Assembly: GCA_013329215.1 (NCBI GenBank)
Contig: DUKS01000002.1
Coordinates: 13,669 to 77,668, forward strand
DNA: 64,000 bases
DNA from: Nanobdellota archaeon
GTDB taxonomy: Archaea; Nanobdellota; Nanobdellia; SCGC-AAA011-G17; GW2011-AR17
Direction of reading: 5' to 3'
Shown: positions 1 to 64,000 of the stretch, in pieces
Layout: each line of letters begins with the position of its first letter
Position numbering within the stretch: position 1 is the first letter of the stretch
Program-made: the position numbers and the translations under genes
Notes under the pieces: model-generated
The model's database searches: none
What the model was told of the DNA's origin: nothing
Seen by the model: the letters and a program-made list of their open reading frames with translations, nothing else

Positions 1-1139
1 TAAAGCTTGCATTGGCGCTGCAGATGTTTGGAGGGGTTAAGAAATTCAAGAAAGACGGCACTGCGATAAGAGGAGACACGCATATTCTTTTGGTTGGGGA
101 CCCCGGGGTTGCAAAATCCCAAATGGTCATATTTGTTTCAAAATCAGCGCCTAAGGCAAGATTTGTTGCGGGTAAGGGCGCGTCAGGCGCAGGTCTGACA
201 GCGGCTGTTGTAAAAGACGAGTTCCTGAAAGGCTGGGCGCTTGAAGCAGGTGCGATGGTCCTTGCAGACAGGGGCATACTCTGCATTGATGAGCTGGACA
301 AGATGACAAAAGAGGACACTTCGGCGCTGCACGAGGCGCTTGAGCAGCAGCAGGTAAGCATTGCGAAAGCAAACATACAGGCAACGCTCAGGGCCGAAAC
401 CACAGTCCTTGCGGCTGCAAACCCAAAGCTCGGAAGATTCGATCCTTACGGTATAATCGGGGACCAGATAGACCTGCCCCCTGCATTAATCACAAGGTTT
501 GATTTGATTTTTATAATGAGAGACCTGCCGGACAAGGAGAGGGACGGCAATATTGCTGCGCAGGTTTTAATGAACCAGAGCCATATGGGCGCAGAGCCTG
601 AAATCAACCCTAGGCTGCTCAGAAAATATATAGCGTATGCAAAGCAGATAATGCCTGCATTGACAGAAGAGGCAAGGAACGAGATTAAAAATTTCTATGT
701 AAAGCTCAGGAACACAGGAACAAGCGGAGAGGGGATAAAGCCGATTCCAATCACGCCTAGGCACCTTGACGCAATAGTCAGGCTTGCAGAGGCTTCTGCG
801 AAAGTCAGGCTTGCAAAAGAAGTTTCAATAGAGGATGCGCACAGGGCAATTGATTTGCAGAGATACTGCCTTATGGAAGTAGGCCAGGACCCGGAGACAG
901 GGCAGATTGACATTGATAGGCTCAGCGGAATGCCTACAAAAGAAAGGGCGAAAATAGTTGGCATACGGGAGCTTATTTTTGAAATGAGCAAGGAAAAGAG
1001 GACAATACCTGTGCAGGAAATTATTGACGAGGCGGAGAAGAGGGGCATATCTGCTTTCAAGGCAGAGGAAGCAATAGAAAAGCTGAAGCGGGGCGGGGAT
1101 ATCTATGAGCCAAAGAAGGGATTCATAGAGAAGATATAA
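1..1139 (+). CDS. mcm: MCM replicative helicase, C-terminal AAA+ part; gene begins upstream of the window (5' partial)
   Basis: Walker A GDPGVAKSQ and Walker B ILCIDELDKM in MCM context; C-terminal winged helix; frame is open to the window edge upstream of the TTG at 12. Confidence 0.85.
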   Translation, partial: KLALALQMFGGVKKFKKDGTAIRGDTHILLVGDPGVAKSQMVIFVSKSAPKARFVAGKGASGAGLTAAVVKDEFLKGWALEAGAMVLADRGILCIDELDKMTKEDTSALHEALEQQQVSIAKANIQATLRAETTVLAAANPKLGRFDPYGIIGDQIDLPPALITRFDLIFIMRDLPDKERDGNIAAQVLMNQSHMGAEPEINPRLLRKYIAYAKQIMPALTEEARNEIKNFYVKLRNTGTSGEGIKPIPITPRHLDAIVRLAEASAKVRLAKEVSIEDAHRAIDLQRYCLMEVGQDPETGQIDIDRLSGMPTKERAKIVGIRELIFEMSKEKRTIPVQEIIDEAEKRGISAFKAEEAIEKLKRGGDIYEPKKGFIEKI

Positions 1140-1140
1140 A

Positions 1141-1773
1141 ATGGTGCAGAACAGGGCAACGGCTTACATATTCTGGATAAAGGACATAGTGAATGCTGTT
1201 CCGGAAATTACTCCTGAAGGGTTCAGGGTGTTTGGCATACATGGCAGGCAGGCAAAGAGGGTTAATGTAATCTCTGCGGTTATAGGCGCATATCAAAATG
1301 AGCCCAAGACATATTCGGCATTAACCCTTGATGACGGCTCGGGGCAGATACGGGTTAAGGCATGGGACGAGGACACCAAAGCCATTGCCGGGGTTTCAGT
1401 CGGCGACATTGCGCTTGTTGTCGGGCTATTGCATGAGTCAAACGGGGAAATATTCATAAGGCCGGAGCTGGCTAGAAAGCTCGGCGTTGAATGGGCATCT
1501 GCAAGAAAATCAGGCCTGCTTTCTTCTTATGGCAAGGCTCCTGCTGAGGGCAGGCTTAACGTAACCGAAGAATTAGTGGGCGAGCCTGTAGAGCCAACGA
1601 TGGAAGCACGAGGCAAGGTATTGTCCTTGATAGAAAGCCAGGGGCAGGTTGCTGTTGAAGATCTGATAAAGATATCAGGAATGCGCAGGGCTCTTGTTGA
1701 GAAAGTTGTTGAAGAGCTGATAAAGGACGGCGAGATATTCCAGCCAAAGGCGGGTTTTGTGCAGGTTCTTTGA
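1141..1773 (+). CDS. RPA32-like protein: OB-fold followed by C-terminal winged helix
   Basis: OB-fold-like segment (VNVISAVIG...LTLDDGSGQIRVKAW...VGDIALVVG) plus C-terminal wH; starts 2 nt after the mcm stop. Confidence 0.5.
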   Translation: MVQNRATAYIFWIKDIVNAVPEITPEGFRVFGIHGRQAKRVNVISAVIGAYQNEPKTYSALTLDDGSGQIRVKAWDEDTKAIAGVSVGDIALVVGLLHESNGEIFIRPELARKLGVEWASARKSGLLSSYGKAPAEGRLNVTEELVGEPVEPTMEARGKVLSLIESQGQVAVEDLIKISGMRRALVEKVVEELIKDGEIFQPKAGFVQVL

Positions 1774-1825
1774 AGAGGCAAAACCAGCCAAAAGCTTATA
1801 AATGCCCCTGCAATAAGGTTTGCTT

Positions 1826-2251
1826 ATGGCTGATGAAATACAGGATTATGCACAGCTCCTGAAAAGGGCAAGGGAAACGCTGCCTGAGGTGGCGCTTAAA
1901 TCAGAAAGATTTGAGATTCCCAAGGTAAAAGGGCATGTGCAGGGCAATAAGACATTCGTGGCAAATTTTATAGATATCTGCAATGTTTTCAGGAGAGAGC
2001 CTGCGCAGCTTTTGAAGTACCTGCAGAGGGAGCTTGCAACACCTGCTTCAATAGACGGACCAAGGCTTGTGCTTGGAAGGAAGCTGACTTCCATTCTTAT
2101 AAACGGCAAGGTAGAGCAGTTTGCAAGGGATTTTGTGTTGTGCCCGGAGTGCAACAGGCCGGATACGCAACTTAAGAAAGAAGGCAATGTGCTTGTGATG
2201 CACTGTACAGCATGCGGAGCAAAGCACCCTGTGAGGGCAAAGATTGCCTGA
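1826..2251 (+). CDS. eif2b: Translation initiation factor 2 beta subunit (aIF2beta)
   Basis: MADEIQDY start; zinc ribbon FVLCPECNRPDT...HCTACGA; TATA ttataaat at 1796-1803, 23 nt upstream of the ATG; the ORF track's 1820 start is a TTG. Confidence 0.85.
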   Translation: MADEIQDYAQLLKRARETLPEVALKSERFEIPKVKGHVQGNKTFVANFIDICNVFRREPAQLLKYLQRELATPASIDGPRLVLGRKLTSILINGKVEQFARDFVLCPECNRPDTQLKKEGNVLVMHCTACGAKHPVRAKIA

Positions 2252-2259
2252 AGGCAACC

Positions 2260-2550
2260 ATGGGCAAAATATTGATAAAAATCCATGAGAGTGGGGTTGT
2301 TTCTCTGTGTGATGCAAATCTTCTTGGCAAGTCATTTGAAGAGGGAGATTTTTGCCTTGATGTAAGCGAGCACTTTTTCAAAGGCGAGGAACGGACAGAG
2401 GAATATATTGCCGGGATGCTCCAAAGCGCCGGAAACGCTGCAATAGTGGGCAAGGATTCTGTGGATTTGGCTGTCAAGCATGGCATTATAAGTAAGGACT
2501 GCGTAAGAAAAGTAGGCAAGGTTCCTTTTGCCTATCTGTTTGCGGTGTAA
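2260..2550 (+). CDS. Small conserved archaeal hypothetical protein (possibly DUF424-like)
   Basis: ORF starting MGKILIKIHESGVV; the earlier part of the track ORF overlaps eif2b and is probably not coding. Confidence 0.4.
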   Translation: MGKILIKIHESGVVSLCDANLLGKSFEEGDFCLDVSEHFFKGEERTEEYIAGMLQSAGNAAIVGKDSVDLAVKHGIISKDCVRKVGKVPFAYLFAV

Positions 2551-2905
2551 AATGGGCCACGATACTCCAAAACATGCGGAATACTATGAAGCGATAATAC
2601 AGCTTAGGCCTGCAACAGAAGAAATACTGCGCTTTATACTTAATAGGGTAAAGGAAAGAAGCAAAAACGTTCATATCTCAAAACTAAAAGAGCTTCCTAC
2701 CGGTGTTGATATCTATATCTCTTCTCAAAGCTATGCGCGCTCGATAGGAAAGAAGCTGAAAAGGAGCTTTCAGGGAGACTTAAAGGTAACAAGGACCCTT
2801 CACACGCAGGACCGCATGAGCGGGAAACAGCTTTACAGGGCGACAGTGCTTTTCAGGCTCAAGCCTAAGGAAGAAACTGAAGAAATACAGGAAGAAGACT
2901 TATAG
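2528..2905 (+). CDS. Short NMD3-family-like protein (zinc-ribbon N-terminus plus an NMD3 N-domain-like segment)
   Basis: CLRC motif; EAIIQLR...GVDIYISS pattern reminiscent of the NMD3 N-terminal region; much shorter than full NMD3. Confidence 0.35.
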   Translation: MPICLRCKMGHDTPKHAEYYEAIIQLRPATEEILRFILNRVKERSKNVHISKLKELPTGVDIYISSQSYARSIGKKLKRSFQGDLKVTRTLHTQDRMSGKQLYRATVLFRLKPKEETEEIQEEDL

Positions 2906-3592
2906 GTTTCTTATCTCACATCTTTTAACATAAGGCCTTGCGGCATCTGCGAACGCCTTTAGCGCCTCTTCTGTGTATGCCTTTTCTGTTTTAAATGAAC
3001 TGTCAAGCAGTTCGTTGCTCCGTTCAAACTGCTGTATGCATAATTTTCTTGAGCCCTTGAGCATTGCACAAATGTTGCTGAAATCGGTTTCATTCACCAG
3101 TTTTGGCAGCATTGTTGTCCTGAATTCATAATCAATCCCAGATGATTTAAGGATTTCTATGCTTTGCATTATCTTATTTGTTTCCACGCTTGTGCCTGCC
3201 GCCGTATTATAGCTGCCAAGGGAAGATTTTATGTCCATTGCTGCATAGTCAACAATATTCTGTTTGATTGCTTTCTGCAGCATTTCAGGATTTGACCCGT
3301 TCGTGTCGAGCTTTACAAGCAGCCCCAGCCCCTTGATCTCCCTCATAAAAGAAAGCAGGCCCTTATGTATAGTGGGTTCCCCTCCTGTGATGCAAACGCC
3401 GTCAATCAATGCACTGCGTTTTTTAAGGAATGCAATAACTTCGCTTTTGCTTATCTCCTCGCCTTTATTTGCCACCAAGCCGGGGTTGTGGCAGAACGGG
3501 CACCTGAAATTGCATCCTCCGAGAAATATTACAGACGCAACTTTGCCGGGATAATCCACAAGCGATGTTTTTTTTAGGCCCAGGATTCTCAT
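2900..3592 (-). CDS. nrdG: Anaerobic ribonucleotide reductase activating protein (radical SAM), NrdG
   Basis: GCNFRCPFCHNPG radical-SAM cluster motif; ATG at 3592 lies 1 nt after the nrdD stop; the longer track ORF is an upstream extension. Confidence 0.85.
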   Translation of the reverse strand: MRILGLKKTSLVDYPGKVASVIFLGGCNFRCPFCHNPGLVANKGEEISKSEVIAFLKKRSALIDGVCITGGEPTIHKGLLSFMREIKGLGLLVKLDTNGSNPEMLQKAIKQNIVDYAAMDIKSSLGSYNTAAGTSVETNKIMQSIEILKSSGIDYEFRTTMLPKLVNETDFSNICAMLKGSRKLCIQQFERSNELLDSSFKTEKAYTEEALKAFADAARPYVKRCEIRNL

Positions 3593-3593
3593 C

Positions 3594-5741
3594 TTACATC
3601 GAAAACTTAAACGCTCCCTTTTTTGACGCGCTTTCAAGGCTCCTTTTTTCGCAGTATTCCTTTCTTTCCTTGAACTCTTCCCTTTTGCCGTCATTCCAGC
3701 TTTGGACAGGCCTGTAGTATCCCACAACCCTGGAAAACACCTCGCAGCCCTTGCCGCATACGCTGTTTCCTGTTTCGTGCGAGCACAACCACTTTTCTCC
3801 CTTAAGATAGCCGTGGTCGGGGCAGACGCTGAATGTCGGCGTTATTGTGAAGTATGGCAGCTTGTAGTTGTGGACAATCTTTTTAACCAGCTGCTTGCAT
3901 GCTTCCGAGTCTGATATTCTTTCCCCTACAAATCCGTGCAGCACAGTCCCTCCTGTATATTTGCACTGCAGCTCATCCTGGTGGTCCAGCGCTTCAAAAA
4001 TGTCGTCTGTGTAGCCTACCGGCAGGTGCGTGCTGTTTGTATAGTAAGGCACTTCTTTCCCCGCCGTAAGAATATTAGGGAACTTTGCCTTGTCCATCTT
4101 TGCAAGGCGGTAGCTGCATCCTTCGCCCGGGGTTGCTTCAAGGTTATAGCTGTCGTTCGTGCTGTCCTGGTAGTGCTTAAGCTCATTTCTCATTATATCA
4201 AGGGTTTTCAGCGCAAACTTTCTTCCCTCAGTTGACGCAATGTTTGTGCCGAACAGGTTCAGGCATGCTTCATTCATGCCGATAAGCCCAATTGTATTGA
4301 AGTGATTGTTCCAGTATTTGCCGCTGGATTCCTTAACGCCTGAAAGATACCTTCTTGCATACGGATAGAGCCCTTTTTCAGTGAAATTCTCTACGCTTTT
4401 CCTTTTTATATCCAGGCTGTCTTTTGCTATTTTCATAAGCGCGAGCACGCGCTCCATGAACTCTGTTTCATTTTTAGAGGTGTATGCTGCCCTGGGCATA
4501 TTCAGTGTGACAACTCCCAGGCTGCCTGTGAGCGGGTTTGCCGCAAACAGCCCGCCGCTTCTCTTCCTTAACTCCCTGTTGTCAAGCCGCAGCCTGCAGC
4601 ACATGCTCCTGACATCGTCGGGCTGCATTTCAGAGTTCACAAAATTCCCAAAGTAAGGTATTCCCAGCTTTGATGTTATTTCAAACAGGTCATCAAGCAC
4701 CGGGTTGTCCCAATCGAGGTTTTTTGTAATATTATAAGTGGGAATTGGGAATGTGAATACCCTTCCTTTTGCATCTCCTTCTGCCATAACTTCTATGTAC
4801 GCCTTGTTGATAGTATCTATTTCATTCTGGAATTCGCCGTAAGTCTCAGGCATCACTTTGCCTCCTATAATTACCGGTGTATGCTTTAGCATATCCGGCA
4901 CAGTGAGGTCTATTGTTATATTTGTAAACGGCGTTTGAAAACCAACTCTTGTGGGAACATTCATGTTAAAGATGAATTCCTGCAAAGCCTGCTTTGTTTC
5001 CTTGTAATTAAGCTTATCATATCTTATGAACGGGGCGAGAAGCGTGCTTACATTTGAAACAGCCTGCGCGCCGGCGCTTTCCCCCTGCAGCGTGTAAAAG
5101 AAGTTTGTTATCTGGCCGAGAATTGCCCGGAAGTGCTTTGCCGGCTTGCTTTCCACTTTTTCGCTTACCCCTCCGAACCCCTTTACCAGCAGCTCCTGCA
5201 GGTCCCAGCCGCAACAATATGCGCTTAAAATCTGCAGGTCATGCAAATGAAGGTCTCCTTCAATGTGCGCGTTCCTGACCTCCGGCGGGTATACCTTGTG
5301 CAGCCAGTAGTTTGAGCTGACAATCGAAGAGATATGGTTATTCAGCCCCTGCAGTGAATAGCTCATGTTGCTGTTTTCCTTGACACGCCAGTCAAGCAGG
5401 TTAAGATATCCATCCATAATCTCGTTTGAGTTTACAAAAGACTGGAACTCCCTTATTCTTTTGTGCTGTTCCCTGTAAATGATGTAGGCCTTTGCTGTCT
5501 GCGCATGCCCTTCTTCGATCAGTGTCTTTTCAACTGCATCCTGCACATCTTCCACGCTTGGAATATCCTTTTCATTGAACCCCCGCTTGCCGAGGAGCTC
5601 AACAACCATTTCAGCAAGCTCGTCCGACCTTCCCCTGTCTGTCCCCCCAACGGATTTTGCCGCCCTGAAGATTGCTTCGCTTATCTTGTTCTTGTTAAAA
5701 AGTACAATCTCGCCTGTCCTTTTCTTTATTTGTGATATCAT
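3594..5741 (-). CDS. nrdD: Anaerobic (class III) ribonucleoside-triphosphate reductase NrdD
   Basis: N-terminal ATP-cone; C-terminal Zn site CPDHGY...CSHETGNSVCGKGC; glycyl-radical motif RVVGYY; GGGGG Shine-Dalgarno-like sequence 8 nt upstream. Confidence 0.9.
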   Translation of the reverse strand: MISQIKKRTGEIVLFNKNKISEAIFRAAKSVGGTDRGRSDELAEMVVELLGKRGFNEKDIPSVEDVQDAVEKTLIEEGHAQTAKAYIIYREQHKRIREFQSFVNSNEIMDGYLNLLDWRVKENSNMSYSLQGLNNHISSIVSSNYWLHKVYPPEVRNAHIEGDLHLHDLQILSAYCCGWDLQELLVKGFGGVSEKVESKPAKHFRAILGQITNFFYTLQGESAGAQAVSNVSTLLAPFIRYDKLNYKETKQALQEFIFNMNVPTRVGFQTPFTNITIDLTVPDMLKHTPVIIGGKVMPETYGEFQNEIDTINKAYIEVMAEGDAKGRVFTFPIPTYNITKNLDWDNPVLDDLFEITSKLGIPYFGNFVNSEMQPDDVRSMCCRLRLDNRELRKRSGGLFAANPLTGSLGVVTLNMPRAAYTSKNETEFMERVLALMKIAKDSLDIKRKSVENFTEKGLYPYARRYLSGVKESSGKYWNNHFNTIGLIGMNEACLNLFGTNIASTEGRKFALKTLDIMRNELKHYQDSTNDSYNLEATPGEGCSYRLAKMDKAKFPNILTAGKEVPYYTNSTHLPVGYTDDIFEALDHQDELQCKYTGGTVLHGFVGERISDSEACKQLVKKIVHNYKLPYFTITPTFSVCPDHGYLKGEKWLCSHETGNSVCGKGCEVFSRVVGYYRPVQSWNDGKREEFKERKEYCEKRSLESASKKGAFKFSM

Positions 5742-5773
5742 CTTGCGCCCCCTTACCGCCTCTTTTTAATGGC

Positions 5774-6226
5774 TTATTTCTTCAGCAACTTCTTCAGTTC
5801 CTCGTGGAATGATTCCACATCCTCAAATTCCCTGTATACTGAAGCGAACCTTATGTACGCGACCTTGTCCAGCTTTTTAAGTGCAGCCATGACGAGCTCG
5901 CCTATCTTCTTGCTGGGAATCTCTGTTTCGCCAAGCCCCGCAATCTTCATCTCTATTTCCCCTACAGCCCTGCCAATCATATCCCTCGAGATGGGCCTTT
6001 TTTCGCAGGCCTTTGTAATGCCTCCCATAAGCTTATCACGGTTGAACTGCTCCCGCCTTCCGTCTTTTTTGATTACAATCACGTTTGAGGTTTCGAGCCT
6101 TTCGTAAGTTGTGAACCGCTTCTTGCATTTTGGGCATTCGCGCCTGCGCCTGATTGAGTCTTCTTCATCGCTGTCCCTGCTGTCCAAAACGCGGGTGTCT
6201 TTGTGCCTGCAGTAAGGACATTTCAT
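5774..6226 (-). CDS. nrdR: Transcriptional repressor NrdR (zinc ribbon plus ATP-cone)
   Basis: MKCPYCRHKDTRVLDSR...CPKCKKRFTTYE zinc ribbon followed by an ATP-cone; directly upstream of nrdD-nrdG. Confidence 0.85.
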   Translation of the reverse strand: MKCPYCRHKDTRVLDSRDSDEEDSIRRRRECPKCKKRFTTYERLETSNVIVIKKDGRREQFNRDKLMGGITKACEKRPISRDMIGRAVGEIEMKIAGLGETEIPSKKIGELVMAALKKLDKVAYIRFASVYREFEDVESFHEELKKLLKK

Positions 6227-6236
6227 TTTGACTCTT

Positions 6237-6252
6237 CCACCAGATATTGTGC
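6237..6252 (-). promoter_or_regulatory. Candidate NrdR box between the TATA box (6255-6268) and the nrdR start
   Basis: Minus-strand gCACAATATCTGGTGg versus consensus aCACwAtATaTwGTGt (12 of 14 core positions); TATA cttattttaaaaag about 27 nt upstream of the ATG. Confidence 0.4.
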
Positions 6253-6417
6253 CTCTTTTTAAAATAAGATACTATACCTTGCGTTTTTACGGTATTTAAA
6301 GATTTGTGTTTTGCAAAAGTGGTTTTTGAACAATTATATTGCAGTGCAGGCTTGTTCACCTCGTTGGGGCACCAGGCTCTTTCAGTTCGTTAATTTCCTT
6401 CGTTACACTCGGAAACC

Positions 6418-6425
6418 TTTATAAA
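6418..6425 (+). promoter_or_regulatory. TATA box of the aIF1A promoter (leaderless)
   Basis: tttataaa 23 nt upstream of the ATG at 6449. Confidence 0.5.
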
Positions 6426-6448
6426 CTATACGGCATAAATTACTGTTT

Positions 6449-6796
6449 ATGTCAATAGCAGAGCGAATGGCTGAGGAAAAGGCTGCAAAAGAAGCAGAGG
6501 AGATTTCACGAGTCAAGCTTCCGAGGGGCAACCAGGTAATAGGGGTTCTTGAAGCAAGGCTCGGCGGCAGCAGAATGAGAGTCAGGTGCTTTGACAACAA
6601 GACAAGGATATGCAGGATTCCCGGCAGGTTAAAGAAAAAGCTGTGGGTCAGGGATGGCGATACTGTTCTGGTTGAGCCGTGGGAGCTCGGCGGCAATGAA
6701 AAAGGCGATGTGGTTTATGTTTATACCAGAAACCAAGTAAGGTGGCTCAAGAACAAGGGCCTGGTAAAGGAAGTTGCTGTATCAGAAGAATTTTAA
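6449..6796 (+). CDS. eif1a: Translation initiation factor 1A (aIF1A), S1-like OB fold
   Basis: GNQVIGVLEARLGGSRMRVRCFDNKTRICRIPGRLKKKLWVRDGDTVLVEPW. Confidence 0.9.
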   Translation: MSIAERMAEEKAAKEAEEISRVKLPRGNQVIGVLEARLGGSRMRVRCFDNKTRICRIPGRLKKKLWVRDGDTVLVEPWELGGNEKGDVVYVYTRNQVRWLKNKGLVKEVAVSEEF

Positions 6797-7774
6797 TTGT
6801 TTAATCAAAAGATAAATCTATTGTTATGGTTTAAAATGCTTGACCCTAAGATAAAAGCGGACTTTGAAAGGCAGGGATACAGGATAGTGGGAAACCACTC
6901 GGCTGTAAAGGTATGCCTGTGGTGCAAGAAATCCATAACAGGAAAGGATAAGTGCTACAAAAACACGTTTTATGGCATCCAGAGCCACCGCTGCATACAG
7001 TCTTCAGTTTCGCTGCTTAACTGCACGCACAAGTGCGAGTTCTGCTGGCGTTGCCTTGATTTCACCGTGCCTAAATCAGTTGAAAACCCGGACAATCCAT
7101 CATTTATCCTTGACGGCCTGATACGCGGGCATAAAGAATCCCTGCAGGGCTTCAAGGGCAACAAGGATGTGACTAAAAAGCTGTTTAACGAAGCGATGAA
7201 TCCAAGGCATGTTGCTTTGTCGCTTGCAGGTGAGGCGACGCTTTACCCTTATCTTCCTGCCCTGTTAGAGGAGATCCAGAAAAGGAAGATGACTTCTTTC
7301 CTTGTGACAAACGGCACAATGCCTGAAATGCTTGAAAAGCTTTTGAAACACAAGCCCACACAGCTTTATATTACGCTGCCTGCACCGGATGAGGAGACTT
7401 ACAAAAGAACATGCAAGCCTCTTTTAAAGGATTCATGGCAACTGCTGATGAAATCGCTTGCATTATTGCATAAGTTTGGCAGGGGCACTGTCCGGCTTAC
7501 GCTTGTTAAGGGCCTTAATATGATTAACCCGGAAGGGTATGCGGAGCTGATTAAAAAGGCGAAACCTTTATTTGTTGAATTGAAAGCGGCAATGCCTGTC
7601 GGTTATGCACAGTACAGGATGGCTTATGAGCAGATGCCAAGCCATGCGGAGATATTGGATTTTGCAAAAAAAATATGCACGGAAACAGGCTTAAAGACTG
7701 TTGATGAAAAGCCCAATTCAAGGGTTGTTCTGCTGATGAAAAAGGACAAGAAAAGCAGGAAAATAAAACTTTAA
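6797..7774 (+). CDS. taw1: tRNA 4-demethylwyosine synthase Taw1/TYW1 (radical SAM)
   Basis: VGNHSAVKVCLWCKK...CTHKCEFCWR; start may be the internal M at 6836. Confidence 0.85.
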   Translation: MFNQKINLLLWFKMLDPKIKADFERQGYRIVGNHSAVKVCLWCKKSITGKDKCYKNTFYGIQSHRCIQSSVSLLNCTHKCEFCWRCLDFTVPKSVENPDNPSFILDGLIRGHKESLQGFKGNKDVTKKLFNEAMNPRHVALSLAGEATLYPYLPALLEEIQKRKMTSFLVTNGTMPEMLEKLLKHKPTQLYITLPAPDEETYKRTCKPLLKDSWQLLMKSLALLHKFGRGTVRLTLVKGLNMINPEGYAELIKKAKPLFVELKAAMPVGYAQYRMAYEQMPSHAEILDFAKKICTETGLKTVDEKPNSRVVLLMKKDKKSRKIKL

Positions 7775-7829
7775 CCCAATTATCATTTTCGATAGATATA
7801 AAAATAACCTTAAATAAGAAGAGGATAAA

Positions 7830-8384
7830 ATGAAGATAGAAACCAAGAGACTAATTTTAAGAGAATGGAATAAAAAAGATGCTGGTGATTTGGTTGAAGG
7901 GCTGAATAATCTGGAAGTTACAAAATGGCTTACATTTGCCCCTTATCCCTATACAAAGAAAGATGCAAAAGAGTGGATAAATTATTGCATTAAACTTTCC
8001 AAAAAAGGAAGCAAAAGAGAATCCTATGAGTTTGCTATCGAACTTAAGTCTGGAAAAAAAGTTATTGGCGGCGTGAGCCTTAACAAAATAAATAGATTTC
8101 AAGGAACAGCCGGCGGAGGAATATGGCTTAATAAAAACTATCAGGATAAGGGATATGGCTCAGAAGCATTCGGCGTAAGGCTAAATTTTGCCTTTAATCA
8201 ACTAAAATTAAGAAGAATTGAGAATGGCTTTCTTAAGGGGAATAAATCTTCATTCAAGATGCTTAAAAGATTGGGCTATAAGCTTGAGGGAATGAAGAGA
8301 GAAGCTTTTAGATGCAAGGCAGACGGGAAACTAAAAGATGAATATATAATGGGCTTGTTAAGGAAAGAGTGGAAGAAAAATTAA
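7830..8384 (+). CDS. GNAT family N-acetyltransferase (RimL-like)
   Basis: KRLILREW...GYGSEA acetyl-CoA binding motif region. Confidence 0.8.
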   Translation: MKIETKRLILREWNKKDAGDLVEGLNNLEVTKWLTFAPYPYTKKDAKEWINYCIKLSKKGSKRESYEFAIELKSGKKVIGGVSLNKINRFQGTAGGGIWLNKNYQDKGYGSEAFGVRLNFAFNQLKLRRIENGFLKGNKSSFKMLKRLGYKLEGMKREAFRCKADGKLKDEYIMGLLRKEWKKN

Positions 8385-8971
8385 ACTTTAAGCAAAGCGC
8401 CCAACGGCCCTGGGTTTATCACAAATGTTTTCTCAATCCTATCCGTGCTGCCTCCGGTTTCATGCAAATGCCCTGAAATAGCAGCCATTGGCTTTGCATC
8501 TTCTATGAAGTGTCTTATTGATTTGCATCCCCTGTGCCCCATCCCAGGCAATAGGTCCAGGTTTGTCCCATAAGGCGGTCCGTGCGTAATCAGGATAATC
8601 TTTTTTCCTTTCGCATCAGCCTGCACGCGCTTTCCTATTCTTTCAAACTCAGGGTTTCTTTCAGAAAACCCGCCGCCGCCAAATCCGAAGAAGAGATAGC
8701 CGCCAAAGTCATATGCGGCCCGGTGTAAGTATATGCAGAATGGGTATTTTTTGCAGACCTCCGCCATCTCTCTTTCGCTTTCATGGTTTCCGGGGATTAT
8801 TATCAAGGGCTTTTTCGCCTGTTCCAGCATCTTAATCCACTTCTCTGTCCCCTCTCCCCACATGGTAAGGTCGCCTGCGCAAACAAGAATGTCTGCCTGC
8901 TTTGATTTTTTTAATATTGCCTCAATGGCTTTTTTTGAGCCGTGCGTGTCAACGAATGCGAGGATATTCAT
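8381..8971 (-). CDS. Calcineurin-like metallophosphoesterase
   Basis: MNILAFVDTHG...VCAGDL...IIPGNHE; ATG at 8971; the track ORF has an N-terminal extension. Confidence 0.8.
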   Translation of the reverse strand: MNILAFVDTHGSKKAIEAILKKSKQADILVCAGDLTMWGEGTEKWIKMLEQAKKPLIIIPGNHESEREMAEVCKKYPFCIYLHRAAYDFGGYLFFGFGGGGFSERNPEFERIGKRVQADAKGKKIILITHGPPYGTNLDLLPGMGHRGCKSIRHFIEDAKPMAAISGHLHETGGSTDRIEKTFVINPGPLGALLKV

Positions 8972-8996
8972 GAAAACCGCCTTTGCCGCATCTTTG

Positions 8997-9296
8997 CTAT
9001 ACCCTGCTCGGCTCTTTTTTGTCCTGCCACTTTTCTTTGCTGAACAGCCCTGCGATCGAAACAATCACGCTGGATGCAAGATAGGCTGTTACAAAAAGCA
9101 GCATCATTCTTGGAAATGTCAGCATATACTGGCCTGGATTTAAAACCAGCCGATAACCTGCAAGAGGTATGATTCTTGAAGCACAGCTGTCTGAGCACAT
9201 CTCGAGAAAGCCGGGCACTACGAAAGACAATGCTGCATAAAGCACTATCTTAGGCACCGTCGGCCTGAAGAACCCGATAATAAAGTTTTTCTGCAT
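8997..9296 (-). CDS. Hypothetical small membrane protein
   Basis: Hydrophobic segments; located between the phosphoesterase and porB on the same strand. Confidence 0.3.
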   Translation of the reverse strand: MQKNFIIGFFRPTVPKIVLYAALSFVVPGFLEMCSDSCASRIIPLAGYRLVLNPGQYMLTFPRMMLLFVTAYLASSVIVSIAGLFSKEKWQDKKEPSRV

Positions 9297-9309
9297 TTTG
9301 CCCTGTGTT

Positions 9310-10239
9310 TTAGATGTTATCCTTGCATTGCCTTAATAGCTTTTCCCATTCCATGCTTGTTTCTTCCTGCATCTTGTCTATAATGGGTTTGTTCCCTGGC
9401 TCAAGCAGGTGCCTGAACCTTTTCTGCGGCTTTATGAATTCTGTTATTGGCAGCGGGTTGGCCGGCCTGAAGTTTAACTTGTAAGACCCTTTCTCTATTT
9501 CAAATAGGGGCCAAAAGTTCGTATTCACAGCGAGCTTGGATATCTCAATTGCAAAGTCTGTGCCTATCCCCCAGTTCAGCTGGCACGGGGAAAATACATT
9601 CAGGAAAGCTGGGCCGTCTGCCGCAAATGCCTTTTTTGCCTTTTCAAACAGGTCTGGCCAGTTGTGCACTGCGGCCTGCGCAACATAGGGTATATTATGC
9701 GCCGCAGCAATCCTCACAATGTCTTTTCTTGAGAGCATGTTTCCCTTCAGCACAGAGCCAACAGGCGTTGTTGTTGTATTGGCGCCGTACGGCGTGCCGC
9801 TGCTTCTCTGGTTGCCTGTGTTCATGTAAGCGCCGTTGTCGTAAAGCACAAACACAATCTTGTGCCTTCTTTCAAGCATGCCTGACAGGCTTTGCAGCCC
9901 AATGTCATATGTGCCGCCGTCTCCGGCAAAAACCACAAAGTTAAGATTATTTTTGACAAACCCCCTTTTCTTAAGCGCCCTGTACGCGGTTTCCACCCCT
10001 GAAAGTGTCGCGGCTGAATTCTCAAAAAGGCTGTGCACGCATGGCGTTTTCCATGAGCTTCTCGGATACTGTGTTGAAGTTACCTCCAGACAGCCTGTTG
10101 CAAGGCATACAACTGTGTTTTTTCCTGCGGCTTTCATTACAGTCCTTACTATCATTGGGAAACCGCAGCCTGAGCAGCTGCCGTGCCCCGGGGCAAAGTA
10201 TGATTCCATCTCAGCGAATTCTTTTATGTTGACTGCCAT
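9310..10239 (-). CDS. porB: Pyruvate:ferredoxin oxidoreductase beta subunit (TPP-binding)
   Basis: GDGGTYDIG TPP motif; CxxC cluster ligands. Confidence 0.9.
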   Translation of the reverse strand: MAVNIKEFAEMESYFAPGHGSCSGCGFPMIVRTVMKAAGKNTVVCLATGCLEVTSTQYPRSSWKTPCVHSLFENSAATLSGVETAYRALKKRGFVKNNLNFVVFAGDGGTYDIGLQSLSGMLERRHKIVFVLYDNGAYMNTGNQRSSGTPYGANTTTTPVGSVLKGNMLSRKDIVRIAAAHNIPYVAQAAVHNWPDLFEKAKKAFAADGPAFLNVFSPCQLNWGIGTDFAIEISKLAVNTNFWPLFEIEKGSYKLNFRPANPLPITEFIKPQKRFRHLLEPGNKPIIDKMQEETSMEWEKLLRQCKDNI

Positions 10240-11381
10240 TATTGGATGTACTCCTTTGGTTTTTTTCCAGCCAGCAGGCCTGTGAATATGTTTTCCACCT
10301 GCTCTTCAAACAGGTCCCTTCCGCCAAGTCCAAATACAGAGCTGAACAACTTTGGCTTTTTGCTTAAGCCGTAAAGCGCCTGCATCGTCTCTGAGTATAG
10401 CGGTGCATTTGCGCCGAAAGATATGGCCCTATCCAGCACGCATACTGCCTTTGCCTTTTCCAGGCATGTTCCAATTTCTTCGTAAGGGCACGGCCTGAGC
10501 AGTATTATCTTCAGCAGCCCCACTTTTTTGCCATTTTGCCTCATGCTGTCAACAACGGCTTTTGCAGTGCCTGCTGCTGAGCACAAAGTGACAATTACGG
10601 CTTCTGCGTCATTAGTCCTGTATTCTTCAACATAACCATAATTCCTGCCTGATAATTTTGCAAATTCTTTTGCCGCCTTGGGATATTCTGCCAGCGCCGA
10701 GCTTAGGGCTTTTTCCTGCTCTATCTTTGTTTCCATGTATGCGTTTGGCATTTGCCATGCGCCGAATGTCATCGGATTGCCCGTGTCAAGGAGCGTGTTC
10801 TTTGGCTTATACTCTCCTACGAATTTTTTTGTTTTTTGCTCTTCAAGTATATCGAGGTTTTCAACGCAGTGCGATGTGATAAATCCGTCCTGGCATACCA
10901 TCACTGGGGTGTTTATTGCTTCAGCAAGCTTTTGCCCGATTATTGTAAGGTCGTATGCTTCCTGGGGAGTTTCTGCAAAAAGCTGCACCCAGCCGAGGTC
11001 CCTTATGTTCATTGTTGAGCACTGGTCGCAGTGTATGTTGAGCGGCGCTGATATCGCCCTGTTTACTACGTTCATTAATATAGGCAGGCGCATTCCTGAA
11101 GCAACAGTCAGCACTTCGTTCATCAGCGATATCCCCTGCGATGAGCTTGCAGTCATGACCCTTGCGCCTGCTGCTGAAGCTCCAACAGCAACGCTCATTA
11201 CGGAATGCTCTGACTCAACAAGCACAAGCTCTGTGCCAACCTGGCCCTCTGCCTTGAAGTAGCAGAATTTTTCCATCATGGGGGTCTGCGGGGTGATTGG
11301 ATAAACTGGGACAACATCCGGGTTTATCTGCTTCATCGCCTCTGCGGCTGCGTGCGCCCCTGTTAATTGGACTTTTTTCAT
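10239..11381 (-). CDS. porA: Pyruvate:ferredoxin oxidoreductase alpha subunit
   Basis: Alpha-subunit length and context; start overlaps the porD stop (11378-11381). Confidence 0.9.
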   Translation of the reverse strand: MKKVQLTGAHAAAEAMKQINPDVVPVYPITPQTPMMEKFCYFKAEGQVGTELVLVESEHSVMSVAVGASAAGARVMTASSSQGISLMNEVLTVASGMRLPILMNVVNRAISAPLNIHCDQCSTMNIRDLGWVQLFAETPQEAYDLTIIGQKLAEAINTPVMVCQDGFITSHCVENLDILEEQKTKKFVGEYKPKNTLLDTGNPMTFGAWQMPNAYMETKIEQEKALSSALAEYPKAAKEFAKLSGRNYGYVEEYRTNDAEAVIVTLCSAAGTAKAVVDSMRQNGKKVGLLKIILLRPCPYEEIGTCLEKAKAVCVLDRAISFGANAPLYSETMQALYGLSKKPKLFSSVFGLGGRDLFEEQVENIFTGLLAGKKPKEYIQ

Positions 11382-11656
11382 ATGAATTTAAGCTCATCCT
11401 CCATTGCAATGCACTTTACAGGGCAGACCTGGCTGCATATGCCGCATCCCTTGCAGTAAGATAGGTCTGTTTCAAGCCTTACCCCATTTTTGGCAGGTAT
11501 GCAGTTTTCAGGGCAGTATATAACGCATAGCATACAGTTTATGCATCTCTTCTTGTCTACTATCGGGCGCTGGGTTTTCCAGCTTCCTGTTTTTACTTCA
11601 GTGGTTGTGCCTGCCTTTACTTTTGCGCCTTCCATGCCTGCTTCTGATTCTTTCAT
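11378..11656 (-). CDS. porD: Pyruvate:ferredoxin oxidoreductase delta subunit (2x[4Fe-4S])
   Basis: CINCMLCVIYCP and CKGCGICSQVCP. Confidence 0.9.
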   Translation of the reverse strand: MKESEAGMEGAKVKAGTTTEVKTGSWKTQRPIVDKKRCINCMLCVIYCPENCIPAKNGVRLETDLSYCKGCGICSQVCPVKCIAMEDELKFI

Positions 11657-12219
11657 TTCAACGCCTCATAGCCTTCCCTGACCGCGCTTATGTTCTTATC
11701 AAGCATGTCCTTGCTTACCTTATGCGAGAAGTTGCATACCACCCTTCCGAGCACTTCATCCATGCTTAATATGCCTGCCGCTTTTACAAACGCGCCAAGC
11801 ATTGGCATATTCGGGTGGTTTGAGCCGAGTATTTTTTGGGCCATTCCTGAGGCGTCCATAGTGAAAACCCTGCATCTGCATTTCAGCTTCTCTGTTATAG
11901 CACTGGCTGGCTTGGTTGTGTTTACCAGAAGCATGCCATTTTCCATAATTGCGCCCTTAACATTAACGCTGTCAGCAAGTGTCGGGTCGATAATCATTAC
12001 AATGTCTGCATTTGTGACAGGCGCGTGCGTTTTTATCGGTTTCCCTGAAATCCTGACATAGGCCAGCATAGGCGCGCCTGTTTTTTCGGCGCCGTAGCTT
12101 GGGAACGTCTGGATATACTTGCCGCTGTTTGACGCAGCCTCAGCTATAACTTGGGCTATGCTTTTTGCCCCCTGCCCTGCTCTTCCATGGATAATCAGTT
12201 CGAAAATTTCCTTAGGCAT
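11653..12219 (-). CDS. porG: Pyruvate:ferredoxin oxidoreductase gamma subunit
   Basis: Gamma-subunit fold; first gene of the porGDAB operon, 4-nt overlap with porD. Confidence 0.85.
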   Translation of the reverse strand: MPKEIFELIIHGRAGQGAKSIAQVIAEAASNSGKYIQTFPSYGAEKTGAPMLAYVRISGKPIKTHAPVTNADIVMIIDPTLADSVNVKGAIMENGMLLVNTTKPASAITEKLKCRCRVFTMDASGMAQKILGSNHPNMPMLGAFVKAAGILSMDEVLGRVVCNFSHKVSKDMLDKNISAVREGYEALK

Positions 12220-12289
12220 GCATTTTCTTAATAAGGAGGGCTATTTAAATATAGCGAAACATGTGAATAAATAGAATATAGCAAAAAAA

Positions 12290-12508
12290 TCAGGCTTTTG
12301 ATATTTTTATTGCCTGGACAGGGCATATTGATTCAGCGGCCTTGTTCTTCTCAAGATCTTCTTCGCTGATGACAGATGCCTTCGGATGCCCCTTGTACCC
12401 TTCGCCGGTTTCCTTAAGCTCCCAGTTCTCCGGGCACTCGGAAGCGCAGGCGCCGCACCCTATGCATGTTGCCTCGTCCACTTTTATCTTGTATCTTGCT
12501 TTACCCAT
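12290..12508 (-). CDS. Single-cluster [4Fe-4S] ferredoxin (Pyrococcus Fd-like)
   Basis: KIKVDEATCIGCGACASECP...ESICPVQAI. Confidence 0.85.
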   Translation of the reverse strand: MGKARYKIKVDEATCIGCGACASECPENWELKETGEGYKGHPKASVISEEDLEKNKAAESICPVQAIKISKA

Positions 12509-12533
12509 TTTTTCCTCCCTACATTTTGTTTGT

Positions 12534-12833
12534 CTAATGGCAGCAGGGGCAGCATTCCCCGCAGCTGCTTTTCTTCTTTTTTGCAGCGCTGTTCAGGTCT
12601 TTGAGCAGCACATTTGCGTCTATGCCGTGGCTTTTTGCCCCCTGCTCAACGCTTTCGAATGATGCAATTGCGCAGCCTATGCAGTGCAGGCCGTGCTTTG
12701 CAAAAACATCCACTGTTTGCGGATATTTTGAAACCACATCCCCTATCGAGGTGCTTTTTGTGATCAGGTCTTTTGCCGCTTTCACCGCGGGCTTTTTTGG
12801 TTTTGGTTTTTTAGCCATTTGGTTCACCTTCAC
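12534..12833 (-). CDS. DUF1858 redox-disulfide protein with Cys-rich C-terminal tail
   Basis: DVVSKYPQTVDVFAKHGLHCIGCAIASFESVEQGAKSHGID; tail SSCGECCPCCH. Confidence 0.65.
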   Translation of the reverse strand: MKVNQMAKKPKPKKPAVKAAKDLITKSTSIGDVVSKYPQTVDVFAKHGLHCIGCAIASFESVEQGAKSHGIDANVLLKDLNSAAKKKKSSCGECCPCCH

Positions 12834-12899
12834 TTTAATCCTTTTTTATCTATATTTATAGTTTGCGGATATTGAAAATATATTTTGAAAAAGATAAAA

Positions 12900-13180
12900 A
12901 GGCAAAACATCAAAATAATTGCCAAAGTAAAATCTTTGGCAAATAGCAAAGTCCCCCTGGATTTCGCTAAATTGCCAATCCGCCGAAGTTTGCATCTTTC
13001 TGGCGCGGGCCATCCGCGCCCGGGACATATTTACAAAGGGGCTCGCCAAAAACCCCCTCGTATGCTTATGAGACTAACTCGCCTCTTCTCCCCGATGCTG
13101 TTGTATAGTCTCAAAGATACTGCTATATAAATGTTTCTGCCACGAGGGGGAAAAGGATTATTTGCGTGTGGTGAAAATTA
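12900..13180. ncRNA. Candidate structured ncRNA in a 477-bp gene-free region (identity unknown)
   Basis: 7-bp GC stem GGCGCGG/CCGCGCC with a 5-nt loop; long-range pairing ccccctcg/cgaggggg; ttgccaaag/ctttggcaa hairpin; AAAGUCC-like segment; no convincing ORF. Confidence 0.25.
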
Positions 13181-13257
13181 ATTTTGCATGGCTTTTGTTA
13201 TGCAGCTAAGGAATAGTTGCACAAAGCCCGCAAAACCAAAACCCTTATATAGAAGTT

Positions 13258-13288
13258 AGTGTATACCCTGTGTATACACATATTAAAT
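13258..13288 (+). promoter_or_regulatory. Promoter of the ZnR-AbrB/CDC48 operon: direct repeat of palindromic GTGTATAC abutting a TATA box
   Basis: gtgtataccctgtgtatacac then tattaaat, 23 nt upstream of the ATG at 13311. Confidence 0.4.
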
Positions 13289-13310
13289 ATACTGAAGAGT
13301 ACTACACAAA

Positions 13311-15984
<2,674 letters not shown>

Positions 15985-15997
15985 TTCTTTTCTTTTT

Positions 15998-16864
15998 TTA
16001 TATTTTTGTTAATATTACCGGCTTTTCCTTAATCAGTATTGTATGCTCTGCCTGGCTTACGTTGCCTTTTGAGGATTCATACAGCTGCGGGTAGCTGCGC
16101 AGTATTCCTTCCCTGAACAGGACCTGCATAAGGAATTTTGCTTTTGGAAAATCTTTTTCAAGCCATCTTGACGCAAACGGCAGCGAGCTGTATTCGTTTG
16201 CTATGAATGAGAGCATTTTTCTTGCAGCGGGGTCCCGTACGGGCTTTACCCTTGCAAGCTTGTATATGCCTGACGGCTTTCCCTCCGCAACCCTGCCTGA
16301 GCTCCCGTTTGTTGCAAACGGCTCAATGGCAATAATCTGCCCCTCTTTTAATTGGTCTTCATCCCCATTGTCATAATTCGGAATGCTTATCCCGGAATGA
16401 AGGTTGAATGTTGTTATGCCGTGGCCTGAAAGGTTGCGTATCGATATGAAATTGTGGTCTGATATTGCATTTGCTATAACTTTTCCTATTTCCCGCAGTT
16501 TTACACCAGGAACGCACAGCTGGATTGCGGCGTTTAGCGCATCTTCAGACGCTTTTATGAGATTGGCATCTTTGCCCAGCGTCCTTGCAGTGTCTCCGAT
16601 ATGGCCGTTCACATGTACGCCAACATCTATTTTCAGGATGTCTTCATCTCCGAATACTGTTTTGTCATCTGCTGAAGGAGTGTAATGCGCTGCCATTGAG
16701 TTCAGAGAGAGGTTTACAGGAAACGCGGGCTTTGCGCCCAGCTCTTTAATCCTGCCTTCTATTTTTTCAGCAAGCTCAAGCAGCGTTATTCCGGGCTTTG
16801 CAATATCACATCCATAGTTTAGGCACTCTCCTGCTATTTTTCCGGCATTAATCCAGTCTTCCAT
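15998..16864 (-). CDS. map: Methionine aminopeptidase, type 2 (archaeal)
   Basis: Pita-bread fold; metal ligands in the ...DVGVHVNGHIGD...GHGI... context. Confidence 0.85.
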   Translation of the reverse strand: MEDWINAGKIAGECLNYGCDIAKPGITLLELAEKIEGRIKELGAKPAFPVNLSLNSMAAHYTPSADDKTVFGDEDILKIDVGVHVNGHIGDTARTLGKDANLIKASEDALNAAIQLCVPGVKLREIGKVIANAISDHNFISIRNLSGHGITTFNLHSGISIPNYDNGDEDQLKEGQIIAIEPFATNGSSGRVAEGKPSGIYKLARVKPVRDPAARKMLSFIANEYSSLPFASRWLEKDFPKAKFLMQVLFREGILRSYPQLYESSKGNVSQAEHTILIKEKPVILTKI

Positions 16865-16896
16865 AGCGAATGGGAATATGTTTTAGAATTATAAAG

Positions 16897-18954
16897 CTAT
16901 TGGCCTTTCTTTTTCCAGTGGTTTATCACAAAATCCCCATCTACAACTAGCTCGGTTGCATTTCCCCCGACCATCTCATATAGCATATTATTAAATATTA
17001 CTTCGCACACGCTGTTCAGGCTTCTTGCACCCTGCTTTAATTTTTGCGCGGCTTCTGCTATGGCCTGACGTGCATCTTCTGTCACCTCAAGTCTTATCTT
17101 TGCTTCCCTGAACAGCCTTCTGTAGTGCCTGAGCACCGCCCCCTTGGGCTTTGTTAAAATATCCTGCAATTCGTCTCTTGTGAGCTCATATAAGGGCGCG
17201 CGAATGGGAAATCTCGCAACAAACTCAGGAAGGAAACCATAGTCTATAAGGTCCTGCGGCGTTACCGCCTCAAGCAGTTCATCTGTTTTCAGTTCGTTGC
17301 CTTGTGCGCCGAACCCAAGCTTCCCGCCTTTGCTTTTGGCAACTTTTTCTGTAAGGCTCTCCCCTGAGGAACTTTTTGAAAATGCGCCGCCTGCTATAAA
17401 CAGGATGTTTGTTGTGTCTATGGGGATTGAATCGCCATGGCGGCTCAGCCTGACATTTACAATTGAGCCTTCGACAGGCTTCAGCATCTGCTGCTGCGCT
17501 CCCTGGCCCCCCACATCATGCCCTCCTCCTTCTGTTGCTTTTCTTTTGTCTATTTCATCAAGGAAGATAACTCCTTTTTGGGTTTGTTCTAAGTCTTTTC
17601 CTGCCACGAAGTATAAGTCCCTAACCGGCTCATCGGCCTTGCTACCCCAGATGCCTTCATCTGTTATCTTGGATGCGTCAGAAACAGTGAATGGTATTCG
17701 CCTGCCCAGCATCTTTGCGAGGATTCTTGCGCAAGTAATTGCAGTGTAAGTCTTGCCGCAGCCTGTCGGCCCGAGCAGAAGTATGTTGCTCTTTTTCATC
17801 TCTTCATCTTCATCCTCTGCGCCTTTCTCTCCAATGCTTGTGACCCTGACTGCGTGCGAATAAAGGCCCACTGCAATAATGCGCTTTGCTCTTTCCTGCC
17901 CGATAATATATTCATCCAGCCATTCCTTGATTCTTCTTGGCGGCGGGACTTCTATATCTGAATCGCTGCTTTTTGCCAGCGCTTTCATCTCAAGCTCGCT
18001 TGGCATTTTGCCTTTGATATCTGCAAGGCTCTTGATTTGCCTGAGCATGAAAAGGAGCCCGCTTGAAATATCAAATTCAGGGTTAGCCCTTACATAAGCC
18101 AGGCCTTTTTCATATGCCTTGGCAAGGTCGCCTTTAATACCAGGCAAACTCTGGTCAAGAATATACGCCTTGAACAGGAACTGCACTGCCATCGGCACTG
18201 TTTCAGGGGCATTTTCCAGCATGAAATGCCCATACTTGTGCATAACAGCCGCATTGTCGGGCGCTTCATTCTTGCGGTGCTTCATCATCTGCACAAACGG
18301 CATTGTTTCCATGCCCCCCCCTTCTGATTTCTTCTCCCATATCTTTTTTCCGAACTTCGCAATAAGAAAGTCAGGGTCATCAAACTTCAGCCTGCAGGCA
18401 TTGACCATGCATTCATGCGCCTTGTCTTCGTATTCGCTGTTTGTGCCTTTTGCAAGCGTGTAGAGCTCATGCATTGCCGCATGCAGCCTGGCGTCTTCAG
18501 GGAATACAGAAAGCGCAATCTCGCCGACTTTTATCGCTTCGGGCACCATGTAAGCGCCGGCCTTCGGCATTTCCTGCCCGAGGAATTCCATGTATGAAAG
18601 GTAATTGTCAGGCGTTTCCTGTAGCTTTATCAGTGTTGAATGGTCCCTGCATCGCTTCCTGAATTCTTCTGCAGCCGCTGCGGGATTTTTGTATGCCTCA
18701 GACCCCATTCTTCTTCCGCATTCCAGGGACATTCTGCACATTGCAATCCTCTCTTCAAGCGAATCTGTGCTTGTCCCTGCTACATCGAATGTAGTGCGCG
18801 CATCATCAAAATTTCCATCAAGAAAGCTTCTTACGCCCGCTGCCTTTACGGTTGCATATTTCGTTCTCTCTCTTCTAGATGTTGACAGCTCGCCGCAGCT
18901 AAAACCCTTGCGAAAAGCCGCTGTAAGGTCCGTATTTTCAGGCTTTCCCATCAA
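16897..18954 (-). CDS. ClpX-family AAA+ unfoldase paralog 1 with novel ~330-aa helical N-terminal domain (no zinc finger)
   Basis: C-terminal half is ClpX-like: IKEWLDEYIIGQERAKR, LLLGPTGCGKTY, IFLDEIDK, GGGHDVGGQGAQQQMLK, NILFIAGGAF, LGFGAQ (IGF-loop-like), pore loop GIWG, LIDYGFLPEFVARFP; TATA 18975-18988. Confidence 0.75.
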   Translation of the reverse strand: MMGKPENTDLTAAFRKGFSCGELSTSRRERTKYATVKAAGVRSFLDGNFDDARTTFDVAGTSTDSLEERIAMCRMSLECGRRMGSEAYKNPAAAAEEFRKRCRDHSTLIKLQETPDNYLSYMEFLGQEMPKAGAYMVPEAIKVGEIALSVFPEDARLHAAMHELYTLAKGTNSEYEDKAHECMVNACRLKFDDPDFLIAKFGKKIWEKKSEGGGMETMPFVQMMKHRKNEAPDNAAVMHKYGHFMLENAPETVPMAVQFLFKAYILDQSLPGIKGDLAKAYEKGLAYVRANPEFDISSGLLFMLRQIKSLADIKGKMPSELEMKALAKSSDSDIEVPPPRRIKEWLDEYIIGQERAKRIIAVGLYSHAVRVTSIGEKGAEDEDEEMKKSNILLLGPTGCGKTYTAITCARILAKMLGRRIPFTVSDASKITDEGIWGSKADEPVRDLYFVAGKDLEQTQKGVIFLDEIDKRKATEGGGHDVGGQGAQQQMLKPVEGSIVNVRLSRHGDSIPIDTTNILFIAGGAFSKSSSGESLTEKVAKSKGGKLGFGAQGNELKTDELLEAVTPQDLIDYGFLPEFVARFPIRAPLYELTRDELQDILTKPKGAVLRHYRRLFREAKIRLEVTEDARQAIAEAAQKLKQGARSLNSVCEVIFNNMLYEMVGGNATELVVDGDFVINHWKKKGQ

Positions 18955-18999
18955 TGAGGGGTAATCGATTACAGGTTTATAAATATATCTCAGATTTCC

Positions 19000-20988
19000 C
19001 TAATTTTTGCCAACCGCTTTCAAAACCTCTCCCCTTCCTACTGAATAGTTCTTTATGCTGCTGCCAGGCAGGTAAAACAGCGCATCCTCAAAAAGTGAGT
19101 CGCATATTGTCCTTAGGCTTCTTGCGCCTGCATTTAGCGCATATGCCTCTTCTGCTATTGTGTCAAGCGCATCAGGCCTGACATCAAGCTTAACATCTGA
19201 CAGCCTGAACATTTCAACATACTGCGGTATGACCGCATCTGCGGGCTCTGTAAGTATCTTCCTTAATTCCCGCTCGCTTAGCTGCTCAAGCACAATCCTG
19301 TGGTGCAGCCTGCCAACAAACTCGGGTATGAAGCCGTATTCTATCAGGTCCTTGTCTGTGAGGCGGCCGGATATGCCCTTATTCTTGGGCGCTTCTTCAT
19401 GCCCGCCCATTCTAAACCCAATGTGCTTCTCTCTTGCGCCTATAACCTCTCCGATGCTGCCGCCTTCATTTGAAAAGGAAAATGCGCCGCCGACTACAAA
19501 CAGGATATTTGTCGTGTCTATCTGTATATATTTCCCCTGGCTTACTTCAACATTCACGACAGAGCCTTCAAGCAGCTTTAGATACTGCTGCTGCGCCCCC
19601 TCGCCGTTTACGTCCTTGCCCCCTCCCTTTATAGCCCTTATCTTGTCTGCTTCATCAAGATAGACAATCCCTCTTTGCGCGAGCTCAACATTCCCATTTG
19701 CAGCCCCCAGCAAGGCCAGGAGGCACTGCTCTGCTTTGTCCCCCACATATCCGGCGCTTGTCACTTTTGAAGTATCAATCACGACAAACGGAACACCTGA
19801 CATTTTAGCAAGCATGTTAAGCATGTATGTTTTTCCAGAGCCTGTCGGCCCAAGCAGGAGCATGTTGCTCTTGTCCAGCTTTTTCGCATTTTTGTCCATC
19901 GCCTGCCTAAGCCTGAGCAGGTGCATGTAATAGCCGACAGAAACCCCCATCTTTGCTTTTTCCTGTCCTATGACATAATCATCAAGGTGCGCCTTGATTT
20001 CCCGCGGCAGGACTACTTTAACCTCTTTTGAAAACTCCTTGACCTCATCCACTCTTGTTGCATTCGGGTTTTCGTTGCGCAGCTCTTTTTTCAGCTTGGC
20101 GACTTCTGCATAATTTTTGTGCAGCGCCTTAAACTGTTCCCCGTTCTTTCTCCTCCTGAGGCTTGCAGCTGCCTTGTCAAACGCTTCAACGACATCTTTT
20201 TTAATGCCATCAAGCGTCGGCTTTCCTTTCCACGCTTTGTATAAAGTGTAGAGCGCCCATTCTTCATGCGTATTAATGTTCCTGAGCATGTACCTGCCAT
20301 ATTTCTGCAGCGCTTCCGGATTTCTAAGTATTGCGTGCCCTTTGTATTCCATAATAATATAAAATGGAGCCTTTTTCATCTCAAACACCTCGCCTGGCTG
20401 CCAGAGCATTTTGCCGAATTCATTAATGAGGTAGTCGGGGTCATCGAACTTCAGCTTCACCAGCGCTTCAAGCCTTTTTTGCGCTTCTTTGTAGTTTTCG
20501 GTAAACACATATAGCTCGTACATCTCTGAATGAATCCTGTGGTCTTCCGGAAATCTTTCAAGTGCAATTTCCCCTACCCTTATGGCTTCAGCCATCATGT
20601 TTATGTGATGCACTTCCGCCATATCCTTTCCAAGAAAGTTCATGTACGACAGGAAGTTGTCAGCTGTCTCATGCGTTCTTATCGTGAACTCATAAGTGCT
20701 GCGCAGCCTATTGAATTCCTCTTCTGTCGGGCTTATCCTGAAAAGCTGTTTTGCGCAATCCAGCAGTTTCCCGCTGATTGCGTCTTTTTCAGAAACTGAA
20801 TCGGTTTTTGTGAGGGCTGTCATGAAACTAAACTGCGCCTCGAGGTAGTGCTCATCAAGGTAATCCCTCATTGCGTTTGCTTTATTCAGCCTAAATTCCG
20901 CCTTTATTTGATATAAAGAACATAGTCCGGCACAGTCAAAAGAGCCCTTTAGCCTATCTTCAAGGCTTTTGTTGCCTTGCTCTGCCAT
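19000..20988 (-). CDS. ClpX-family AAA+ unfoldase paralog 2 with the same N-terminal domain
   Basis: IKAHLDDYVIGQEKAK, LLLGPTGSGKTY, pore loop GYVGD, IVYLDEADKI, GGGKDVNGEGAQQQYLKLLEG, HIGFRMGG (IGF loop); N-domain aligns with paralog 1 (DNFLSYMNFLG, AIRVGEIALERFPED, KLKFDDPDYLI); likely start MAEQ at 20988, placing the TATA (21011-21018) 26 nt upstream. Confidence 0.75.
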   Translation of the reverse strand: MAEQGNKSLEDRLKGSFDCAGLCSLYQIKAEFRLNKANAMRDYLDEHYLEAQFSFMTALTKTDSVSEKDAISGKLLDCAKQLFRISPTEEEFNRLRSTYEFTIRTHETADNFLSYMNFLGKDMAEVHHINMMAEAIRVGEIALERFPEDHRIHSEMYELYVFTENYKEAQKRLEALVKLKFDDPDYLINEFGKMLWQPGEVFEMKKAPFYIIMEYKGHAILRNPEALQKYGRYMLRNINTHEEWALYTLYKAWKGKPTLDGIKKDVVEAFDKAAASLRRRKNGEQFKALHKNYAEVAKLKKELRNENPNATRVDEVKEFSKEVKVVLPREIKAHLDDYVIGQEKAKMGVSVGYYMHLLRLRQAMDKNAKKLDKSNMLLLGPTGSGKTYMLNMLAKMSGVPFVVIDTSKVTSAGYVGDKAEQCLLALLGAANGNVELAQRGIVYLDEADKIRAIKGGGKDVNGEGAQQQYLKLLEGSVVNVEVSQGKYIQIDTTNILFVVGGAFSFSNEGGSIGEVIGAREKHIGFRMGGHEEAPKNKGISGRLTDKDLIEYGFIPEFVGRLHHRIVLEQLSERELRKILTEPADAVIPQYVEMFRLSDVKLDVRPDALDTIAEEAYALNAGARSLRTICDSLFEDALFYLPGSSIKNYSVGRGEVLKAVGKN

Positions 20989-21079
20989 GCACATATTATA
21001 TGCAGCCGGCTTTATAAACATTCTCCCTTCTATCACACGTTAGAAAAGCTTTTAATCATGCTTCCGCTTTTTCAGCTGT

Positions 21080-23377
21080 ATGAAAGGGTTCATAGTATAC
21101 ACAAACTACAGGCTGCTTGATGAAAAGCCTTATGTTTTTCTCATAGGCCGGCTTGAAAACGGGGAAGCGTTTGTAACTGTAAGCTCTTACAGGCCATACT
21201 TTTACATAAAAGAGCAGGATTTGAAGCAGGCTGTGAAGCTTGACCAGTTTGAGCATGAAAAAACGCAGATGAAGGACTTTGAAGGGGAAAAAGCAGCGAG
21301 AATTTTCACACAAAAGCCTTCTGACGTGCCTGAGCTAAGGCACCTGTTTGAATCCAACGGCATTAAATGCTATGAAGCTGACATTAGGTTTGCCCAGCGC
21401 TTTCTTATAGACCACGAGCTAAAAGGAACCGTTGACATTGAAGGTGATTATGAATATCAGGACACGCTGCGCGTTTACAGGGAGCCGAGGCTGAAGACCT
21501 GCGAATTCTGGCCCGAGCTCAAGGTGCTTTCAATCGATATAGAAACAAGAAGAGATGCAAAAGAATTGTACGCAATCGCGCTTGCATCAAAGGAGAAGGA
21601 CACAGCGCTTATAGTATCCGAAAAAAAAGTAAAAGGTGCAGTTGCATGCAAAGATGAGGAAGAGCTTATCACGAAATTCCTTGCATCTGTCAATGAGTAT
21701 GACCCTGACATAATCACAGGCTGGAACCTGATAGACTTTGACCTGAAAGTCTTGCAGGAAAGATGCAGGGGATACGGGATGGAACTTGCAATAGGCAGGG
21801 GCGGAAAAAAATGCAGGCTGAAGATTGAAGCTGATTTCATGAAAACCTCAAAAGCAGACGCGGAGGGCAGGATAATAATTGATGGTATGCAGCTTTTGCG
21901 CGATGCATTTGTAAAGCTGGAAGACTACAGGCTTGAAACCGCAGGCAGGACACTTGCCGGCGAAGGCAAGCTGGTGAAGTTTACTGACAAAGGCAGGGAA
22001 ATAGAAGCAATGTTTTTGGAAAACAAGCAGCTTCTTTCTGAGTACAACATGCAGGATGCAAAGCTTGTGCTCAAAATCCTTGAAAAGACAAACGTTCTGA
22101 ACATTGCTGTTGAAAGAAGCATTCTTACAGGAATGCCTATAGACAGGGTTTCAGCTTCAATCGCATCCTTTGACTCGCTTTATCTGAGGGAAGCAAGGAA
22201 AAGAGGAATTGTATGCCCGTGCGCATCATATGCAGAGAAAATGGAAAGGGTCAAGGGCGCATTTGTCATGGAACCAAAGCCAGGCATATATGACAATGTT
22301 ATTGTTCTTGACTTTAAGTCACTATACCCGTCTATAATACGGACTTTTAACATAGACCCCGCGAGCTTTGCTGCCGGTTGCAAGGGAAAAAATCTTGTAA
22401 AAGCGCCGAACGGCGCATGCTTTAGGAACGAGGATGGGATTTTGCCTGAAGTCATACAGCGCCTGTGGGAAGCAAGGGAGATTGCAAGAAAAAGAAAAGA
22501 TGAAACCGCAAGGTTCGCAATCAAGATACACATGAACAGCATTTACGGCGCAATGGCATCCCCAAACTGCAGGTTCTTTAACATGGACATTGCAAATGCA
22601 ATAACCTCTTTTGCAAGGCAGATAATACAGGCATCTGCCGCTGAAATAGAGAAAAAAAAGTATGGCGTGCTTTATTCTGACACAGACTCCTGTTTTGTTG
22701 TGTCTAGGGCGAAAACACCGGAGGAAGCAAATGAAATAGGGCGGGGGCTTGCGGCAGAGATTAATGAATTCTACAACGGGCTTGTTAAAAAGGAATTCAA
22801 AAGGCAGTCTTTCCTTGAAATGCAGTTTGAGAAATGCTTTTCAAAGTTCCTTATGCCAAAGCTGAGAAAGTCGGAAACAGGCGCCAAGAAACGGTATGCG
22901 GGCCTGTATGTGAAAAATGGGAAAGAAGCAATATCCATCACAGGGCTTGAGTTTGTAAGGGGCGACTGGACAGAGCTTGCCAAGAGGTTCCAGTATGAGC
23001 TGCTTGACAGGCTTTTCCACAACAAGGAAATACTGCCGTTTATTTCAGAGTTTGTAAAAAAGCTGCAGGGTGGGGAGTTTGATTCGCTGCTGGTTTACAG
23101 GAAGACCGCAAGGAAGAACCTTGACGAGTACACTAAAACAACCCCGCCGCACATAAAAGCCGCAAGAAAGATGGAAAAAGTTGAGAACAACCGAATTGAA
23201 TATATTATGACCGAAGACGGGCCTGAGCCGATGGAAAAGATTGAGCATAAGATTGATTACGGGCATTACCTGAAAAAGCAGCTAAAGCCAATTGCTGATT
23301 CAATATTGACTTTCTTCGGGCAGACATTTGAGGATGCTGCAAAAGGCGTGAAGCAGCAGACGCTTGGGAATTATTGA
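21080..23377 (+). CDS. polB: Family B DNA polymerase
   Basis: Exo I LSIDIET; motif A DFKSLYPSII; motif C YSDTDS; KxxxNSxYG (KIHMNSIYG). Confidence 0.9.
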   Translation: MKGFIVYTNYRLLDEKPYVFLIGRLENGEAFVTVSSYRPYFYIKEQDLKQAVKLDQFEHEKTQMKDFEGEKAARIFTQKPSDVPELRHLFESNGIKCYEADIRFAQRFLIDHELKGTVDIEGDYEYQDTLRVYREPRLKTCEFWPELKVLSIDIETRRDAKELYAIALASKEKDTALIVSEKKVKGAVACKDEEELITKFLASVNEYDPDIITGWNLIDFDLKVLQERCRGYGMELAIGRGGKKCRLKIEADFMKTSKADAEGRIIIDGMQLLRDAFVKLEDYRLETAGRTLAGEGKLVKFTDKGREIEAMFLENKQLLSEYNMQDAKLVLKILEKTNVLNIAVERSILTGMPIDRVSASIASFDSLYLREARKRGIVCPCASYAEKMERVKGAFVMEPKPGIYDNVIVLDFKSLYPSIIRTFNIDPASFAAGCKGKNLVKAPNGACFRNEDGILPEVIQRLWEAREIARKRKDETARFAIKIHMNSIYGAMASPNCRFFNMDIANAITSFARQIIQASAAEIEKKKYGVLYSDTDSCFVVSRAKTPEEANEIGRGLAAEINEFYNGLVKKEFKRQSFLEMQFEKCFSKFLMPKLRKSETGAKKRYAGLYVKNGKEAISITGLEFVRGDWTELAKRFQYELLDRLFHNKEILPFISEFVKKLQGGEFDSLLVYRKTARKNLDEYTKTTPPHIKAARKMEKVENNRIEYIMTEDGPEPMEKIEHKIDYGHYLKKQLKPIADSILTFFGQTFEDAAKGVKQQTLGNY

Positions 23378-23423
23378 CTTAATCACATAAATCCTTATAA
23401 ATCATGTTTCGATTACCTGAGTT

Positions 23424-24278
23424 ATGGCTTACCTCTCTGAAATCCACGCCTGCCGGTGGATAAAAGACCCTGTAAAGCTTTATATTTCCTTTACAGCTGC
23501 TGACCAGCACAAATCGCTTGCAACAGACATTGCAGTTGCTGTCACAAAAGCATTGCAGGAAGACCACAGGGCTTATCTTTCAAAATACGCAGGGTTTGCA
23601 GGCAAGAAAATAGTTTATGCTGATTCCAATCCTGATTCTGGCTCAAGCGAGCATGAAAATTGGCATACATTCCTTGAGAGAAGAAAGCTGAGCCCTGCTG
23701 CAGGGGAATTCATAGAGGAAGCAAGCTCTTATGTGATAGACGACCTGGAAACAGACAAGCCTTCCTGTGAGTACCTGAAGCACCTCAACTGGAGCAATGA
23801 GTTTGTCAGGACTTACCTTGCCATGCAAAACCGCCCCATATCAGAGCTCGAAACAATCCTGAGGCAGTTCGGGCACATTATCCCTGAATGGAATGAACAG
23901 GTAATGAAGGGCTCGTGCCCATGGCTGCGCTTCACAGACGAGGCAAAATATTTCCTGCTTTATCATCTCTGCTTTGACATAGCTTTCGGAAGGACAATAC
24001 AGGAGGCAAAACGAATCTACACCACTTCACTAAAAATAACAAAAAAGAAGGGTGTTGCAGCAGGGATAAAGCATTTAAGGCGGCGCGCTTCAAAAGCTGT
24101 TTCTGACATGTATGATTTTGATTTTGATATAGGCGGCTATTATCCAAATTATCCTTCCCTTGTGGAATACAGATTTTTCGGCAAAGAAGGGATTATCATA
24201 GAGGCGTGCGGAAAATATCCCTCATGGGTTGTGCCTCTTGACAGGGAAATTAAAAGAAGGGGGCTTGTCCCTGATTGA
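23424..24278 (+). CDS. Hypothetical protein, paralog A of a tandem pair (conserved Cys/His, unknown family)
   Basis: Shares HACRWIKDP, GxFIEEAS, CPWL, YFLLYxLCFD, GIxHLR, DxYDF...DIGGYxPxYP and EIKKRG with the next ORF. Confidence 0.55.
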   Translation: MAYLSEIHACRWIKDPVKLYISFTAADQHKSLATDIAVAVTKALQEDHRAYLSKYAGFAGKKIVYADSNPDSGSSEHENWHTFLERRKLSPAAGEFIEEASSYVIDDLETDKPSCEYLKHLNWSNEFVRTYLAMQNRPISELETILRQFGHIIPEWNEQVMKGSCPWLRFTDEAKYFLLYHLCFDIAFGRTIQEAKRIYTTSLKITKKKGVAAGIKHLRRRASKAVSDMYDFDFDIGGYYPNYPSLVEYRFFGKEGIIIEACGKYPSWVVPLDREIKRRGLVPD

Positions 24279-24328
24279 TGATTTGCAGAATATAAATGCT
24301 TATAAATCTTCAAAAAATCCAGCTTACT

Positions 24329-25183
24329 ATGGTCTCGATTCTTGAGGTAATGGCCTGCCATAGGATAAAGGATCCCGTTCGCTTTTATCTTCACACAACT
24401 TCAGAAGGGGAATATGAATTCCATGCAAGGGAATTTGCTGAAACTGTCGCAAGAAGGCTGATGGAAACAAGAAGGGCCTACCTTGCCACCGTTTCCGCGT
24501 TTGCAGATGACGGCAGGGTCATTTCCACAAAAGAAACGAGCGATGGCGGGCAGGCGCATGAAAGATGGCATAATTACGTGCAGGAAAATAAGCTTGAGTC
24601 TGATGCCGGGGATTTTATAGAAGAGGCAAGCGCTGCTGTAATTGAGTCTGTTACTGACGGATATGGCGACAAGTACCTTGAGCCAAGCAAGAGGTTCCTC
24701 CAGCTCCACCTTCTGGTGCAGAGGAGCAGCGGCGAGGAACTGGAAAAAATACTTGAAAAATTTTTTGTTGGCGACAAGGAACTTGTATATGAAGCTGACA
24801 AGATAATTATGGGCGATTCCTGCCCGTGGCTAAGCTATCTTGCGGAGGCGCCTTATTTTCTCCTTTACGGGCTTTGTTTTGATGTCTGTGCAACGAGGGG
24901 CCTAAGGGCTGCCAAGAGCATATATAAGACTGCGCTGAAAAAATCCAAATGCAAGGGAGTTAATGCAGGGATAAACCACCTCAGGCAGCATGCGACTTCC
25001 TCTGTTGCAGACCTTTATGATTTTTGCCTGTCTGACATAGGGGGATATCTGCCGAGCTATCCCCAATCACACCAGATGGAATATGTCTTTTTTGACAAAA
25101 AGCTGAAGATAGAAGTTTGCTTTGCTTACAAATCATGGCTTGAGATTGTTGAAAAGGAAATAAAGAAAAGAGGCTTTAGATAA
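24329..25183 (+). CDS. Hypothetical protein, paralog B of the tandem pair
   Basis: MACHRIKDP...DSCPWLSYL...YFLLYGLCFD...GINHLRQH...DLYDF...DIGGYLPSYP; start placed at the M that aligns with paralog A. Confidence 0.5.
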   Translation: MVSILEVMACHRIKDPVRFYLHTTSEGEYEFHAREFAETVARRLMETRRAYLATVSAFADDGRVISTKETSDGGQAHERWHNYVQENKLESDAGDFIEEASAAVIESVTDGYGDKYLEPSKRFLQLHLLVQRSSGEELEKILEKFFVGDKELVYEADKIIMGDSCPWLSYLAEAPYFLLYGLCFDVCATRGLRAAKSIYKTALKKSKCKGVNAGINHLRQHATSSVADLYDFCLSDIGGYLPSYPQSHQMEYVFFDKKLKIEVCFAYKSWLEIVEKEIKKRGFR

Positions 25184-25814
25184 ATTCTTTTAACTGCTTC
25201 GTTTCCGGCTTAAATACAAATGCATTCGCCGAGTCAAACCATCCGCACATGAAATTCTCAATCGGTATGCCTGCCCTTTTGCTCAGCATCAGTGCATAGA
25301 AATAAGTCTGTGTTGCCGCATACTTCTCCCTGTCTGCATTCGGCTTGTAGTCCCATACCCATATCTTGTTTCCTTCAATGCGCAGCAGGTCTATATGGCC
25401 TGTAAGCGGCTTCTCCTCCCTGAAGAGATGGCTGAATCTGTCTGTTTCTTCAGGCAAAAGCCAGACAGGCACTTCAATCGCAACCGTATGCCTGTCATTC
25501 TCCAGCATGAACATCTGGACTTTCAGGTGCTCTGAGCTGAACCTTTCCGCGTTTATGCCCAGCCCGTATGAGGTGAGAAGGCTTATGTCGTGGTCGTTGT
25601 GCCTTCTTATGTCAAGGTTCGGCATCTGAAAGCGGAGCTTTGAGCTTCTCGGCCCCTCAAGGAAATATTTGTCAGGGCAGCTTTTGAAAAGGCAGTTCAT
25701 GTATTCGTTCAGCCCGGAAAATCCGCTGCAAAGCAGTTCGCCTGCCTTTTTTTCATGCACGCTGTAGTCGTATTTCCACCCGTGCCAGAATTGTTTTTGT
25801 TTTATCACATCCAA
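25176..25814 (-). CDS. PD-(D/E)xK nuclease superfamily protein (RecB/Cas4-like core with QxxxY)
   Basis: GHIDLLRIEGNK...VWDYKPN...QTYFYALML; TTG start in the track; convergent with paralog B and overlapping it by 8 nt. Confidence 0.5.
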   Translation of the reverse strand: MDVIKQKQFWHGWKYDYSVHEKKAGELLCSGFSGLNEYMNCLFKSCPDKYFLEGPRSSKLRFQMPNLDIRRHNDHDISLLTSYGLGINAERFSSEHLKVQMFMLENDRHTVAIEVPVWLLPEETDRFSHLFREEKPLTGHIDLLRIEGNKIWVWDYKPNADREKYAATQTYFYALMLSKRAGIPIENFMCGWFDSANAFVFKPETKQLKEFI

Positions 25815-25869
25815 TACCCTCTTTTCCAGTTTTGGATTGTTTCCAGGGATATAAACATTGCGGCAAAGT

Positions 25870-25900
25870 CAGGCTCTGCATACATTGGTGCGTTAGCGGG
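25870..25900. repeat. Left copy of a 30-bp inverted repeat (28/30 identical to 29210-29240)
   Basis: gcatacattggtgcgttagcgggtgcttag versus the reverse complement of 29210-29240; 23-nt perfect core acattggtgcgttagcgggtgct. Confidence 0.7.
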
Positions 25901-25978
25901 TGCTTAGAATAGGCACGTATCATGCATTTTACCCTATACTTTGCCCGAAAAGTTTAAAAGTAAGGTATATTCACCATA

Positions 25979-26998
25979 GTGACGATGGCAAAAAGGCGAT
26001 TAGCAATAACAGAAGCTTCTACCAAAGATAACAGGAAAGACGCGGAGAAAGGAAAAGTTAAAGCTATTGCTAAACCTAAACAAGAGACTATTCGCCCTTA
26101 CCAAAAAAAGAGGAATAACATACTCTCTAAATTTAAGGTATGCACTAATAAACTCATTCAACATCGAAAAAATCCCATATTAGTCATGTTTTACTGTTCT
26201 GAAGGTGAAGGGAAAATTTTCCCTTGGGATTTGGCGTTGCTTGAGAAAGAATTTCAACATTATTGTGACTGTAGAAGAATTAGCAAGATAGATAAACTTG
26301 ATTTGATTATCTATACTAGGGGAGGGGATGCAAATACCTCTTATCGTTTAGCACAGTTAATAAGGGGCTATGTTAATCATTTGCATGTCATCATTCCAGA
26401 GTTTGCATATAGCGGGGGGACACTTATTGCTTTTGCAGGCAATTGCGTAGAAATGGGGGTTACAAGCGTGCTCTCACCAATTGATGTTCAAATTACTGAT
26501 AATAAAGATAAAGGGATTTCCCTGCTTGGCTTTGAAAAGTTTGTTGAGTTTATAGCAGACAGTTCGGCAGTTTTTCATCTTGAGGAACAAGAAAAAGCTC
26601 ACTTTGCCACGGAACTTATGAAATGTTTAGTTGAACAAGCCACTCCACTTGAACTTGGAGAAATATATAGGTTAAGAAGTATGACAAAGTATCATGCTGA
26701 AACTCTTTTAGCGAATTATATGTTTGGTAATGATGCAAACAAGGCAGCAATTATTCATAATGTAATAGGTGCCTTTACTAAAAATGCACCTTCTCATAGC
26801 TTTGATATGGACTATAATCTTGTTAAAGCAACTGGTATTAAAGTCAAACCAATGGATAGTAAAACATATAAACTCTCAAAGTCCCTAATAGAGCTATGCG
26901 TAAAGTTAGCAGACGAAGGATTAATTTGCAAATATCCGCAAGCCCAACTCAAAGTGAGGGCTCCTTACTTCGGCATATTCGACAGAAAAGATATGTAA
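25979..26998 (+). CDS. ClpP-fold serine protease, SDH (serine dehydrogenase proteinase, ex-DUF114) family
   Basis: IIYTRGGDANTSYRLAQLIRG...HVIIPEFAYSGGTLIAFAGNCVEMGVTSVLSPIDVQ, which resembles my recollection of the SDH/DUF114 family consensus (TPGG...A..I..........YAMSGGTLIAL.AD.IVM....LGPIDPQ); the gene is markedly AT-rich. Confidence 0.6.
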   Translation: MTMAKRRLAITEASTKDNRKDAEKGKVKAIAKPKQETIRPYQKKRNNILSKFKVCTNKLIQHRKNPILVMFYCSEGEGKIFPWDLALLEKEFQHYCDCRRISKIDKLDLIIYTRGGDANTSYRLAQLIRGYVNHLHVIIPEFAYSGGTLIAFAGNCVEMGVTSVLSPIDVQITDNKDKGISLLGFEKFVEFIADSSAVFHLEEQEKAHFATELMKCLVEQATPLELGEIYRLRSMTKYHAETLLANYMFGNDANKAAIIHNVIGAFTKNAPSHSFDMDYNLVKATGIKVKPMDSKTYKLSKSLIELCVKLADEGLICKYPQAQLKVRAPYFGIFDRKDM

Positions 26999-27152
26999 CT
27001 CATGGAGGCGTAAAAATGACATTCGAAGAAAAGTTTTTGGCAAGTCAAGAATACCACCAAAAAATATTAAAGTTTGAGTTTGAGAAACTCGGCAAGTCCT
27101 ATCTTGAAAAAATATAGGAAAAGAAAGTTAATTAATTTCTATTCTTTCTTTT

Positions 27153-28052
27153 TCATATCCTACCCTTACTCATCTGTATCAATTCCAGCCACTTATTCGG
27201 GGAACTCAGCGTTAAGTCCGTCGCCAACTCATAAGGGCATTTATTCAGTGATTGGTGCTTTGTTATGAAATTGTAGTATATCTCATATCCCTTTATGATG
27301 AGATTAGCACTTTCAACACTTCCGTGAAAGCCACGCATGGTTTTAGTCCTTGCCCTGATGCTGTTGTGCATCCTTTCAATGGGATAATTGAAGCTACCGC
27401 CGTCAGAAACAACCACTTTGTTATGTAATACATTGTGTTGGCGAAGCTTGTTATTGTAGCCGAAAACCCGCTTAATTACCCTCGGATAAGCCTGCAACCC
27501 ATCTGTTGTAATCATTCTGACATTGTCGGACTTTGCCTTAACCTGCTCCATAACTCTTTTTATTTTATCCGCACTTCTTGATTTAGCAAACTCCGCAGCC
27601 ACCATAAACTTTGTGTCAGGGTCTATGCTGTCTATCAGCCAATTCTTATCTAATCCGCCTCTGATGTGGTGCTTTCGCCTGTGGTATTCCACTTCATCCA
27701 TCTGGATTTCTTCCCCTGTATTCAGCTTCAAGCTGTCTGTAAAGCCTGATATTTGCCTTGCATACTTCCATAGCCATCTTAGAATTGTGCTGTGGTCTGA
27801 ATTATGCGGGTAGAACGCCTGTAAATGCTCCTGCACCTTTCTTGTGCTTACTCCCCTGTAAAACAGGTCAAGGCACAAGGTTATCTTCTGGGGGCTGTTT
27901 CTCATCCTGTAAAAGCCCTCATCCAAGACAAACCTATGAGAGCAATCCGCACATTTGTATCTCTGAATAAGTCCCCTGTTGCCTGTTTTCCGTAGCCCGT
28001 CTTTCTTGATATGCTCTTTCCCGCATTGTTGGCATTTGATTGCTTTTTCCAT
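27153..28052 (-). mobile_element. IS6-family (IS240-like) transposase with N-terminal zinc finger
   Basis: CQQCGK...CADCSH zinc finger; DDE core with ITTDGLQAYPRVI; TATA tatataaa at 28074-28081 about 25 nt upstream of the ATG. Confidence 0.75.
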
Positions 28053-28056
28053 ACTA

Positions 28057-28099
28057 TTTAGGTACCTAAACAGGTATATAAACCTTTGGGTACCTAAAG
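28057..28099. promoter_or_regulatory. Two GGTACC-centred palindromes flanking the TATA box (candidate operators)
   Basis: tttaggtacctaaa (28057-28070) and ctttgggtacctaaag (28084-28099), centres 28 bp apart, with tatataaa between them; a third copy ttgtaggtacctaa at 28753-28767. Confidence 0.45.
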
Positions 28100-28165
28100 T
28101 AGAAAAGTATATAAATACCTATAATTAATCATAGCTTGTTATAACTTATTATAGTTGATAGGAAG

Positions 28166-28474
28166 GTGAAAACGATGATAAATGGAAGGGCGACAACAAT
28201 ACAGGTGATGGAGAATACAAGACTTTGCCTTGAAAAACTTAAGGTCGTAAAGCAAGAACCTTATGATAATGTCATAAGGAGGATTATAGAGAGAGTATTA
28301 GACTTATGTGAAGAAGGTACAGATTTAGAGACAAAGAAGATGATACAGGGTAGGCTAAATGAGGTTGCTAAAGGGGACGTTATTTCAACAAAGCAGTTAA
28401 GAGATATTTTATTTTCGGGAGGGGAAAAAAATGGTGAAATACGAAAAGGTATGGGCAAGGTCTATAGGGCATGA
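28166..28474 (+). CDS. Putative antitoxin (archaeal VapB-like family)
   Basis: TTIQVMENTRLCLEKLK...EPYDNVIRRIIERVL pattern; upstream of the RelE-like toxin and overlapping it. Confidence 0.45.
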   Translation: MKTMINGRATTIQVMENTRLCLEKLKVVKQEPYDNVIRRIIERVLDLCEEGTDLETKKMIQGRLNEVAKGDVISTKQLRDILFSGGEKNGEIRKGMGKVYRA

Positions 28475-28751
28475 CCTAAAAGGAATAAGTGAAAGAATAT
28501 TTAATGTTATTGATGGTAAAATAGATGATATTCTAGATTCCCCGAACACAAAATCAAAAAAGATAAAAGGATGGGCTTATAATATAAGAAGAATCCGTTT
28601 GGGTAATTACCGACTTTTAATTTATGTGGATGACTTAAACCTAACAGTCTATTGCTTGGCTTATTTACCTAGAAAAAATTGTTATAGCCCAGAAACAAGG
28701 GCAATGATTATGAATATCGCTAGGAATGTTGAAAAACAAAAAAGTATATAA
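28431..28751 (+). CDS. RelE/ParE-family toxin
   Basis: GYNIRRIRLGNYRLLIYVDDLNLTVYCLAYLPRKNCY. Confidence 0.6.
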   Translation: MVKYEKVWARSIGHDLKGISERIFNVIDGKIDDILDSPNTKSKKIKGWAYNIRRIRLGNYRLLIYVDDLNLTVYCLAYLPRKNCYSPETRAMIMNIARNVEKQKSI

Positions 28752-28774
28752 ACTTGTAGGTACCTAATAAAGAT

Positions 28775-28936
28775 ATGAAACTGCAAAAACAGCTTTCTCG
28801 GAAATACGAAGGAAAGGATTATGCCAAGTACGTTATCGTTATAAAACCAACATATATTGAGCAATTGGGCTGGAAGAAGTCCGACGAGCTTAAAGTAGAA
28901 GTTAAGGATAACAAGCTGGTTATAGAGAAGGATTAA
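28775..28936 (+). CDS. Small AbrB/MazE-like (swapped-hairpin) protein, 53 aa; not in the ORF track
   Basis: Manual translation MKLQKQLSRKYEGKDYAKYVIVIKPTYIEQLGWKKSDELKVEVKDNKLVIEKD; a GGTACC palindrome lies 8 nt upstream. Confidence 0.45.
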   Translation: MKLQKQLSRKYEGKDYAKYVIVIKPTYIEQLGWKKSDELKVEVKDNKLVIEKD

Positions 28937-28937
28937 A

Positions 28938-29159
28938 ATGATAAAAGTTAAATCAAAAAGGGGGGTTTTGGCTGAATATCTGAGGAACCCCTATATTGAA
29001 ACAAGCTTAATGGCAGTTATTTATTTTGAATTTAGTAGTATAGTATTAGATTATTTTCCAAAGAAGAAGTATATTTTATTATGCTGGTCTATTATTTCAG
29101 CAATAGTTATAATTGGATATTGGGCATACAGGCAAAAAGCGTATTCAAATAAAACTTAA
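28938..29159 (+). CDS. Small membrane protein (two TM segments)
   Basis: Hydrophobic segments; starts 2 nt after the AbrB-like ORF. Confidence 0.35.
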   Translation: MIKVKSKRGVLAEYLRNPYIETSLMAVIYFEFSSIVLDYFPKKKYILLCWSIISAIVIIGYWAYRQKAYSNKT

Positions 29160-29209
29160 TAATAATAGTTTTCGGACAAATATATTCTTTATATAATCTT
29201 TAATGTGCT

Positions 29210-29240
29210 TAGCACCCGCTAACGCACCAATGTAGGCTCT
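29210..29240. repeat. Right copy of the 30-bp inverted repeat
   Basis: cttagcacccgctaacgcaccaatgtaggc; contains TTAGC-N4-GCTAA; a TATA-like ttataaag lies 14-21 nt downstream. Confidence 0.7.
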
Positions 29241-29291
29241 GCAAAAGGCTTATAAAGTATAGCTGAATAACTTTCAGCGGGGGTAATTATA

Positions 29292-29702
29292 ATGGCAGAA
29301 ATATCAGAACTCGGAAGAAAACAGATTGAGTGCTGGACAGCGCTCAAGGCATATCTTGAGCAGGTCTTTGCAGATGAGAAGCTGGAAAACCTGCTTTTTA
29401 ACGGAAGGCGGGACATAGAACTATTCACGGCTAAAGATGCCGAGGTAAATGCAAAAGGAGCAAAGGTGCAGGTTGTTTATGGAATAAATGGCGTTGGTGC
29501 ATACCGCAAGGTCGAAGATGAAACCCTTTTCCAAAACATATTCCACTACCGCTGGGGGCACCGCCATTCCCCGTTCGCCCTCGCTTTTGCGCTTGCTGCG
29601 GACTCAAAGGACGCGCTGACACCTGCAGACCTGGAAGCAAAACTTGGGCCTTACAGGCAGATGGCGGCCGGCACTGCCCAGCCCGCCCCGCAGGCAAAGT
29701 AA
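29292..29702 (+). CDS. Hypothetical protein with GC-rich Ala/Pro-rich C-terminus
   Basis: ORF only; preceded by the 30-bp repeat and a TATA. Confidence 0.35.
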   Translation: MAEISELGRKQIECWTALKAYLEQVFADEKLENLLFNGRRDIELFTAKDAEVNAKGAKVQVVYGINGVGAYRKVEDETLFQNIFHYRWGHRHSPFALAFALAADSKDALTPADLEAKLGPYRQMAAGTAQPAPQAK

Positions 29703-29738
29703 ATAGCTTTTTATATACCTTTTCTTTATTATCTCCTG

Positions 29739-30761
29739 ATGGGAGTTAAGCTTACAGACATAGTGCCGAGAAAAGAGATAGGCTGGGATGTGCTTAGCGG
29801 GAAAGTGCTTGCGCTTGACGCTTCAAATGTTCTTTACCAGTTCTTAAGCTCGATAAGGCAGCCTGACGGGACTTTATTGATGGATTCAAAAGGAAGGGTT
29901 ACGAGCCACCTCGTTGGCCTGTTTTCCCGCACTACAAACCTTATTGAGAAAGGAGTAAAACCGGCGTTTGTGTTTGACGGAAAGCCCCCTGCATTAAAAG
30001 GCGGTGAAATAGAGCGGAGGAGGGGGAGAAAAGAAAAAGCTGCTGAGAAATACGAAGAGGCAAAAGAAGAAGGCGATGAAAGCAGCATGCTGAAATACTC
30101 AAGGCAGTCAATAAAGCTTACGAAAGAGATGGCTGAAGAGGCAAAAGAGCTTGTTTCTGCCCTTGGCCTGCCTGTTGTACAGGCGCCTTCAGAAGCAGAG
30201 GCGCAGGCTGCATTTATATGCAAAAGGGGCGATGCATGGGCTGTTGCTTCGCAGGACTATGATGCATTATTGTTTGGCGCGCCGCGGGTTGTGCAGAACC
30301 TGACGCTTGCAGAAAGAAGGAAGCTGCCTAACGGAACTTATGCCAAAGTCACTCCTGCCCTGATTGAGCTTCAGGAGACCTTATCTTCGCTTTCAATATC
30401 GCAGGAGCAGCTTTTGTCGCTTGCAATACTTGTCGGCACTGACTTCAATCCCGGCGGCGTAAAGGGGATAGGCGCAAAAAAGGCGCTGAAGCTTGTTTCT
30501 GAATTCAATACAAGGGAAGATATATTCAGGGCTGCAAAGGCGGAATTTGATTACAGGGAAATAGCGGGTGTTTTCAGTGATATGCCTGTAAAAGAGGATT
30601 ACAGCGTTGAGTTCATGCAACTTGATGAGGAAAGGGTAAAGAAGATACTGGTTGACAAGCACGGGTTTTCTGTTGAGAGGGTTGATTCGGGGCTTGAAAG
30701 GCTTAGAGCGAAAAAAGAGGAGAGCAAAGGGCAGACGAGCTTATTGGCATTTGGCAGGTAG
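29739..30761 (+). CDS. fen1: Flap endonuclease 1
   Basis: MGVKLTDIV...LALDASNVLYQFL...AFVFDGKPP; XPG-N and XPG-I regions. Confidence 0.9.
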   Translation: MGVKLTDIVPRKEIGWDVLSGKVLALDASNVLYQFLSSIRQPDGTLLMDSKGRVTSHLVGLFSRTTNLIEKGVKPAFVFDGKPPALKGGEIERRRGRKEKAAEKYEEAKEEGDESSMLKYSRQSIKLTKEMAEEAKELVSALGLPVVQAPSEAEAQAAFICKRGDAWAVASQDYDALLFGAPRVVQNLTLAERRKLPNGTYAKVTPALIELQETLSSLSISQEQLLSLAILVGTDFNPGGVKGIGAKKALKLVSEFNTREDIFRAAKAEFDYREIAGVFSDMPVKEDYSVEFMQLDEERVKKILVDKHGFSVERVDSGLERLRAKKEESKGQTSLLAFGR

Positions 30762-30811
30762 CCTGTAGCTACTACATGTCAGCCAACCTCTACCGGGTTA
30801 ATCAAAAGTCT

Positions 30812-31120
30812 CTATAATCCGAAACTGTCAGTAAACGCCCTGACTTTGTTGTATTCTTCAAGAAACTTGCATCCTTTTTCGGTGAGCACGAACATCTTGT
30901 TGCCTGTCTTGGGGTCTTCTGTCTCTGCAAGCATGTTGCTGGCCTTCAGCTCGTCGATATACCTTTTCATGCCGTCATGCGACAGGTTTGACTTATACAG
31001 GAGGTGGGTCGGCTTTATCATGCCGCGCTTGTCCTGTATTGACTTCAGGATATCATATATGATTTCCAGCTTGTTTCTTCGTTCTGCCATTTTATCTTGA
31101 TTTCCTTGTATGCTTTTCAA
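30812..31120 (-). CDS. Small winged-helix DNA-binding protein
   Basis: wHTH-like; overlaps the upstream membrane-protein gene by 29 nt. Confidence 0.45.
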   Translation of the reverse strand: MKSIQGNQDKMAERRNKLEIIYDILKSIQDKRGMIKPTHLLYKSNLSHDGMKRYIDELKASNMLAETEDPKTGNKMFVLTEKGCKFLEEYNKVRAFTDSFGL

Positions 31121-31760
31121 CGTTTATGAACACAGCAAGCAATAGCCCATATCCGAGAAGCTGCACTGCATGCCCTACGACATAAAGCGTTGGCATGAAT
31201 ATCATTGCAAGCAGGAAAAGTTCAGCCAGCGCAAGCAGGTAAAAGCTTGAGAACACGAGCCCCGAGTTAAGCGTTTTCTTTTCCCTGTAGTTCTCATAAA
31301 ACTGCCATGCCATGAATGCAAGAAGCATTAAGGCGATGAGATGGAACTTCAGGTAATATTGGTATGAAAACAATGCAAACAGGAAAAGGAATGCAAACAT
31401 CAGTGCAATAAGCCTTCTCTGCTGCAGCTTCATTGCCACCACAAGCAGCAGGGTATAGCCTGTAAGCATGAGCGCTATATGGATGAAGTAAACCAGGTTT
31501 GCAACATTGAGCTCGTTGAACCTGCTTAGTATGCCGTCATAAATCCCAAGGTATACAAGAAGGTTTGAGAATGAAAGGAACAGGAATCCGAGCGCTGTCA
31601 TAAAAAACCCTGCGCTGAAATACTTGTATTTCCTTTCTTCAGTCAGCCTATATGCCTTGTAGCTGAATCCCGCTATCAAAAGCATGACTACTGCGAATAT
31701 TATCTGGAATACGGAGTCTATTGTGTAGAACCATGCAGGCCCGTTTATTGATATTATCAT
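31092..31760 (-). CDS. Polytopic integral membrane protein (6-7 TM), unknown function
   Basis: Multiple hydrophobic helices. Confidence 0.45.
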   Translation of the reverse strand: MIISINGPAWFYTIDSVFQIIFAVVMLLIAGFSYKAYRLTEERKYKYFSAGFFMTALGFLFLSFSNLLVYLGIYDGILSRFNELNVANLVYFIHIALMLTGYTLLLVVAMKLQQRRLIALMFAFLFLFALFSYQYYLKFHLIALMLLAFMAWQFYENYREKKTLNSGLVFSSFYLLALAELFLLAMIFMPTLYVVGHAVQLLGYGLLLAVFINVEKHTRKSR

Positions 31761-32085
31761 TTTGCTTCTAGAACCTTATTCTGCCCTTTTGTTTATAAAC
31801 TTTACTGTAAAGTAGCTAATTTTGGGCTCTATTTACCTTAAAATCCATATTTACCCTTTTTAAGCTTTGTGGACTTTGCTTACAGATAACCTCTTCACAT
31901 GCCTTAATAAAGCCCCCGCCAGCATTACTTGTATACCTTTGAACAAGGCACCTCCCAAGGTTATGTTCAAGAGAGGCGGGGAGAACACCTCTTTTCCCAC
32001 CCAATTTCTTCCCCGCCTTCTTTTATTTTTCAGCATTCATTATGCGGGGAAAAGGTTATAATCAAGTTCTGTTCATTCTATTTTT

Positions 32086-33078
32086 ATGAAAGCTGTAAAG
32101 GTTGAAAAGAAAGACGCCCAGAAAACACTTGATATGCTGAAAAGCAGTGGGCTTTTTGATAATTCGCACGAGATTAAGTTCGGGAAAGAGCATTTGCTTA
32201 TACCTGTTGTTTCTGCAAAAGGGCTTAAGGTTGTTGAAGCGCGGCTGAAAAAGAAGCAAAAACAGCCAAGGAACCTCGCAGAGGCGCTTCAGGGAAAGCT
32301 TACTCCGAAAGAGCTGGTTCTTGCGCCCAGGGCCTTTGACGTGCTCGGGGACATAGCTATTATTGAAGTTGACAAAAGGCTTGCCAAGAAAGAGAAGGCA
32401 ATAGCGAGGGTGCTTTTGGATTTGAACAAATACCTGAAAGTTGTTGCCAAAAAAGCAGGGGTGCATTCAGGCGTTTACAGGACGCAAAAGCTTAAGATTC
32501 TCGCCGGAGAGAAAAGGAAAGAAACAACATGCAGGGAAAACAATGTGCTCCTGAATCTTAACGCAGAAACCTGCTATTTTTCGCCAAGGCTTAGCACGGA
32601 GCGCCTTAGGGTGGCCAAACTGGTAAAAGAAGGCGAAAGCGTGCTTGTTATGTTTTCAGGCGTTGCCCCGTATCCCTGCGTGATTGCAAAGAACAGCGCT
32701 GCAAAAGAGGTTTATGGCGTTGAGATTAACCCTGACGCGCATAAGTATGCGCTTGAAAACATCAAACTGAACAAGCTTTTAAATGTGCGCGTGTTTTGCG
32801 GCGATGTAAGGAAGATTGTGCCTGAATTGGGGATGAAGTTTGACAGGATTGTAATGCCTCTGCCGAAAAGCGCTGCTGATTTTCTTGACGTTGCAAAGGC
32901 CGCTGCAAAGCAGGGCGCTGTAGTGCATATCTATGAGATTCTTAATACAGATGATTTTCCTGCTGAAACCATGAAGAGGGTGAAGGCGCAGTTCCCTAAT
33001 GCGGTTATGCTTGATGCAGTCAAATGCGGGGCGTACGGGCCGGGAATAATACGCGGCTGCGTGGATTTCAGGGTTTGA
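32086..33078 (+). CDS. Trm5/Taw2 (Met-10+) family tRNA methyltransferase
   Basis: PRAFDVLGDIAIIE...YFSPRLSTER...VLVMFSGVAPY...GVEINPDA. Confidence 0.8.
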   Translation: MKAVKVEKKDAQKTLDMLKSSGLFDNSHEIKFGKEHLLIPVVSAKGLKVVEARLKKKQKQPRNLAEALQGKLTPKELVLAPRAFDVLGDIAIIEVDKRLAKKEKAIARVLLDLNKYLKVVAKKAGVHSGVYRTQKLKILAGEKRKETTCRENNVLLNLNAETCYFSPRLSTERLRVAKLVKEGESVLVMFSGVAPYPCVIAKNSAAKEVYGVEINPDAHKYALENIKLNKLLNVRVFCGDVRKIVPELGMKFDRIVMPLPKSAADFLDVAKAAAKQGAVVHIYEILNTDDFPAETMKRVKAQFPNAVMLDAVKCGAYGPGIIRGCVDFRV

Positions 33079-33137
33079 CAGAATTTGCTTATTTTCATGC
33101 GGAAGGCTTATAAGCGCCTGTTTAACAAAGACGGATT

Positions 33138-33386
33138 ATGGGAAAAATAATATTAGGGCTGGTTGCAATTTTAGGGCTTGCGGCTGCGGATTCAACATGC
33201 GGCGGCGGAACATGCCTTGAAGCATGCGCCAGGCAGGACCATGCTGCACCTAACGGAGACAAGGGCGGGGCTGCCCTCAGCTTGTTTTTTGGCAATGCTG
33301 ACCATTTATCTCCATATGGATGGGGCGCCTTGGCTGTGCCTATTGTGATTGGTGTGTATGCTATTGCAACCCGCAGGCGGGACTAA
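33138..33386 (+). CDS. Small secreted or membrane protein with C-terminal TM plus RRRD tail
   Basis: Signal-like N-terminus; Gly/Cys-rich; C-terminal PIVIGVYAIATRRRD. Confidence 0.3.
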   Translation: MGKIILGLVAILGLAAADSTCGGGTCLEACARQDHAAPNGDKGGAALSLFFGNADHLSPYGWGALAVPIVIGVYAIATRRRD

Positions 33387-33405
33387 ACCGAGAAAAGAGC
33401 AGATT

Positions 33406-34230
33406 ATGTCATGCAGCAGGTTTTCAACAGGGAATGCGGATTATTGGCTTATTCTGGCAAAACATCAAACACCGGCAAATGAAATTATATTTGATGATGA
33501 CAAGATAAAGCAGCTTGACGCACTTGTGCTTGAAGACTGGGGGCACGGTTCCAAGGTGTTTGACCTGCCTCAATATTATAACCTGACAGATACTGCAAAA
33601 GCAAATGATATTCCTGTTTACATTACTGATATAAATACGGATGACGTCGCGGAATATGATGAGTATTCCAAACGAATTGTTTATGCTGGACTTGCCGCTG
33701 CTGTAGGCACCAGAATCACAGCCGCCGTTCTTAAGAAAATGAAAAAGATGACAAGAAGAAGAATGCTGGGGCTGACAATAGGCTCGATAGCATGCCTTGG
33801 GATAGCGGGTTTGGGGTTTGTGCCGCAATGGGCTTCAAACTCGCTTGCAGAAGAAAGAAAAGATGCAAATGAGCTTGAGCGGAAAATAGTTGCGCTGCAG
33901 ACAGAGCTTATTGAAACGCAGGTTGCAACCATGCGCAATGCGGTAAACGCAAGAAAAATAGAGGAACATCTGGCGCCAATGCTTGGGCAGAGGCTCGGAA
34001 GAAAGCCGAGGATTGCTGTTGTGTTTGGCTCGCTTCATGCTGCACTGAAAGACCATTTGCAGGATAAGGGCCTGAGGGACGAGACTATATCTGATTTTTC
34101 TGATGTTTTGGGGCAGGAGGAAAAAAGTAGCCGCTATTTTGAAATGCAGCTGAACACAATATATGAGTTTATTCCGACGGAGTCAAGGCACGGGTTTATC
34201 ACGCATGAATACAGGTGCAATTGCTTTTAA
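33406..34230 (+). CDS. Hypothetical protein with a central TM segment
   Basis: ORF; MSCSRF start chosen; coiled-coil-like C-terminal half. Confidence 0.35.
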   Translation: MSCSRFSTGNADYWLILAKHQTPANEIIFDDDKIKQLDALVLEDWGHGSKVFDLPQYYNLTDTAKANDIPVYITDINTDDVAEYDEYSKRIVYAGLAAAVGTRITAAVLKKMKKMTRRRMLGLTIGSIACLGIAGLGFVPQWASNSLAEERKDANELERKIVALQTELIETQVATMRNAVNARKIEEHLAPMLGQRLGRKPRIAVVFGSLHAALKDHLQDKGLRDETISDFSDVLGQEEKSSRYFEMQLNTIYEFIPTESRHGFITHEYRCNCF

Positions 34231-34784
34231 TCTTTAAATCCAATCCCCAATAAGTAGACTTCCATGCTCCTCTGCCTTGAGGCTTCTGGCTTTACTGTCT
34301 TCACAAACTCGAAATGCTTCCTCACTTCATCAAAGAACTCTTTGTAGCCTTCTCCCTGAAATACCTTAACCAGGAAGTTTCCGTTCTGCTTCAGGTGCTT
34401 TATTGCAATATTAAGCGCTGCCTCTGTCAGGTCCAGTGACCTGCCCACATCCAAAGCCCTTATGCCTGATGTCTTTGGAGCCAGGTCGCTTAAGACAACA
34501 TCAAAAGAGGATTGTATCTGTTTGGTTGTTTTGCTTTCCAATACGCTGCCTTGTATGAACTCAGTGTTTTCTACCGGCGCGATAGCTGCCAAGTCTATTC
34601 CCATCACCCTGCCTGCGCCCATTCTTTTTGCAGCAATCATCCATCCGCCGGGCCAGCATCCCAGGTCAAGCACATCATCGCCCCTTTTGATAATATGGTA
34701 CTTGCTGTTAATCTGCAAAAGCTTGTACGCGCTTCTCGCCCTCAGCCCTTCTGAGAGCGCTTTGTCAGTATATTTGTCGTGCAT
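34227..34784 (-). CDS. rlmE: 23S rRNA 2'-O-ribose methyltransferase RlmE/FtsJ
   Basis: RSAYKLLQI...VLDLGCWPGGW...VLSDLAPKTSG. Confidence 0.9.
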   Translation of the reverse strand: MHDKYTDKALSEGLRARSAYKLLQINSKYHIIKRGDDVLDLGCWPGGWMIAAKRMGAGRVMGIDLAAIAPVENTEFIQGSVLESKTTKQIQSSFDVVLSDLAPKTSGIRALDVGRSLDLTEAALNIAIKHLKQNGNFLVKVFQGEGYKEFFDEVRKHFEFVKTVKPEASRQRSMEVYLLGIGFKD

Positions 34785-34803
34785 GCTAAAAGAAGAGTGA
34801 ATT

Positions 34804-35427
34804 ATGTTTAAAATAGTTTGTATGGCAATGCTTTTATATAGGAAAGCAAACTATACCTGTATGATGGACACCACAAAATCAATAATAGCAATACTGCTTG
34901 TTGCGGTTATTTTCTTGTCAGGCGCGCTTGCAGGCCAGTATACAGGGATGCCGATTGCCGGTTCTTCTTCGGATTTATCAGCCAATACCTTGACTGTAAA
35001 AACGCTCAGGGCTCCGGTTCTGTTCATCGATATAAATTCAAGCATAAAATCATATAAGCAATTGTCCGGCATTGCGTCCGGCAGGGATATAGCAATAACC
35101 GCCTTTTCCCCATCTGGGCGCGGGTTATTTGCGAGCACAGAAAGCGGCTATGGCATTGAAGGGTATGCATCTGGTGCAGCCGGATTCTCAGGATATTTCC
35201 ATGGCGGCAAAGGGCTTTACACTGACAACATCCTTTTTGGCAGAACCGCATTCCAGGGAAGCAAGGGCCAGCTCGTGCTTTTTGCGTCAGGCAGATATAC
35301 ATGCTTAAATGTTTGCAATTCACACGGGCTTCCATGCAGTAAGGCATATGCAATAGAAAGCGAGAGCCTTACGGATGTTGGCGACTGCTCTTTCCTGTCA
35401 GGAAACAAGTTTTGCATCTGCGGCTAA
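34804..35427 (+). CDS. Hypothetical secreted/membrane protein, Gly/Ser-rich with C-terminal Cys cluster
   Basis: N-terminal TM; no recognised domain. Confidence 0.3.
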   Translation: MFKIVCMAMLLYRKANYTCMMDTTKSIIAILLVAVIFLSGALAGQYTGMPIAGSSSDLSANTLTVKTLRAPVLFIDINSSIKSYKQLSGIASGRDIAITAFSPSGRGLFASTESGYGIEGYASGAAGFSGYFHGGKGLYTDNILFGRTAFQGSKGQLVLFASGRYTCLNVCNSHGLPCSKAYAIESESLTDVGDCSFLSGNKFCICG

Positions 35428-35472
35428 ACAGTTTTATTGTTTTTTATTCTTCTGAGAATATTCTTTGTGTAT

Positions 35473-38331
35473 TTATTCTGCCAGTATCGCCGGCTTTCCG
35501 GGCATTGCCTGCCTTGCTTTGGGTGCCTGGCTTTTCTCAGCGTCTATAATCTCAATCTTGCAGTTGAATTCCTGCTCAAGCGCCGCAACCGAGTCTTTTA
35601 ATGCTTTTTCCTCATCTTTTTTTTCAAGCACGAACTCGGGAGTTTTCTCCGCGAGTTTCGGCACCAGTTTCATTATATCCTGGCCGTGCTGCTTTAACTG
35701 GGTCTGCATGACTGACTTTATTATCTCTCCTGCATTCCTTGTATTAAGCTTTTTTACATGCCCGACAAGCTCGTACTTCCATTGGCCTGCCGTGAATAGC
35801 GTAATTTTCTTCGGCTTCTCTATTTTTGCAAGCTCAAGAACCTTTCTTATGTCAGAAGACAGTGCCTCAAGGCTATCTTCGCTGAATTCGGCCATGGGGT
35901 TAATCTTCTTTTCGTCATGCTGCGGCCATTCTGCATTTGACACGAATCCTTTTCCAGCCATTGCCCAAAGCTCTTCTGCATAATGAGGCACAAGCGGGCA
36001 CAGCATTTTTACATATCTTTCTGCAACATAGTCATTCAGCGTAGGAATATCTTGTTCGCTGATGCGCCTTGCTTTTCTGTATATCCTTGGTATGTCATGC
36101 AGCACGATGTTCGAATAGTCCCTTAGGTTCATTGCTGCAAGGAATGCGCCGGCCTTTTTCACGTCATTCTCAAATCTTGAGGCGAATGCCGCAAACTTGT
36201 TTCCGAGCTTTGCTTTTTTCCTGTTTGTGCATATCTCATTGCACATGTCAAACAATGATGAAATGTGGGTTTTCATTTTTTCAACCTCATCGCTTTCCCA
36301 GTTAAGCGTGCTGTCGATGCTTGTTGAATTGCAAAGGAATGCCCTGAATGTGTCAGCGCCGTACCTGTTGTTTATGTCCAGCAGTGTCACAACATTGCCT
36401 TTTGACTTGGACATCTTTGTGCCCTCTGAAATTACCATGCCGTGGAATGTTATCTTCTTAGGCCATTTCTCTTTCGGAAGGCATGCTGTATGCGCAAAAA
36501 TCATGAAGGAAAGGTGGTTTGACAGGTGTGCGGTAAATGTGTGCCTGTGGTCATTCGGGTACCAGTAGCCGAAAGCTTCCCTTAATGCCTTAAGCTGCGC
36601 CTCAGGAATGTTCAGCTTCGCGGAAACTTTTTCCAGGCCCCCTTTTTCCAAGTAAACATAATCAAAAAACTCAGGCGTGAGCTGCCCTTCAGTTAATTTG
36701 TATTCATTTACCTTGTTTGCGATTGTGTAAAGTGTCATGTAAAGCGTTGAGTCTGACAATGACTCTATCACCCATTCCCTGTCGTATGGCAGCTTTGTCC
36801 CAAGCCCTCTCTTTCTTGCACAAGGCCTTTTGTCAAGCCATGCAAACGTGTCCTCAAACTGCTTTCTGAACTTTTCAGGCACAATAGACATTGAATTAAG
36901 GCATTCACCCGCCTCTTTTTTCCATCCTTTTGCATTAAAGTCAATGAACCACTGGTTGTCAAGCACTGCGACTATTACCTCCCCCCCATCCCTTGACTTT
37001 GCGGGCCTTGACGTCTCATACATTATGTCAGCTTTTTTGTTTTTAATGAGCTCTGCTTTCATGGCATCTTTTGCTTCAATTACTTTCATTCCTGCGAACC
37101 TGCCGCATGTGTCTATCATAACGCCTGTATGGAACCCTATCTTGTATATTTCCTGCGTTGCTTCCTGCAGCTTCTCATGCTGGCTCAGGGAATTGATGCC
37201 CATTTTTTTGCAGATCTCAACAGCCGGGAACCTGCCGTAGTCTTTTGACTCAATAATCGGGATAAGCTGTATTGATTTTACCTTGCTGTAATCAAGCCCG
37301 TATTTCATGCACATTGCTTCTGATTCCTGCAGCTCTTTCAGGGAAATCCAGTCAAAAGGCGCATCGCTTGGCACTGAAGTGACAAGCCCCGTCCCTATGC
37401 CCGGTTCGCAGTGCGTTGAAGGCAGTATTGGTATTTCCCTATCTATGAAAGGGGCAGTGCAGCTTTTTCCAAGAAGGTCTTTTCCGCGCAGTTTTCCTGT
37501 TACCTCCACTTTCTTGTCCTGGTACTTCAGCTTTTCAGCGCATTCAGCGCTTATAATCCATTTTTCTCCGTTGACTTTTGCGGTTGCATACTCAACATCA
37601 GGGTTTGCCCACATGTTTGTCTGGCCGTACATTGTTTCAGGCCTTAATGTTGCTGCTATTATGAATGAGTCGCCGTATTTGAATTTGATGAGCGTGAATT
37701 CCTGCTTGTCCACGGGGTTTGTGTCGCCTTCAATTATGTCATCTTCTCCGACTGCATTGCCCAGCGACTTGCTGTAAAGCACAGGATACTTTCCCTGTAT
37801 AAGGTAATTCTTTTCCTTGTACTTGCCAAATTGCCATTCAACCATTTTCTGGTGTATTGTGTCGCCTGATGTAAAGCTTCTTCTCCAGTCAACTCCAAGC
37901 CCAAGCGTTGAGAATTCGTCAACCATCTTTGGTATGAAAAATCCAACTATTTTCCACGGGTCTTCAAATGATTTTACAACCGCCTCTGCTTCTTTCTCGC
38001 TCTTCACGTAATTCCGCACATAGCCCTTGTAAAGCTCGATCTTGTCCTTGTCGTTGTTTTTAATCGCGAGGCTTATGCCCAGGACCGGCGTGCCTGAAAT
38101 ATGAAATGCTATAGGGTAAAGGACATTCTTTCCTGCCATTCTCAGGTATCTTGAATAAACATCAGCTTCAGTGACAACCCTTGCATGCCCGATGTGCAAT
38201 GAGCCTGAAATGTAGGGGTAAGGCACTGTAATGAAGAATTTCTCTTTCTTTCTGTCTATTTCAGCCTCAAATAGTTTGCTTTCCTTCCATTTCTTCTGCC
38301 ACTTGTCCTGTATTGCCTTGAAGTCGGGCAT
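35473..38331 (-). CDS. leuS: Leucyl-tRNA synthetase (archaeal/eukaryal type)
   Basis: HIGH motif (SLHIGHARV) and KMSKS motif (KMSKSKGN). Confidence 0.95.
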   Translation of the reverse strand: MPDFKAIQDKWQKKWKESKLFEAEIDRKKEKFFITVPYPYISGSLHIGHARVVTEADVYSRYLRMAGKNVLYPIAFHISGTPVLGISLAIKNNDKDKIELYKGYVRNYVKSEKEAEAVVKSFEDPWKIVGFFIPKMVDEFSTLGLGVDWRRSFTSGDTIHQKMVEWQFGKYKEKNYLIQGKYPVLYSKSLGNAVGEDDIIEGDTNPVDKQEFTLIKFKYGDSFIIAATLRPETMYGQTNMWANPDVEYATAKVNGEKWIISAECAEKLKYQDKKVEVTGKLRGKDLLGKSCTAPFIDREIPILPSTHCEPGIGTGLVTSVPSDAPFDWISLKELQESEAMCMKYGLDYSKVKSIQLIPIIESKDYGRFPAVEICKKMGINSLSQHEKLQEATQEIYKIGFHTGVMIDTCGRFAGMKVIEAKDAMKAELIKNKKADIMYETSRPAKSRDGGEVIVAVLDNQWFIDFNAKGWKKEAGECLNSMSIVPEKFRKQFEDTFAWLDKRPCARKRGLGTKLPYDREWVIESLSDSTLYMTLYTIANKVNEYKLTEGQLTPEFFDYVYLEKGGLEKVSAKLNIPEAQLKALREAFGYWYPNDHRHTFTAHLSNHLSFMIFAHTACLPKEKWPKKITFHGMVISEGTKMSKSKGNVVTLLDINNRYGADTFRAFLCNSTSIDSTLNWESDEVEKMKTHISSLFDMCNEICTNRKKAKLGNKFAAFASRFENDVKKAGAFLAAMNLRDYSNIVLHDIPRIYRKARRISEQDIPTLNDYVAERYVKMLCPLVPHYAEELWAMAGKGFVSNAEWPQHDEKKINPMAEFSEDSLEALSSDIRKVLELAKIEKPKKITLFTAGQWKYELVGHVKKLNTRNAGEIIKSVMQTQLKQHGQDIMKLVPKLAEKTPEFVLEKKDEEKALKDSVAALEQEFNCKIEIIDAEKSQAPKARQAMPGKPAILAE

Positions 38332-38411
38332 GTAGGGATAAAAGCAGGAGGCATTATATAAAGGTTTTTATGACCGCCATCGTCAAAGAGGGAGCGGCCC
38401 AGCTGAATTAT

Positions 38412-39026
38412 TTAAACATTATGCCATCCGGACACAATCCGGTCTGCTGACTGCAGCAGCACAAGCTCGGGGCACTTCTGCTTAATCATGGGCTCGTTTA
38501 TTTCGTAATTCTTGTCATAGCCGCCCATATGCCACCTTATCAGCAAAGCTTCCTTCTCAGTCGGCTCAATATACCTTCCGGCTATCCATAATGATTTCTC
38601 GCCGTGCCCGATTGGGAATTCGTCATCAAAGTAATAGGGCCTGGCGCCCGACTGCCCCTTTCCCCTGCCTTTCTTTATTTCATTCTTCCGGTATATGCCT
38701 ATCTTGCAGAAGTCATGGCATATTCCTGCGATTATCCTGCTTTCTGAAGCCAGGCCGGAGCCGTGTCTTGCAAGCAGTTCGTCAAACTCATGATAAACCA
38801 GATAGCTGTGCGCAGCAAGCCCCCCCTCATAATTGCCGTGGAACTTCGTAGATGCAGGCGCCCTGTAAAAGTCAGAGCTTTCCATGTACTTAAGCATCTT
38901 GTCCATTCCTTTCCGCTTTATGCCTGCCATTGCGCCTATTATCTCCTGCCTGACTGATTCAATTGTCGCTTCTGAAAGGCAGCCTTTCTTCCCCTCTTCC
39001 AATAATACTTTCATGTCCAGTGTCAT
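38412..39026 (-). CDS. HD-domain phosphohydrolase
   Basis: H...H...ICHD pattern (HGNYEGGLAAHSY...ICHDFCKIG); its start overlaps the ligase stop. Confidence 0.55.
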   Translation of the reverse strand: MTLDMKVLLEEGKKGCLSEATIESVRQEIIGAMAGIKRKGMDKMLKYMESSDFYRAPASTKFHGNYEGGLAAHSYLVYHEFDELLARHGSGLASESRIIAGICHDFCKIGIYRKNEIKKGRGKGQSGARPYYFDDEFPIGHGEKSLWIAGRYIEPTEKEALLIRWHMGGYDKNYEINEPMIKQKCPELVLLQSADRIVSGWHNV

Positions 39027-40102
39027 ATCAGCCCCTCCTGCGCTTTGTACAGATATTCAACATCGTTTACCGTGCTTGCCTGCACTGCTGCTTTGTCTTC
39101 CCTTATTTCGTTCAGCCACGCTATTCTCAATGAATAGGATTTTCCGCTGTCCAGCCCGCAGCTGTACCTGTTCTTTCCATAATGTATGTTCATTGCTTTT
39201 ACTTCAACAACAACTGAAGAATTTGGCTCGATATAGAACTGCGGCAAATCTTCATCTCCTGCGCATGGAGACAGCACGACAGAAGACGGCTTTTCAGCAA
39301 CATATTTGCCTTTCAAAAGCTCTTCAAGCTGCCTGTTCATGCCTTTTCTTTTTGCATTGACTTTTGTCAGCGTTTCAAAGCATTTGCGCGCCGGGTTATA
39401 GGTGCCGCAGAGCAGCTGGCTTATCACGCCATTGCTCATATAAACGCCAAGAACCACAACATCTATCGGCTCAAACTTTTTGATTTTCAGCCATTCGCCG
39501 CTTTCATCCCCGGGAATATATAGCGAAGACGGGTTCTTGCAAACAAGGCCCTCATTCTTCCCGCCCACCAGCCTGTTGAATAATGCCTCGAGCCCTTCTG
39601 CTGAGCTTATTCTCCACTGCCGGCCCGGCTTTATCCTTTTTTCATTAATCCTTTCTGTGTATCTCCTTCTTTCTGTTAATGGCATATCAAGAAGCCATGC
39701 ACCTGCAAAATTGATTGCGTCAAAAACCCTTATCTCTAGTTTCCTGCTCAGGTCTGCCTTTTTCCTGTATGCTTCCATGCCCTGCTCTTTTGAGCGGAAC
39801 CTGTTCTTTACAACCCTGAATCCGGAATGCCCTATGCCTCCGTTTAGTTCGCAGTCAAGAACGCAGTCAGGCAGGCTTTGTATTGATGCTGAAAGCTCCG
39901 GATATATGCCGAGCGGCGCTTCATTCAGGCTTCTTGTAAATGCTTTTACTATGCTGCCCTTTTTGTGCAGCTGAATCCTGTATCCGTCATATTTTAATTC
40001 AGCGCATGTCACGCCGCTGTGGAGGGCTATTACATCCCTGTATACATCATCGCCTGCTGCATACACTGCAAGCATCGGCTCGATTGGTTTTAGTATTTCC
40101 AT
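39023..40102 (-). CDS. Minimal ATP-dependent DNA ligase (nucleotidyltransferase plus OB, 359 aa)
   Basis: Motif I KYDGYR, motif III LDCELNGG, motif IV EGLVCK, motif V WLKIKK. Confidence 0.7.
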   Translation of the reverse strand: MEILKPIEPMLAVYAAGDDVYRDVIALHSGVTCAELKYDGYRIQLHKKGSIVKAFTRSLNEAPLGIYPELSASIQSLPDCVLDCELNGGIGHSGFRVVKNRFRSKEQGMEAYRKKADLSRKLEIRVFDAINFAGAWLLDMPLTERRRYTERINEKRIKPGRQWRISSAEGLEALFNRLVGGKNEGLVCKNPSSLYIPGDESGEWLKIKKFEPIDVVVLGVYMSNGVISQLLCGTYNPARKCFETLTKVNAKRKGMNRQLEELLKGKYVAEKPSSVVLSPCAGDEDLPQFYIEPNSSVVVEVKAMNIHYGKNRYSCGLDSGKSYSLRIAWLNEIREDKAAVQASTVNDVEYLYKAQEGLI

Positions 40103-40166
40103 TTTATTCCTCCTGCTTGAACCTTGTTATGATTGAAGCATATGTCTAACTATATCAATAAATGGG

Positions 40167-40922
40167 GTGATGTATATTACCACAAAATATATAAGCCAGG
40201 CGGGCTTTTTTCCTGTTATGTACGAAGAGCTTACTGCGGCGGGCCTGACACTTTCAGAGGCAAGGATATATTCTGTGCTTGTGGAGCTTGGAAAAGCCCA
40301 GGCCGGCATGATATCAAGGAAGACAGGCATACACAGGAGAAATGTTTATGACGCGCTTGAAAGGCTGATTGAGAAGGGGCTTGCAAGCTTCATCCGCGAG
40401 AACAACAAGCGGTATTACATGGCTTCTGAGCCGAAAAAGATAATTGAGGCGATTGACGCGAAGAAAGAGGCTTTGATGGGCATAATGCCAATGCTTGACG
40501 CGAAGTTCAACGCAGTAAAGCAAAAGCAGGAAACCCAGTTTTACAGGGGAGTTGAAGGCATAAAAAGCATATTTGAGGACCAGCTTCTTTCAAAGAAGGA
40601 GATACTTGCAATAAGCCCGGCGTACCAGGCGAAAACAGCTTTGCCTTACTACATGAAGCACTACACAAATGCAAGGATTAAGCGCAGGATAAAGCTCAGG
40701 CTAATTTATACAGGCGGAATACACGGGAAGCAAACCCCACTAGCGGAAACAAGGCACCTGCCAAAGCATTACGAGTCCCCTGTTTCGCTGGATATTTACG
40801 GTGAAAAAGCGGCAATCCTTGTATGGGGCGCCGAGCCTGCCGCAATCCTTATTTCAAACAGGGATGTTGCAAAAGCTTTCAGGAACTATTTCGAATTAAT
40901 GTGGAAGATTGCAAAGAAATAA
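40167..40922 (+). CDS. TrmB-family transcriptional regulator
   Basis: N-terminal wHTH (LSEARIYSVLVELGKAQAGMISRKTGIHRRNVYDALERLIEKGL) plus TrmB C-terminal domain. Confidence 0.75.
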   Translation: MMYITTKYISQAGFFPVMYEELTAAGLTLSEARIYSVLVELGKAQAGMISRKTGIHRRNVYDALERLIEKGLASFIRENNKRYYMASEPKKIIEAIDAKKEALMGIMPMLDAKFNAVKQKQETQFYRGVEGIKSIFEDQLLSKKEILAISPAYQAKTALPYYMKHYTNARIKRRIKLRLIYTGGIHGKQTPLAETRHLPKHYESPVSLDIYGEKAAILVWGAEPAAILISNRDVAKAFRNYFELMWKIAKK

Positions 40923-40936
40923 AATCCTTTAAAAAT

Positions 40937-41347
40937 TTATTCCCCGAGGTCCTTAACCCAGTCATGGTGCACTATGTGCCTTTTCTGCAGAGACTGCTTT
41001 CCGCAATTCGGGCAAGTGTCGTTAAGCGGGAATGACTTGTTCCTTGAAAACGAGTACTTGCAGTTGCCGCATACATAGCCCACCTTGTCGCTGACTATGT
41101 TTTTTATTCCCATGTCTGCAGCAAGCCTTTCCCTGACGGGAACCGGCTTTTCAACAGGCCTTATTTCCTTTTTTTCCTGCATTCCCATGAGGGAGCTTTT
41201 GACTTTTGAGCCCTTCTCAAGCTTTGCAGCCTTTGAAGCATAGCATTCCGGGCAAATGAGGTTTTTCCTGATTTCAGGGTCATACTTCATGTTGTCCATC
41301 GAGCCTTTTTTTCCGCAGCTTCTGCAGCTGATTTTAACGTCTACCAT
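40937..41347 (-). CDS. Double zinc-ribbon protein
   Basis: CRSCGK...CPEC and CGNCKY...CPNCGK. Confidence 0.5.
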   Translation of the reverse strand: MVDVKISCRSCGKKGSMDNMKYDPEIRKNLICPECYASKAAKLEKGSKVKSSLMGMQEKKEIRPVEKPVPVRERLAADMGIKNIVSDKVGYVCGNCKYSFSRNKSFPLNDTCPNCGKQSLQKRHIVHHDWVKDLGE

Positions 41348-41388
41348 TGCTGTATAGAAATAGAAGCTGATTTATAAGCGTTTTGGGC

Positions 41389-42195
41389 TTAATACTGATG
41401 GGGCACAAATATGACTCCGTCAAAGCATTGCTCCATATTGGCATTCTCGCCGCAGCCTTCAATAGGAGCAGGCAGTGCACCCATCTCTTCTCCGTCAAAA
41501 TCATATGCACCATATGCTTGCCTGTAAGGATTGAGCCCTGACGACACGCTCCATATGGGGCTGTCAAAAAGCAGCGAGAACGAACTTGTTTCCTGCTCAA
41601 GCATGAAGCCGAGGGTTTCAACAAGAATCCTTCCGTCATCATAAGGGTTTTCTGCTATGTGCCATGAGCCTATCAGGACTGCGGCTTTCTTCCCATTGGC
41701 AATAAAATTATCCCTCATGAAATCAAACATTGTAATATCCCTTGCCATGTCTATTAAGACTTTGCTTTCCTCTGCATCAATGCACCATATTTTCATATTA
41801 TTTTCCCTTGCCGATTTTAGGATTGTGCCTTTTTCGCCGTTGTAAACCCAGGTTATAAAATTCAGGCGTTCAGCAGGAATCTCGCCTGTTGCAAGATACT
41901 CGTCCATTACAGGCTGGTATGTTCTTGGGATCTCCATTGCAATATCTTCAATGCCATGCTGCTTGAAGTAAGGCATTAGCCCTGCAAAGAATAGGTCATC
42001 TGTTTTTACGTCGTGATTCTCTCCGAAAATTACAAACTGGCTATTCTCAACCTTGGCCATGACATAGGAAACTGCTTGGCTGCCATAATTAAGTGCAGGC
42101 GCAACATACTCTTCATGTTCTGGAATATAGCTTCTATGCATGTATGCGCAGCCAATTCCTGCTAACAATGCAAGGCCTGCGAGCGTTCTTATCAT
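41389..42195 (-). CDS. Secreted ChaN/Tiki/TraB-superfamily protein (GExH motif)
   Basis: Signal peptide; FVIFGENHD...AVLIGSWHI. Confidence 0.45.
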   Translation of the reverse strand: MIRTLAGLALLAGIGCAYMHRSYIPEHEEYVAPALNYGSQAVSYVMAKVENSQFVIFGENHDVKTDDLFFAGLMPYFKQHGIEDIAMEIPRTYQPVMDEYLATGEIPAERLNFITWVYNGEKGTILKSARENNMKIWCIDAEESKVLIDMARDITMFDFMRDNFIANGKKAAVLIGSWHIAENPYDDGRILVETLGFMLEQETSSFSLLFDSPIWSVSSGLNPYRQAYGAYDFDGEEMGALPAPIEGCGENANMEQCFDGVIFVPHQY

Positions 42196-42230
42196 AAGGT
42201 GCGTGATGCTATAGAAGTATATATTCCTTT

Positions 42231-44876
42231 CTACAAGCCGAACTCAACCTTTCTCTTGTACTTTACTGCTGAAGGCGCGGCTCCGCCGTGCCACGTCATT
42301 CTTGGGCGCACTCTCATCGGGTAGAACCGTTCAGAATTATCGTCAAGTATTAATGCGGCGCCCTTCACTCTCGGAAGCTCGTCCAGCAGGCGAGGCAATC
42401 CTTTTGCAAGATAGCTCTGGCTCATTGAAGCCAATGCATCAACATCAGGCTTTGCAGTAAGCCTGTGCGCTATGATTATGTCAGACTGGCTCATTACATC
42501 AGAATGAATCTTTCCCGGCTGCTGCGTTGCAAGTATCAGGCATACACCGGGCTGCCTTCCTTCCCTCATGACTGTAACCAAAGCGTTTGTCGCGGCTGTC
42601 TTCCCGTCTTTAGGCAGGAACTCGTGCGCTTCATCCACAACAAGCCACACAAGAGGCAGGGGCTCTTTCTTTCCCAGCTCTTCAGAAGCCTGAAAATAGC
42701 TGTAGCCTATCTTAATTGCCTCGAGCTCTTCTGCTTTTCTTGCCAGCATTCTTTGCGTGAAAACCCTCATTCCAACAAGGCCTATGACCAGCGCCTTTAC
42801 GCCCCATCCGCCGGGAGTTGCAACATACGGCGACAGGTCCATTATAGTCACCTGCCCGGGCTTTACAAGATCCATAAGGTCCATTCCGTTTTCATCAAAC
42901 AAGCCCCACCTTTCAGCAGCCCTGAACCTGTTCACTGCATCATTCTTTATGTCAGAATTAAATGTGCTGTCCTGCTCTATCCTTTCTACTATGTCCTTTA
43001 TGCTGTATCCTGTTACGCCATCATCGAGTATATCCCCCAATATCTTTTCAATGACAACTGCAACAGAATTGTTCGTGTCAAGCTCAAAGCTCAGTATCCA
43101 GTCCTGCGCAGTAAGGTCAGACGGCTTTATTGAGAACGGCTCATCAGTCGGAATCCCATCATCCTTGTATTTCTGGAAAAAGCCGGCAGGCGTGTATATT
43201 TTCACATCCATCCCCCTGCCTGCAATGCCCCACAGCTCAAGCAGGTCCTCGTCCTTCTGGTTCTGGTACTTCATTGTCCAGTAAACGCCCATGGTGTCCA
43301 TCATAATCATTGAGAGGTTTCTTCTTACATCATCAGGCAAATCCATAATGCCTTCTGCAATCGCACCCATCGTATATGAGTTGTGTACAATTATATCATT
43401 TGCGACAAAATTATGGAATTCAGGCACACATATGTCGTAGACTTTAAACTTGCCTTCCATTACTTCGAGGCTTGCAATCTCATCCCAGAATATGTCTGAT
43501 GTTGCAAGGAGCTTTATCTGCTCTGCATTGTCATACTCTGCTATCTGCAGCAATTTCTGCCTTGAAGGCGCATAGCTTATGCTGCTTCTCAATGCTTTTC
43601 CCGAGCTGTATCCCATTTGGGTTCCTACTTCTGCCCAATTCTTAGGCCTGTATATATCCCATATTTCTTTCGGTATTGTGTCAACATTGGGGTTTCTTGT
43701 TATTTTAACTGATTCTTTCAGCGCATACTCTTGTTTTATTTCTTTTTCCCCGAAAAATCCTATTTCTTCAATAAATCTTACAACATTTGCACCATCGAGC
43801 GTAAGCTCGAATGTGTTAAACAGCTTTCCATTGCATTTTGTTTTCTTGTTCCTCAGCTTTGAAAGAATGCCAAACCTTAACAAAAGGCTCTGCACCTGCC
43901 TGATAAGCTTTTCAGAGCTTGATGCATAAGATACTTCCCATGAGCTTTCCTTCTTAAGCCTGTAAATGCTTCCGTCGCAGCTGAAAAGGCGGTTAAGGAA
44001 CACCTTAAGGGGCTCTTTCTTTGCCTTGAATACAATTTCAGGGATAACTTTTTGCGCAGAAAGCAGGTTATGCATGCCTGTTTTTTCAGAAAATTCCCTT
44101 ATGCTCTTTTTCTTATGCTCTATGCTTGTTCCCTTGCCAAACCTTCCGAGTGAATCCCTGTTTATGCTATAGCCTATCACCTGATGATTTTGCTCTTTTG
44201 ACCGTACTCTGTAGCATCCCTTATTATCTTCAACAAGCTCCATATTTTCATCAAATCTGTTTAGGGCTTCTTTAAAATCCGAAATAAGCTTTTCATCAGT
44301 ATTGCTGAACAATACAACCCTCCCTTTTGTATGTCCTTCTGCTATTAAATAAGCCATCAGCTTTGCTTCATGCTCCGGAAGCTCTTCTTTGCCAAATGAA
44401 GGAATATTCCTTGGAACAGCAATCCTATCGCCCAATGTAAGCTGGTTTGCGGGAATCCATCCTTCTATTGTTAATAGGGGATGCTCGGGCGTAAGCTTTA
44501 TTTCCCTGCCGCTTCTCATCCTCATTTTAACTATCTTTTCAACTTCCCTTTCAAAGAAATCCTCTTTTGCCATCGCATCTATCTTCAGCCCGTCATTCAA
44601 CCCGAATATTTTAGCGGAATTATCTTTCAATTCCTGTATTGGCATCTGCGAGCCATCGTCCAATTGGATTAGTGTATCTTCTGTAAGGCATTTCCCGCTT
44701 CCTCTTTTGCCCACAATATAAATAACGTGGCCCCTTGCAATGTCCATGTAAAGCGGGTTTGACAAGGAAGTTGTCCTGCCCATTTTGACATATGTCTTTC
44801 CAATAAGAACAACACCCTGCTTGCCTAAAAGCTTCGTATCCTCTTCATCCCTGCCTATGATTATGTCAAAGGTCAC
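42231..44876 (-). CDS. HerA/FtsK-superfamily (DUF87-like) ATPase interrupted by an intein in the Walker A loop
   Basis: Extein: N-terminal barrel-like region, VGKRGSGK|...|SYTM, Walker B VVDEAHEF, then EGRQPGVCLILATQQP; the intein is 437 aa. Confidence 0.75.
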   Translation of the reverse strand: MTFDIIIGRDEEDTKLLGKQGVVLIGKTYVKMGRTTSLSNPLYMDIARGHVIYIVGKRGSGKCLTEDTLIQLDDGSQMPIQELKDNSAKIFGLNDGLKIDAMAKEDFFEREVEKIVKMRMRSGREIKLTPEHPLLTIEGWIPANQLTLGDRIAVPRNIPSFGKEELPEHEAKLMAYLIAEGHTKGRVVLFSNTDEKLISDFKEALNRFDENMELVEDNKGCYRVRSKEQNHQVIGYSINRDSLGRFGKGTSIEHKKKSIREFSEKTGMHNLLSAQKVIPEIVFKAKKEPLKVFLNRLFSCDGSIYRLKKESSWEVSYASSSEKLIRQVQSLLLRFGILSKLRNKKTKCNGKLFNTFELTLDGANVVRFIEEIGFFGEKEIKQEYALKESVKITRNPNVDTIPKEIWDIYRPKNWAEVGTQMGYSSGKALRSSISYAPSRQKLLQIAEYDNAEQIKLLATSDIFWDEIASLEVMEGKFKVYDICVPEFHNFVANDIIVHNSYTMGAIAEGIMDLPDDVRRNLSMIMMDTMGVYWTMKYQNQKDEDLLELWGIAGRGMDVKIYTPAGFFQKYKDDGIPTDEPFSIKPSDLTAQDWILSFELDTNNSVAVVIEKILGDILDDGVTGYSIKDIVERIEQDSTFNSDIKNDAVNRFRAAERWGLFDENGMDLMDLVKPGQVTIMDLSPYVATPGGWGVKALVIGLVGMRVFTQRMLARKAEELEAIKIGYSYFQASEELGKKEPLPLVWLVVDEAHEFLPKDGKTAATNALVTVMREGRQPGVCLILATQQPGKIHSDVMSQSDIIIAHRLTAKPDVDALASMSQSYLAKGLPRLLDELPRVKGAALILDDNSERFYPMRVRPRMTWHGGAAPSAVKYKRKVEFGL
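43380..44690 (-). mobile_element. Intein with LAGLIDADG homing-endonuclease domain (approximate coordinates)
   Basis: Begins CLTEDTLIQLDDG right after GSGK; LAGLIDADG-like LMAYLIAEGH and NRLFSCDGSIY; ends IIVHN followed by S+1. Confidence 0.7.
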
Positions 44877-45119
44877 GTTATATTAAGGGTATTTGAGGGA
44901 TATAAGCTTTTCGAGCGGAGTGAAGAAATGCTGAAAACCCACATGGGGTTTTGGCACAAGAAACGCAAAGCGTTTCTATGAGTTTCAAACGTAGTGAGAA
45001 AGCTTTATTGTGGGATAAATAAGCCTGCTGCAAATAAGAAAGCCGGCCTCCGGCATATTTTCATTATTTATCCTTGCTTATGCCCAAAAGAATTTAAGCT
45101 AAACATACTTAATCCTAAT

Positions 45120-45737
45120 ATGCCTGCCTTGCTGATTGGATTTGACCCTCCGGGAGAGGTATGTAAGGAGATTTATAGATTAAAGAGCAGGGTTAAGGAA
45201 GCTTGCGGTCAGCAGCAGCAGGTGGATGAGCCGCCTCACTGCACTTTTGTCGTGAATAATTTTAGTGATATTAAAGCAGTTGATGATATTTTAAAATCTG
45301 TATGCCTTGGATTTTCACCGTTGGATATAAGCATGAAAAATATAACCTATTTTCCGCCTGAAAAAAACAAGGCGTGGATGGTTCATGCTGCAATTGAAAG
45401 GAACATAAGGTTGCAGGAGCTGCAAAAAGAGGTAATTGACAAAACGTCTGCTTTCAGGCAAGGCTGTTTGCTCTGTGATTATTTGCAAAGGAACATACCT
45501 GATTATCAGTATAGCGAAGAAGAAAAGAAGGACATACAGCAATATGGCTATCCTTATGTTGGCGCAAACTGGCAGGCACACATAAGCGTTGCAATTCTTG
45601 ATGAAAAAGCGTTTAAAAAGATTGGTGACGAGCTTATAGGCACTGCTTTTCAGCATAAGTTCAAATTGAAAGAGATTACATTGTTTATTTATACGGATAA
45701 ATGGGTGCCATATAAAACTTACAAGCTATGCAAATAA
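45120..45737 (+). CDS. 2H phosphoesterase (LigT/ThpR-like)
   Basis: Two HxT/S motifs: HCTFVV and HISVAI. Confidence 0.65.
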   Translation: MPALLIGFDPPGEVCKEIYRLKSRVKEACGQQQQVDEPPHCTFVVNNFSDIKAVDDILKSVCLGFSPLDISMKNITYFPPEKNKAWMVHAAIERNIRLQELQKEVIDKTSAFRQGCLLCDYLQRNIPDYQYSEEEKKDIQQYGYPYVGANWQAHISVAILDEKAFKKIGDELIGTAFQHKFKLKEITLFIYTDKWVPYKTYKLCK

Positions 45738-45799
45738 TTCTCGCGGAGCGGGGCTTCTCTTTCCATTTTAATGCGCTATATTTATAAACAGCCATAATA

Positions 45800-48448
45800 G
45801 TGAAACACCGCATGATTACCGTCAAAGACAAGCCTAACACCGAAGCTGAAGTAAAGCACATACTCAATCCGCTGGTTGAGAAGTGGTTCTTCAGCAGATT
45901 TCAGGAGTTCAGCCTCCCGCAGCTATATGGTGTTATGGAAGTTCATTCAAGGAGCAATATACTGATTTCAGCGCCAACGGGAAGTACAAAAACACTTACA
46001 GCATTCCTTTCTATCCTAAATGAGCTTGTGGACTCTGCCCAAAAAGGCATTCTTGAGGACAAGGTGTACTGCATTTACATAAGCCCGTTAAGGGCATTGT
46101 CAAGAGACATCCAGAGGAACCTTCTTGAGCCATTGGCAGAGATTGAGAAGATTGCAGGAAAAGAATTGGGCATAAGGGTTGGAGTGAGGACTTCTGACAC
46201 AACGCAGGCTGAAAAGGCAAAGATGCTGAAAAAGCCGCCGCATATTTTGATTAGTACCCCTGAAAGTTTGGCGATACTTCTCTCGACAATTAAATTCAAG
46301 GAATGCATGAGAAACATTGACTGGTGTATCCTGGACGAGATCCACGCATTGGCCGACAACAAAAGGGGAGTCCATCTTTCATTGTCAATGGAAAGGCTGA
46401 ACCTGCTTGCTCCGGCAATGGCGAGGGTTGGGTTGTCAGCGACCATCGCGCCGCTTGAAGAAATTGCAAAATACCTTGTTGGAATAGGGAGGGACTGCAA
46501 GATAGTTGATGTGCAGTTTGTAAAGAAGCTGGACCTGGCTGTTTTGTCTCCTGTCAATGATTTGATCAATACTGATTACACAACTTTGGGCAGGAACCTT
46601 TATGCCCTGATTGATTCGCTGATACAGTCGCATAAGACAACATTAATCTTTACAAACACAAGAAGCGGCACAGAAAGAGTGGTTCACCATCTGAAAACAC
46701 ATTTCCCAAAGAACTATTACGAAATACATGAAGGCCCGCCGCAGACAGTGGCAAGCCTGATTGGCGCGCACCACGGCTCTTTGTCAAGGGAGCACCGCTT
46801 TATGATAGAGGATGCATTAAGGGCTGGCAAGTTAAGGGCTGTTGTTTCTTCAACCTCTTTGGAGCTTGGCATTGACATCGGATACATTGATTTGGTTATC
46901 TGCCTCGGAAGCCCGAAGTCAGTTGCAAGGTTTTTGCAGAGGGCGGGAAGAGCAGGCCACAGGATGCATGAGATTGTAAAAGGAAAGCTGATTGTGATGG
47001 ACAGGGATGACCTGGTTGAATGCTCTGTTTTGCTGAAGCATGCTATTGAAAAGAAAATAGACAGGGTTGAAATACCAAAGAACTGCGCTGATGTCCTTGC
47101 CCAGCAGATAGTGGGAATTGCGCTTGGGCAGGTTTGGAATGTAAAAGAGATGTTTGAGATGATAAAGAGAAGCTACTGCTATGAAACCCTTTCATGGCAT
47201 GATTATGACGAAATCCTCTCATACCTTGCAGGCGAGTATGCTGCGCTGGAAGACAGGCATGTTTATGCAAAGATATGGTATGACCGGGAGGCGGGAAACA
47301 TCGGAAGAAAGGGGAGAGGCACGAGGGTAATTTACATGACAAATATCGGCACCATCCCTGATGAATCCGGCGTTACTGTCAAGATAGGCAATGCAAAGAT
47401 AGGGTCGATAGATGAGGGGTTTTTGGAGAAGCTGAAGCCCGGGGATAGGTTTGTTTTGGGCGGCGAGGTCTACCAGTTCAAGTTTGCGCGCGGGACAGTT
47501 GCGCAGGTAGGCTCTGCTTCAGGCCAGAAGCCGACAATCCCTTCCTGGTACTCTGAATCTCTGCCTTTATCATTCGACCTTGCAATGGGGATACAGCGTT
47601 TCAGGAAAAATGCCAGCGACATGATGTCAAGAGGGGATCCAAAGAGGGAAATTATTGATTTTATATCCAAGAACCTTTATGTGCAGGATGAAACAGCGCT
47701 TGCGATATATAATTACCTTTCAGAGCAGCACAATTATATAGGAATACCCCATGAAACAGAGATTATTCTTGAGCATTACAAGGAAAACAACAACAGGTTT
47801 GAGGTTTTCCATACATTATACGGGAGAAGGGTTAATGACGTTTTGTCAAGGGTTGTTGCATATGCAGTGCACAGGCTTTACCATATAGATGTTGACATAG
47901 GGATAAGCGACAATGGGTTTGTGTTGTCATCTTCAAAGAATTTTGATGCGATGGCCGCGTTTAGATTATTGAAAGCCAATGAAATAAGGAAGGTCGCAAA
48001 ATACGCAATTGAAACCAGCGAGGCATTAAGGAGGAAGTTCAGGCACTGCGCCGCCCGCGGCCTGATGATACTGCGCGAGTACAAAGGGCACCGCCGTTTG
48101 GTTGGAAGGCAGCAGACTGCTTCAATGGTTCTTCTTGCGGCTGTGCGCAGGATTTCAGATGACTTCGTGATGCTGAAAGAGGCAAGGCGTGAAGTGCTGG
48201 AAGACCAGATGGACATTGATAATACAGAAAAGATAATCACTGCTATTGAGGAGAAGAAAATAAAGATAAAGGAAGTAAGGACCGACATCCCTTCACCGTT
48301 TGCATTCAACCTGATTGCGCAAGGCTATTCAGACATCATGAAGATGGAAGACAAGGCAGAGTTCCTGAAGAGAATGCACCAGATGGTTCTTGCGAAGGTT
48401 GCTTTAAAAGAAGGGAAGAAGAAGAAATCTCTTTCGGAAAATCCGTAA
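45800..48448 (+). CDS. lhr: Lhr-family superfamily-2 helicase
   Basis: ISAPTGSTKT (motif I), DEIH (motif II), RAGRAGH (motif VI); Lhr-type C-terminal domain. Confidence 0.85.
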   Translation: MKHRMITVKDKPNTEAEVKHILNPLVEKWFFSRFQEFSLPQLYGVMEVHSRSNILISAPTGSTKTLTAFLSILNELVDSAQKGILEDKVYCIYISPLRALSRDIQRNLLEPLAEIEKIAGKELGIRVGVRTSDTTQAEKAKMLKKPPHILISTPESLAILLSTIKFKECMRNIDWCILDEIHALADNKRGVHLSLSMERLNLLAPAMARVGLSATIAPLEEIAKYLVGIGRDCKIVDVQFVKKLDLAVLSPVNDLINTDYTTLGRNLYALIDSLIQSHKTTLIFTNTRSGTERVVHHLKTHFPKNYYEIHEGPPQTVASLIGAHHGSLSREHRFMIEDALRAGKLRAVVSSTSLELGIDIGYIDLVICLGSPKSVARFLQRAGRAGHRMHEIVKGKLIVMDRDDLVECSVLLKHAIEKKIDRVEIPKNCADVLAQQIVGIALGQVWNVKEMFEMIKRSYCYETLSWHDYDEILSYLAGEYAALEDRHVYAKIWYDREAGNIGRKGRGTRVIYMTNIGTIPDESGVTVKIGNAKIGSIDEGFLEKLKPGDRFVLGGEVYQFKFARGTVAQVGSASGQKPTIPSWYSESLPLSFDLAMGIQRFRKNASDMMSRGDPKREIIDFISKNLYVQDETALAIYNYLSEQHNYIGIPHETEIILEHYKENNNRFEVFHTLYGRRVNDVLSRVVAYAVHRLYHIDVDIGISDNGFVLSSSKNFDAMAAFRLLKANEIRKVAKYAIETSEALRRKFRHCAARGLMILREYKGHRRLVGRQQTASMVLLAAVRRISDDFVMLKEARREVLEDQMDIDNTEKIITAIEEKKIKIKEVRTDIPSPFAFNLIAQGYSDIMKMEDKAEFLKRMHQMVLAKVALKEGKKKKSLSENP

Positions 48449-48530
48449 AAATTTCAACAAATCCGGACGTATTCGGAAAACCGAGTTTTCCGGATATCCG
48501 AAAATCCTGCGGGATTTTCGAACAAGGTAT
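48449..48530. repeat. Tandem related hairpins built on a CGGAAAA/TTTTCCG motif
   Basis: cggaaaaccgagttttccg and cgaaaatcctgcgggattttcg, plus half-sites tttcggaaaatccg upstream. Confidence 0.5.
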
Positions 48531-48559
48531 TAAATATAAGTTCTGTATGGCTATCTTCC

Positions 48560-49024
48560 ATGCAAAAGAGGTATTTTCACTTCGTTCAAGACCTTGCTTC
48601 GCCACATCTCGCAAGGTATTATCTGGATACGTGCATATGGAAAGACTATTATGAGAACAGGTCTGACAGATTAAGGCCTATTGGCGAATGGGCGCTTGCT
48701 TTCATAAATAAAGCGGTAGAAGAAGGCAGCAGACTACTTTATTCAGATGCAGTAATAAGGGAATTGAACAGGTATTATACTATGGATAAAACTGATGCTA
48801 TTCTTTCTATAGTTAGAAATGAAGACTGCCTTGAAAAGGTTTCTATTAGCCGGGGGCAAGCGCAGGAGGCGAGAGAATTATCAAGAAAACATAATGTACC
48901 CTTTGGTGATGCATTGCACGCCGTGCTTGCAAGGGATAACAATGCAATAATTGTAACGAGAGACCGGCATTTTGATGAACTAAGGGATATTGCAGAAGCA
49001 AGAAAGCCGGAAGAATTAATCTAA
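48560..49024 (+). CDS. PIN-domain (VapC-like) nuclease
   Basis: YYLDTCIW...FGDALHAVLARDNNAIIVTRDRHF. Confidence 0.6.
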   Translation: MQKRYFHFVQDLASPHLARYYLDTCIWKDYYENRSDRLRPIGEWALAFINKAVEEGSRLLYSDAVIRELNRYYTMDKTDAILSIVRNEDCLEKVSISRGQAQEARELSRKHNVPFGDALHAVLARDNNAIIVTRDRHFDELRDIAEARKPEELI

Positions 49025-49273
49025 ACCAAACTCCTTAAGAATTTCATTGCCCACTTCTTCTCTCGCTTTCCTGTCGTCTTCATCTGTTGTCTTTACTTTT
49101 GATTTTCCAAAATGTTTTTTCAGCTCTCTGAATATCCTATCCTTTCTTTCCTGCTTTATCTTGTCCCTGACAGCTGCCCTTATGAAGTCTGTCCTTGTGC
49201 CATAATCTGGGCTTACAAGGCTATCTATTTCCTTAGCCATGTCTTCTGATACCTTTATTGTGATAGACTCCAT
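49016..49273 (-). CDS. Ribbon-helix-helix (CopG-like) protein
   Basis: SITIKVSEDMAKEIDSLV...RTDFIRAAVRDKI. Confidence 0.55.
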   Translation of the reverse strand: MESITIKVSEDMAKEIDSLVSPDYGTRTDFIRAAVRDKIKQERKDRIFRELKKHFGKSKVKTTDEDDRKAREEVGNEILKEFGLD

Positions 49274-49348
49274 TGTAAGACTAAGTAAGACTAAGTAATA
49301 TTTAAGCTTTTCGCTGGTTTTTAATAGTATTTAGCCTTAATTCTTAAC

Positions 49349-50248
49349 ATGAAAATAACTCCTCTTGCGGCAGACTCTTTCGGCACAAGAAGCATGGCAT
49401 GCTTTGTTGAGACAAAGGACGTGAACATCTTGATAGACCCTTCTGTCTCTTTGGCGCCTATCCGCTATAACAAGCCGCCGCATGCAAGGGAAATAAAGCG
49501 GATGAACGAGCATTGGGAATCTATTAAGAAACATGCAAAGAAAGCAGATATTCTGGTTATAACGCATTACCACTATGACCACCATAATCCTGAATATCCT
49601 GAGATGTACAAAGGAAAGATTGTTCTTGTAAAGCATCCTACAGAGAATATCAATAAAAGCCAGAAGCACAGGGCTGCTTACTTTTTAGAGAAGATTAAGG
49701 GATTGCCGAAGCAGCTTGAATTTAGTGACGGAAAGGAGTTTAAGTTCGGAAAGACGAAGATTGCGTTTTCAAAAGAGACATTTCACGGCACTAATAACCT
49801 ACTCGGGTATGTGACTGAGGTGCTTGTTGATGACAGCAAGGAAAGGTTTGTGCATACTTCGGATATTGAAGGACCTGCAGTGCAAAAGCAGGTTGATTTC
49901 ATATTGAAGGCAAATCCTCAAACATTGTACTTAGATGGACCATTGAGTTACATGCTCGGCTTCAGGTATTCGCAGGCAGACCTGAATAAATCCATCAATA
50001 ACCTGATTAAGATATTCTCCAAGACAAAAATCAAGACATTGATTGTTGACCATCATTTCTTGAGAGACATAAGATGGAAAGAAAGGTTTGAGAAAGTCTT
50101 CAAGGCAGCTGAGAAGAAGAAAGTCAAGGTAATGACTGCAGCTGAATACGCAGGAAAGCCCATTGAAATGCTCGAGGCGCACAGGAATGCCCTGTGGAGA
50201 GAGCATCCGAACGAGAAGGCAAGGATGAGCAAGGTGCTGGAAGAGTGA
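49349..50248 (+). CDS. UPF0282-type metallo-beta-lactamase-fold protein
   Basis: ITHYHYDH motif. Confidence 0.6.
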   Translation: MKITPLAADSFGTRSMACFVETKDVNILIDPSVSLAPIRYNKPPHAREIKRMNEHWESIKKHAKKADILVITHYHYDHHNPEYPEMYKGKIVLVKHPTENINKSQKHRAAYFLEKIKGLPKQLEFSDGKEFKFGKTKIAFSKETFHGTNNLLGYVTEVLVDDSKERFVHTSDIEGPAVQKQVDFILKANPQTLYLDGPLSYMLGFRYSQADLNKSINNLIKIFSKTKIKTLIVDHHFLRDIRWKERFEKVFKAAEKKKVKVMTAAEYAGKPIEMLEAHRNALWREHPNEKARMSKVLEE

Positions 50249-50251
50249 GGT

Positions 50252-50959
50252 ATGGCTGTTTCTATTAAATCTCAGATTAAAAAGCTTGCAAAAGAGTTTG
50301 ATTTGAAATACAATCCTTCATGGTTTAGATTCATTTGGGTATCAAGCAGGGAAAATATTTTGATAGAATTCATTACAGGATGCCCGGACCCGATTTATGC
50401 AAATTACGGCAAAAAGCCTGCAGAAAGAATAAGGAATATGCCTCGCTTTATTGCCTCAATAGAATTTAAGAAATGCCTTAAAAGATATGGCGGGCAGATT
50501 GTTTCAAAAGAAGGTTTTGATAAAAGAACAATAGGCAAGATACAGGAGAGGGCAACAAGGAAAGAACTGCTTGGGGTTTATTCCCGTGCAAGGCTTGGAA
50601 AATACAAGCGGGTTGCATTGCTCACAAAGGCAAAAAACAAAAAGCAGCTTTACTTTCTCTTAAAAGACATATTAAGGCATGAATGGATACATATCCTTCT
50701 TTCAAGAAATAATATTAGCTTTCAATCGCTTAATAAAAAGCACTGGGCTTATGACGAGGGGCTTGTGGAGTTTATGGCCTCCTTTTTGGATAAGGATTTG
50801 GATAATCTTGAAAAGCACATGGCAAATGAAAAATATCCGATGGAAAGAAAGTATTGGGAATATGCAATAAAATTCCGAAAAATGTTAAAAGGCAAGATAA
50901 TGCCAAAAGATAGAAAGAGGACCATATCCCGATTTAAGGCAACCAGTATAACTGGATAA
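50252..50959 (+). CDS. Hypothetical protein with HExxH motif (possible metallopeptidase-like)
   Basis: LRHEWIHILL; basic Lys/Arg-rich. Confidence 0.3.
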   Translation: MAVSIKSQIKKLAKEFDLKYNPSWFRFIWVSSRENILIEFITGCPDPIYANYGKKPAERIRNMPRFIASIEFKKCLKRYGGQIVSKEGFDKRTIGKIQERATRKELLGVYSRARLGKYKRVALLTKAKNKKQLYFLLKDILRHEWIHILLSRNNISFQSLNKKHWAYDEGLVEFMASFLDKDLDNLEKHMANEKYPMERKYWEYAIKFRKMLKGKIMPKDRKRTISRFKATSITG

Positions 50960-50960
50960 A

Positions 50961-51680
50961 CTAATTCTTGCTGACAGTTTTCCACAATAAATTAAAATGG
51001 CCCATATACGTATCGGCAATCTGCCTGCTTTCTATTGAAACAATTGTAATCGGCTCTTCATACAGGATGACTGCAACTTTGTTGCCGTAGATTATTGTGG
51101 GGCTGGGGAAATTATATTCCTCAGGCAGATGCTTTAATGAATTGTACTTCCAATTGGATTTTTTAGCTTTTGCAGTTAATATCTTTGCATAAATGCCTTT
51201 CTTTTCCCTTGCTTCTGCCCAATGTTTTGTATATATGGGAAGAACATCCGAAAACTTTACTTCGCCGCCAATCACCATGAAATCCATGCCGTCTGCAAGA
51301 ATGTCCTGCATTACTGCCTTAAGCCCTTCTTTTCCTGAATATATCTGGGCAATGTCTTTCTTTTTTTCTAATAGCCTTATTTGTTCCAGCTCTTTTACGC
51401 TTTTTTTGATTTCTTCTTCTTCGGTTTCCAGTTTTTTCTTCTTTTCCTCAAATATCTCGATAATCCTGCCCGGCGTCGCAGCATTGTAATATTTTTTCTT
51501 ATTCTTGATTATATAACCGGCAAGCCCTTTTTCCATAAGCCTGTTCAGCACGTCATAAGCAGTTGCCCTGTGAATCTGCGCGCTTTTGATAACATCTGCA
51601 GCTAAACTGCTTCCCATCCTTAGAAGCGCCTTGTACACATTAAGCTCTGTTTCTGTAAGCCCTATTGCCGATGCTTTCAT
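50961..51680 (-). CDS. TrmB-family transcriptional regulator (second copy)
   Basis: N-terminal wHTH (LTETELNVYKALLRMG...ATAYDVLNRLMEKGL) plus C-terminal TrmB domain. Confidence 0.7.
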   Translation of the reverse strand: MKASAIGLTETELNVYKALLRMGSSLAADVIKSAQIHRATAYDVLNRLMEKGLAGYIIKNKKKYYNAATPGRIIEIFEEKKKKLETEEEEIKKSVKELEQIRLLEKKKDIAQIYSGKEGLKAVMQDILADGMDFMVIGGEVKFSDVLPIYTKHWAEAREKKGIYAKILTAKAKKSNWKYNSLKHLPEEYNFPSPTIIYGNKVAVILYEEPITIVSIESRQIADTYMGHFNLLWKTVSKN

Positions 51681-51776
51681 GCATTAAATAAGCCTGCCTT
51701 AATTTATAAATGTTGTCATGCTATATGACTACAAATATTAATAATGACTAAAGAGACATTACTTATTGGGGGTAAA

Positions 51777-52145
51777 ATGAAAAAAATACTTGTATTGGAC
51801 GACCATGAAAAGTGGCATATTCTTGCAGAGAGGGATATAGCCTATATTGCAGATTGCAGCATTGACCATGCATACAGCCTTAATCAGGCAATGGATTTAC
51901 TGAAAACAGGCAGCTATAGCCTTATTGTGTCAGATATTAATCTTAACATGGGCAGTTCTGGCTCTCAGGAGGGGCTATATTTTATAAAATACATCAGGGA
52001 AAGCGGCAGCAAAACCCCCATTATATGCGTAAGCTCAGGCAAATGCCTTGAATCTATTGTATTGCAGGCAGGCGCTGACAAATTCGTTGCCAAATCAGAA
52101 TTTTATCCTGAATTCATAAAAGCTGTTGAGGGGTATTTAAAATGA
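51777..52145 (+). CDS. Stand-alone response-regulator receiver (REC) domain
   Basis: ILVLDD...LIVSDINL...ADKFVAKS. Confidence 0.6.
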   Translation: MKKILVLDDHEKWHILAERDIAYIADCSIDHAYSLNQAMDLLKTGSYSLIVSDINLNMGSSGSQEGLYFIKYIRESGSKTPIICVSSGKCLESIVLQAGADKFVAKSEFYPEFIKAVEGYLK

Positions 52146-53131
52146 AATGGTTCGATGATTTATTCAGCGCATTAAGGCAGTCTTACACAATGGAAGACAG
52201 GAAGAGCTTTCCGTTTGAAATAAGGGATTTGCCTCTGGCATACAAGAAGCTGTGGCTGGAAAAGGTTATGGCTGCCATAGTGCCGGTAAAAGATGTTAAG
52301 GCATTGGCTGAAAGCTTTAATTCAGTCAATGAAATAAGGGTTCCATTTGTGGAACTGTTAAAAATAGCAAGGCAGGAAAAGCATCCTCAAGTTAATTTGC
52401 TCTGCGACTTTTTTTATAAGCTGGCTAAATCCAAAGTTAAGAACTGCCCGTTCAGCTCGGACGGCAAAAACATCAAATATGATAGTGTTGGGCTTAAAAA
52501 AATACTGGCAGAAACTCCTTTTGTTAAAGCTATTGAGCCTAAGAAATTCGGGCAATTATCCGCTTATCTGCACATGCTTGCATGGAACCTGCATACAGAC
52601 TCATTTTCGGGAATATATTATCATGGACCTTATAAACTTGAAAAGGGCATATTGATAATCAGGGAATTTTTTGATTTGGACTGCAGGGAAATCTGGCCGG
52701 AATCTGAGATTCCTTTTAAAACAATAACTCTATTGGCAATTTACAACCCGATGAATATCAAAATGAAGTTTTATACAGAAATGATAAATGACAAGAACTT
52801 TAATGAAGAGCTTATTGAATATGCAGTAATAGTTGATAATAAACCCTTGGCTGAAATAGACCTTCTTTTGAAAGATGTGAAAGAAATTGCGAACAAGCAA
52901 AAATCAAGGTTGCATACCCTGGAAGGCGTGGATATGAAAAAGAAATTTATTGAGATTCAGGGCTTCCGCTTAAGGCATTTGTTTGATGCAGCTGGCATGG
53001 ATTGGAAGCCCGAAAGTGATATGTTGTACGCTCTGGCTATAACTGAGCATGTAAGAAAGTGGGATTTATCCGGAATGTCAAGGGATGAGGCATTTGCAAA
53101 GTTTGAGTCATTTCTTGACCCGAGAAAATAA
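52142..53131 (+). CDS. Hypothetical protein translationally coupled to the REC gene (ATGA overlap)
   Basis: ORF; no recognised domain. Confidence 0.4.
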   Translation: MKWFDDLFSALRQSYTMEDRKSFPFEIRDLPLAYKKLWLEKVMAAIVPVKDVKALAESFNSVNEIRVPFVELLKIARQEKHPQVNLLCDFFYKLAKSKVKNCPFSSDGKNIKYDSVGLKKILAETPFVKAIEPKKFGQLSAYLHMLAWNLHTDSFSGIYYHGPYKLEKGILIIREFFDLDCREIWPESEIPFKTITLLAIYNPMNIKMKFYTEMINDKNFNEELIEYAVIVDNKPLAEIDLLLKDVKEIANKQKSRLHTLEGVDMKKKFIEIQGFRLRHLFDAAGMDWKPESDMLYALAITEHVRKWDLSGMSRDEAFAKFESFLDPRK

Positions 53132-54031
53132 CTATCTCTCTTCTTTGGGCATATATCTCTTATTCGCCTTAATATAATTCTTTATCACCCACACTACAAA
53201 TATGCTGTCTGCTTTCTTTACTTGCGCCCTTTGCAGCGCATTATAATAACTGTCCCTTCCAACATAGGGTATGTCCAGCATAGGATATCCTTTCTTATGC
53301 AAAACAAAGTTCATTAAAATTCTTGAAATTCTGCCGTTGCCGTCCCCAAACGGATGTATTGTAACAAACTTAAGATGCACTAAAGCTGCAAGCTCAACAG
53401 GATGCATTTTAGGTTTGTTTTTTTCATACCAACTGAAAAATTCTTTTAGTAAAGGATAGACTTCAGCAGAAAAAGGCGGCATGAATTTGCTTCCTGAGAT
53501 GGCTACCTGATGTTTCCTTATTATTCCGGCAATATCTGCCTTTGTCTCTTTGAGCAATATTCTGTGCCATTCCTGTACAAGTTGCAATGAAATGTCTTTT
53601 TTGCATTTCAGCATCTCATAAAACAGCTTTTTGTGGCTTTCTGCCTCTTTCACGTCCCTTAGGGGCTTTGATTTTGGCGTTATGCCCCTCTCAAGCAGGT
53701 TTGCAGTTTCCCTCAAAGTCAGGGTTGAGCCTTCTATTCTCTGTGTATCATAAGTGAATTTTGTTGCAAATGTCTCTGTTTCCTTTTCAAGAGCGCTCTT
53801 CGGAGTATTGGCTTTTTCTTTTGAATATCCTACCTTTATTGCATCTAATGTTTTAAAGAATTTTTCCTTGTATATGCTGTTAATGAAATCTTTCTTTATT
53901 TCTTCAATATTCCCGGGTATTTCCTTGCCAAGGTAAATTTCTTTAGTCTGGACTTTGCCATTTATCCTTGCACTGTGTTCAAGGTAGTAATAATCCTGCC
54001 TGCCAATTGACTTCTTCTTGATGTTTGCCAT
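53132..54031 (-). CDS. Fic/Doc family protein
   Basis: HPFGDGNGRISR Fic motif. Confidence 0.8.
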   Translation of the reverse strand: MANIKKKSIGRQDYYYLEHSARINGKVQTKEIYLGKEIPGNIEEIKKDFINSIYKEKFFKTLDAIKVGYSKEKANTPKSALEKETETFATKFTYDTQRIEGSTLTLRETANLLERGITPKSKPLRDVKEAESHKKLFYEMLKCKKDISLQLVQEWHRILLKETKADIAGIIRKHQVAISGSKFMPPFSAEVYPLLKEFFSWYEKNKPKMHPVELAALVHLKFVTIHPFGDGNGRISRILMNFVLHKKGYPMLDIPYVGRDSYYNALQRAQVKKADSIFVVWVIKNYIKANKRYMPKEER

Positions 54032-54097
54032 GCTTATAATTTACCCTTACATATTTATAAATCTATCGTTTTTAATTAAAATGTAATGGTAAAGGAA

Positions 54098-55999
54098 TTA
54101 CCTAAGCCTAATCGCATCCAGATTCCTTGGAGCTGTCGTCTCTACCTTCTGCATCTTGTGGAGAGATGAAGCCAAATCTAAACACTTTGAGCTTTCTCCA
54201 TGTATAATCAGAATCCTTTTCGGCTTTGGCTCAATGCGGTATATATAGTTAATCAGCTGATTGCGCGATGAATGCCCGCTGAAGCCGGATATGTTATACA
54301 GCTCCATCTTCATCTTCAAAACTTCAGACCTTCCTTCGCCAACGCCAAAGCTCATTTCTTTCTCGCCGTTCAGGATCCTTCTTCCAAATGAGCCTTCCCC
54401 CTGGTAGCATGTGAGTATCAGGCTGTGCTTCGGGTTTTCAGCTAAAGCTTTAAAATATTCAACAGAGGCGCCGCCTGTCATCATGCCTGAAGTGGCAAGT
54501 ATAACGCATGGCTCGCCTGATTCTATGACCTGCTGCATCTCTTTCTGGCCCGCAACCTGCTTGAACAGGTCTGACATGAACGGGTTCTGGCCTTCATGGA
54601 ATATTGATTTGCGAACTTTTGAATTGAAAAAGTCAGGGTATGCTGTGTGTATTGCAGTGACATCCCAGACAAGGCCCTGTATGTACATCGGCATTTTCTT
54701 GATAAGGCCTTCCCTCATTGCCCTTTCAAGTATAATCATTATCTCCTGCGACCTTCCGACACCCAATACAGGCATCAGCACTTTTCCGCCGCGTTCTGCA
54801 GTCTTGTTGATTATTTCCAGCAGCTCTCTTTCGCTTTCCCTTCTCGGCGGGGGATTGTCATCCTTGCCTCCGTAAGTGCTTTCTATCATGAGCGTTTCAA
54901 GCCTTGGGAAGCTTGTGTTTGCGGCTGCCAGCAGGTTTGATGTCTCGTAGTTCAGGTCGCCTGTATACATGAAATTGTGCAGCCCGTTTCCTATGTGCAA
55001 ATGCACAAGCGAGCTTCCAAGAGTGTGCCCTGCATTATAGAATGTCATTCTTATGTCCGGAGTAATGTCAGTGACTTCCTCGTAGTTCAGGCAGATGCAT
55101 CTCTTAACCATCTCCTTTACATCGCTGCTTGTATAAAGCGGCTTTTTTACTTCTTTCCAGCCTATGTTGATATAGTCCAAAGCCAGGAGCGCCATTACGT
55201 CCCTTGTCGGCTCTGTGCAGTAAATCGGCCCGTCATATCCATACTTGAACAATAGCGGAATCATGCCGCAGTGGTCCAGGTGCGCGTGGCTTACGACAAC
55301 AGCGTCTATCTCGCCAATCTTGAATTCAGGAGTGTCAAAATATGGGAACATATCGTTTTCCTGGCCTGCAACATCAAGCCCGCAGTCCAGCAGCACCCTT
55401 GATTCAGGCGTCTGCACAAGGAAGCATGACCTTCCGACCTGCCTTCCTGCGCCCATGACTGAAATTCTTACCCACTCCTCTTTTCTTCCCCTTGTCCAGC
55501 CGCTGTAAACCCGCTTTCCAACCTTGTCAAGGAATTTTTTCCTGAAATCATTGTTTTCGTACAAAACCATCCTTATATTCTCAATGAGCTTTGAGCGGAT
55601 GCTTGGTGTTCTCCTTATCAGAGGCACCCAGAATGTTTCTTTCTTGATTTCGCGCAGGACCTCGCCTGTCTTGCCTATTGCAACGCCCGGCTTTTCAGTT
55701 TCTATTATTGCCTGGCTTCTCTGCGGGTCAAATAGGACATTTGAAACGCTTGCCTCTGCAGGGACGATTTCCCGTATCTTCTTCTCTGCGTCTTCCATGT
55801 CAGTTGTTATTGACGGGTCAGGCCTGAGCTCAACCCTTTTCTTGATAAGGTTTACTATGTCTTTTATCGCTGTGCCTGAGTCAAGGAAGAATTCCCTGCT
55901 TTTGGTGTATACAATTATGTTGGCTCCTTCAAAGCTACAGCTTGTTATTTCCGCATCCTTTGGCAAGTGTGCCATTACTTCTGCTATTATATCTGCCAT
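54098..55999 (-). CDS. aCPSF1/FttA (KH domains plus MBL/beta-CASP ribonuclease)
   Basis: VVSHAHLDHCG; N-terminal KH region; beta-CASP. Confidence 0.9.
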   Translation of the reverse strand: MADIIAEVMAHLPKDAEITSCSFEGANIIVYTKSREFFLDSGTAIKDIVNLIKKRVELRPDPSITTDMEDAEKKIREIVPAEASVSNVLFDPQRSQAIIETEKPGVAIGKTGEVLREIKKETFWVPLIRRTPSIRSKLIENIRMVLYENNDFRKKFLDKVGKRVYSGWTRGRKEEWVRISVMGAGRQVGRSCFLVQTPESRVLLDCGLDVAGQENDMFPYFDTPEFKIGEIDAVVVSHAHLDHCGMIPLLFKYGYDGPIYCTEPTRDVMALLALDYINIGWKEVKKPLYTSSDVKEMVKRCICLNYEEVTDITPDIRMTFYNAGHTLGSSLVHLHIGNGLHNFMYTGDLNYETSNLLAAANTSFPRLETLMIESTYGGKDDNPPPRRESERELLEIINKTAERGGKVLMPVLGVGRSQEIMIILERAMREGLIKKMPMYIQGLVWDVTAIHTAYPDFFNSKVRKSIFHEGQNPFMSDLFKQVAGQKEMQQVIESGEPCVILATSGMMTGGASVEYFKALAENPKHSLILTCYQGEGSFGRRILNGEKEMSFGVGEGRSEVLKMKMELYNISGFSGHSSRNQLINYIYRIEPKPKRILIIHGESSKCLDLASSLHKMQKVETTAPRNLDAIRLR

Positions 56000-56086
56000 T
56001 TTATCTCACTGCGTTCGAAATGGCACTTCGGTTCCCTCGCGCCATTCTTCTAATACTCTCCAGATTCCAAATAAAGATAAAAACCC

Positions 56087-56734
56087 TCAGGCCTTGAATG
56101 TAGTGTCAAACTGCCTGCTTATAACGGATTTTATCCCATCCTTTGTGATTGTCATTACGTCAATGCCATTGCCTGTTGCAATATCCCTCTGCATTGCCGC
56201 GTTAAGGCATTTGACAGCAAGGTCAACGCCGTCGTTTATGCTCATGTCCTTTTTGTAAAGTGTTTCAAGCACTCCTATTGCGACTGAGCTTCCCGAGCCG
56301 TCCGTCCTGTAGTCATCTGCTTTTGATGTGCTTCCGTCAACTCCTATCTCATACAGCCCGAAGCCCGCCTTGTCCATGCCGCCAAGGAGAAACCCGACAA
56401 TTCCCGGCACCATGCTCGGCCTTCTTATGTTCACATATGCGAGGCTTGCCAGTAGGTTTGCGGCTTCATCAATGCTGGGCTCTTTGCCTTTTCTTATTCT
56501 CAGCAGCTTCAGCTGCGCCCTTATTATCCTTGTGAAAAGCTGGGTGTCGCTTACCAGCCCGGCTGTAGTAATTGCCATGTAATCTGTTATTTTTTGTATC
56601 TTTTCAGCTTTCTTGTCTGCAACAAAATAGCCTGCGCTTGCCCTTCTGTCTGCCGCAAGCACAATTCCGTCTTTGCAAACTATCCCCACTGTGGTCGTGC
56701 CGTGCGCAACCATGTCATTGATTTCTTTTTTCAT
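56087..56734 (-). CDS. psmB: Proteasome beta subunit
   Basis: Propeptide with HG|TTTVG processing site (Thr1). Confidence 0.9.
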   Translation of the reverse strand: MKKEINDMVAHGTTTVGIVCKDGIVLAADRRASAGYFVADKKAEKIQKITDYMAITTAGLVSDTQLFTRIIRAQLKLLRIRKGKEPSIDEAANLLASLAYVNIRRPSMVPGIVGFLLGGMDKAGFGLYEIGVDGSTSKADDYRTDGSGSSVAIGVLETLYKKDMSINDGVDLAVKCLNAAMQRDIATGNGIDVMTITKDGIKSVISRQFDTTFKA

Positions 56735-56884
56735 GTTCTTACCTCTTGTCTGTTATTGTGTGCTAATCACCATCAGAATCCGCTAATATGATATAAGCCC
56801 TAAATCCTTTATATAGTTTTCGCTTTTAAAGTTCCCCAGCCCCCGGAATAACATATATAAACACCCTCCCTGTTAATTATTGCT

Positions 56885-57634
56885 ATGGACAGCGTATGGC
56901 TTTATTCCATGGCGAGCGTTGCAGCAGTCAGCCTTCTTTCGCTTATAGGTATAATAAGCCTCGGCATTAACATAGGAATACTCAGGAAGACTGTCCTGTT
57001 CATGGTAAGCTTTTCAACGGGCGCCCTGTTTGGAGATGCATTCATACATCTGCTGCCTGAGGCGTTTGAAAATTACGGGTTTGGGCTCAATGTGTCTTTT
57101 TCACTGCTTTCAGGCGTGCTGCTGTTTTTTGTAATAGAGAAATTCATACACTGGCACCACTGCCATCTTGAGCCTACCATGCACCATCCGCACCCGTTTG
57201 CATACATGAACCTGTTTGGGGATTCAGTGCATAATTTCATTGACGGCCTGATAATAGGCTCAAGCTATCTTGTTAGCATCCCTGTCGGGATTGCAACAAC
57301 TCTTGCCGTGATACTGCACGAAATACCGCAGGAAATCGGCGACTTCGGAGTATTGCTTCACGGCGGGTTTTCTGTTTCAAAAGCGCTTGCAATGAATTTT
57401 CTCACCGCACTGACAGCATTCCTGGGCGCTATTCTTGCGCTTGTGATGGGCGGGAGCATGCCTGCAGTTGGAAGCTTTCTGGTGCCGTTTGCAGCAGGCG
57501 GGTTCCTGTACATTGCAGGAAGCGACCTCATACCTGAGCTTCACAAGGAAGTAGGGTGGAAAAAGTCAGCAATGCAGCTGCTTATGATTATACTTGGCAT
57601 AGCTGTGATGTGCACCCTGCTTCTTCTTGAGTAA
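56885..57634 (+). CDS. ZIP-family metal cation transporter
   Basis: HEIPQEIGDFGVL; His-rich loop; multiple TM segments. Confidence 0.75.
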   Translation: MDSVWLYSMASVAAVSLLSLIGIISLGINIGILRKTVLFMVSFSTGALFGDAFIHLLPEAFENYGFGLNVSFSLLSGVLLFFVIEKFIHWHHCHLEPTMHHPHPFAYMNLFGDSVHNFIDGLIIGSSYLVSIPVGIATTLAVILHEIPQEIGDFGVLLHGGFSVSKALAMNFLTALTAFLGAILALVMGGSMPAVGSFLVPFAAGGFLYIAGSDLIPELHKEVGWKKSAMQLLMIILGIAVMCTLLLLE

Positions 57635-57666
57635 GGCTTATAAGCTGTATGCAGGTCTAAAAATCC

Positions 57667-57921
57667 ATGGAATTCAGGCTGGAGAAGTGCAAAGACAAGG
57701 GCGCATATTCAGCAAAGCCCGTGAAGCCGGTTAAGCTTAACCTTAATGCTGTAAAATCAAAATTTAAGGTAATAGCAGACACCCCTATACTTCTTGTAAT
57801 CGAAGCAGACGGCTTTGAAATAGTGGCGCATTCTCACGGCGAGCTGATGTTTAAGAATCCGGGAGATATGGACCGGATGCGGAAAGCTGCGGAAGAAATA
57901 TACAAGGCAGGCATGAGATAG
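57667..57921 (+). CDS. Hypothetical small protein
   Basis: ORF only. Confidence 0.25.
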   Translation: MEFRLEKCKDKGAYSAKPVKPVKLNLNAVKSKFKVIADTPILLVIEADGFEIVAHSHGELMFKNPGDMDRMRKAAEEIYKAGMR

Positions 57922-57966
57922 AGTTTGCGAAAGATTTATAGCACAAGACACACTTAGTTCTCTGGT

Positions 57967-58446
57967 ATGGCAAAAGATTATCCTAACTTAAAGATAAGGA
58001 ATATGAAACATTCTGACATCCCCGCGATGGTGCACATCATCAGCACTGACTTAAGCCCAATTGACGGGAAAAAAGCCCATAAGGACCTAACTGACCAATC
58101 CAGGAAGCTTTATGATGACGGGCAGGTGTTTGTGGCGGAGTCTGAGGGAAAACTATTGGGCCTTATTGGATACTGGCGCATGCATTATCACCCGAAAACC
58201 GTCTGCTGGATGGACTGGTTCGGTGTTGAGAAAAACCACAGAAGAACGGGGATTGGCTCTGCGCTTTTGCTGTATATGCTGCCGGTTCTCGCGAAAAAAA
58301 GGTATAGAATGCTTTGCTGCGAAAAATCAAGCAAAGACATTGCTGCAAAACTATTCTATGAGCGATACGGGTTTAAGGAAGCCGGGAGAATTAAAAAATA
58401 CTGGGAAGACGGCGGGGATTGGGTTGTGCTTGTGAAGAAGCTTTGA
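57967..58446 (+). CDS. GNAT family acetyltransferase
   Basis: NHRRTGIGSALL. Confidence 0.75.
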   Translation: MAKDYPNLKIRNMKHSDIPAMVHIISTDLSPIDGKKAHKDLTDQSRKLYDDGQVFVAESEGKLLGLIGYWRMHYHPKTVCWMDWFGVEKNHRRTGIGSALLLYMLPVLAKKRYRMLCCEKSSKDIAAKLFYERYGFKEAGRIKKYWEDGGDWVVLVKKL

Positions 58447-58551
58447 ATTCTATTCGGTAATGCTTATCAATATGCTTCCTTATGAAATAATTATCGCTCT
58501 CATTCCCAATATATGATAGATTTAAATACTGTATATTCCTAATAGATATAA

Positions 58552-59394
58552 ATGAAAAAACTATTGCTTTTCCTGCTGCTGGCTGCAGTGCTTGTTTCTG
58601 GCTGCGGAAGCTCGGGGGACAGGGACTGCGTTAACCAGTGCATGGAACAGGACCATCCTGATTGCGTTGCAGGCGGCTGGAGCATATCAGGCGCGCCTCC
58701 CGACTGTGTATGCGAGTATATATGCCCTGAGGGAAGAAATGACAATGCTGTGGCAGAGCCTGCTGAAACAGAACCTGCCTGCACAGAGGAGTGCGATTCA
58801 AGCGGATGCCTGGGCCCTGCATATTATGAATGTGTATCAAAGCCGGGCGGATGCAAGGGCAAGTCGGATTTGAAAGTTGCGAAAGGCAGGTGCGGCATTG
58901 AATGCCTGTCAAATTCTGACTGCAGCGGGCAGGAATGCGTTGCATACAAATGCAAGGCGCAGGCAGTTTCATTGGACTTAAAAGATCTTCCAGGCCCGTT
59001 CTCAGAAGATGCAATCCTTATAGTTGGGGCCAATGCGCCCGGAAGCGATGTGGCTGCCCAGTTGGCAGTATCATCCATGCTCTTATATGAAGGCGGGAAA
59101 AAGTTTGAGTCAAAGCTGGACACCCAGGTGTCAGAAGAAGATTATAGCCATAATCTCGTCCTTATCGGAAGCCCGTGCGACAACACCATAATTGAAAAAG
59201 TTTTCGGGATAGTGTGCGACGGGTTGGCACTGAATGCAAACCAGGCAATGCTGAAGCTGGCTGACAGCAGGGGAAAGGCTGCTTTGCTCATATCCGGAAA
59301 AACGCCAGCTGCGACATTGAAAGCTGCAAACCAGGTTGCAAATTACGGGGATTACGGGCTTTCGGGCAGCGAAATGGTCATTAACGCCGCCTAG
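58552..59394 (+). CDS. Secreted lipoprotein-like Cys-rich protein
   Basis: MKKLLLFLLLAAVLVSGCGSS lipobox-like; many Cys in the N-terminal half. Confidence 0.45.
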   Translation: MKKLLLFLLLAAVLVSGCGSSGDRDCVNQCMEQDHPDCVAGGWSISGAPPDCVCEYICPEGRNDNAVAEPAETEPACTEECDSSGCLGPAYYECVSKPGGCKGKSDLKVAKGRCGIECLSNSDCSGQECVAYKCKAQAVSLDLKDLPGPFSEDAILIVGANAPGSDVAAQLAVSSMLLYEGGKKFESKLDTQVSEEDYSHNLVLIGSPCDNTIIEKVFGIVCDGLALNANQAMLKLADSRGKAALLISGKTPAATLKAANQVANYGDYGLSGSEMVINAA

Positions 59395-59445
59395 GAATAT
59401 TCCGGAATAGCAATTCTTATAAACCCGGATTGAAAATGGCTTAAT

Positions 59446-60078
59446 ATGAAAGGAATACTCCTGCTGTCATCAGGCATTGACAGCCCTGTTGCAGGCTATC
59501 TGATGCTGAAGAGAGGCGTTGAAATAGTTGCCCTGCACATGGACAACCAGCCCCTGGTGAACGCGCTGCCCAAAGAAAAGACAATAAAACTTGCAAAAAA
59601 GCTTGCTGAACTGTCAGGCAGGGAAATAAAGATATACATAGTAAACCACGGGAGGAACCAGGTTGAAATGATAAGAAACACGGAAAGAAAATACCAGTGC
59701 ATTCTTTGCAGGAGAATGATGCTGAGGATAGCCGAGAAAATAGCTGAAAAAGAAAACGCCGACTTTATTGTAACAGGCGAAAACCTTGCGCAGGTTGCTT
59801 CACAGACACTCAAGAACATGGCAAATGAGGAAAGCGCCGTGCAGATGCCGGTATTAAGGCCGCTGCTGTGCTATGACAAGGTTGACACGATAAAGATAGC
59901 GAGGGAGATAGGGACTTATGAAATCTCAATCGAAGCAGGCATGTGCTGCGCGGCAGTGCCCAAGAATCCGGCCACGCAGTCAAAAAAAGAATCTGTCGCA
60001 AGGGAAGAGGCAAAGCTTGATGTGGATGCAATGACTGAAAATGCAATAAAGGAAGCTGAAATCATAGCGGTGGGATAA
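59446..60078 (+). CDS. thiI: ThiI-like PP-loop tRNA sulfurtransferase (PP-loop domain only, no THUMP)
   Basis: LLSSGIDSPVAGYLMLKRG (SGGxDS-type). Confidence 0.65.
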   Translation: MKGILLLSSGIDSPVAGYLMLKRGVEIVALHMDNQPLVNALPKEKTIKLAKKLAELSGREIKIYIVNHGRNQVEMIRNTERKYQCILCRRMMLRIAEKIAEKENADFIVTGENLAQVASQTLKNMANEESAVQMPVLRPLLCYDKVDTIKIAREIGTYEISIEAGMCCAAVPKNPATQSKKESVAREEAKLDVDAMTENAIKEAEIIAVG

Positions 60079-60079
60079 A

Positions 60080-60271
60080 ATGAAAGTTTATATAGAATCA
60101 AAAAACAAATGGACTAGGGCAAAGGCGCCGTCTGCTGCTGCATTGCTTAAGAAGCTGAACATAAATCCTGTTACTGTTTTGGTTGTCAAGAACGGTTCGC
60201 TTGTTGCGGATGATGAAAAACTTTCTGAAAAAGATGAAGTGAAAATATTATCGGTGGTGTCAGGAGGATAA
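60080..60271 (+). CDS. ThiS/MoaD-like ubiquitin-fold sulfur carrier (TtuB-like), C-terminal GG
   Basis: 63 aa ending VVSGG. Confidence 0.7.
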   Translation: MKVYIESKNKWTRAKAPSAAALLKKLNINPVTVLVVKNGSLVADDEKLSEKDEVKILSVVSGG

Positions 60272-61192
60272 ATGGTATGCAAAAAATGCAAGCAGGAGCC
60301 TGTATTTGCCCTGGCATCAGGGGAAAAGCTGTGCAAAAAGTGCTTTAACAGTTATATTGAAAAGAAATTCAGGAAAACAATAAGGAAGTGTGAATTAATA
60401 GAAAAAGGCGACAGGATAGCTGTTGCATTGTCAGGCGGAAAAGACTCTTCTGTGCTGCTGAAGCTGATGCATTCCATCTGGGCCCAGAGAAAGGATTTCC
60501 AGCTGTTTGCAATACTGATTGACGAGGGCATAAGCGGTTACAGGCCACTGACTACAAAGTTTGCGCAGAACTTATGCAAAAAACTTGGCATAAAACTTTA
60601 CGTTTATTCATTCAAAAAAGAGTTAGGCTATACTCTTGACCAGATGGTCCGGGAGCTGAAGAAAGGCCCGTGCACAATCTGCGGCACTTTCAGGCGATAC
60701 CTGCTGAACAAGAAAGCAAGGGAACTGAAAGCAAACAAAATAGCGTTTGGCCATAATGCAGATGACGAAGCGCAGAGCATTGTAATGAACCTGTTCAGGA
60801 GCAATAACGATGCAGCGGCAAGGCTTGGCGTAATCAACGGCATAAAAAGGGACCCGCGCTTCATACCAAGGATAAAGCCGCTGTACTTCCTGCTTGAAAA
60901 AGAGATTACTGCTTATGCATACCTCAACAATTTGCTTGGGGTGTTTAAGGAATGCCCTTACACTGCCTTGGCATACAGGGGGCAGGTGAGGGACATGCTG
61001 AATGATTTTGAATCAAGGCACCCGGGAACAAAAACAGGCGTGCTGTCTGCTTTTCTTGAACTGCTTCCCCTGCTGAAAGACAAGTTCAGGACAGAGGGGG
61101 AAATCGCATACTGCAAATACTGCAAAGAACCTACAACAACAGACGAGTGCATGGCATGCAAGCTGCTGGCAGAGCTGAAAAGGAAGAAATAG
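60272..61192 (+). CDS. ttuA: TtuA/Ncs6-family tRNA 2-thiolation PP-loop ATPase
   Basis: SGGKDS; N- and C-terminal CxxC zinc fingers. Confidence 0.8.
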   Translation: MVCKKCKQEPVFALASGEKLCKKCFNSYIEKKFRKTIRKCELIEKGDRIAVALSGGKDSSVLLKLMHSIWAQRKDFQLFAILIDEGISGYRPLTTKFAQNLCKKLGIKLYVYSFKKELGYTLDQMVRELKKGPCTICGTFRRYLLNKKARELKANKIAFGHNADDEAQSIVMNLFRSNNDAAARLGVINGIKRDPRFIPRIKPLYFLLEKEITAYAYLNNLLGVFKECPYTALAYRGQVRDMLNDFESRHPGTKTGVLSAFLELLPLLKDKFRTEGEIAYCKYCKEPTTTDECMACKLLAELKRKK

Positions 61193-61255
61193 TATCCATT
61201 CCAGAATTAAGACTAATCTATTTAAACTCCCCAAATATTGCCTTTCTGAGAAAAA

Positions 61256-61924
61256 ATGGGGCTAATAGGCAATACACTGTTCTTTCCGGGGTGCCTTCTC
61301 AGGCAGAAGCTTCCGGAGCTTGAAAAGAAATATGAAAACGTGCTAAAGCAGCTTGGAATCAGCTATGTGAAGCTTAATGATTTCTCGTGCTGCGGCGCGC
61401 CAATGCTTTACGCCGGATATAAGCAGGACTTTGACGAATGGCAGGAAAAGATGACAATCCTGCTGAGGCAGTACAACATAAAACACATAATCACTGCATG
61501 CCCTGCATGCGCAAGGATTCTTGCGCAGGAATACAGGATAAAGGCAGAGCATATAACGCAGTCAATAGCTGACAATCTAAGGAAGCTGCCAAAGAGATAT
61601 GGCGGTGAAACAATCTGCTATCATGACCCTTGCGAACTTGGAAGGAAATCAGGCGTTTATGATGAGCCGAGGCAGATACTGAAAAAACTCGGGTTCAATG
61701 TTGTCGAGTTTGAAACAAACAGGGAAAATGCATTGTGCTGCGGCGCAGGCGGGCTGTTAAAGGCAAACTCGCCAAGGGCGGCTGACAGGATTGCCATGCT
61801 GAGGCTGAAGCAGGTAAAAGCAAAGAAAATAATCACAACATGCCCGCTATGCTATATTCACTTAAAGAAAAACGCGAAAGACTCGGGCATAGAAGTGCTT
61901 GAGCTATCAGAGGTGCTGCAATGA
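61256..61924 (+). CDS. CCG-domain (HdrB/GlcF-C/LutA-like) Fe-S oxidoreductase subunit
   Basis: Two CCG motifs, FSCCGAPM and ALCCGAGG. Confidence 0.7.
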   Translation: MGLIGNTLFFPGCLLRQKLPELEKKYENVLKQLGISYVKLNDFSCCGAPMLYAGYKQDFDEWQEKMTILLRQYNIKHIITACPACARILAQEYRIKAEHITQSIADNLRKLPKRYGGETICYHDPCELGRKSGVYDEPRQILKKLGFNVVEFETNRENALCCGAGGLLKANSPRAADRIAMLRLKQVKAKKIITTCPLCYIHLKKNAKDSGIEVLELSEVLQ

Positions 61925-63072
61925 GCATGGCGGAATCGCTGAAAACAATTGTGGGAGAAGTAAATGCGTCTGACTCGGAACTTGACAGGAATGTTTACTC
62001 TACAGATGCTTCAAGAAAAAAAGGCAGGTGCGAGGCGGTTGCATGGCCCTCTGACCTGGAGCAGGTGCATAAGCTGGTAATGCTTGCAAGAAGATCTAAT
62101 ACGCCTCTTATGCCAAGGGGTGCGGGGACAGGCAACGGCAACTCCATACCTGAAGGGGACATTGCTGTTGATGTTTCAAAGCTTAACAAGATATTTTCAG
62201 TCAGCGGCAGCATTGCGGATGTTGAGGCGGGCGTTGTGCTTGACAATCTTAACAAAGCAGTTTTTCCAATGGCATTCCCTGTTCAGGTTGAGGCAAAGAA
62301 GGCAGCCACAATCGGAGGCATGATTGCTGCTAATGTGCTGGGAATAAAGGCAATGCAATACGGAAGGATGGCTGACTGGCTTGAGGAAGTGACAATAATA
62401 GACGGAAACGGAATGTGCCTGAACCTGAAAGGTGATGCTCTAAGGCATGTTGCAGGCCTGGAAGGCGCAACAGGAATTATTGTAAGGGCAAAGCTGAAGC
62501 TGGCAAAGCGTGAAGACCAAATAAGCACCACGCTGATGAAGTTTAATACATTTACAGCGCTGCAGGAAAAGCTTGACGAGCTTAAGGCAGATGCAGATGT
62601 AATAAATATTGAATTCCTGGATGAAGTGTCATCATCCTTAATCGGTTTTGGCGAAAAGAACCACCTGATTGTTGATTATGCAGGGGGAAAGGGCGCACTG
62701 AGGGGGGGGGAGGCAATGGATGTATGGCAGGCAAGGGAACAGCTGCCTTTCACGCTTGGCCAGAGAAGGTATATTGCAACAGACGACCTGTTTGTTCCTG
62801 CCGGGCAGATGCCGAAGTTCCTTTACCTTTTGAGAAAAGAGAACATACCATGCTACGGCCCGATTGGAATGGGGATTGTTTATCCTGTTTTTAAGGAGGA
62901 TTATAATCCGGAAAAGCTCCGCTCTTCTTATTCACAGTTTGGGATTAAGTTAGGCGCAAGGTTCGGGTATGGAAAGAGAAAAATACTTGATGAAGAAACA
63001 GCAAAGCGGGTTTTGCAGCTGAAAGCGCATTACGACCCGAAGAACGTATTGTCAAGGGGGAAGCTGATATGA
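61921..63072 (+). CDS. FAD-linked oxidase (GlcD/D-lactate dehydrogenase-like)
   Basis: PCMH FAD-binding region LMPRGAGTGNGN; ATGA overlap with the upstream gene. Confidence 0.75.
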   Translation: MSMAESLKTIVGEVNASDSELDRNVYSTDASRKKGRCEAVAWPSDLEQVHKLVMLARRSNTPLMPRGAGTGNGNSIPEGDIAVDVSKLNKIFSVSGSIADVEAGVVLDNLNKAVFPMAFPVQVEAKKAATIGGMIAANVLGIKAMQYGRMADWLEEVTIIDGNGMCLNLKGDALRHVAGLEGATGIIVRAKLKLAKREDQISTTLMKFNTFTALQEKLDELKADADVINIEFLDEVSSSLIGFGEKNHLIVDYAGGKGALRGGEAMDVWQAREQLPFTLGQRRYIATDDLFVPAGQMPKFLYLLRKENIPCYGPIGMGIVYPVFKEDYNPEKLRSSYSQFGIKLGARFGYGKRKILDEETAKRVLQLKAHYDPKNVLSRGKLI

Positions 63073-63371
63073 CAAGGTGCGTTGAATGCGGATTGTGCAG
63101 GAACCAGTGCCCTGTATACCTTGCGGTGATGAAAGAAACAGCTTCGCCAAGGGCAAAGGGCATGCTTCTGAACCAGGGCAAAGAGGACAAAATATTTTAT
63201 TTCTGCACATTGTGCGGCGCGCATGAGCTGAGCTGCCCTTACAAGGCTGATTTGCAGATTCTCAAAGCCAGGGAAAAGCTAGTGAAAAGCGGCGTTGTAT
63301 TGTCAAGGGCAAAGCAGATGGTGAATAACATTAAGAATCACGGGCACCCTTTTCGAGCCGCGGGTGAATAA
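63069..63371 (+). CDS. 2x[4Fe-4S] ferredoxin-domain protein (GlcF N-terminal-like)
   Basis: CVECGLCRNQCP and CTLCGAHELSCP. Confidence 0.7.
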   Translation: MTRCVECGLCRNQCPVYLAVMKETASPRAKGMLLNQGKEDKIFYFCTLCGAHELSCPYKADLQILKAREKLVKSGVVLSRAKQMVNNIKNHGHPFRAAGE

Positions 63372-63423
63372 AAGTCTGTCCCGCAGTGACAATACTTTTG
63401 AAGCGGAAGAAAAACAAGCCTGA

Positions 63424-64000
63424 TTACTGCGGATTAACAACAACTTTTATGCTTTTGTTTACCAGTTTTATGAACTCGTTCACATCCGCCTTAATGTGTT
63501 CTGTGGTATTGTAATGCATTGGTATCACAACATCGGGCTTTATTGCGTTTGCGGCTTTTGCAGCCTCTTCTGCATCCATCGTGAATGTGCCTCCTATAGG
63601 CAGCATTACAATATCAGCTTTTATTGTTTTCATCTCATCTGTGAAGTCAGTGTCACCGGCATGGTATACCCTTTTGCCGCCCATCTCAATAATATACCCA
63701 TATCCCTCGCCCTTTGCGTGGTATGGAATCTTGCCCATCCTAAACTTGTTAATATTGTATGCAGGCACTGCTGTTATTTTAATGCCTTCAATGTCTATTG
63801 TTTCATTTTCCCTTATGACCCTGAACTTTCCGTCAAGCCCGGATGCGCACGCCGGCGGTATGACAATATCTGTTTTTGCAGCCCTTACCTCTGCAATCCT
63901 GGCCCTGTCAAAATGGTCAAAATGCTCATGTGTGACAAGTATTATGTCCGCTTTTTTTGGTTCTGCAGGAAGGACGTAAGGGTCTATGTAAACCCTTTTG
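63424..64000 (-). CDS. MBL-fold metal-dependent hydrolase; gene start lies beyond the window edge (gene is N-terminally truncated)
   Basis: VTHEHFDH motif near 63930; frame open upstream of the track's GTG start (ITAVPAYN continuous). Confidence 0.6.
   Translation of the reverse strand, partial: KRVYIDPYVLPAEPKKADIILVTHEHFDHFDRARIAEVRAAKTDIVIPPACASGLDGKFRVIRENETIDIEGIKITAVPAYNINKFRMGKIPYHAKGEGYGYIIEMGGKRVYHAGDTDFTDEMKTIKADIVMLPIGGTFTMDAEEAAKAANAIKPDVVIPMHYNTTEHIKADVNEFIKLVNKSIKVVVNPQ

Follow-up and report, generated by a model that had tools for sequence, protein, structure and literature searches.

Archaea are usually described as carrying out energy-dependent proteolysis with the proteasome, together with PAN or CDC48, and with LonB, and ClpXP counts as a system of bacteria and organelles; archaea are generally considered to lack canonical ClpP. 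ClpX itself can act without a peptidase, as mitochondrial ClpX/Mcx1 does on ALA synthase and as ClpX does when disassembling MuA. In the coupled system, the IGF loop of ClpX docks on ClpP; the peptidase is likewise contacted by the pore-2 loop (PMC7547079). The ClpP-independent chaperone functions of ClpX are documented (PMC7547079; PMC10886707), and Mcx1, from a ClpP-less yeast, is without the IGF motif (PMC10886707). Here we analyzed a 64-kb stretch of DNA (hereafter the window) from a tiny groundwater archaeon of the DPANN/Nanoarchaeota, in which two adjacent genes had been predicted to encode ClpX-type unfoldases with a novel N-terminal domain. We refer to their family as TPR-ClpX.

The gene pair and its archaeal setting

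The two predicted minus-strand open reading frames are present and intact. Paralog 1, the divergent type (16897–18951; 684 aa), has its likely start at ATG 18951 within an ORF of 16897–18954 and matches P0121 in the database at 100% identity; paralog 2, the canonical type (19000–20988; 662 aa), has its likely start at ATG 20988 and is 100% identical to P0001, the mechanical ORF (19000–21036) reaching a GTG at 21036. Aligned over their full length, the two proteins share 38% identity, and all coordinates given below for their parts refer to the minus strand. A separate TATA box precedes each gene, as originally proposed: TTTATAAA is found 25 nt upstream of the ATG of paralog 1 (18976–18983), in the 48-bp spacer past the stop codon of paralog 2, and 23 nt upstream of the ATG of paralog 2 (21011–21018), in the divergent intergenic region of 91 bp that paralog 2 shares with the next gene. 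The window contains eight copies of the box, where 2.6 would be expected, most of them 23–25 nt ahead of start codons.

On one side of the pair lies the family B DNA polymerase gene (PolB; 21080–23377, plus strand), divergent from paralog 2, and on the other methionine aminopeptidase (MetAP, M24; 15998–16864, minus strand), directly downstream with a TATA-like box of its own; PolB and MetAP are retained as neighbors in the close clade. CDC48 (13678–15984) adjoins MetAP, and these two neighbors had been named correctly. The contig is clearly archaeal, in agreement with the prediction: the window carries MCM, PolB, FEN1, FttA, and a proteasome subunit (56087–56734), and the contig flanks encode TBP, eIF1A, and eIF2-gamma. 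Replication genes are abundant in the window (MCM, NrdD, PolB, FEN1, ligase, and Lhr). Contamination or mis-binning, with the contig a chimera and the pair ordinary clpX genes of bacteria, would agree with the best matches outside the TPR-ClpX family being bacterial ClpX (42–45% identity). However, the genes are embedded among archaeal PolB, MetAP, CDC48, MCM, FEN1, FttA, and the proteasome subunit, match their surroundings in GC content, and have archaeal TATA boxes as promoters; moreover, this single contig was recovered independently from several samples, and several independent MAGs show the same synteny. On this context evidence, we rejected contamination, whose probability we consider negligible.

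ClpX-type motors and a solenoid head

The C-terminal halves of both paralogs are ClpX-clade AAA+ modules in sequence and in predicted fold. The NCBIfam ClpX profile gave the two paralogs 296 and 333 bits, both short of the 359-bit equivalog cutoff, compared with 150 and 168 for HslU and 45 or less for ClpA; among PDB chains, ClpX reached up to 241 bits vs. 136 for HslU. In a Foldseek search with the full-length model, the top 50 matches were without exception ClpX chains (target-normalized TM 0.70–0.87, ~40% identity). These scores uphold the original assignment to ClpX rather than to HslU, ClpA/B, or Lon. An identity as HslU was rejected, the match being fragmentary (three stretches) and at about half the ClpX score, with no I-domain insertion and with an IGF-type loop present. 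The PADLOC defense-system models produced only generic, AAA-level matches (DolB 27 bits, IetA 22 bits).

In paralog 2, the module with its large and small subdomains spans 19003–20007 and contains Walker A (19828–19851), Walker B DEADK (19642–19656), sensor-1 NILF (19498–19509), the Arg finger PEFVGR (19309–19326), and sensor-2 GARS (19117–19128). The module of paralog 1 (16900–17946) contains Walker A GPTGCGKT (17749–17772), followed by a 6-aa insertion common to P0122–P0124, Walker B DEIDK (17545–17559), sensor-1 NILF (17398–17409), the Arg finger PEFVAR (17212–17229), and sensor-2 GARS (17020–17031). Walker A and B, the sensor-1 Asn, the Arg finger, and the sensor-2 Arg are found throughout the family as well as in the pair. 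The pore-1 loop reads GYVG in paralog 2 (19741–19752) and most of the family and GY[H/Q]G in P0122–P0124; the aberrant GIWG of paralog 1 (17644–17655) was found in that protein alone among 43 sequences compared. The IGF tripeptide of paralog 2 (19414–19422) lies in a flexible loop (residues 523–537, pLDDT below 50), and LGF is its equivalent in paralog 1 (17311–17319). All four motifs had been quoted in the original prediction and were confirmed at the checked coordinates. Retention of the docking loop, likewise anticipated, extends to the whole family: 25 of the 27 members, from lineages that are ~30–40% identical, carry the [I/L/V/M]GF tripeptide. All 27 have lost or replaced the RKH loop, and their pore-2 loop is ~3 residues shorter. 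Judged by its motifs, paralog 2 appears to be a canonical motor and paralog 1 a still active-looking ATPase; with its altered pore loop, paralog 1 may differ in substrate grip or co-assemble with paralog 2.

The C4 zinc-finger domain is missing from both proteins, as had been noted: neither contains a CxxC pair, and zf-C4_ClpX (PF06689) has no match in either paralog or in the Pfam lists for P0001–P0009 and P0121–P0125. Both share instead a homologous N-domain, found at 18001–18951 in paralog 1, which keeps every family-invariant residue, and at 20071–20988 in paralog 2 (residues 1–306), where a flexible linker (residues 307–327; 20008–20070) separates it from the motor. The sequence blocks first used to define this domain are conserved family columns. 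We built two structure models on a 14-sequence alignment, and the AF2 model of the N-domain (pLDDT 85) has 16 helices arranged as a helical-repeat solenoid, with TPR-type matches. Generic TPR/HAT solenoids (LGN/Pins, OGT TPR, BamD, CstF77, PEX5) include no close relative (TM ~0.3–0.4, 10–16% identity), and the family-specific motifs ETADNYLxYMxFLG, FPEDxRI, and KLKYDDPDFL are absent from all Pfam families. As modeled, the N-domain is a TPR/HAT-like solenoid and not a new fold; the claim of novelty fails for the fold, and the sequence family is a restricted one of ~20–27 clusters.

A DPANN family and its possible partners

A profile search with the N-domain against 1.8 billion representative proteins recovered ~20–27 clusters with the TPR-ClpX architecture, all in DPANN-type contexts; our family set consists of 14 close members and ~13 distant ones of the same architecture, and the named members come from Nanoarchaeota, Nanoarchaeia, or Woesearchaeota MAGs. 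TPR-ClpX is a small, deep, and monophyletic ClpX-clade family restricted to DPANN archaea. The databases label its proteins only as "AAA family ATPase," and we found no paper in the literature describing the family. The tandem pair is real at this locus but is not the basic unit of the family: one copy is usual among the relatives, and close relatives have only one gene at the corresponding locus, L005 having a paralog-1-type gene only and L001 and L002, with the same synteny, a paralog-2-type gene only. In a neighbor-joining tree with 200 bootstraps, paralog 1 groups with P0122–P0124 and paralog 2 with P0002–P0008 (90 and 100% support). With this tree, the shared 6-aa insertion, and the single-copy loci as evidence, the pair arose by an old duplication, with differential loss of one or the other copy elsewhere. 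A second tandem pair in L008 is independent, and one of its members, P0257, has ISF instead of IGF. The divergent replication partner comes in two arrangements: it is PolB in the close clade, and RNase HII takes this position in four deep lineages (L008, L009, L020, L021).

As the original prediction stated, the window contains no canonical clpP; none was found in ~20 kb of additional contig flank or in ~11 distinct family gene contexts either, and a test for clpP–clpX operon linkage found none at the inspected loci. P0010, the nearest non-TPR ClpX found, has a ClpP C-terminus directly upstream. The ClpP-fold peptidase partner that the original prediction inferred from the retained loops is thus far a reasonable but putative one. 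An SDH-family protease encoded near the pair (25979–26998) had been suggested as a partner, a proposal that was not supported: its gene is part of an insertion of low GC content that also carries a transposase and is missing from syntenic relatives, and it matches the phage protein family phrog_11747; it is not a conserved partner. An S49/NfeD protein follows MetAP in L001, and neither protease recurs at other family loci. The C-termini (…AVGKN, …KKKGQ, …YIKK) contain no HbYX-like proteasome-docking motif.

We assign a probability of roughly 0.55 to the reading that TPR-ClpX acts as a ClpX unfoldase guided by its TPR domain and probably passes its substrates to a peptidase whose gene lies elsewhere in the genome. 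The solenoid of ~300 aa stands in for the bacterial zinc-binding N-domain, tethered to the motor by the flexible linker. In a presumed hexameric ring, six solenoids above the pore would assume the role of the zinc-binding domains and capture substrates or adaptor peptides, and the pore-1 loops, driven by a putative ATPase, would unfold the captured protein and translocate it. Because the docking tripeptide is strongly constrained and was lost in the Mcx1 of ClpP-less yeast, the ring most likely docks on a ClpP-type peptidase encoded elsewhere, which would give the archaeon a ClpXP-like protease of bacterial style in addition to its proteasome and CDC48. The lack of clpP in the inspected contexts and the shortened pore-2 loop count against coupling to ClpP.

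The main rival to a peptidase-feeding role is a stand-alone unfoldase or remodeler without a peptidase partner, whose TPR domain would pick out client complexes, which could be proteins of DNA replication or repair, and whose ring would remodel these and not degrade them. We regard this as a tenable, if less probable, account: clpP is absent from every inspected context, ClpX has known chaperone functions independent of ClpP (PMC7547079; PMC10886707), the gene is divergent from a replication gene in both arrangements, and the window is rich in such genes. However, the tripeptide has been kept across strongly diverged lineages, the sole calibrating ClpP-less ClpX, Mcx1, has lost it (PMC10886707), and the link to replication consists of synteny, in small genomes whose housekeeping genes are clustered in any case. 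It is rather unlikely that the lineage is without any ClpP and that the IGF-type loops bind another partner, be it the 20S proteasome, a non-canonical ClpP-fold peptidase, or a replication-associated complex, the last being suggested by the divergent pairing with PolB or RNase HII; if true, this would reveal a previously unknown archaeal proteolytic or remodeling machine. More doubtful still is docking specifically on a non-canonical peptidase, either the archaeal 20S proteasome or an S49/NfeD- or SDH-type ClpP-fold protease, which would make a hybrid of a bacterial motor and an archaeal protease. The proteasome subunit in the window, the ClpP-fold proteases near the gene in two genomes (SDH here and S49/NfeD in L001), and the conservation of the tripeptide without a visible ClpP are consistent with such docking, but neither protease is a recurrent neighbor, the SDH gene is tied to a mobile insertion and a phage family, and the C-termini are not of the HbYX type. 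We know of no precedent for an IGF loop docking on a 20S particle.

Compatible with the ClpP-coupled, the stand-alone, and the non-canonical-peptidase accounts is a hetero-hexamer of the two paralogs, in which the GIWG-bearing paralog 1 would be a specialized or partly non-gripping subunit. The adjacency of the genes, the uniqueness of GIWG, and the independent pair in L008 with a deviant member of its own point toward co-assembly. Nevertheless, each gene has a separate promoter box, no ATPase motif of paralog 1 is disrupted, and the genomes with only the paralog-1 type (L005) or only the paralog-2 type (L001, L002) indicate that each type can work alone; overall, we consider the hetero-hexamer unlikely.

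TPR-ClpX among known unfoldases

TPR-ClpX represents a ClpX-clade family that is fixed in DPANN archaea, whose substrate-recognition head differs and whose docking loop is still under constraint, and it raises the question of whether a ClpXP-like protease operates in these reduced archaea and which peptidase it would use. The family also provides a natural experiment in swapping the N-domain on a well-studied motor, in which a TPR head would be expected to select substrates by way of peptides or adaptors and to differ in this from the zinc-binding domain.

The unfoldases expected of an archaeon are PAN and CDC48/VAT, the latter represented by CDC48 next door. They belong to the classical AAA clade (~36 bits to VAT), have other N-domains, and dock by the C-terminal HbYX that TPR-ClpX lacks. 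HslU, the ATPase of HslUV, has a sister AAA+ module of the HCLR clade and was the second-best profile and PDB match; it differs in having the I-domain insertion and in lacking the IGF-type loop. Among mitochondrial ClpX proteins, whose N-terminal regions are unrelated to that of TPR-ClpX, human CLPX shares the ClpX-clade motor (218 bits) and, like paralog 1, carries an LGF-type variant. Yeast Mcx1 offers an example of a ClpX acting without ClpP and, in contrast to TPR-ClpX, has lost the IGF motif (PMC10886707). From bacterial ClpX (E. coli, N. meningitidis; ClpXP; PDB 6WRF, 6VFS, 3HWS), TPR-ClpX differs in the ~300-aa TPR-like solenoid in place of the C4 zinc-binding domain, in the missing RKH loop and the pore-2 loop shorter by ~3 residues, in its archaeal host, in having no adjacent clpP, and in scoring below the NCBIfam ClpX cutoff. 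The two nevertheless share the large and small AAA+ subdomains at ~40–45% identity, the Walker A/B, sensor-1, Arg finger, and sensor-2 motifs, GYVG in the case of paralog 2, and an IGF-type tripeptide on a flexible loop, and the top structural matches of TPR-ClpX are all ClpX.

The tandem genes and their archaeal host

We recovered both minus-strand open reading frames (ORFs) of the original prediction and checked each quoted motif at its window coordinates. The paralog 1 ORF occupies positions 16897–18954 and has its likely start at ATG 18951, giving a product of 684 aa identical to the database protein P0121; the paralog 2 ORF occupies positions 19000–21036, with a likely start at ATG 20988 and a product of 662 aa identical to P0001. 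The two are 38% identical over their full length. Paralog 2 carries GYVG at 19741–19752 and IGF at 19414–19422, and paralog 1 carries GIWG at 17644–17655 and LGF at 17311–17319, all on the minus strand. Motif and profile searches of the two paralogs found neither a CxxC pair nor a zf-C4_ClpX match, in agreement with the reported lack of the ClpX zinc finger.

Its gene content places the contig clearly in the archaea: MCM, NrdD/NrdR, PFOR, CDC48, type-2 MetAP, PolB, FEN1, DNA ligase, Lhr, FttA and a proteasome subunit are encoded in the window, and TBP, eIF1A and eIF2-gamma in the contig flanks. Together these genes support the archaeal host proposed for the pair. Public records describe the source as a Nanoarchaeota (DPANN) metagenome-assembled genome (MAG) from groundwater, and the GC content of the paralog genes (0.47–0.485) is near the window average. 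Elsewhere in the window, the only Pfam matches of an 881-aa ORF (42231–44876, minus strand) were an intein splicing domain and a LAGLIDADG homing endonuclease.

Both paralogs have a TTTATAAA box 23–25 nt 5' of the ATG (18976 and 21011). The octamer was observed eight times in the window against an expectation of 2.6, mostly 23–32 nt upstream of start codons, with the further boxes at 6418, 31792, 45781, 51703, 51981 and 54054. The spacing fits archaeal leaderless transcription and a separate promoter for each paralog, and enrichment and spacing together imply that transcripts in the source organism would be largely leaderless.

The assignment of the ATPase module to ClpX was supported by profiles, sequences and structure. 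Among NCBIfam models, ClpX scored 296 and 333 bits for the two paralogs, HslU 150 and 168 and ClpA/ClpB at most 45; both ClpX scores are below the equivalog cutoff of 359, and the alignments begin at profile position ~50 and leave the zinc-finger portion of the model unmatched. Comparison with PDB sequences gave 241 bits for ClpX, 218 for human CLPX and 136 for HslU. For a full-length AlphaFold model (pLDDT 80), the best 50 Foldseek matches were all ClpX chains, with target TM of 0.70–0.87 and ~40% identity. As ClpX was best by profile, PDB sequence and fold, the module belongs there rather than in another HCLR clade. Both paralogs retain the complete set of catalytic motifs, from Walker A and Walker B through the sensor-1 Asn and the Arg finger to the sensor-2 Arg.

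The N-terminal domain and the history of the family

In fold, the N-terminal domain is a TPR-like solenoid, and its sequences form a new family; the novelty originally claimed for it holds for the sequence and not for the fold. Among 5.8 billion proteins, word-based searches picked out only eight paralog-2-type (P0002–P0009) and four paralog-1-type relatives (P0122–P0125) over the full length, all remaining matches being bacterial ClpX aligned to the C-terminal half only. An exhaustive search of 1.8 billion representatives with a profile HMM of the N-domain gave 42 matches, about 20 of which were 640–720 aa long with the domain at the N terminus; on inspection, all of these contained a ClpX module. 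The same search retrieved P0256 (716 aa), in which the family motif KLKYHDADFL… is joined to an apparent amino-acid-kinase-type C terminus in place of ClpX, and the TPR head may accordingly be a portable module.

Family members with organism names came from Nanoarchaeota, Nanoarchaeia or Woesearchaeota MAGs. Scans with an N-domain pattern identified three loci in GTDB genomes, one short contig in JGI metagenomes and none in viral contigs; the scans are insensitive and these counts are lower bounds. An origin of TPR-ClpX in a defence system or phage was considered and rejected. A search of the literature on ClpX or ClpP in DPANN, Nanoarchaeota, Woesearchaeota and other archaea found nothing relevant.

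A neighbor-joining tree (own code, 200 bootstraps) was inferred from 332 alignment columns of the ATPase module. The TPR-ClpX family was separated from 15 canonical bacterial ClpX, sampled as best matches only, with 92% support when the protein P0010 was included and 62% for the family alone. Within the family, paralog 2 grouped with P0002–P0008 (100%) and paralog 1 with P0122–P0124 (90%), the latter sharing an insertion of 6 aa that follows the Walker A helix. The slot between PolB and MetAP holds one gene in relatives, paralog-2-type at loci L001 and L002 and paralog-1-type at L005–L007. The simplest reading would be that an old duplication in tandem was followed by reciprocal loss in relatives, with both copies kept here. 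The pair is not the functional unit: its retention is lineage-specific. A second tandem pair, P0250 and P0257 (L008 753–5035, GCA_974558285.1), belongs to a distant clade, has VGF and ISF, respectively, and arose independently.

P0010, the apparent sister of the family in the tree, is the nearest ClpX that has no TPR head, and the grouping may reflect branch-length attraction. It has a divergent zinc-ribbon-like N terminus and LGV where IGF is expected. In a large homolog search with P0010, some relatives were Treponema-like. The relatives P0283, P0285 and P0300 came from recurring contigs of ~255–261 kb, which may be either huge phages or genomes of very small size.

Gene neighborhoods and candidate partners

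Three gene orders recur. In the close clade, the order is PolB (divergent), TPR-ClpX and then MetAP; in four deep lineages (L008, L009, L020 and L021) RNase HII is divergent from TPR-ClpX. In two other lineages, TPR-ClpX is preceded by genes for a DAGK-like protein and a PUA methyltransferase and followed by one for a small TPR protein. That a replication enzyme is the divergent partner in two of these arrangements is suggestive, from synteny, of a link to the turnover of replication or repair proteins. Nearby, two plus-strand tandem paralogs (23424–24278 and 24296–25183; 284 and 295 aa, 42% identical) gave no Pfam, PADLOC or PHROG match. Their orthologs, one or two per locus (281–292 aa), always lie between PolB and a PD-(D/E)XK/Cas4-like nuclease in close relatives (L001, L002 and L005); the gene is a conserved unknown among replication genes and is duplicated in genomes with extra copies nearby.

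No canonical ClpP was found in the window, in ~20 kb of extra flank on the same contig or in ~11 distinct family contexts. We ran phmmer --max with an E. coli ClpP sequence against six-frame ORFs of at least 60 aa from the window and 13 loci (~279 kb, partly redundant); the sole match, a weak one, was an NfeD1b_N/Peptidase_S49 protein of ClpP fold at L001 (12978–13880, minus strand), convergent, just past MetAP and two genes from TPR-ClpX. The Pfam lists of further family loci contained no CLP_protease. In contrast to the TPR-ClpX loci, a ClpP C terminus (L018:2–97) lies directly upstream of P0010, forming a clpP-clpX operon.

The window itself encodes an SDH-type ClpP-fold protease (25979–26998; phrog_11747, E = 3e-30), which had been put forward as a possible partner. 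It shares a low-GC block (~25979–29700, GC 0.385–0.39) with a DDE transposase (27153–28052); the block lies between the PD-(D/E)XK nuclease and FEN1 and interrupts synteny kept in relatives, and is thus probably a mobile-element insertion. We rejected both the SDH and the S49 protease as conserved partners, as neither recurs at other family loci.

Proposed function and comparison with ClpX

We propose that TPR-ClpX would form a hexameric ClpX-type unfoldase ring whose TPR heads select clients or adaptors, with the clients probably handed to a ClpP-type peptidase encoded elsewhere in the genome (probability about 0.55). The hand-over is suggested by the conserved docking loop. In ClpX, the IGF loop inserts into hydrophobic clefts of ClpP (PMC7547079); here, an [I/L/V/M]-G-F tripeptide is found in 25 of the 27 compared family members (exceptions P0251 and P0257) and sits on a flexible loop of the AlphaFold model. 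Its retention across lineages of only ~30–40% identity argues for a docking partner.

The main rival, that TPR-ClpX is a peptidase-free remodeller, is less likely. The surveyed loci are consistent with it; against it, Mcx1, the ClpX of a ClpP-less yeast, is without the IGF motif (PMC10886707) that most of the family keeps. Docking onto a non-ClpP protease, the most novel of the readings, we regard as improbable. The weight of the TPR-ClpX finding would grow sharply if these genomes proved to be without ClpP. In sequence, TPR-ClpX differs from bacterial ClpX: the whole family is without the RKH loop, and its pore-2 loop is ~3 residues shorter throughout.

Follow-up and report, generated by a model that had tools for sequence, protein, structure and literature searches.

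The locus lies within a 64-kb window (the whole stretch of DNA that was analysed), between a gene for a PD-(D/E)xK nuclease and the outward-facing ORF29292. An initial annotation had described an AT-rich cassette at this position, and indeed the GC content is 0.366 in the element defined here and 0.453 in its flanks (3 kb on each side). An inverted-repeat search of the window returned arms of 30 nt at 25878-25907 and 29208-29237 that are 93% complementary (28/30). This agrees with the 30-mer pair described earlier, except that its left arm had been placed about 8 nt off, at 25870-25900; the perfect 23-nt core was also recovered, at 25882-25904 and 29211-29233. Base-by-base registration showed that the repeat truly begins at T25881 and A29234, and that the outermost three paired bases of the 30-mer are part of a flanking direct repeat, their pairing being fortuitous. 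The element therefore spans 25881-29234 (3354 bp). Its terminal inverted repeats (left, 25881-25907, + strand; right, 29208-29234, - strand) are perfect over 24/24 nt (TACATTGGTGCGTTAGCGGGTGCT; 25881-25904 and 29211-29234, the part conserved in the family described below) and pair at 26/27 when lengthened to 25907 and 29208.

Immediately outside each end of the element lies one copy of a 9-bp direct repeat, GGCTCTGCA (25872-25880 on the left and 29235-29243 on the right), and the two copies are identical. This is the target-site duplication that the initial annotation had suggested looking for and had missed. When up to 3 mismatches were allowed, the 24-mer had two sites only in the 64-kb window, and 0/100 shuffles contained any match; under a laxer criterion (17/24), 200 shuffles of ten loci gave only 6 matches. 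By our own rough estimate, a perfect terminal repeat with an abutting 9-bp repeat is expected by chance ~3e-11 times per 64 kb. No second copy of the element was found in the window. Contig L006, from another sample, starts exactly at the right 9-bp duplication (29235-29243).

Inside this one pair of ends lie six ORFs besides the transposase gene. The leftmost (25985-26998, + strand; ATG at 25985, alternative GTG start at 25979) encodes a 337-aa protein resembling ClpP-fold SDH-type serine proteases. It scored above the cut-off of Pfam SDH_protease (PF01972; 47.6 bits, cut-off 31.3), with residues 93-179 alone aligned, and far under that of NCBIfam Clp_like_SDH (54 bits, cut-off 250). Homologues were few (15, of which the nearest is 47% identical), and searches of PADLOC and the PDB gave no match. 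Directly downstream is a 33-aa ORF (27016-27117, + strand) that is among the genes called in these source contigs; in L042, a 45-aa ORF follows the homologous protease gene, a likeness of position alone. On the right side of the transposase gene, a putative antitoxin of 99 aa (28175-28474, + strand), named from its position and matching no family in Pfam, NCBIfam or PADLOC, overlaps by 44 nt the gene for a 106-aa toxin-like protein of the RelE/ParE superfamily (28431-28751, + strand). The latter fell just below the Pfam ParE_toxin cut-off (E = 0.001, 20 bits, cut-off 23), and its best PDB matches were all RelE (E = 0.015-0.08; 3bpq RelE3 at E = 0.015, 4fxe and 4v7k). These are followed by a 53-aa AbrB/SpoVT-like DNA-binding protein (28775-28936, + strand), just below the cut-off of Pfam MazE_antitoxin (23.3 bits, cut-off 24.7), and, in an operon with it, by a 73-aa protein (28938-29159, + strand) in whose sequence two hydrophobic stretches can be read and which had no significant family match in Pfam. 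The gene content listed by the initial annotation was thus confirmed above cut-off for SDH_protease and DDE_Tnp_IS240, whereas ParE_toxin and MazE/AbrB stayed just below theirs. From these matches, the cargo would comprise a toxin-antitoxin pair of RelE/ParE type and an SDH-type protease-like function.

The transposase (299 aa; 27153-28052, - strand) has an N-terminal CxxC...CxxC zinc finger and a DDE domain (D119, D184, E226). These residues are invariant in 25 aligned family members, the ORF in the window is intact, and a single transposase ORF is present both here and in all 25 relatives. The protein passed the Pfam DDE_Tnp_IS240 model (PF13610; 39.7 bits, cut-off 27). Its best NCBIfam match, transpos_IS6, was below cut-off (83.5 bits, cut-off 125), as was the second-best, transpos_IS1 (63.8 bits, cut-off 100), and the N-terminal zinc-binding region also stayed just under the threshold of the IS1/IS1595 Zn model (27.8 bits, cut-off 28). 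NCBI names the protein 'IS1/IS6 family transposase'. In tblastn, the closest annotated plasmid-borne relatives were clostridial IS6/ISCpe7-like transposases (26-28% identity, E ~1e-10), and no IS1 match was obtained in this plasmid search. Judged by its sequence, the transposase is a distant relative of IS6. At least 1258 homologues were found; the exact protein is recorded at this locus only, on 3 contigs.

The transposase gene and the toxin-antitoxin operon diverge from a shared promoter region (28053-28174), in which TATA boxes are flanked by the palindrome TTAGGTACCTAA (28058-28069 and 28086-28097). A duplicate of this promoter/operator (GTATATAAAC...GTAGGTACCTAA; 28738-28768, + strand) precedes the AbrB-like gene, and the direct repeat formed by 28068-28097 and 28738-28767 is 83% identical. 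The palindrome has 3 matches in the 64-kb window, the third and last being the copy before the AbrB-like gene, a count that is not by itself above chance, since 24/100 shuffles reach 3 at up to 2 mismatches. An operator role for the TATA-flanking palindromes and a regulator role for the AbrB-like protein are suggested by position and by co-variation in three elements. The AbrB-like protein is 50% identical to the product of a 55-aa gene that is directly divergent from the transposase gene in a related element, L037, and L039 also has a similar gene. The AbrB-like gene is therefore probably a regulator and part of the transposition module.

Eight sister elements were identified on other archaeal contigs, giving nine complete elements in all (the window element, L014, L015, L024, L034, L035, L036, L037 and L039). 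They encode homologous transposases (58-67% identity) and range from 2.2 to 5.5 kb. In an alignment of the 18 ends of the nine elements, similarity covers exactly 24 nt and ceases at position 24; 11 of the columns are invariant. A perfect 9-bp duplication is present in 7/8 sisters: TGAGTATAC in L014, ATTTTATGG in L015, CCTTACAAT in L024, GGATAGGCG in L034, TTATAATAA in L036, GCCTTAAGT in L037 and AAGTTATAG in L039. L035 has the family ends and lacks the duplication; it is located on a viral contig, beside a portal-like gene. The eight duplications, including that of the window, all differ, and the insertion sites have no sequence in common.

The only gene common to all nine elements is that of the transposase. 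Each also carries a small gene of either the Zn-ribbon or the AbrB-like type (9/9): in the six other than the window element, L037 and L039, a Zn-ribbon gene of 46-55 aa takes the place of the AbrB-like gene. Passenger genes are likewise present in 9/9, and the cargo differs between elements. DNA methyltransferase or restriction-modification genes occur in 6/9 and Fic in one of the nine, and a recognisable toxin-antitoxin pair was seen, among the sampled family, in the window member only. L015 and L037 have transposases that are 95.6% identical and ends that match at 23/24 positions, and their cargo is entirely different. The ends, the duplication, the empty site (see below), the family-wide architecture and the variability of the cargo are all directly visible in the sequences. 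The family, which has apparently not been described before, is large and tightly conserved and occurs in DPANN-type archaea.

The initial annotation had listed the IS6-family transposase among the genes enclosed in the cassette, and the outer repeats might be those of another element, non-autonomous or composite, in which an independent IS6-like IS rides as a passenger. The transposase gene does lie mid-cassette, with 1.2 kb of the element on either side, and at ~0.43-0.46 it is richer in GC than the remaining parts. However, the repeat search of the window found no inverted repeats bracketing the transposase gene alone, and homologous transposases occur within the same 24-nt end family at eight other loci, at variable distances from the ends. 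Furthermore, the subtype of the ends co-varies with the transposase: the transposases of the TTCTTTGTTACC-type elements L024, L036 and L039 are 71-77% identical among themselves and 58-68% identical to those of the CATTGGTGC-type elements. End type thus tracks transposase clade, which ties the enzyme to the ends. A composite structure is also contradicted, because there is a single transposase, the only repeats are those of 24 nt, and no flanking or second IS copy exists. We consider a passenger IS very unlikely; the internal zinc-finger DDE transposase is the element's own enzyme, and not cargo.

The surroundings of the element were compared with L041 (GCA_053533675.1), in which PolB, a paralogue, the nuclease, a homologue of ORF29292, FEN1, HTH_45 and Trm5 follow in the same order as in the window. 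The nuclease is 75% and the ORF29292 homologue 63% identical to its counterpart at the amino acid level. In L041 these two genes are adjacent and no element separates them, which makes this the orthologous empty site; it holds one diverged copy of the 9-bp target site. The junction is diverged rather than identical because L041 is a different species. The empty-site comparison proposed earlier was thus one with another species; a conspecific empty-site allele was not found. A search of the JGI metagenome contigs for the exact 25-mer of the empty site also gave no match, a negative of little weight, as a scan for the terminal repeats there did not return this locus either and the collection evidently lacks the source sample.

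The same comparison bears on the other reading offered by the initial annotation, namely that the 30-mer is a cis-regulatory element (an operator or enhancer) shared by the nuclease gene and ORF29292, with the enclosed genes as ordinary neighbours. Each copy indeed has a TATA-like box beside it and an outward-facing gene that starts 48-66 nt away. Yet the orthologous promoter in L041 keeps the TATA region (AAGGCTTATAAA) and lacks the repeat. The position of the repeats just upstream of TATA boxes was described correctly, but these boxes are host DNA outside the repeats, as the site of insertion is a divergent promoter region; since neither the nuclease gene nor ORF29292 lost its TATA box, the repeats look as if they were placed upstream of outward-facing genes. 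The small palindrome TTAGC-N4-GCTAA noted in the 30-mer is perfect in the right arm, but the left arm reads TTAGC-GGGT-GCTTA, and the palindrome is missing from the ends of the related elements and is therefore not a conserved feature. A regulatory motif is further contradicted by its rarity, with two copies only in 64 kb and a 20-nt core present in 0 of 185,579 species-representative genomes, bar one chance match in a Pseudoalteromonas coding region. Moreover, at eight other loci like ends enclose genes that are unrelated, the neighbouring host genes being unrelated as well, and the 9-bp direct repeat would be left unexplained. We regard this reading as extremely improbable. Hardly any credence is due, too, to a genomic islet formed by local rearrangement or by site-specific recombination with an integrase in trans, with the repeats as remnants of recombination sites: AT-rich foreign DNA and toxin-antitoxin genes are typical of integrated elements, but neither ORFs nor Pfam or NCBIfam searches revealed an integrase or recombinase gene in or beside the cassette, site-specific integration gives direct att repeats, whereas the ends here are inverted, 24 nt long and accompanied by a 9-bp duplication, and the insertion sites of the family share no sequence, all eight duplications being different.

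We therefore conclude with high confidence that one autonomous DNA transposon, built like an IS with passenger genes (a transporter IS), makes up the 3.4-kb AT-rich block and was inserted between two host genes. The mobile-element reading of the initial annotation is upheld by the duplication, by the empty site in L041 and by eight sisters with the same ends, though without the term 'composite'.

The element shares features with several known systems. Like IS6 (IS26/IS240), it combines a single transposase ORF with short terminal inverted repeats, its DDE domain passes the Pfam model of IS240/IS6 type and its top NCBIfam match is transpos_IS6, at a score below the cut-off. The IS6 family includes a zinc-finger-bearing clade (clade h; PMC7986276). 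It is, however, defined with 8-bp repeats and has 14-nt inverted repeats (PMC7986276), whereas here the duplication is 9 bp in 8/8 duplicated elements and the ends are 24 nt long and start with T[A/G/T]C. IS6 members measure ~0.7-0.9 kb, and a passenger gene has been reported in one only, ISDsp3 (PMC7986276), unlike the elements of 2.2-5.5 kb found here, which always have passenger genes. IS6 elements are transposase-only and small (up to ~1.7 kb), and passengers are mobilised by two copies in direct orientation; the window element differs in this, and no such pseudo-compound arrangement was seen. IS1 generates duplications of 9 bp (sometimes 8 bp), the length found here, and the zinc-domain score falls just short of the IS1/IS1595 cut-off. 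In contrast to classical IS1, with its frameshifted, overlapping insA/insB ORFs, the transposase is under the IS1 cut-off and is encoded by a single ORF, the end sequence is another and cargo is carried. Because the transposase is below both NCBIfam cut-offs, the mechanism of transposition is not simply transferable from IS6 or IS1.

The element has the architecture of a transporter IS (tIS), in that passengers and a single transposase gene are enclosed by terminal inverted repeats and a short length of target is duplicated. It differs in that no IS1595 or IS66 catalytic domain matched the window element above cut-off, that cargo is apparently the rule here (9/9 complete elements) and that a small DNA-binding gene accompanies the transposase. 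As in Tn3-family transposons with toxin-antitoxin genes, the ParE/RelE-type pair in the window is located between the transposase and the regulator gene, with a promoter region in common; the transposase families are unrelated, however, and no resolvase or res site is present. Tn3 duplications are 5 bp long. Bacterial restriction-modification genes have been found within terminal inverted repeats and an 8-bp target duplication, as shown via an empty site (Furuta, Abe and Kobayashi 2010; PMC2853133). The methyltransferase or restriction-modification genes of six of the nine elements recall these units, with the difference that here a dedicated transposase family travels with them.

In the mechanism that we propose, the transposase would recognise both 24-nt terminal inverted repeats, with a chemistry suggested by DDE homology. 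The ends would be joined to staggered target cuts 9 bp apart, in this case within the short stretch of divergent promoters that separates the nuclease gene from ORF29292, and gap repair would then give the GGCTCTGCA duplication. Replicative cointegrate formation is a trait of IS6; the data here show simple insertions with duplications only, which either simple insertion or a resolved cointegrate could give. The core of a family member consists of the transposase and one small DNA-binding gene (Zn-ribbon or AbrB-like), with variable cargo on both sides, and the small protein probably represses the transposase promoter via the palindromic operators around the TATA box. In the window element, the putative RelE/ParE-type pair has come to separate the regulator from the transposase and has brought a second copy of the promoter/operator with it; the remaining cargo is the SDH-type ClpP-fold protease-like gene and small ORFs. 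This copy, single in the window, may be active at present.

More broadly, we tentatively put forward, at slightly under even chances, that these elements form a DPANN-wide, hitherto undescribed 'defence-shuttle' transposon family. It would be characterised by a highly conserved IS6-like zinc-finger transposase, 24-nt ends, 9-bp duplications, a dedicated small repressor (Zn-ribbon or AbrB-like) and two cargo bays that change faster than the transposase diverges, and it would serve to exchange genes between DPANN archaea and their viruses, among them those for restriction-modification, Fic and toxin-antitoxin systems and many that are unannotated. If this is true, the unannotated cargo would offer a ready list of candidate defence genes of archaea.

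The 3.4 kb between the PD-(D/E)xK nuclease gene and ORF29292 had been read either as a mobile element or as DNA flanked by two copies of a cis-regulatory 30-mer. A repeat search of the window returned inverted-repeat arms at 25878-25907 and 29208-29237 (30 nt, 93% complementary). The initial annotation had the 28/30 identity of this pair right and placed the left arm about 8 nt off. Base-by-base registration of both arms put the outer limits of the repeat proper at T25881 (left) and A29234 (right), giving a terminal inverted repeat (TIR), TACATTGGTGCGTTAGCGGGTGCT, that is perfect over 24 nt and matches at 26/27 positions if extended to 25907/29208. Allowing up to three mismatches, the 24-mer occurs at two sites only in the 64-kb window and at none in 100 shuffles. 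The enclosed DNA is indeed AT-rich, as had been proposed (GC 0.366 vs 0.453 in the 3 kb flank on each side). We also looked for a target-site duplication, which the first reading had suggested as a check and had not spotted. The 9-mer GGCTCTGCA abuts both ends without spacer, as a direct repeat (25872-25880 and 29235-29243). A 24-nt perfect inverted repeat with an abutting 9-nt perfect direct repeat is the signature expected of DDE transposition. By our own rough estimate, the chance of such a configuration in 64 kb is ~3e-11; at a much laxer end criterion (17/24), an automated scan of ten loci shuffled 200 times gave only 6 hits. The perfect TIR and abutting duplication thus delimit the element to 25881-29234, 3354 bp.

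We next considered the insertion site. A homologue search with ORF29292 identified L041 (GCA_053533675.1, JAIYMP010000052.1), a locus from another genome in which the gene order PolB / paralogue / PD-(D/E)xK nuclease / ORF29292 homologue / FEN1 / HTH_45 / membrane protein / Trm5 / FtsJ is kept (75% amino acid identity for the nuclease, 63% for the ORF29292 homologue). Comparison with empty alleles had been recommended, and here nuclease and small ORF are direct neighbors in divergent orientation, with nothing in between. The promoter AAGGCTTATAAA before the small ORF is conserved, and just upstream of it stands one diverged target copy (CAGGCGCATGCGG vs CAGGCTCTGCA in the window). L041 thus has an orthologous empty site. 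The nuclease TATA box is the reverse complement of 25847-25855 and that of ORF29292 lies at 29250-29258, which places the insertion in a divergent promoter region, between the two boxes. Each repeat therefore seems to sit upstream of an outward-facing gene, and this landing site explains the promoter position that had favored a regulatory motif. Searches with the TIR 20-mer point the same way: none of these exact ends was found in species-representative genomes, where the sole hit was a chance match, and viral contigs gave no match. The chance match falls in a glycine-rich Pseudoalteromonas coding region (…IGALAGA…; L010, with the same sequence in L011 and L012), and we estimate ~1 chance match to the 20-nt core in the 596-Gb collection. 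We conclude that the repeat is no widespread motif, and the regulatory reading was rejected. An Rfam scan of window 25000-30000 found no RNA family. Taken together, the TIR, the 9-bp duplication, the empty site and the sister elements described below support a mobile element. This settles that the 3.4 kb is foreign and that the flanking genes originally had a common divergent promoter region.

The window belongs to an archaeon from a groundwater metagenome (contigs ERZ909578 k127_155275 and JGI Ga0103681_1000066; the MAG is 'Nanoarchaeota archaeon' at NCBI), and the element is present on every same-species contig reaching the insertion site. The empty site was reconstructed as ...GCAAAGTCAGGCTCTGCAAAAGGCTTATAAAG..., and its exact 25-mer, CAAAGTCAGGCTCTGCAAAAGGCTT, had no match in JGI metagenome contigs. 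This is a weak negative, since the collection lacks the source sample: a TIR scan of it did not recover the window locus either. Exact look-ups of the flanking nuclease protein for same-species empty alleles returned no record. Within the same project, a contig assembled from a different sample (L006, ERZ909575 k127_498477) begins exactly at the first base of the right duplication (L006 1-9 = window 29235-29243). Such a start is what a branch of the assembly graph at this junction would produce, and it hints at filled and empty alleles, or a rearrangement, in that population. In a divergent strain (contig L007), the element part shows 0 mismatches and a mismatch cluster lies within FEN1, which is uninformative for the date of insertion. 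The PolB-nuclease interval holds tandem paralogues at 23424-24278 and 24296-25183 (284 and 295 aa; 42% identical, E = 3e-72) with no Pfam, NCBIfam or PADLOC match; L041 has a single copy (277 aa) and an AAA_14/DUF4143 ATPase gene absent from the window.

The transposase is encoded on the minus strand at 27153-28052 (299 aa) and combines an N-terminal CxxC...CxxC finger with a DDE domain. It passed the Pfam IS240/IS6-type model (39.7 bits, cut-off 27) and fell below the curated NCBIfam cut-offs for IS6 (83.5 vs 125) and IS1 (63.8 vs 100); its name at NCBI is 'IS1/IS6 family transposase'. Among annotated plasmid-borne proteins, clostridial IS6 / ISCpe7-like transposases come closest (26-28% identity), and among solved structures an IS256-type transposase does (E = 1.7e-5). 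Since ORF, catalytic residues, ends and duplication are all intact, the window copy, the only one seen of this element, could be active.

Sister elements were found in two ways. Scanning metagenome contigs for the repeat core gave L014, whose transposase is 59% identical to that of the window, and a protein search followed by inspection of the genomic contexts of homologous transposases gave six more. In all seven, the transposase gene lies inside related ends flanked by a perfect 9-bp duplication: L014 (4518-6765, 2248 bp, TGAGTATAC), L015 (2416-7933, 5518 bp, ATTTTATGG), L024 (4094-8688, 4595 bp, CCTTACAAT), L034 (4147-8861, 4715 bp, GGATAGGCG), L036 (7701-11286, 3586 bp, TTATAATAA), L037 (5694-9800, 4107 bp, GCCTTAAGT) and L039 (6003-10695, 4693 bp, AAGTTATAG). 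The eight duplications, including that of the window, have no common motif. All family insertions examined are intergenic or at gene ends, where survivors are expected in compact genomes. A single-protein search of viral contigs for related loci gave no match; an alignment-based search gave one locus, L035 (5859-9923; IMGVR_UViG_3300001335_000237, an IMG/VR viral contig), an eighth sister element with ends and without duplication. Flanked by ACATTATGT and CTTTATAAT, L035 has ends that combine the two end types of the family (TACATTGTTACCTTA...), and it directly adjoins a 773-aa portal / head-morphogenesis-like gene. L035 and L037 have in common a 216-aa protein and a methyltransferase-RAMA gene, and a Zn-ribbon gene stands in L035 where L037 has an AbrB-like gene. 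A partial element (L013 1-1373, Ga0210057_1063999) has the 24-nt repeat of the window element at its end and is inserted beside an aIF-1A gene.

The 18 ends of the nine complete elements could be aligned across exactly 24 positions, 11 of them invariant (consensus TACATTGGTGCnTTAAAGGGTGnT), and similarity was lost beyond position 24. Elements with TTCTTTGTTACC-type ends (L024, L036 and L039) have transposases that are mutually 71-77% identical and 58-68% identical to those of CATTGGTGC-type elements; the L035 end type is intermediate between the two. End subtype thus tracks transposase clade: enzyme and ends co-evolve, and the transposase inside therefore belongs to the element itself, which is not an IS nested in something larger. 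The suggestion of a composite element was likewise not borne out, and the window repeat search found no inverted repeat bracketing the transposase gene alone.

Transposases P0040 (L015-L023) and P0029 (L024-L033) each occur in 24 contigs examined, which come from a wide range of samples and studies, Rifle-type aquifer samples among them. At nearly all of the places listed, their elements occupy one fixed site with the same duplication, and they are established insertions in widespread populations. The exception is L016, which holds the same element as L015 with a 99% identical left flank. Around 7900-7950 its right tip is degenerate (...GCACCATTTTG vs ...GCACCAATGTA in L015) and the right neighbors differ completely (DUF2283 and beta-propeller genes vs RNA polymerase genes). 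This points to a rearrangement associated with the element, or to two copies joined during assembly.

All-against-all protein comparison of eight elements showed that the transposase alone is common to all. Methyltransferase or restriction-modification (R-M) genes are carried by six of the nine complete elements: a 906-aa MmeI-like type IIG restriction-modification enzyme in L015, an MjaI-type endonuclease with a methyltransferase in L024, a methyltransferase with an unannotated 339-aa protein and an AlbA_2/HATPase protein in L034, a methyltransferase-Mrr fusion in L036, and the methyltransferase-RAMA protein in L037 and L035. L039 carries a Fic protein, and the last gene of the partial L013 is a frameshifted reverse-transcriptase-like ORF (302-946 and 846-1361). 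The window element carries an SDH-type ClpP-fold protease-like gene (Pfam passed, over 87 residues only), a 33-aa ORF, a RelE/ParE-like toxin with an overlapping 99-aa partner (just below cut-offs; best PDB matches all RelE) and a 73-aa hydrophobic protein. Many cargo proteins have no family match: a Pfam scan of ten unannotated sister-element proteins gave none above cut-off, and a PADLOC scan of the window cargo gave no match. We therefore apply the label 'defence' to the methyltransferase/R-M, Fic and RelE/ParE members only. A core of large genes convergent with the transposase was rejected, as those compared (window SDH-like 337 aa, L014 332, L024 297, L034 339 and L039 316 aa) have no mutual similarity and are independent cargo. 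Furthermore, L015 and L037 have transposases 95.6% identical, ends matching at 23/24 positions and no cargo in common, so that cargo is replaced more quickly than the transposition module diverges. The protease-like gene has 15 homologues found, the nearest at 47% identity; the one in L042, a locus from elsewhere, is not in a transposon. A very short ORF follows the gene at both loci (33 aa in the window, 45 aa in L042; gene and ORF together at window 25985-27117 and L042 7001-8108), whose contexts are otherwise unrelated, and the pair may form a two-gene module.

A small gene adjoining the transposase is a near-core component. In L014, L015, L024, L034, L036 and L035 it encodes a Zn-ribbon protein of 46-55 aa (MPEI.IKVKGYKCNNC.YEW.PRS...P..CP.CKSARWDK), and in L037, L039 and the window (28775-28936) an AbrB/SpoVT-like protein of 53-55 aa; the window and L037 proteins are 50% identical. 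A conserved AAAGGTTTATATA box precedes the transposase start in all elements, and in AbrB-type elements it is flanked by palindromes that differ from element to element: TTAGGTACCTAA in the window, TTAGATACCTAA four times in L037 and TTCGGGCACCGAA in L039. The window palindrome has only three matches in 64 kb (28058, 28086 and 28756), a count that is not significant alone. The third lies within a 30-nt promoter duplicate (28738-28767 vs 28068-28097, 83% identical) directly before the AbrB-like gene. From the palindromes and this duplicate, we infer that the small DNA-binding protein may act as an autoregulated repressor of the transposase promoter, and that the window toxin-antitoxin pair probably entered the space between regulator and transposase along with a promoter/operator copy. 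This would parallel the toxin-antitoxin pairs placed inside the transposition module of Tn3-family transposons (PMC7157771). A small protein (73-86 aa) containing hydrophobic stretches is encoded near the AbrB-like gene in the window (28938-29159), L039 (6086-6346) and L037 (6377-6628), in one operon with it in the window and L039; mutual similarity among the three was not detectable.

The element is an IS6-like transposon that carries cargo, duplicates 9 bp of its target and belongs to a large DPANN family; it works like a transporter IS (tIS). By homology to DDE transposases, the transposase would bind the 24-nt ends and expose 3'-OH groups, which would be joined to phosphates of the target at a 9-bp stagger; repair of the gaps would then leave the duplication. 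Single copies with intact duplications would fit either simple insertion or a resolved IS6-style cointegrate. IS6 is nearest by membership, yet the transposase fails the curated score, and the element departs from the 8-bp duplication, 14-nt inverted repeats and small cargo-free structure of that family. IS1 is alike in its 9-bp duplication and zinc finger, but the IS1 model failed and the transposase is a single ORF. The archaeal IS1 'ISMhu11' subgroup reaches 4.6 kb, and a curated entry for this family may exist, for example there; a literature search for 'ISMhu11' gave no result. Among IS6 elements, a passenger gene occurs only in ISDsp3 (PMC7986276), and tIS are stated to be restricted to IS1595 and IS66 (TnCentral preprint). 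A 2019 survey (PMC6563490) stated that passenger-carrying DNA transposons were undetected in archaea; Tn7-like elements have since been reported there. In bacteria, R-M units resembling transposons, with inverted repeats and 8-bp duplications, have been described; they had no linked transposase, and none was archaeal (PMC2853133). The Aloposons of Asgard archaea, tRNA-site integrating elements with giant genes (PMC8813620), were rejected as relatives. A search of published papers found none that describes the ends, duplication or cargo of this family, which appears to be undescribed.

The transposase has at least 1258 homologues (clusters at 90% identity, E <= 1e-5, word-indexed search). The best 120 of these are about 300 aa in length, are 60-70% identical to the window protein and, where named, come from Nanoarchaeota or Pacearchaeota. 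Clustering at 50% leaves a few representatives of this tight family. They are part of a wider superfamily (84 clusters at E <= 1e-30, 1605 at E <= 1e-3), in which many proteins have an extra ~100-aa N-terminal domain. The mechanism is conventional, and the noteworthy part is family-wide cargo carriage in minimal-genome archaea. The 24-nt end consensus and the 9-bp duplication delimit cargo precisely, which makes unannotated cargo genes accessible as a source of candidate defence or addiction functions. The genomes of DPANN archaea are very small, with few recognised defence systems (PMC12988326). A transposon family that routinely carries R-M, Fic and toxin-antitoxin genes and exchanges its cargo would be a main route for the flow of accessory genes in these organisms.

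Follow-up and report, generated by a model that had tools for sequence, protein, structure and literature searches.

A predicted SDH-family serine peptidase and a small companion ORF carried as passengers by an IS-derived transposon in a DPANN archaeon

The SDH family of serine peptidases (formerly DUF114; Pfam SDH_protease, PF01972; NCBIfam NF047768) is already known, though poorly studied, and its catalytic residues are described in Pfam in the order Ser-Asp-His. In ClpP (PF00574) the triad runs Ser-His-Asp, and the membrane-bound proteases NfeD (1510-N) and SppA (S49) rely on a Ser-Lys dyad. NfeD is paired with stomatin in Pyrococcus horikoshii (PH1510/PH1511). Among mobile elements, insertion sequences with passenger genes ('transporter IS') are known for the IS1595/IS1 group. 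A literature search on SDH_protease/DUF114, on ClpX in DPANN archaea and on ClpP-like protease modules returned nothing relevant.

The window (the whole stretch of DNA analysed, 64,000 nt of a Nanobdellota archaeon) is made up of archaeal core genome, with genes for CDC48, an M24 peptidase, two tandem ClpX-like proteins, PolB, FEN1 and Trm5/TYW2. Between two of its core genes lies a serine peptidase gene for which the original prediction had suggested a role as proteolytic partner of the ClpX-like unfoldases, with a cassette-borne protease acting alone as the alternative. The peptidase gene and its surroundings comprise the following features.

25176-25814, minus strand: PD-(D/E)XK gene, left neighbour of the transposon.
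25872-25880: left 9-bp target-site duplication GGCTCTGCA, identical to 29235-29243 and abutting the left terminal repeat.
25881-29234: whole transposon, 3,354 bp, 36.6% GC, located in the intergenic space from which the PD-(D/E)XK gene and ORF136 diverge.
25881-25907, plus strand: left terminal inverted repeat, 27 nt, TACATTGGTGCGTTAGCGGGTGCTTAG, found by inverted-repeat search; a related repeat ends an element at another locus (L019).
25953-25960, plus strand: TATA-box-like TTTAAAAG, about 27 nt upstream of the ATG at 25985, read from the sequence.
25979-26998, plus strand: SDH-family, ClpP-fold serine peptidase of a probably soluble DPANN subfamily, with candidate catalytic G115-G116, S145, D169 and H273; D278 is also invariant.
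27016-27117, plus strand: charged ORF of 33 aa, probably helical, that begins 17 nt past the protease stop and has a GGAGG ribosome-binding site.
27153-28052, minus strand: IS6/IS1-like DDE transposase bearing a zinc finger at its N-terminus, convergent with the protease operon.
28166-28474, plus strand: 102-aa ORF, putative antitoxin by position only; it shares 44 nt with the toxin gene.
28431-28751, plus strand: RelE/ParE-like toxin (phrog_1213, RelE-like toxin, E 5.2e-10).
28775-28936, plus strand: AbrB/MazE-fold small protein, 53 aa (Pfam MazE_antitoxin and an HMM built from loci L002 and L005).
28938-29159, plus strand: 73-aa hydrophobic ORF, last cargo gene.
29208-29234, minus strand: right terminal inverted repeat, matching its left counterpart at 26 of 27 positions (consensus TACATTGGTGCGTTAGCGGGTGCT(T/A)AG).
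29235-29243: right 9-bp target-site duplication GGCTCTGCA, read from the sequence.
29292-29702, plus strand: ORF136, right neighbour of the transposon, sharing 57.5% identity with the ORF that lies upstream of FEN1 in a related genome (L009).

Begun at GTG, the peptidase ORF gives a frame of 339 aa. The ATG at 25985 is the likelier start, in agreement with a database protein of 337 aa (P0001, from a 'Nanoarchaeota archaeon' metagenome-assembled genome) that is 100% identical to the window protease. Judged by the usual spacing between TATA box and start in archaeal promoters, TTTAAAAG is a possible candidate promoter for a leaderless protease mRNA. The sequence motifs quoted by the original prediction are present in the translated ORF, and the low GC content that it had remarked on was borne out: the ORF has 36.5% GC where the 20-kb flanks have 46.1% and 45.0%, and it falls into the lowest 2.1% of 1,020-nt windows.

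Assignment to the SDH family rests on a Pfam SDH_protease match above threshold (47.6 bits versus 31.3, E 1.5e-12) together with the invariant residues described below, and it upholds the family call made from the ORF alone. The match spans only residues 93-179 (positions 80-166 of the 286 in the profile), so that only the N-terminal catalytic half of the protein fits the family profile, and the score against the NCBIfam equivalog NF047768 was 54.2 bits versus a cut-off of 250. On these scores the window protein is placed within SDH at the superfamily/domain level and outside the curated NCBIfam equivalog. Features that it shares with the family are the oxyanion Gly-Gly, an A-x-S-G-G-T nucleophile motif, S-P-I-D and, further along the chain, a His. 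What sets it apart is an additional helical insertion and, at the C-terminus, an extension in which Cys317 is nearly invariant.

In an alignment of 53 sequences, whose members are 23-43% identical to the window protein, the invariant columns were G115, G116, Y122, S145, D169, L243, H273 and D278; S145, D169 and H273 were also invariant in another alignment, which contained bacterial members. By hhalign, G115-G116 and S145 align with the oxyanion Gly-Gly and the nucleophile Ser of E. coli ClpP, in an alignment of only 53 columns (E 0.01); the E. coli ClpP and ClpX references served for motif alignment and negative searches only. The invariant Asp169 follows Ser145 by about 24 positions and the invariant His273 by 128 residues. 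The candidate triad would thus have the order Ser-Asp-His, as expected for the SDH family, and we use Ser145, Asp169 and His273 with the oxyanion Gly-Gly as a putative working catalytic set. Compared with ClpP, to which the window protease is approximately 14% identical, the Asp lies in the sequence region of the ClpP His, and the His of the window protease is supplied by a helical domain at the C-terminus that has no counterpart in ClpP. Unlike the Ser-Lys proteases NfeD and SppA, the window protease has Ser, Asp and His as its invariant set and looks soluble.

A first AF2 model, based on 13 sequences, had a pLDDT of 74.8; a second, based on the 53 sequences, reached a pLDDT of 90.6 and a pTM of 0.84. 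Comparison of the predicted model confirmed the ClpP fold that had been proposed. The predicted ClpP/crotonase fold was equidistant from ClpP, NfeD and SppA, and the protein matched neither CLP_protease (PF00574) nor a ClpP model of NCBIfam. No chain similar to the window protease was found by sequence search of the PDB.

The highest mean Kyte-Doolittle value for any 19-mer of the window protease was 1.32, at residue 147. A hydrophobic 19-mer (mean of at least 1.6) was lacking in 50 of 53 subfamily members, and none of the members examined individually had one at the N-terminus. The retrieved bacterial SDH members, in contrast, carry a hydrophobic 19-mer at residues 2-9 that reaches 1.5-1.8. 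Its subfamily lacks this N-terminal anchor segment, and the window protease is probably soluble.

The peptidase gene is passenger cargo of an IS-derived transposon. The hallmarks are all present, namely a DDE transposase, inverted repeats at both termini and a duplicated target site, and the 24-nt core of the repeats occurs in exactly two copies in the window, versus none expected in shuffled sequence. The suspected horizontal acquisition is thereby substantiated, by intact terminal repeats and the 9-bp duplication in addition to the low GC content. The transposase matched Pfam DDE_Tnp_IS240 (PF13610) with 39.7 bits (threshold 27) and stayed under the NCBIfam cut-offs for IS6 (83.5 versus 125), IS1 (63.8 versus 100) and, narrowly, the IS1/IS1595 zinc domain (27.8 versus 28). 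With the 'transporter IS' the element has in common a single zinc-finger DDE transposase, 27-nt inverted repeats, a 9-bp duplication and passengers between transposase and ends; it differs in that its transposase scores below the cut-offs for both IS6 and IS1.

Only one copy of the transposon is present in the window. Two ORFs of 299 aa (49349-50248 and 53132-54031) that were considered as further transposase copies encode a metallo-beta-lactamase-fold protein and a Fic/DOC protein, respectively. A metagenome scan for the repeat core revealed a related element of about 2.25 kb (L019), in which a 59%-identical transposase lies between matching repeats. Its ends begin with TGCATTGGTGC and contain the same core, the duplication on either side of it is 9 bp long (TGAGTATAC), and the same slot, convergent with the transposase, holds another passenger gene. 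Since this element shares ends and transposase with that of the window, and not the cargo, the repeats belong to the window transposase family and the cargo of the family is variable. Two of the four metagenome matches to the repeat core (L016 and L017) look unrelated and were set aside: they have five mismatches, diverge at both ends and are without a transposase. By eye, these two matches read through as Ala-Ile-Gly-Ala-Leu-Ala-Gly-Ala-Ala.

The remaining cargo resembles toxin-antitoxin genes to differing degrees. The toxin ORF scored 20 bits with Pfam ParE_toxin (threshold 23), and the 102-aa ORF overlapping it matched no family. The 53-aa ORF came close to the Pfam MazE_antitoxin threshold (23.3 bits versus 24.7, E 6.2e-5) and was the best non-training match (E 0.0016) of an HMM built from the 52-aa ORFs of L002 and L005. 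An AbrB/MazE-like ORF of 52-53 aa recurs at three transposase-linked loci, namely the window, L002 and L005.

Four independent Nanoarchaeia relatives (L008, L009/L010, L020 and L021), with a long-N-domain ClpX-like gene of 46-53% identity, share the gene order FEN1, an optional small ORF, PD-(D/E)XK, a gene of 277-292 aa, PolB, ClpX-like and M24. No SDH-like gene was found in these four loci, searched up to 10 kb per side. Removal of the element and of one copy of the duplication from the window reconstructs an empty intergenic site of about 114 bp, versus 126 bp in L009. Because the relatives keep the block without the protease and the size of the empty site agrees, we conclude from these comparisons of gene order that the protease reached the conserved block by transposition. 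The insertion is probably recent and lies in the promoter region between two core genes. The distance of about 5 kb on which the original prediction had drawn is accurate, as the nearer ClpX-like gene (19000-21036) ends 4.9 kb before the protease start; this gap reflects where the element landed. In two of the relatives, L008 and L020, a membrane protease of the NfeD/S49 type (300 aa) is encoded just past M24; it is present neither in the window nor in L009 or L021.

A word-indexed search retrieved only nine close relatives of the window protease, whereas an exhaustive profile search gave 6,603 matches with E ≤ 1e-3, of which 109 reached E ≤ 1e-30, most of the top-ranked ones aligning across nearly the whole profile. 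Named matches of the subfamily came from Micrarchaeota and Pacearchaeota, and genome loci from Pacearchaeota and Nanoarchaeia (two genome loci and one viral locus when a narrower alignment served as query). The subfamily as found so far would accordingly range over DPANN archaea, that is Nanoarchaeia, Pacearchaeota and Micrarchaeota. Nine further independent protease loci (L001, L002-L004, L005, L006, L007, L011, L012, L014 and L015) were compared with the window; one of them, L007, has its protease near a restriction-modification gene.

At all ten loci, the window included, the protease gene is followed on the same strand by a small charge-rich ORF of 33-53 aa that starts between -32 and +17 nt from the protease stop (37-53 aa and -32 to +12 nt at the nine loci outside the window). 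This constant companion distinguishes the DPANN subfamily from the SDH family at large, and the small protein appears to be translationally coupled to the protease. A leave-one-out HMM recognised six of the peptides at E ≤ 1e-7 and that of L007 at 0.08; those of the window (E 2.4), L014 and L015 were not recognised. Given the E of 2.4, the window ORF was not retained as a clear homologue of the partner peptides and is graded as a positional counterpart only; a homologous relationship is suggested by its position and by weak pairwise similarity of the 33-aa peptide to the peptides of L014 (shuffle p 0.0025) and L007 (0.017).

Together, these data lead us to favour, as probable, an autonomous and ATP-independent soluble SDH peptidase that acts with its own small co-translated protein and is mobile among DPANN archaea. 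The enzyme would be a serine peptidase of the cytoplasm that belongs to the SDH branch within the ClpP/S49 clan, with Ser145 as nucleophile assisted by Asp169 and His273, and would work without an AAA+ unfoldase. The small protein may, with low confidence, be a dedicated substrate, inhibitor or regulator of the peptidase, so that the two could be likened to NfeD protease and stomatin or to toxin and antitoxin; compared with the P. horikoshii pair, a peptide of 33-53 aa here stands in the partner's place and there is no stomatin. In the window the pair would travel on the transposon alongside the RelE/ParE pair and the AbrB/MazE-like gene. We infer the catalytic activity, the independence from an ATPase and the role of the small protein from the features described above. 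The alternative raised by the original prediction, a cassette-borne protease acting alone, is thus the better fit of its two proposals, refined here to a module of protease and small ORF.

The loci differ in ways that bear on whether the enzyme might instead be an ordinary housekeeping peptidase of the DPANN cytoplasm, serving for example peptide turnover, that the transposon captured and that the small ORF follows incidentally. At L001, L011, L014 and L015 the module lies among genes for ribosomal proteins, translation factors and tRNA synthetases, and no marks of mobile elements were found there, a setting that fits an ordinary peptidase equally well. The invariant residues are all retained across diverse members, and the PADLOC models of anti-phage defence gave no match for the protease. 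This explanation is nevertheless unlikely, if still to be taken seriously. The genomic position of the protease is different at every locus, and the gene is missing from the syntenic site in the four close relatives. Transposases of three different families lie beside the module, those of the window, of L002-L004 (DDE_Tnp_1) and of L005 (IS110), and the L005 copy is itself split or disrupted. Moreover, the small ORF occupies the same place at ten of ten loci and is demonstrably homologous in six. A more far-reaching version of the module that we favour, in which peptidase and tiny partner would make up a protease-based conflict module of a kind not described before (addiction, toxin-antitoxin or anti-virus), we regard as doubtful. 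The PADLOC result lends no direct support to a defence or addiction role.

The best PHROG match of the protease was phrog_11747 (E 3.1e-30), and this raises the question of a remnant or domesticated viral head-maturation (prohead) protease. On a viral contig (L013), phrog_11747 is represented by a 27%-identical protein that lies between the minor and major head proteins, downstream of the terminase, within a head-morphogenesis module and at the usual position of a prohead protease; the window protease also has weak matches to head-maturation protease models (compare phrog_1684 and NF045542). However, cellular members of the subfamily score 273-354 bits versus 113 for the viral copy, the NCBIfam head-maturation model NF045542 gave 23.9 bits against a cut-off of 120, and, unlike phage prohead proteases, the surveyed cellular DPANN loci have no structural virus genes: no terminase, portal or capsid gene was detected near the protease, either at cellular loci with precomputed Pfam annotation or among the ORFs of the window element. 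A viral origin of this kind is improbable.

The proposed partnership with the ClpX-like unfoldases was founded on several correct observations. The two ClpX-like proteins of the window do have IGF-type loops, as had been stated, with HIGF in one and KLGF in the other where the IGF loop aligns, and [IVLM]GF is kept there in all ten ClpX-like proteins compared (two from the window and eight from relatives). The GYVG pore loop is found in every ClpX-like protein examined except the copy at 16897, which has GIWG; an RKH loop and a zinc N-domain were absent from all ten. The protease was, as stated, the sole ClpP-fold gene found in the window, in which tblastn, phmmer and hmmsearch detected no other gene of the ClpP, S49 or SDH type, and canonical ClpP was found neither in the window nor within 10 kb of any ClpX-like relative. 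At the level of gene neighbourhood, the co-occurrence to be expected of partners did not appear: the protease is missing at the four ClpX-like loci, and no ClpX-like gene was found up to 10 kb per side of the nine other protease loci, nor any ClpP in the DNA examined there. Among all loci examined, ClpX-like and SDH-like genes stand side by side only in the window. There is thus no genomic linkage of the protease to ClpX-like genes at the neighbourhood level, and their proximity in the window is an accident of transposon landing. The claim of a partnership is thus unsupported, the protease being transposon cargo and the relatives keeping the ClpX-like block without it.

That the SDH-like protease forms a ring docked by the IGF-loop ClpX-like unfoldases, as an archaeal ClpX-SDH ATP-dependent protease acting in trans, is highly improbable even though the loops are conserved, no canonical ClpP was found nearby, the protease has a ClpP fold and both gene families are present in DPANN archaea, for the protease is probably recent cargo, the four relatives and nine protease loci each hold one gene without the other within up to 10 kb per side, the subfamily occurs in Micrarchaeota and Pacearchaeota and counts about 100 representatives at 50% identity (109 profile matches at E ≤ 1e-30) as against only nine long-N-domain ClpX-like clusters seen, a count that may be too low, and the enzyme has no Pfam CLP_protease match, a fold equidistant from ClpP, NfeD and SppA, and a triad order unlike that of ClpP.

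These results take away a tempting but unsupported link between protease and ClpX, and the partner of the IGF-loop ClpX-like unfoldases is to be sought elsewhere in these genomes. If the conflict module were true, it would move between DPANN archaea as cargo of IS-derived transposons, alongside classical toxin-antitoxin genes, with the small protein restraining or triggering the protease and the AbrB/MazE-like regulator joining the mobile versions. The analysis defines, within the almost uncharacterised SDH proteases, a probably soluble subfamily from DPANN archaea that is always found with a miniature partner gene. It also defines a family of cargo-carrying Nanoarchaeia transposons whose ends are clear and which illustrates how accessory genes pass from one of these reduced genomes to another.

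The ClpX-like ATPase genes form a tandem pair, whose products share 38% identity.
16897-18954, - strand, ClpX-like ATPase
19000-21036, - strand, ClpX-like ATPase
Both proteins, like those of the four relatives' loci that carry the ClpX-like block and lack the SDH-family protease (L008, L009/L010, L020 and L021), have a helical/TPR N-domain of approximately 330 aa. The genes are kept in Nanoarchaeia, with PolB on one side and an M24 peptidase on the other at every locus examined. All ten ClpX-like proteins examined display [IVLM]GF at the IGF-loop position, while no ClpP gene was found within 10 kb of the ClpX-like genes at their loci. In the window copy at 16897-18954 the pore loop reads GIWG in place of GYVG. 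Immediately past the M24 gene, two of the four relatives encode a 300-aa ClpP-fold protease (NfeD1b_N/Peptidase_S49) with an N-terminal hydrophobic segment, which was not found in the window, L009 or L021.
L008 12978-13880, - strand, NfeD1b_N/Peptidase_S49 protease
L020 12634-13536, - strand, NfeD1b_N/Peptidase_S49 protease

Two paralogous genes (42% identity), neither of which gave a family match, lie between the PolB and PD-(D/E)XK genes of the window.
23424-24278, + strand, first paralogue
24296-25183, + strand, second paralogue
Given that relatives have only one copy (277-292 aa) at this site, the pair represents a duplication in the window of a conserved, uncharacterised core gene.

Further SDH-like homologues were found on an IMG/VR viral contig (L013) and at one of the other protease loci (L005).
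L013 9797-10882, + strand, distant homologue, phrog_11747
L005 2118-3037, split homologue, two ORFs (68 aa and 234 aa)
The former, whose phrog is annotated as 'unknown function', is flanked by minor and major head protein genes, with a terminase upstream; phrog_11747 is probably a head-maturation protease. The latter adjoins an IS110 transposase, and its split reflects either decay of this copy or an error in sequencing.

A second AT-rich stretch of the window may be a further acquired island.
49900-53400, GC approximately 37-38%, genes for a metallo-beta-lactamase-fold protein, a TrmB-type regulator, two ORFs without assigned function and Fic/DOC

The protease-bearing transposon has a 2.25-kb relative on a metagenome contig.
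L019 4518-6765, related transposon
Where the window element carries the protease and toxin-antitoxin genes, its relative has a 332-aa ORF with a C-terminal membrane anchor and a 49-aa zinc-ribbon ORF. Within the window element, a promoter/operator-like sequence (GTATATAAAC...GGTACCTAA) occurs twice, once ahead of the toxin-antitoxin pair and once ahead of the AbrB/MazE-like gene.
28057-28098, promoter/operator-like repeat
28738-28768, promoter/operator-like repeat
The palindrome TTT(A/G)GGTACCTAAA occurs three times in this repeat, and its presence before both cargo operons suggests that they are under common repression.

Follow-up and report, generated by a model that had tools for sequence, protein, structure and literature searches.

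A class-1 LAGLIDADG intein in the Walker A motif of a HerA-like ATPase from DPANN archaea

P-loop inteins and their nearest relatives

Inteins have been described as concentrating in replication and repair proteins (PMC4760082), and the classic P-loop intein is defined by its insertion between the lysine and the serine or threonine of the Walker A motif (PMC5050341). The best point of comparison for the locus reported here is the DnaB-b or P-loop intein, found in cyanobacterial and acidobacterial DnaB and as DnaBi1 in M. smegmatis, which likewise interrupts Walker A between Lys and Ser/Thr, with junctions reading RPSMGK/C...VHN/TAF (slashes mark insertion or splice junctions). The same position in the ATP-binding loop is used by the MCM-a, RFC-S-a, RadA (P. 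horikoshii) and TerL1-a inteins, whose host families differ from the HerA-like ATPase considered here (PMC4760082; PMC5050341). A further set, comprising TliVMA, PhoVMA, PI-PfuI, PI-TkoII and PI-SceI, shares the overall two-domain architecture of our intein, but these have other hosts and only 10-20% sequence identity to it.

In the window, by which we mean the whole 64-kb stretch of DNA analysed, from a tiny member of the Nanoarchaeota, we find a 437-aa intein that resembles the DnaB-b inteins in being of class 1 and in combining a two-motif LAGLIDADG endonuclease with the same helical extension; the DnaB-b inteins are 30-37% identical to it over the full 437 aa. The two differ in the +1 residue, Thr in DnaB-b and Ser here, and in the host: a bacterial SF4 RecA-fold helicase in the former as against an FtsK-HerA-clade ATPase of DPANN archaea. 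Outside this ATPase family, the nearest inteins occupy the same P-loop position, between Lys and Ser/Thr, in DnaB of bacteria and in other ATPases. Among sequences with solved structures, the Npu and Ssp DnaB inteins come closest. A special kinship to the DnaB H4-site inteins, for which these best PDB matches might be taken to speak, was rejected, since DnaB proteins that carry two inteins show a clearly closer match at the P-loop (138-166 bits vs 55-73 bits for the H4-site intein).

Thus defined, the element is a P-loop intein of a known, textbook kind, and it leaves the current understanding of such inteins standing; its HerA-like host family has not so far been listed as an intein carrier. 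The 2016 survey by Novikova et al. mentions no intein host of HerA/DUF87 type in its main text (PMC4760082), and our search of the literature on inteins in HerA, DUF87, DPANN, Woesearchaeota and Nanoarchaeota returned nothing relevant.

Anatomy of the precursor and predicted chemistry of the intein

The precursor gene is an 881-aa ORF on the minus strand (42231..44876, as are all its features given below) with a GTG start codon, and its product is identical to HII14776.1, which NCBI lists as a 'hypothetical protein [Nanoarchaeota archaeon]'; four sequence records drawn from NCBI, Logan/ENA and JGI contain the identical protein. A first-pass annotation of the DNA had proposed that a 437-aa insert occupies the P-loop of this ORF, and the junctions do read as it gave them. 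The N-extein (aa 1-62; 44691..44876) consists of a small N-terminal β-barrel and strand β1, with the Walker A segment GKRGSGK (44691..44711) at its end, so that the upstream junction reads ...IYIVGKRGSGK/CLTEDTLIQLDDG... The intein itself (aa 63-499; 43380..44690) runs from Cys1 to a terminal His-Asn, and the downstream junction, 437 aa further on, reads ...NDIIVHN/SYTMGAIAEG... The C-extein follows (aa 500-881 plus the stop codon; 42231..43379), starting with Ser+1 (43377..43379). This Ser500 had been taken as a substitute for the Walker A serine; the +1 serine is indeed present, but it is the Walker A serine itself, invariant in 42 orthologues. The insertion thus falls exactly between the invariant Lys62 and this Ser of GKRGSGK/S, and the overall pattern, GKRGSGK/C...HN/S, is that of the classic P-loop insertion.

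The splicing domain is split into two halves of the Hint fold. The N-terminal half (intein residues 1-100; 44391..44690) contains block A, CLTEDTL, and block B, GREIKLTPEHPLL, with the TxxH motif at T67/H70; the C-terminal half (residues 398-437; 43380..43499) contains block F, VYDICVPEFHNFVAN, and block G, DIIVHN. Cys1, TxxH, the block F Asp, the terminal His-Asn and Ser+1 are all intact. Across 40 related inteins C1 (Cys63 of the precursor, the position-1 nucleophile), H70, D419, N427, F428, H436 and N437 are invariant, and T67, in the motif T67-P-E-H70, is nearly so (at least 90% conserved); the assignment to class 1, also made in the first-pass annotation from Cys1, the C-terminal HN and the +1 Ser, therefore stands. 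The precursor matches Pfam Intein_splicing (E 4.5e-24) as well as NCBIfam intein_Nterm (1.4e-13) and intein_Cterm (TIGR01443; 8.8e-6), and the intein part of the NCBIfam model for intein-containing DnaB matches at 266 bits. An AF2 model of the intein (pLDDT 93) adopts the Hint fold and superimposes in this part on the Npu DnaB, Ssp DnaB and Mtu RecA inteins with an rmsd of 1.3-1.7 Å. These matches are far beyond chance strength and confirm the insert as a real class-1 P-loop intein.

Between the Hint halves lies a LAGLIDADG homing-endonuclease core (residues 101-312; 43755..44390), matching Pfam LAGLIDADG_3 in two stretches (E 9.5e-24). The two LAGLIDADG-like blocks claimed earlier are both there: motif 1, KLMAYLIAEGH, with the acidic residue E118 (44331..44363), and motif 2, KVFLNRLFSCDGS, with D239 (43968..44006). 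Both motifs and both acidic residues (LIAE118G, SCD239G) are kept in the 40 homologues. The modelled core has the pseudo-dimeric αββαββα fold, as seen from its Foldseek matches to PI-PfuI, PI-TkoII, PI-SceI, I-Tsp061I and I-OnuI-type enzymes. In Foldseek searches, all run against the PDB, the complete intein model matches solved endonuclease inteins at E-values of 4e-26 to 1e-12, the best being TliVMA (E 4e-26, TM 0.68). The core is followed by a helical extension (residues 313-397; 43500..43754) with a conserved NPNxDTIPKEIW...PSRQKLLQIA segment, which is probably an extra DNA-recognition region.

We consider it highly probable that the locus encodes a class-1 LAGLIDADG intein that interrupts the Walker A motif of a HerA-clade DPANN ATPase precursor, with splicing and homing as its predicted activities. 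By canonical class-1 chemistry Cys63 would undergo an N-S acyl shift, the N-extein would pass to the hydroxyl of Ser500, and Asn499, aided by His498, would cyclise to release the intein; an O-N shift would then restore the K62-S63 peptide bond and with it the ATP-binding loop, a functional P-loop being impossible in the unspliced precursor. The target of the single-chain two-motif endonuclease, for its part, is most likely the P-loop coding sequence of alleles without the intein, with a cut at about TATATTGTGGGCAAAAGAGGAAGCGGGAAA/TCATATACGATGGGTGCGATTGCAGAAGGC, whereupon repair of the break would copy the intein into the empty allele.

The host ATPase and its genomic setting

Excision of the insert yields a protein of 444 aa, the exact figure behind an earlier estimate of about 445 aa and the same length as the rest of its family. 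The spliced extein matches Pfam DUF87 (4.9e-12), and its AF2 model (pLDDT 87) matches HerA of T. kodakarensis (9x1m) and S. solfataricus (4d2i) with Foldseek E-values of 3e-19 to 6e-18 and TMq of 0.55-0.67. The model displays the elements of the HerA fold: a barrel, here short at about 50 aa, a RecA core with Walker A and B, and a helical-bundle insert within the C-extein (42231..43379). The Walker B motif, VWLVVDEAHE (42621..42650), and the REGRQPG arginine segment (42546..42566) are where the first-pass annotation had noticed them, and the latter segment is part of the fold common to the extein, the two solved HerA proteins and anti-phage HerA.

The host is hence a P-loop ATPase of the HerA clade in the FtsK-HerA superfamily, and the earlier label of HerA/DUF87 type holds at the level of fold and superfamily. 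It is not a HerA orthologue, because its scores fall far short of the cut-offs for the HerA equivalogs NF040819 and NF040937 (49.4 bits vs 970 and 33.9 vs 800) and it has no NurA partner. It is also shorter than HerA proteins, which span 500-600 aa. As had been noted of nurA, neither NurA nor Mre11 or Rad50 was present among the window ORFs scanned; all three were likewise absent from the Pfam calls of loci L001-L007, and no Sir2 or DUF4297 neighbour was found at the loci examined. PADLOC returned partial HerA-core matches only, outside any defence-system context, and a defence role was rejected.

The two adjacent genes on the same strand, a ChaN/Tiki-like protein (41389..42195; PF04187, 7e-8) and a zinc-ribbon protein (40937..41347), are of the kinds previously suggested. 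They were considered as conserved partners and rejected on locus comparison: L001, a close relative with a syntenic locus, lacks the ChaN gene, and it alone shares the zinc-ribbon gene. No conserved partner gene emerged from 89 related loci, only variable housekeeping neighbours. The ATPase lies among housekeeping genes such as Lhr, LeuRS, FtsJ, DnaG and RFC. No tRNA genes were found in the 64-kb window. The ATPase gene itself is a core, single-copy chromosomal gene, near-universal in the Nanoarchaeota/Woesearchaeota (DPANN), and DNA-binding domains of the wHTH and SAP types occur as fusions in distant relatives of its product. A role as a DNA translocase may be proposed for it.

Alleles, selection and significance of the intein

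Hundreds of DPANN orthologues without the intein (top identity 84%) align colinearly with the spliced protein; in them GKRGSGK and SYTMG are contiguous and the length is likewise 444 aa. Their alignment with the precursor breaks exactly at K62/S63, both residues being invariant in 42 orthologues. Orthologues empty at this very P-loop site had been named as a check on the intein claim, and a native insertion domain aligning in orthologues as its refutation: the former exist and the latter is excluded by the colinearity. The broader supposition that the insert is no intein, whether a native insertion domain, the fusion of a free-standing endonuclease gene, a pseudogene or an artefact of assembly, is for us extremely improbable. 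It could draw on the length of the ORF, twice that of the family, and on the gene of the relative L008, which is broken by three 1-nt deletions. However, all the splicing residues are present at exact junctions and the intact 881-aa architecture recurs in separate assemblies. The breaks in L008 were also considered, and rejected, as a sign of decay: they are 1-nt deletions, and the contig name points to long-read assembly, so that sequencing error is the simplest explanation.

The intein is rare at this site in its host family, since among the best 80 species representatives in GTDB just 1 has an intein there; among the 120 best matches to the intein, 89 are from the same family and the same site. 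Within the clade of at least 82% extein identity there are full-intein, mini-intein and empty alleles. L001 provides a natural empty allele, its P-loop junction reading TACATTGTGGGTAAGAGAGGCAGCGGAAAA/AGCTACACAATGGGCGCAATAGCAGAAGGC, and in the mini-intein P0015 the whole endonuclease is missing. Close relatives together display all the states that a homing cycle comprises. That homing takes place in these organisms is our assumption, for which the allele series and the low Ka/Ks of the endonuclease domain speak indirectly.

Purifying selection acts on the endonuclease domain: measured against L009, whose 881-aa orthologue is intact, Ka/Ks comes to 0.070 in this domain, 0.062 over the intein as a whole and 0.057 in the exteins. 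Ks is 0.96 for the intein and 1.59 for the exteins, values near saturation, so that the lower Ks of the intein is only suggestive of a later transfer. The GC3 of the intein is 0.42, vs 0.50-0.55 in the exteins and 0.50-0.56 in seven other genes of the window.

These data bear on two further readings. In one, the intein splices, the endonuclease is inactive, and the element is decaying towards a mini-intein by vertical inheritance only. The mini-inteins of the same lineage at the same site, P0015 above all, are what such decay would produce, but an endonuclease domain with so low a Ka/Ks and with its motifs and acidic residues kept in 40 homologues is not, nor is an intein less diverged than its exteins in two independent comparisons or a GC3 unlike that of the host gene; we regard this reading as unlikely. 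In the other, the intein is kept as a post-translational switch, with conditional splicing (redox, metal or temperature) gating a core ATPase. The precursor must be inactive given the site in the ATP-binding loop, three lineages have retained the intein despite divergence to Ks of about 1, and it is under selection equal in strength to that on the host protein; moreover, conditional splicing is on record for the P-loop inteins of P. horikoshii RadA and M. smegmatis DnaB, and P-loop inteins have been argued to be selectively retained (PMC4760082). However, purifying selection on the endonuclease domain is predicted by an active homing element and not by a switch, most orthologues lack any intein, and the closest relatives include empty and mini-intein alleles. 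A conserved extra Cys partner was not seen either, the block F Cys of the 881-aa allele being Thr in the mini-inteins P0002, P0012, P0014 and P0015. A switch is accordingly quite improbable, and an intein active in both splicing and homing is our preferred account.

The family, which spans about 6700 clusters, has a second intein site, at Walker B, which is empty in the 881-aa protein; some members bear two full inteins and reach 1300 aa. Intein hot spots of this sort are typical of replisome and repair proteins. Since the family has such a two-site hot spot, the host may, as a tentative suggestion, be a core motor for DNA handling that has gone unrecognised in DPANN archaea. Equally tentative is the possibility that one endonuclease-intein lineage moved repeatedly, across domains, among the Walker A sites (Lys followed by Ser/Thr) of non-orthologous ATPases. 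The hosts in question would be bacterial DnaB, RadA/KaiC-like and other ATPases and the DPANN HerA-like ATPase, with the conserved P-loop coding sequence as the common landing site.

For annotation, the public 'hypothetical' record of 881 aa would really stand for two predicted products, a 444-aa ATPase and a free homing endonuclease. A HerA-clade ATPase of DPANN archaea joins the hosts of classic P-loop inteins, in a single family with intein sites at both Walker A and Walker B. At one and the same site, full intein, mini-intein and empty allele make up a compact series found in nature, and the intein marks a near-universal, uncharacterised ATPase of the Nanoarchaeota/Woesearchaeota as worthy of study.

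An intein at the Walker A site of a HerA-clade ATPase

The precursor ORF (42231..44876, minus strand; 881 aa, GTG start) is divided into an N-extein of residues 1-62 (44691..44876, -), a 437-aa intein (43380..44690, -) and a C-extein of residues 500-881 (42231..43379 including the stop, -). With arrows marking splice points, the N-terminal junction reads HVIYIVGKRGSGK↓CLTEDTLIQLDDG and the C-terminal one, 437 residues later, FVANDIIVHN↓SYTMGAIAEG; the sequence features quoted in the first-pass annotation, which had proposed a LAGLIDADG intein in a HerA/DUF87-type ATPase, were all recovered in place. An exact match is deposited in NCBI as HII14776.1, 'hypothetical protein [Nanoarchaeota archaeon]', an annotation naming neither intein nor ATPase, and the identical 881-aa protein is held in four sequence records (NCBI, Logan/ENA, JGI).

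In the precursor, Pfam detects Intein_splicing (4.5e-24, residues 72-499) and, in two stretches, LAGLIDADG_3 (9.5e-24); DUF87 (4.9e-12) appears only after removal of the insert. NCBIfam models recover both the N- and C-terminal intein signatures in the insert, which also scores 266 bits against the intein part of an intein-containing DnaB model. Among sequences with a solved structure, the insert is closest to the DnaB mini-inteins of Npu and Ssp (E 1.7e-19 and 1.3e-17, respectively), the alignment spanning both Hint halves with block B (TPEH/TGNH) and blocks F and G VYDICVPEFHNFVANDIIVHN. No variation occurs across 40 aligned related inteins at C1, H70 (block B), D419, N427, F428 (block F), H436 or N437, and T67 and both LAGLIDADG motifs (LAYLIAE118G and FLNRLFSCD239G) are conserved in at least 90%. 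Modeled by AlphaFold (pLDDT 93, pTM 0.91), the insert matches the endonuclease-bearing full-length inteins TliVMA (E 4e-26, TM 0.68), PI-PfuI, PI-TkoII and PI-SceI; the Hint portion fits onto mini-inteins at 1.3-1.7 Å.

A search with the 444-aa spliced product returned 6708 proteins; the best 120 of these are nearly all 435-450 aa long and, where a source is named, derive from Woesearchaeota, Nanoarchaeota, Nanoarchaeia or plain 'archaeon'. The best match, P0001, has 444 aa, 84% identity and no insert. In the alignment, intein-free proteins read GKRGSGK-SYTMG without a gap at the exact point of interruption in the window; a native insertion domain, the scenario against which the first-pass annotation had weighed its reading, is thereby excluded at K62↓S63. 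Neither K62 nor S63 varies across 42 orthologues, so the +1 nucleophile is the Walker A serine itself, and the precursor cannot possess an intact P-loop before splicing. The insert is thus a genuine class-1 intein that carries a LAGLIDADG endonuclease and occupies the canonical P-loop K↓S site of a HerA-clade ATPase, as originally read, and we infer its splicing, cleavage and homing.

The host ATPase and its genomic neighborhood

The spliced extein is modeled by AlphaFold (pLDDT 87, pTM 0.87) as a short N-terminal β-barrel, a RecA-like core and a helical insert. In structure comparison the model comes closest to HerA of T. kodakarensis and S. solfataricus (E 3e-19 to 6e-18, TMq 0.55-0.67); anti-phage HerA proteins come next. 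At the sequence level only the C-terminal half resembles HerA, and the extein reaches 49 bits in the NCBIfam HerA equivalog test, far under the cut-off of 970. Relatives are encoded by at least 598 GTDB species representatives, and a profile run against 1.84 billion cluster representatives gave 6714 matches (368 below 1e-30). The host gene belongs to the core set of Nanoarchaeota/Woesearchaeota; it is distinct from HerA proper, and its product is a HerA-clade ATPase, probably ring-forming and DNA-dependent. More distant relatives (P0299-P0388; E 1e-67 to 1e-87) are 600-1650 aa long; five of nine scanned (P0301, P0304, P0319, P0337, P0369) fuse the ATPase module to wHTH (ArsR/MarR/TrmB), SAP or DUF835 domains, hinting at a DNA-related role. 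Many GTDB representatives with the DPANN-type ATPase, including L013, L015 and L018, are titled 'uncultured Methanosarcinales archaeon', organism names that look unreliable in these records; the sole complete chromosome among them is OZ246410.1 (0.77 Mb).

The reported lack of a nearby nurA was borne out: NurA, Mre11 and Rad50 are all absent from the window ORFs scanned and, by Pfam calls, from seven loci of relatives (L001-L007). The locus of the intein-free P0001 (L001) is syntenic with the window across Lhr, the ATPase, the zinc-ribbon protein, LeuRS, FtsJ, Trm5 and FEN1, with FttA/Fic farther out; in more distant genomes FtsJ directly follows the ATPase. Neighbor clustering over 89 loci found no constant ATPase partner, only variable housekeeping genes: a PpiC-like protein, DnaG primase, an aminoacyl-tRNA synthetase, a small 101-aa protein, FtsJ and RFC. 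Downstream of the ATPase lies a ChaN/Tiki-like gene (41389..42195, -; low GC3, 0.446). It is missing from the otherwise syntenic L001, which has a 105-aa ORF instead, and looks like a lineage-specific gene, not an ATPase partner. A 2H-phosphoesterase/LigT-like gene (44994..45737, +), between the ATPase and the divergent Lhr helicase, is likewise not at that position in L001.

The window is archaeal chromosome, and its MCM, NrdD, CDC48, PolB, FttA, LeuRS and FEN1 genes are all without intein. It also carries adjacent paralogues of about 680 aa (16897..18954, - and 19000..21036, -), whose products are ClpB-like AAA_2 ATPases carrying a D2-small domain, in one case also with a TPR match, and an IS240-type DDE transposase ORF (27153..28052, -; PF13610, 6.4e-10) in an otherwise housekeeping region.

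Alleles, mobility and selection

Among the 120 best intein matches, 89 interrupt members of the host's own ATPase family at the identical junction (GKRGxGK↓C ... HN↓SY), with 45-57% identity over their full length, endonuclease included. Other orthologues bear mini-inteins at the Walker A site: that of P0015 is a deletion derivative of the window intein lineage, and those of P0002, P0012 and P0014, ending ..GGIVCHN, form a second lineage. Within one extein clade of at least 82% identity, three alleles have the full intein (those of the window, L009 and L008), P0001 in L001 has an empty site and P0002, which shares 93% identity with P0001, has a mini-intein: every state of the homing cycle is present.

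Of the 80 top-scoring GTDB species representatives, only L009 carries an intein; its 881-aa ORF is intact and has the same Lhr neighbor as the window. In a comparison of the two, the intein has a Ka/Ks of 0.062, its endonuclease domain 0.070 and the exteins 0.057, so selection on the endonuclease is as strong as on the host ATPase. Ks against L009 is lower in the intein (0.96) than in the exteins (1.59), values near saturation to which codon bias could also contribute; nucleotide identity to L008 is higher in the intein (83.7%) than in the exteins (77.9%), and GC3 is 0.42 in the intein, 0.50-0.55 in the exteins and 0.50-0.56 in seven other window genes. The lower divergence and GC3 of the intein suggest its later horizontal spread, following the split of the lineages, or else extra synonymous constraint. 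In L008 (4756-7385; ENA ERZ1286166) the gene with the same full intein is broken by three single-base deletions, probably sequencing errors given a contig name that points to long-read assembly; the flanks of the gene, with an MmeI-type RM system and a DDE transposase, are unlike those of the window.

A second site and relatives in other ATPases

Profile searches uncovered a second insertion point in the family, at Walker B (VVDE↓C...VHN↓CHEFLP), where the +1 Cys replaces the Ala of the window's empty VVDEAHEF (42621..42650, -). An intein occupies this site alone in P0242 and P0250; P0241 combines a P-loop mini-intein with a full Walker B intein, and P0243 (1308 aa) and P0263 (1300 aa) have full LAGLIDADG inteins at both sites. 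P0269 is also listed with the members bearing on Walker B. With these two sites the family is an intein hot spot, a feature described as typical of replication/repair ATPases (PMC4760082).

The full-length outgroup matches with readable junctions all lie at the Walker A K↓S/T of another ATPase, among them bacterial DnaB P-loop inteins (RPSMGK↓C...VHN↓TAFxLN; 30-37% identity over 437 aa), that of a Rad51/RadA-type protein (AVGK↓C...HN↓T), and further ATPase inteins (FTGK↓C...HN↓S; RRVGK↓C...HN↓T). In two-intein DnaB proteins the P-loop intein scores 138-166 bits against the window intein, versus 55-73 bits for the H4-site intein. Analogous P-loop sites are reported for the DnaB-b, MCM-a and RFC-a inteins (PMC4760082); the main text of that survey does not mention a HerA/DUF87 host, and a literature search combining inteins with HerA or DUF87 in DPANN found no linking paper. 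The present analysis adds a so far unannotated host family with two intein sites, and gives evidence that the P-loop inteins of non-orthologous ATPases are mutual closest relatives.
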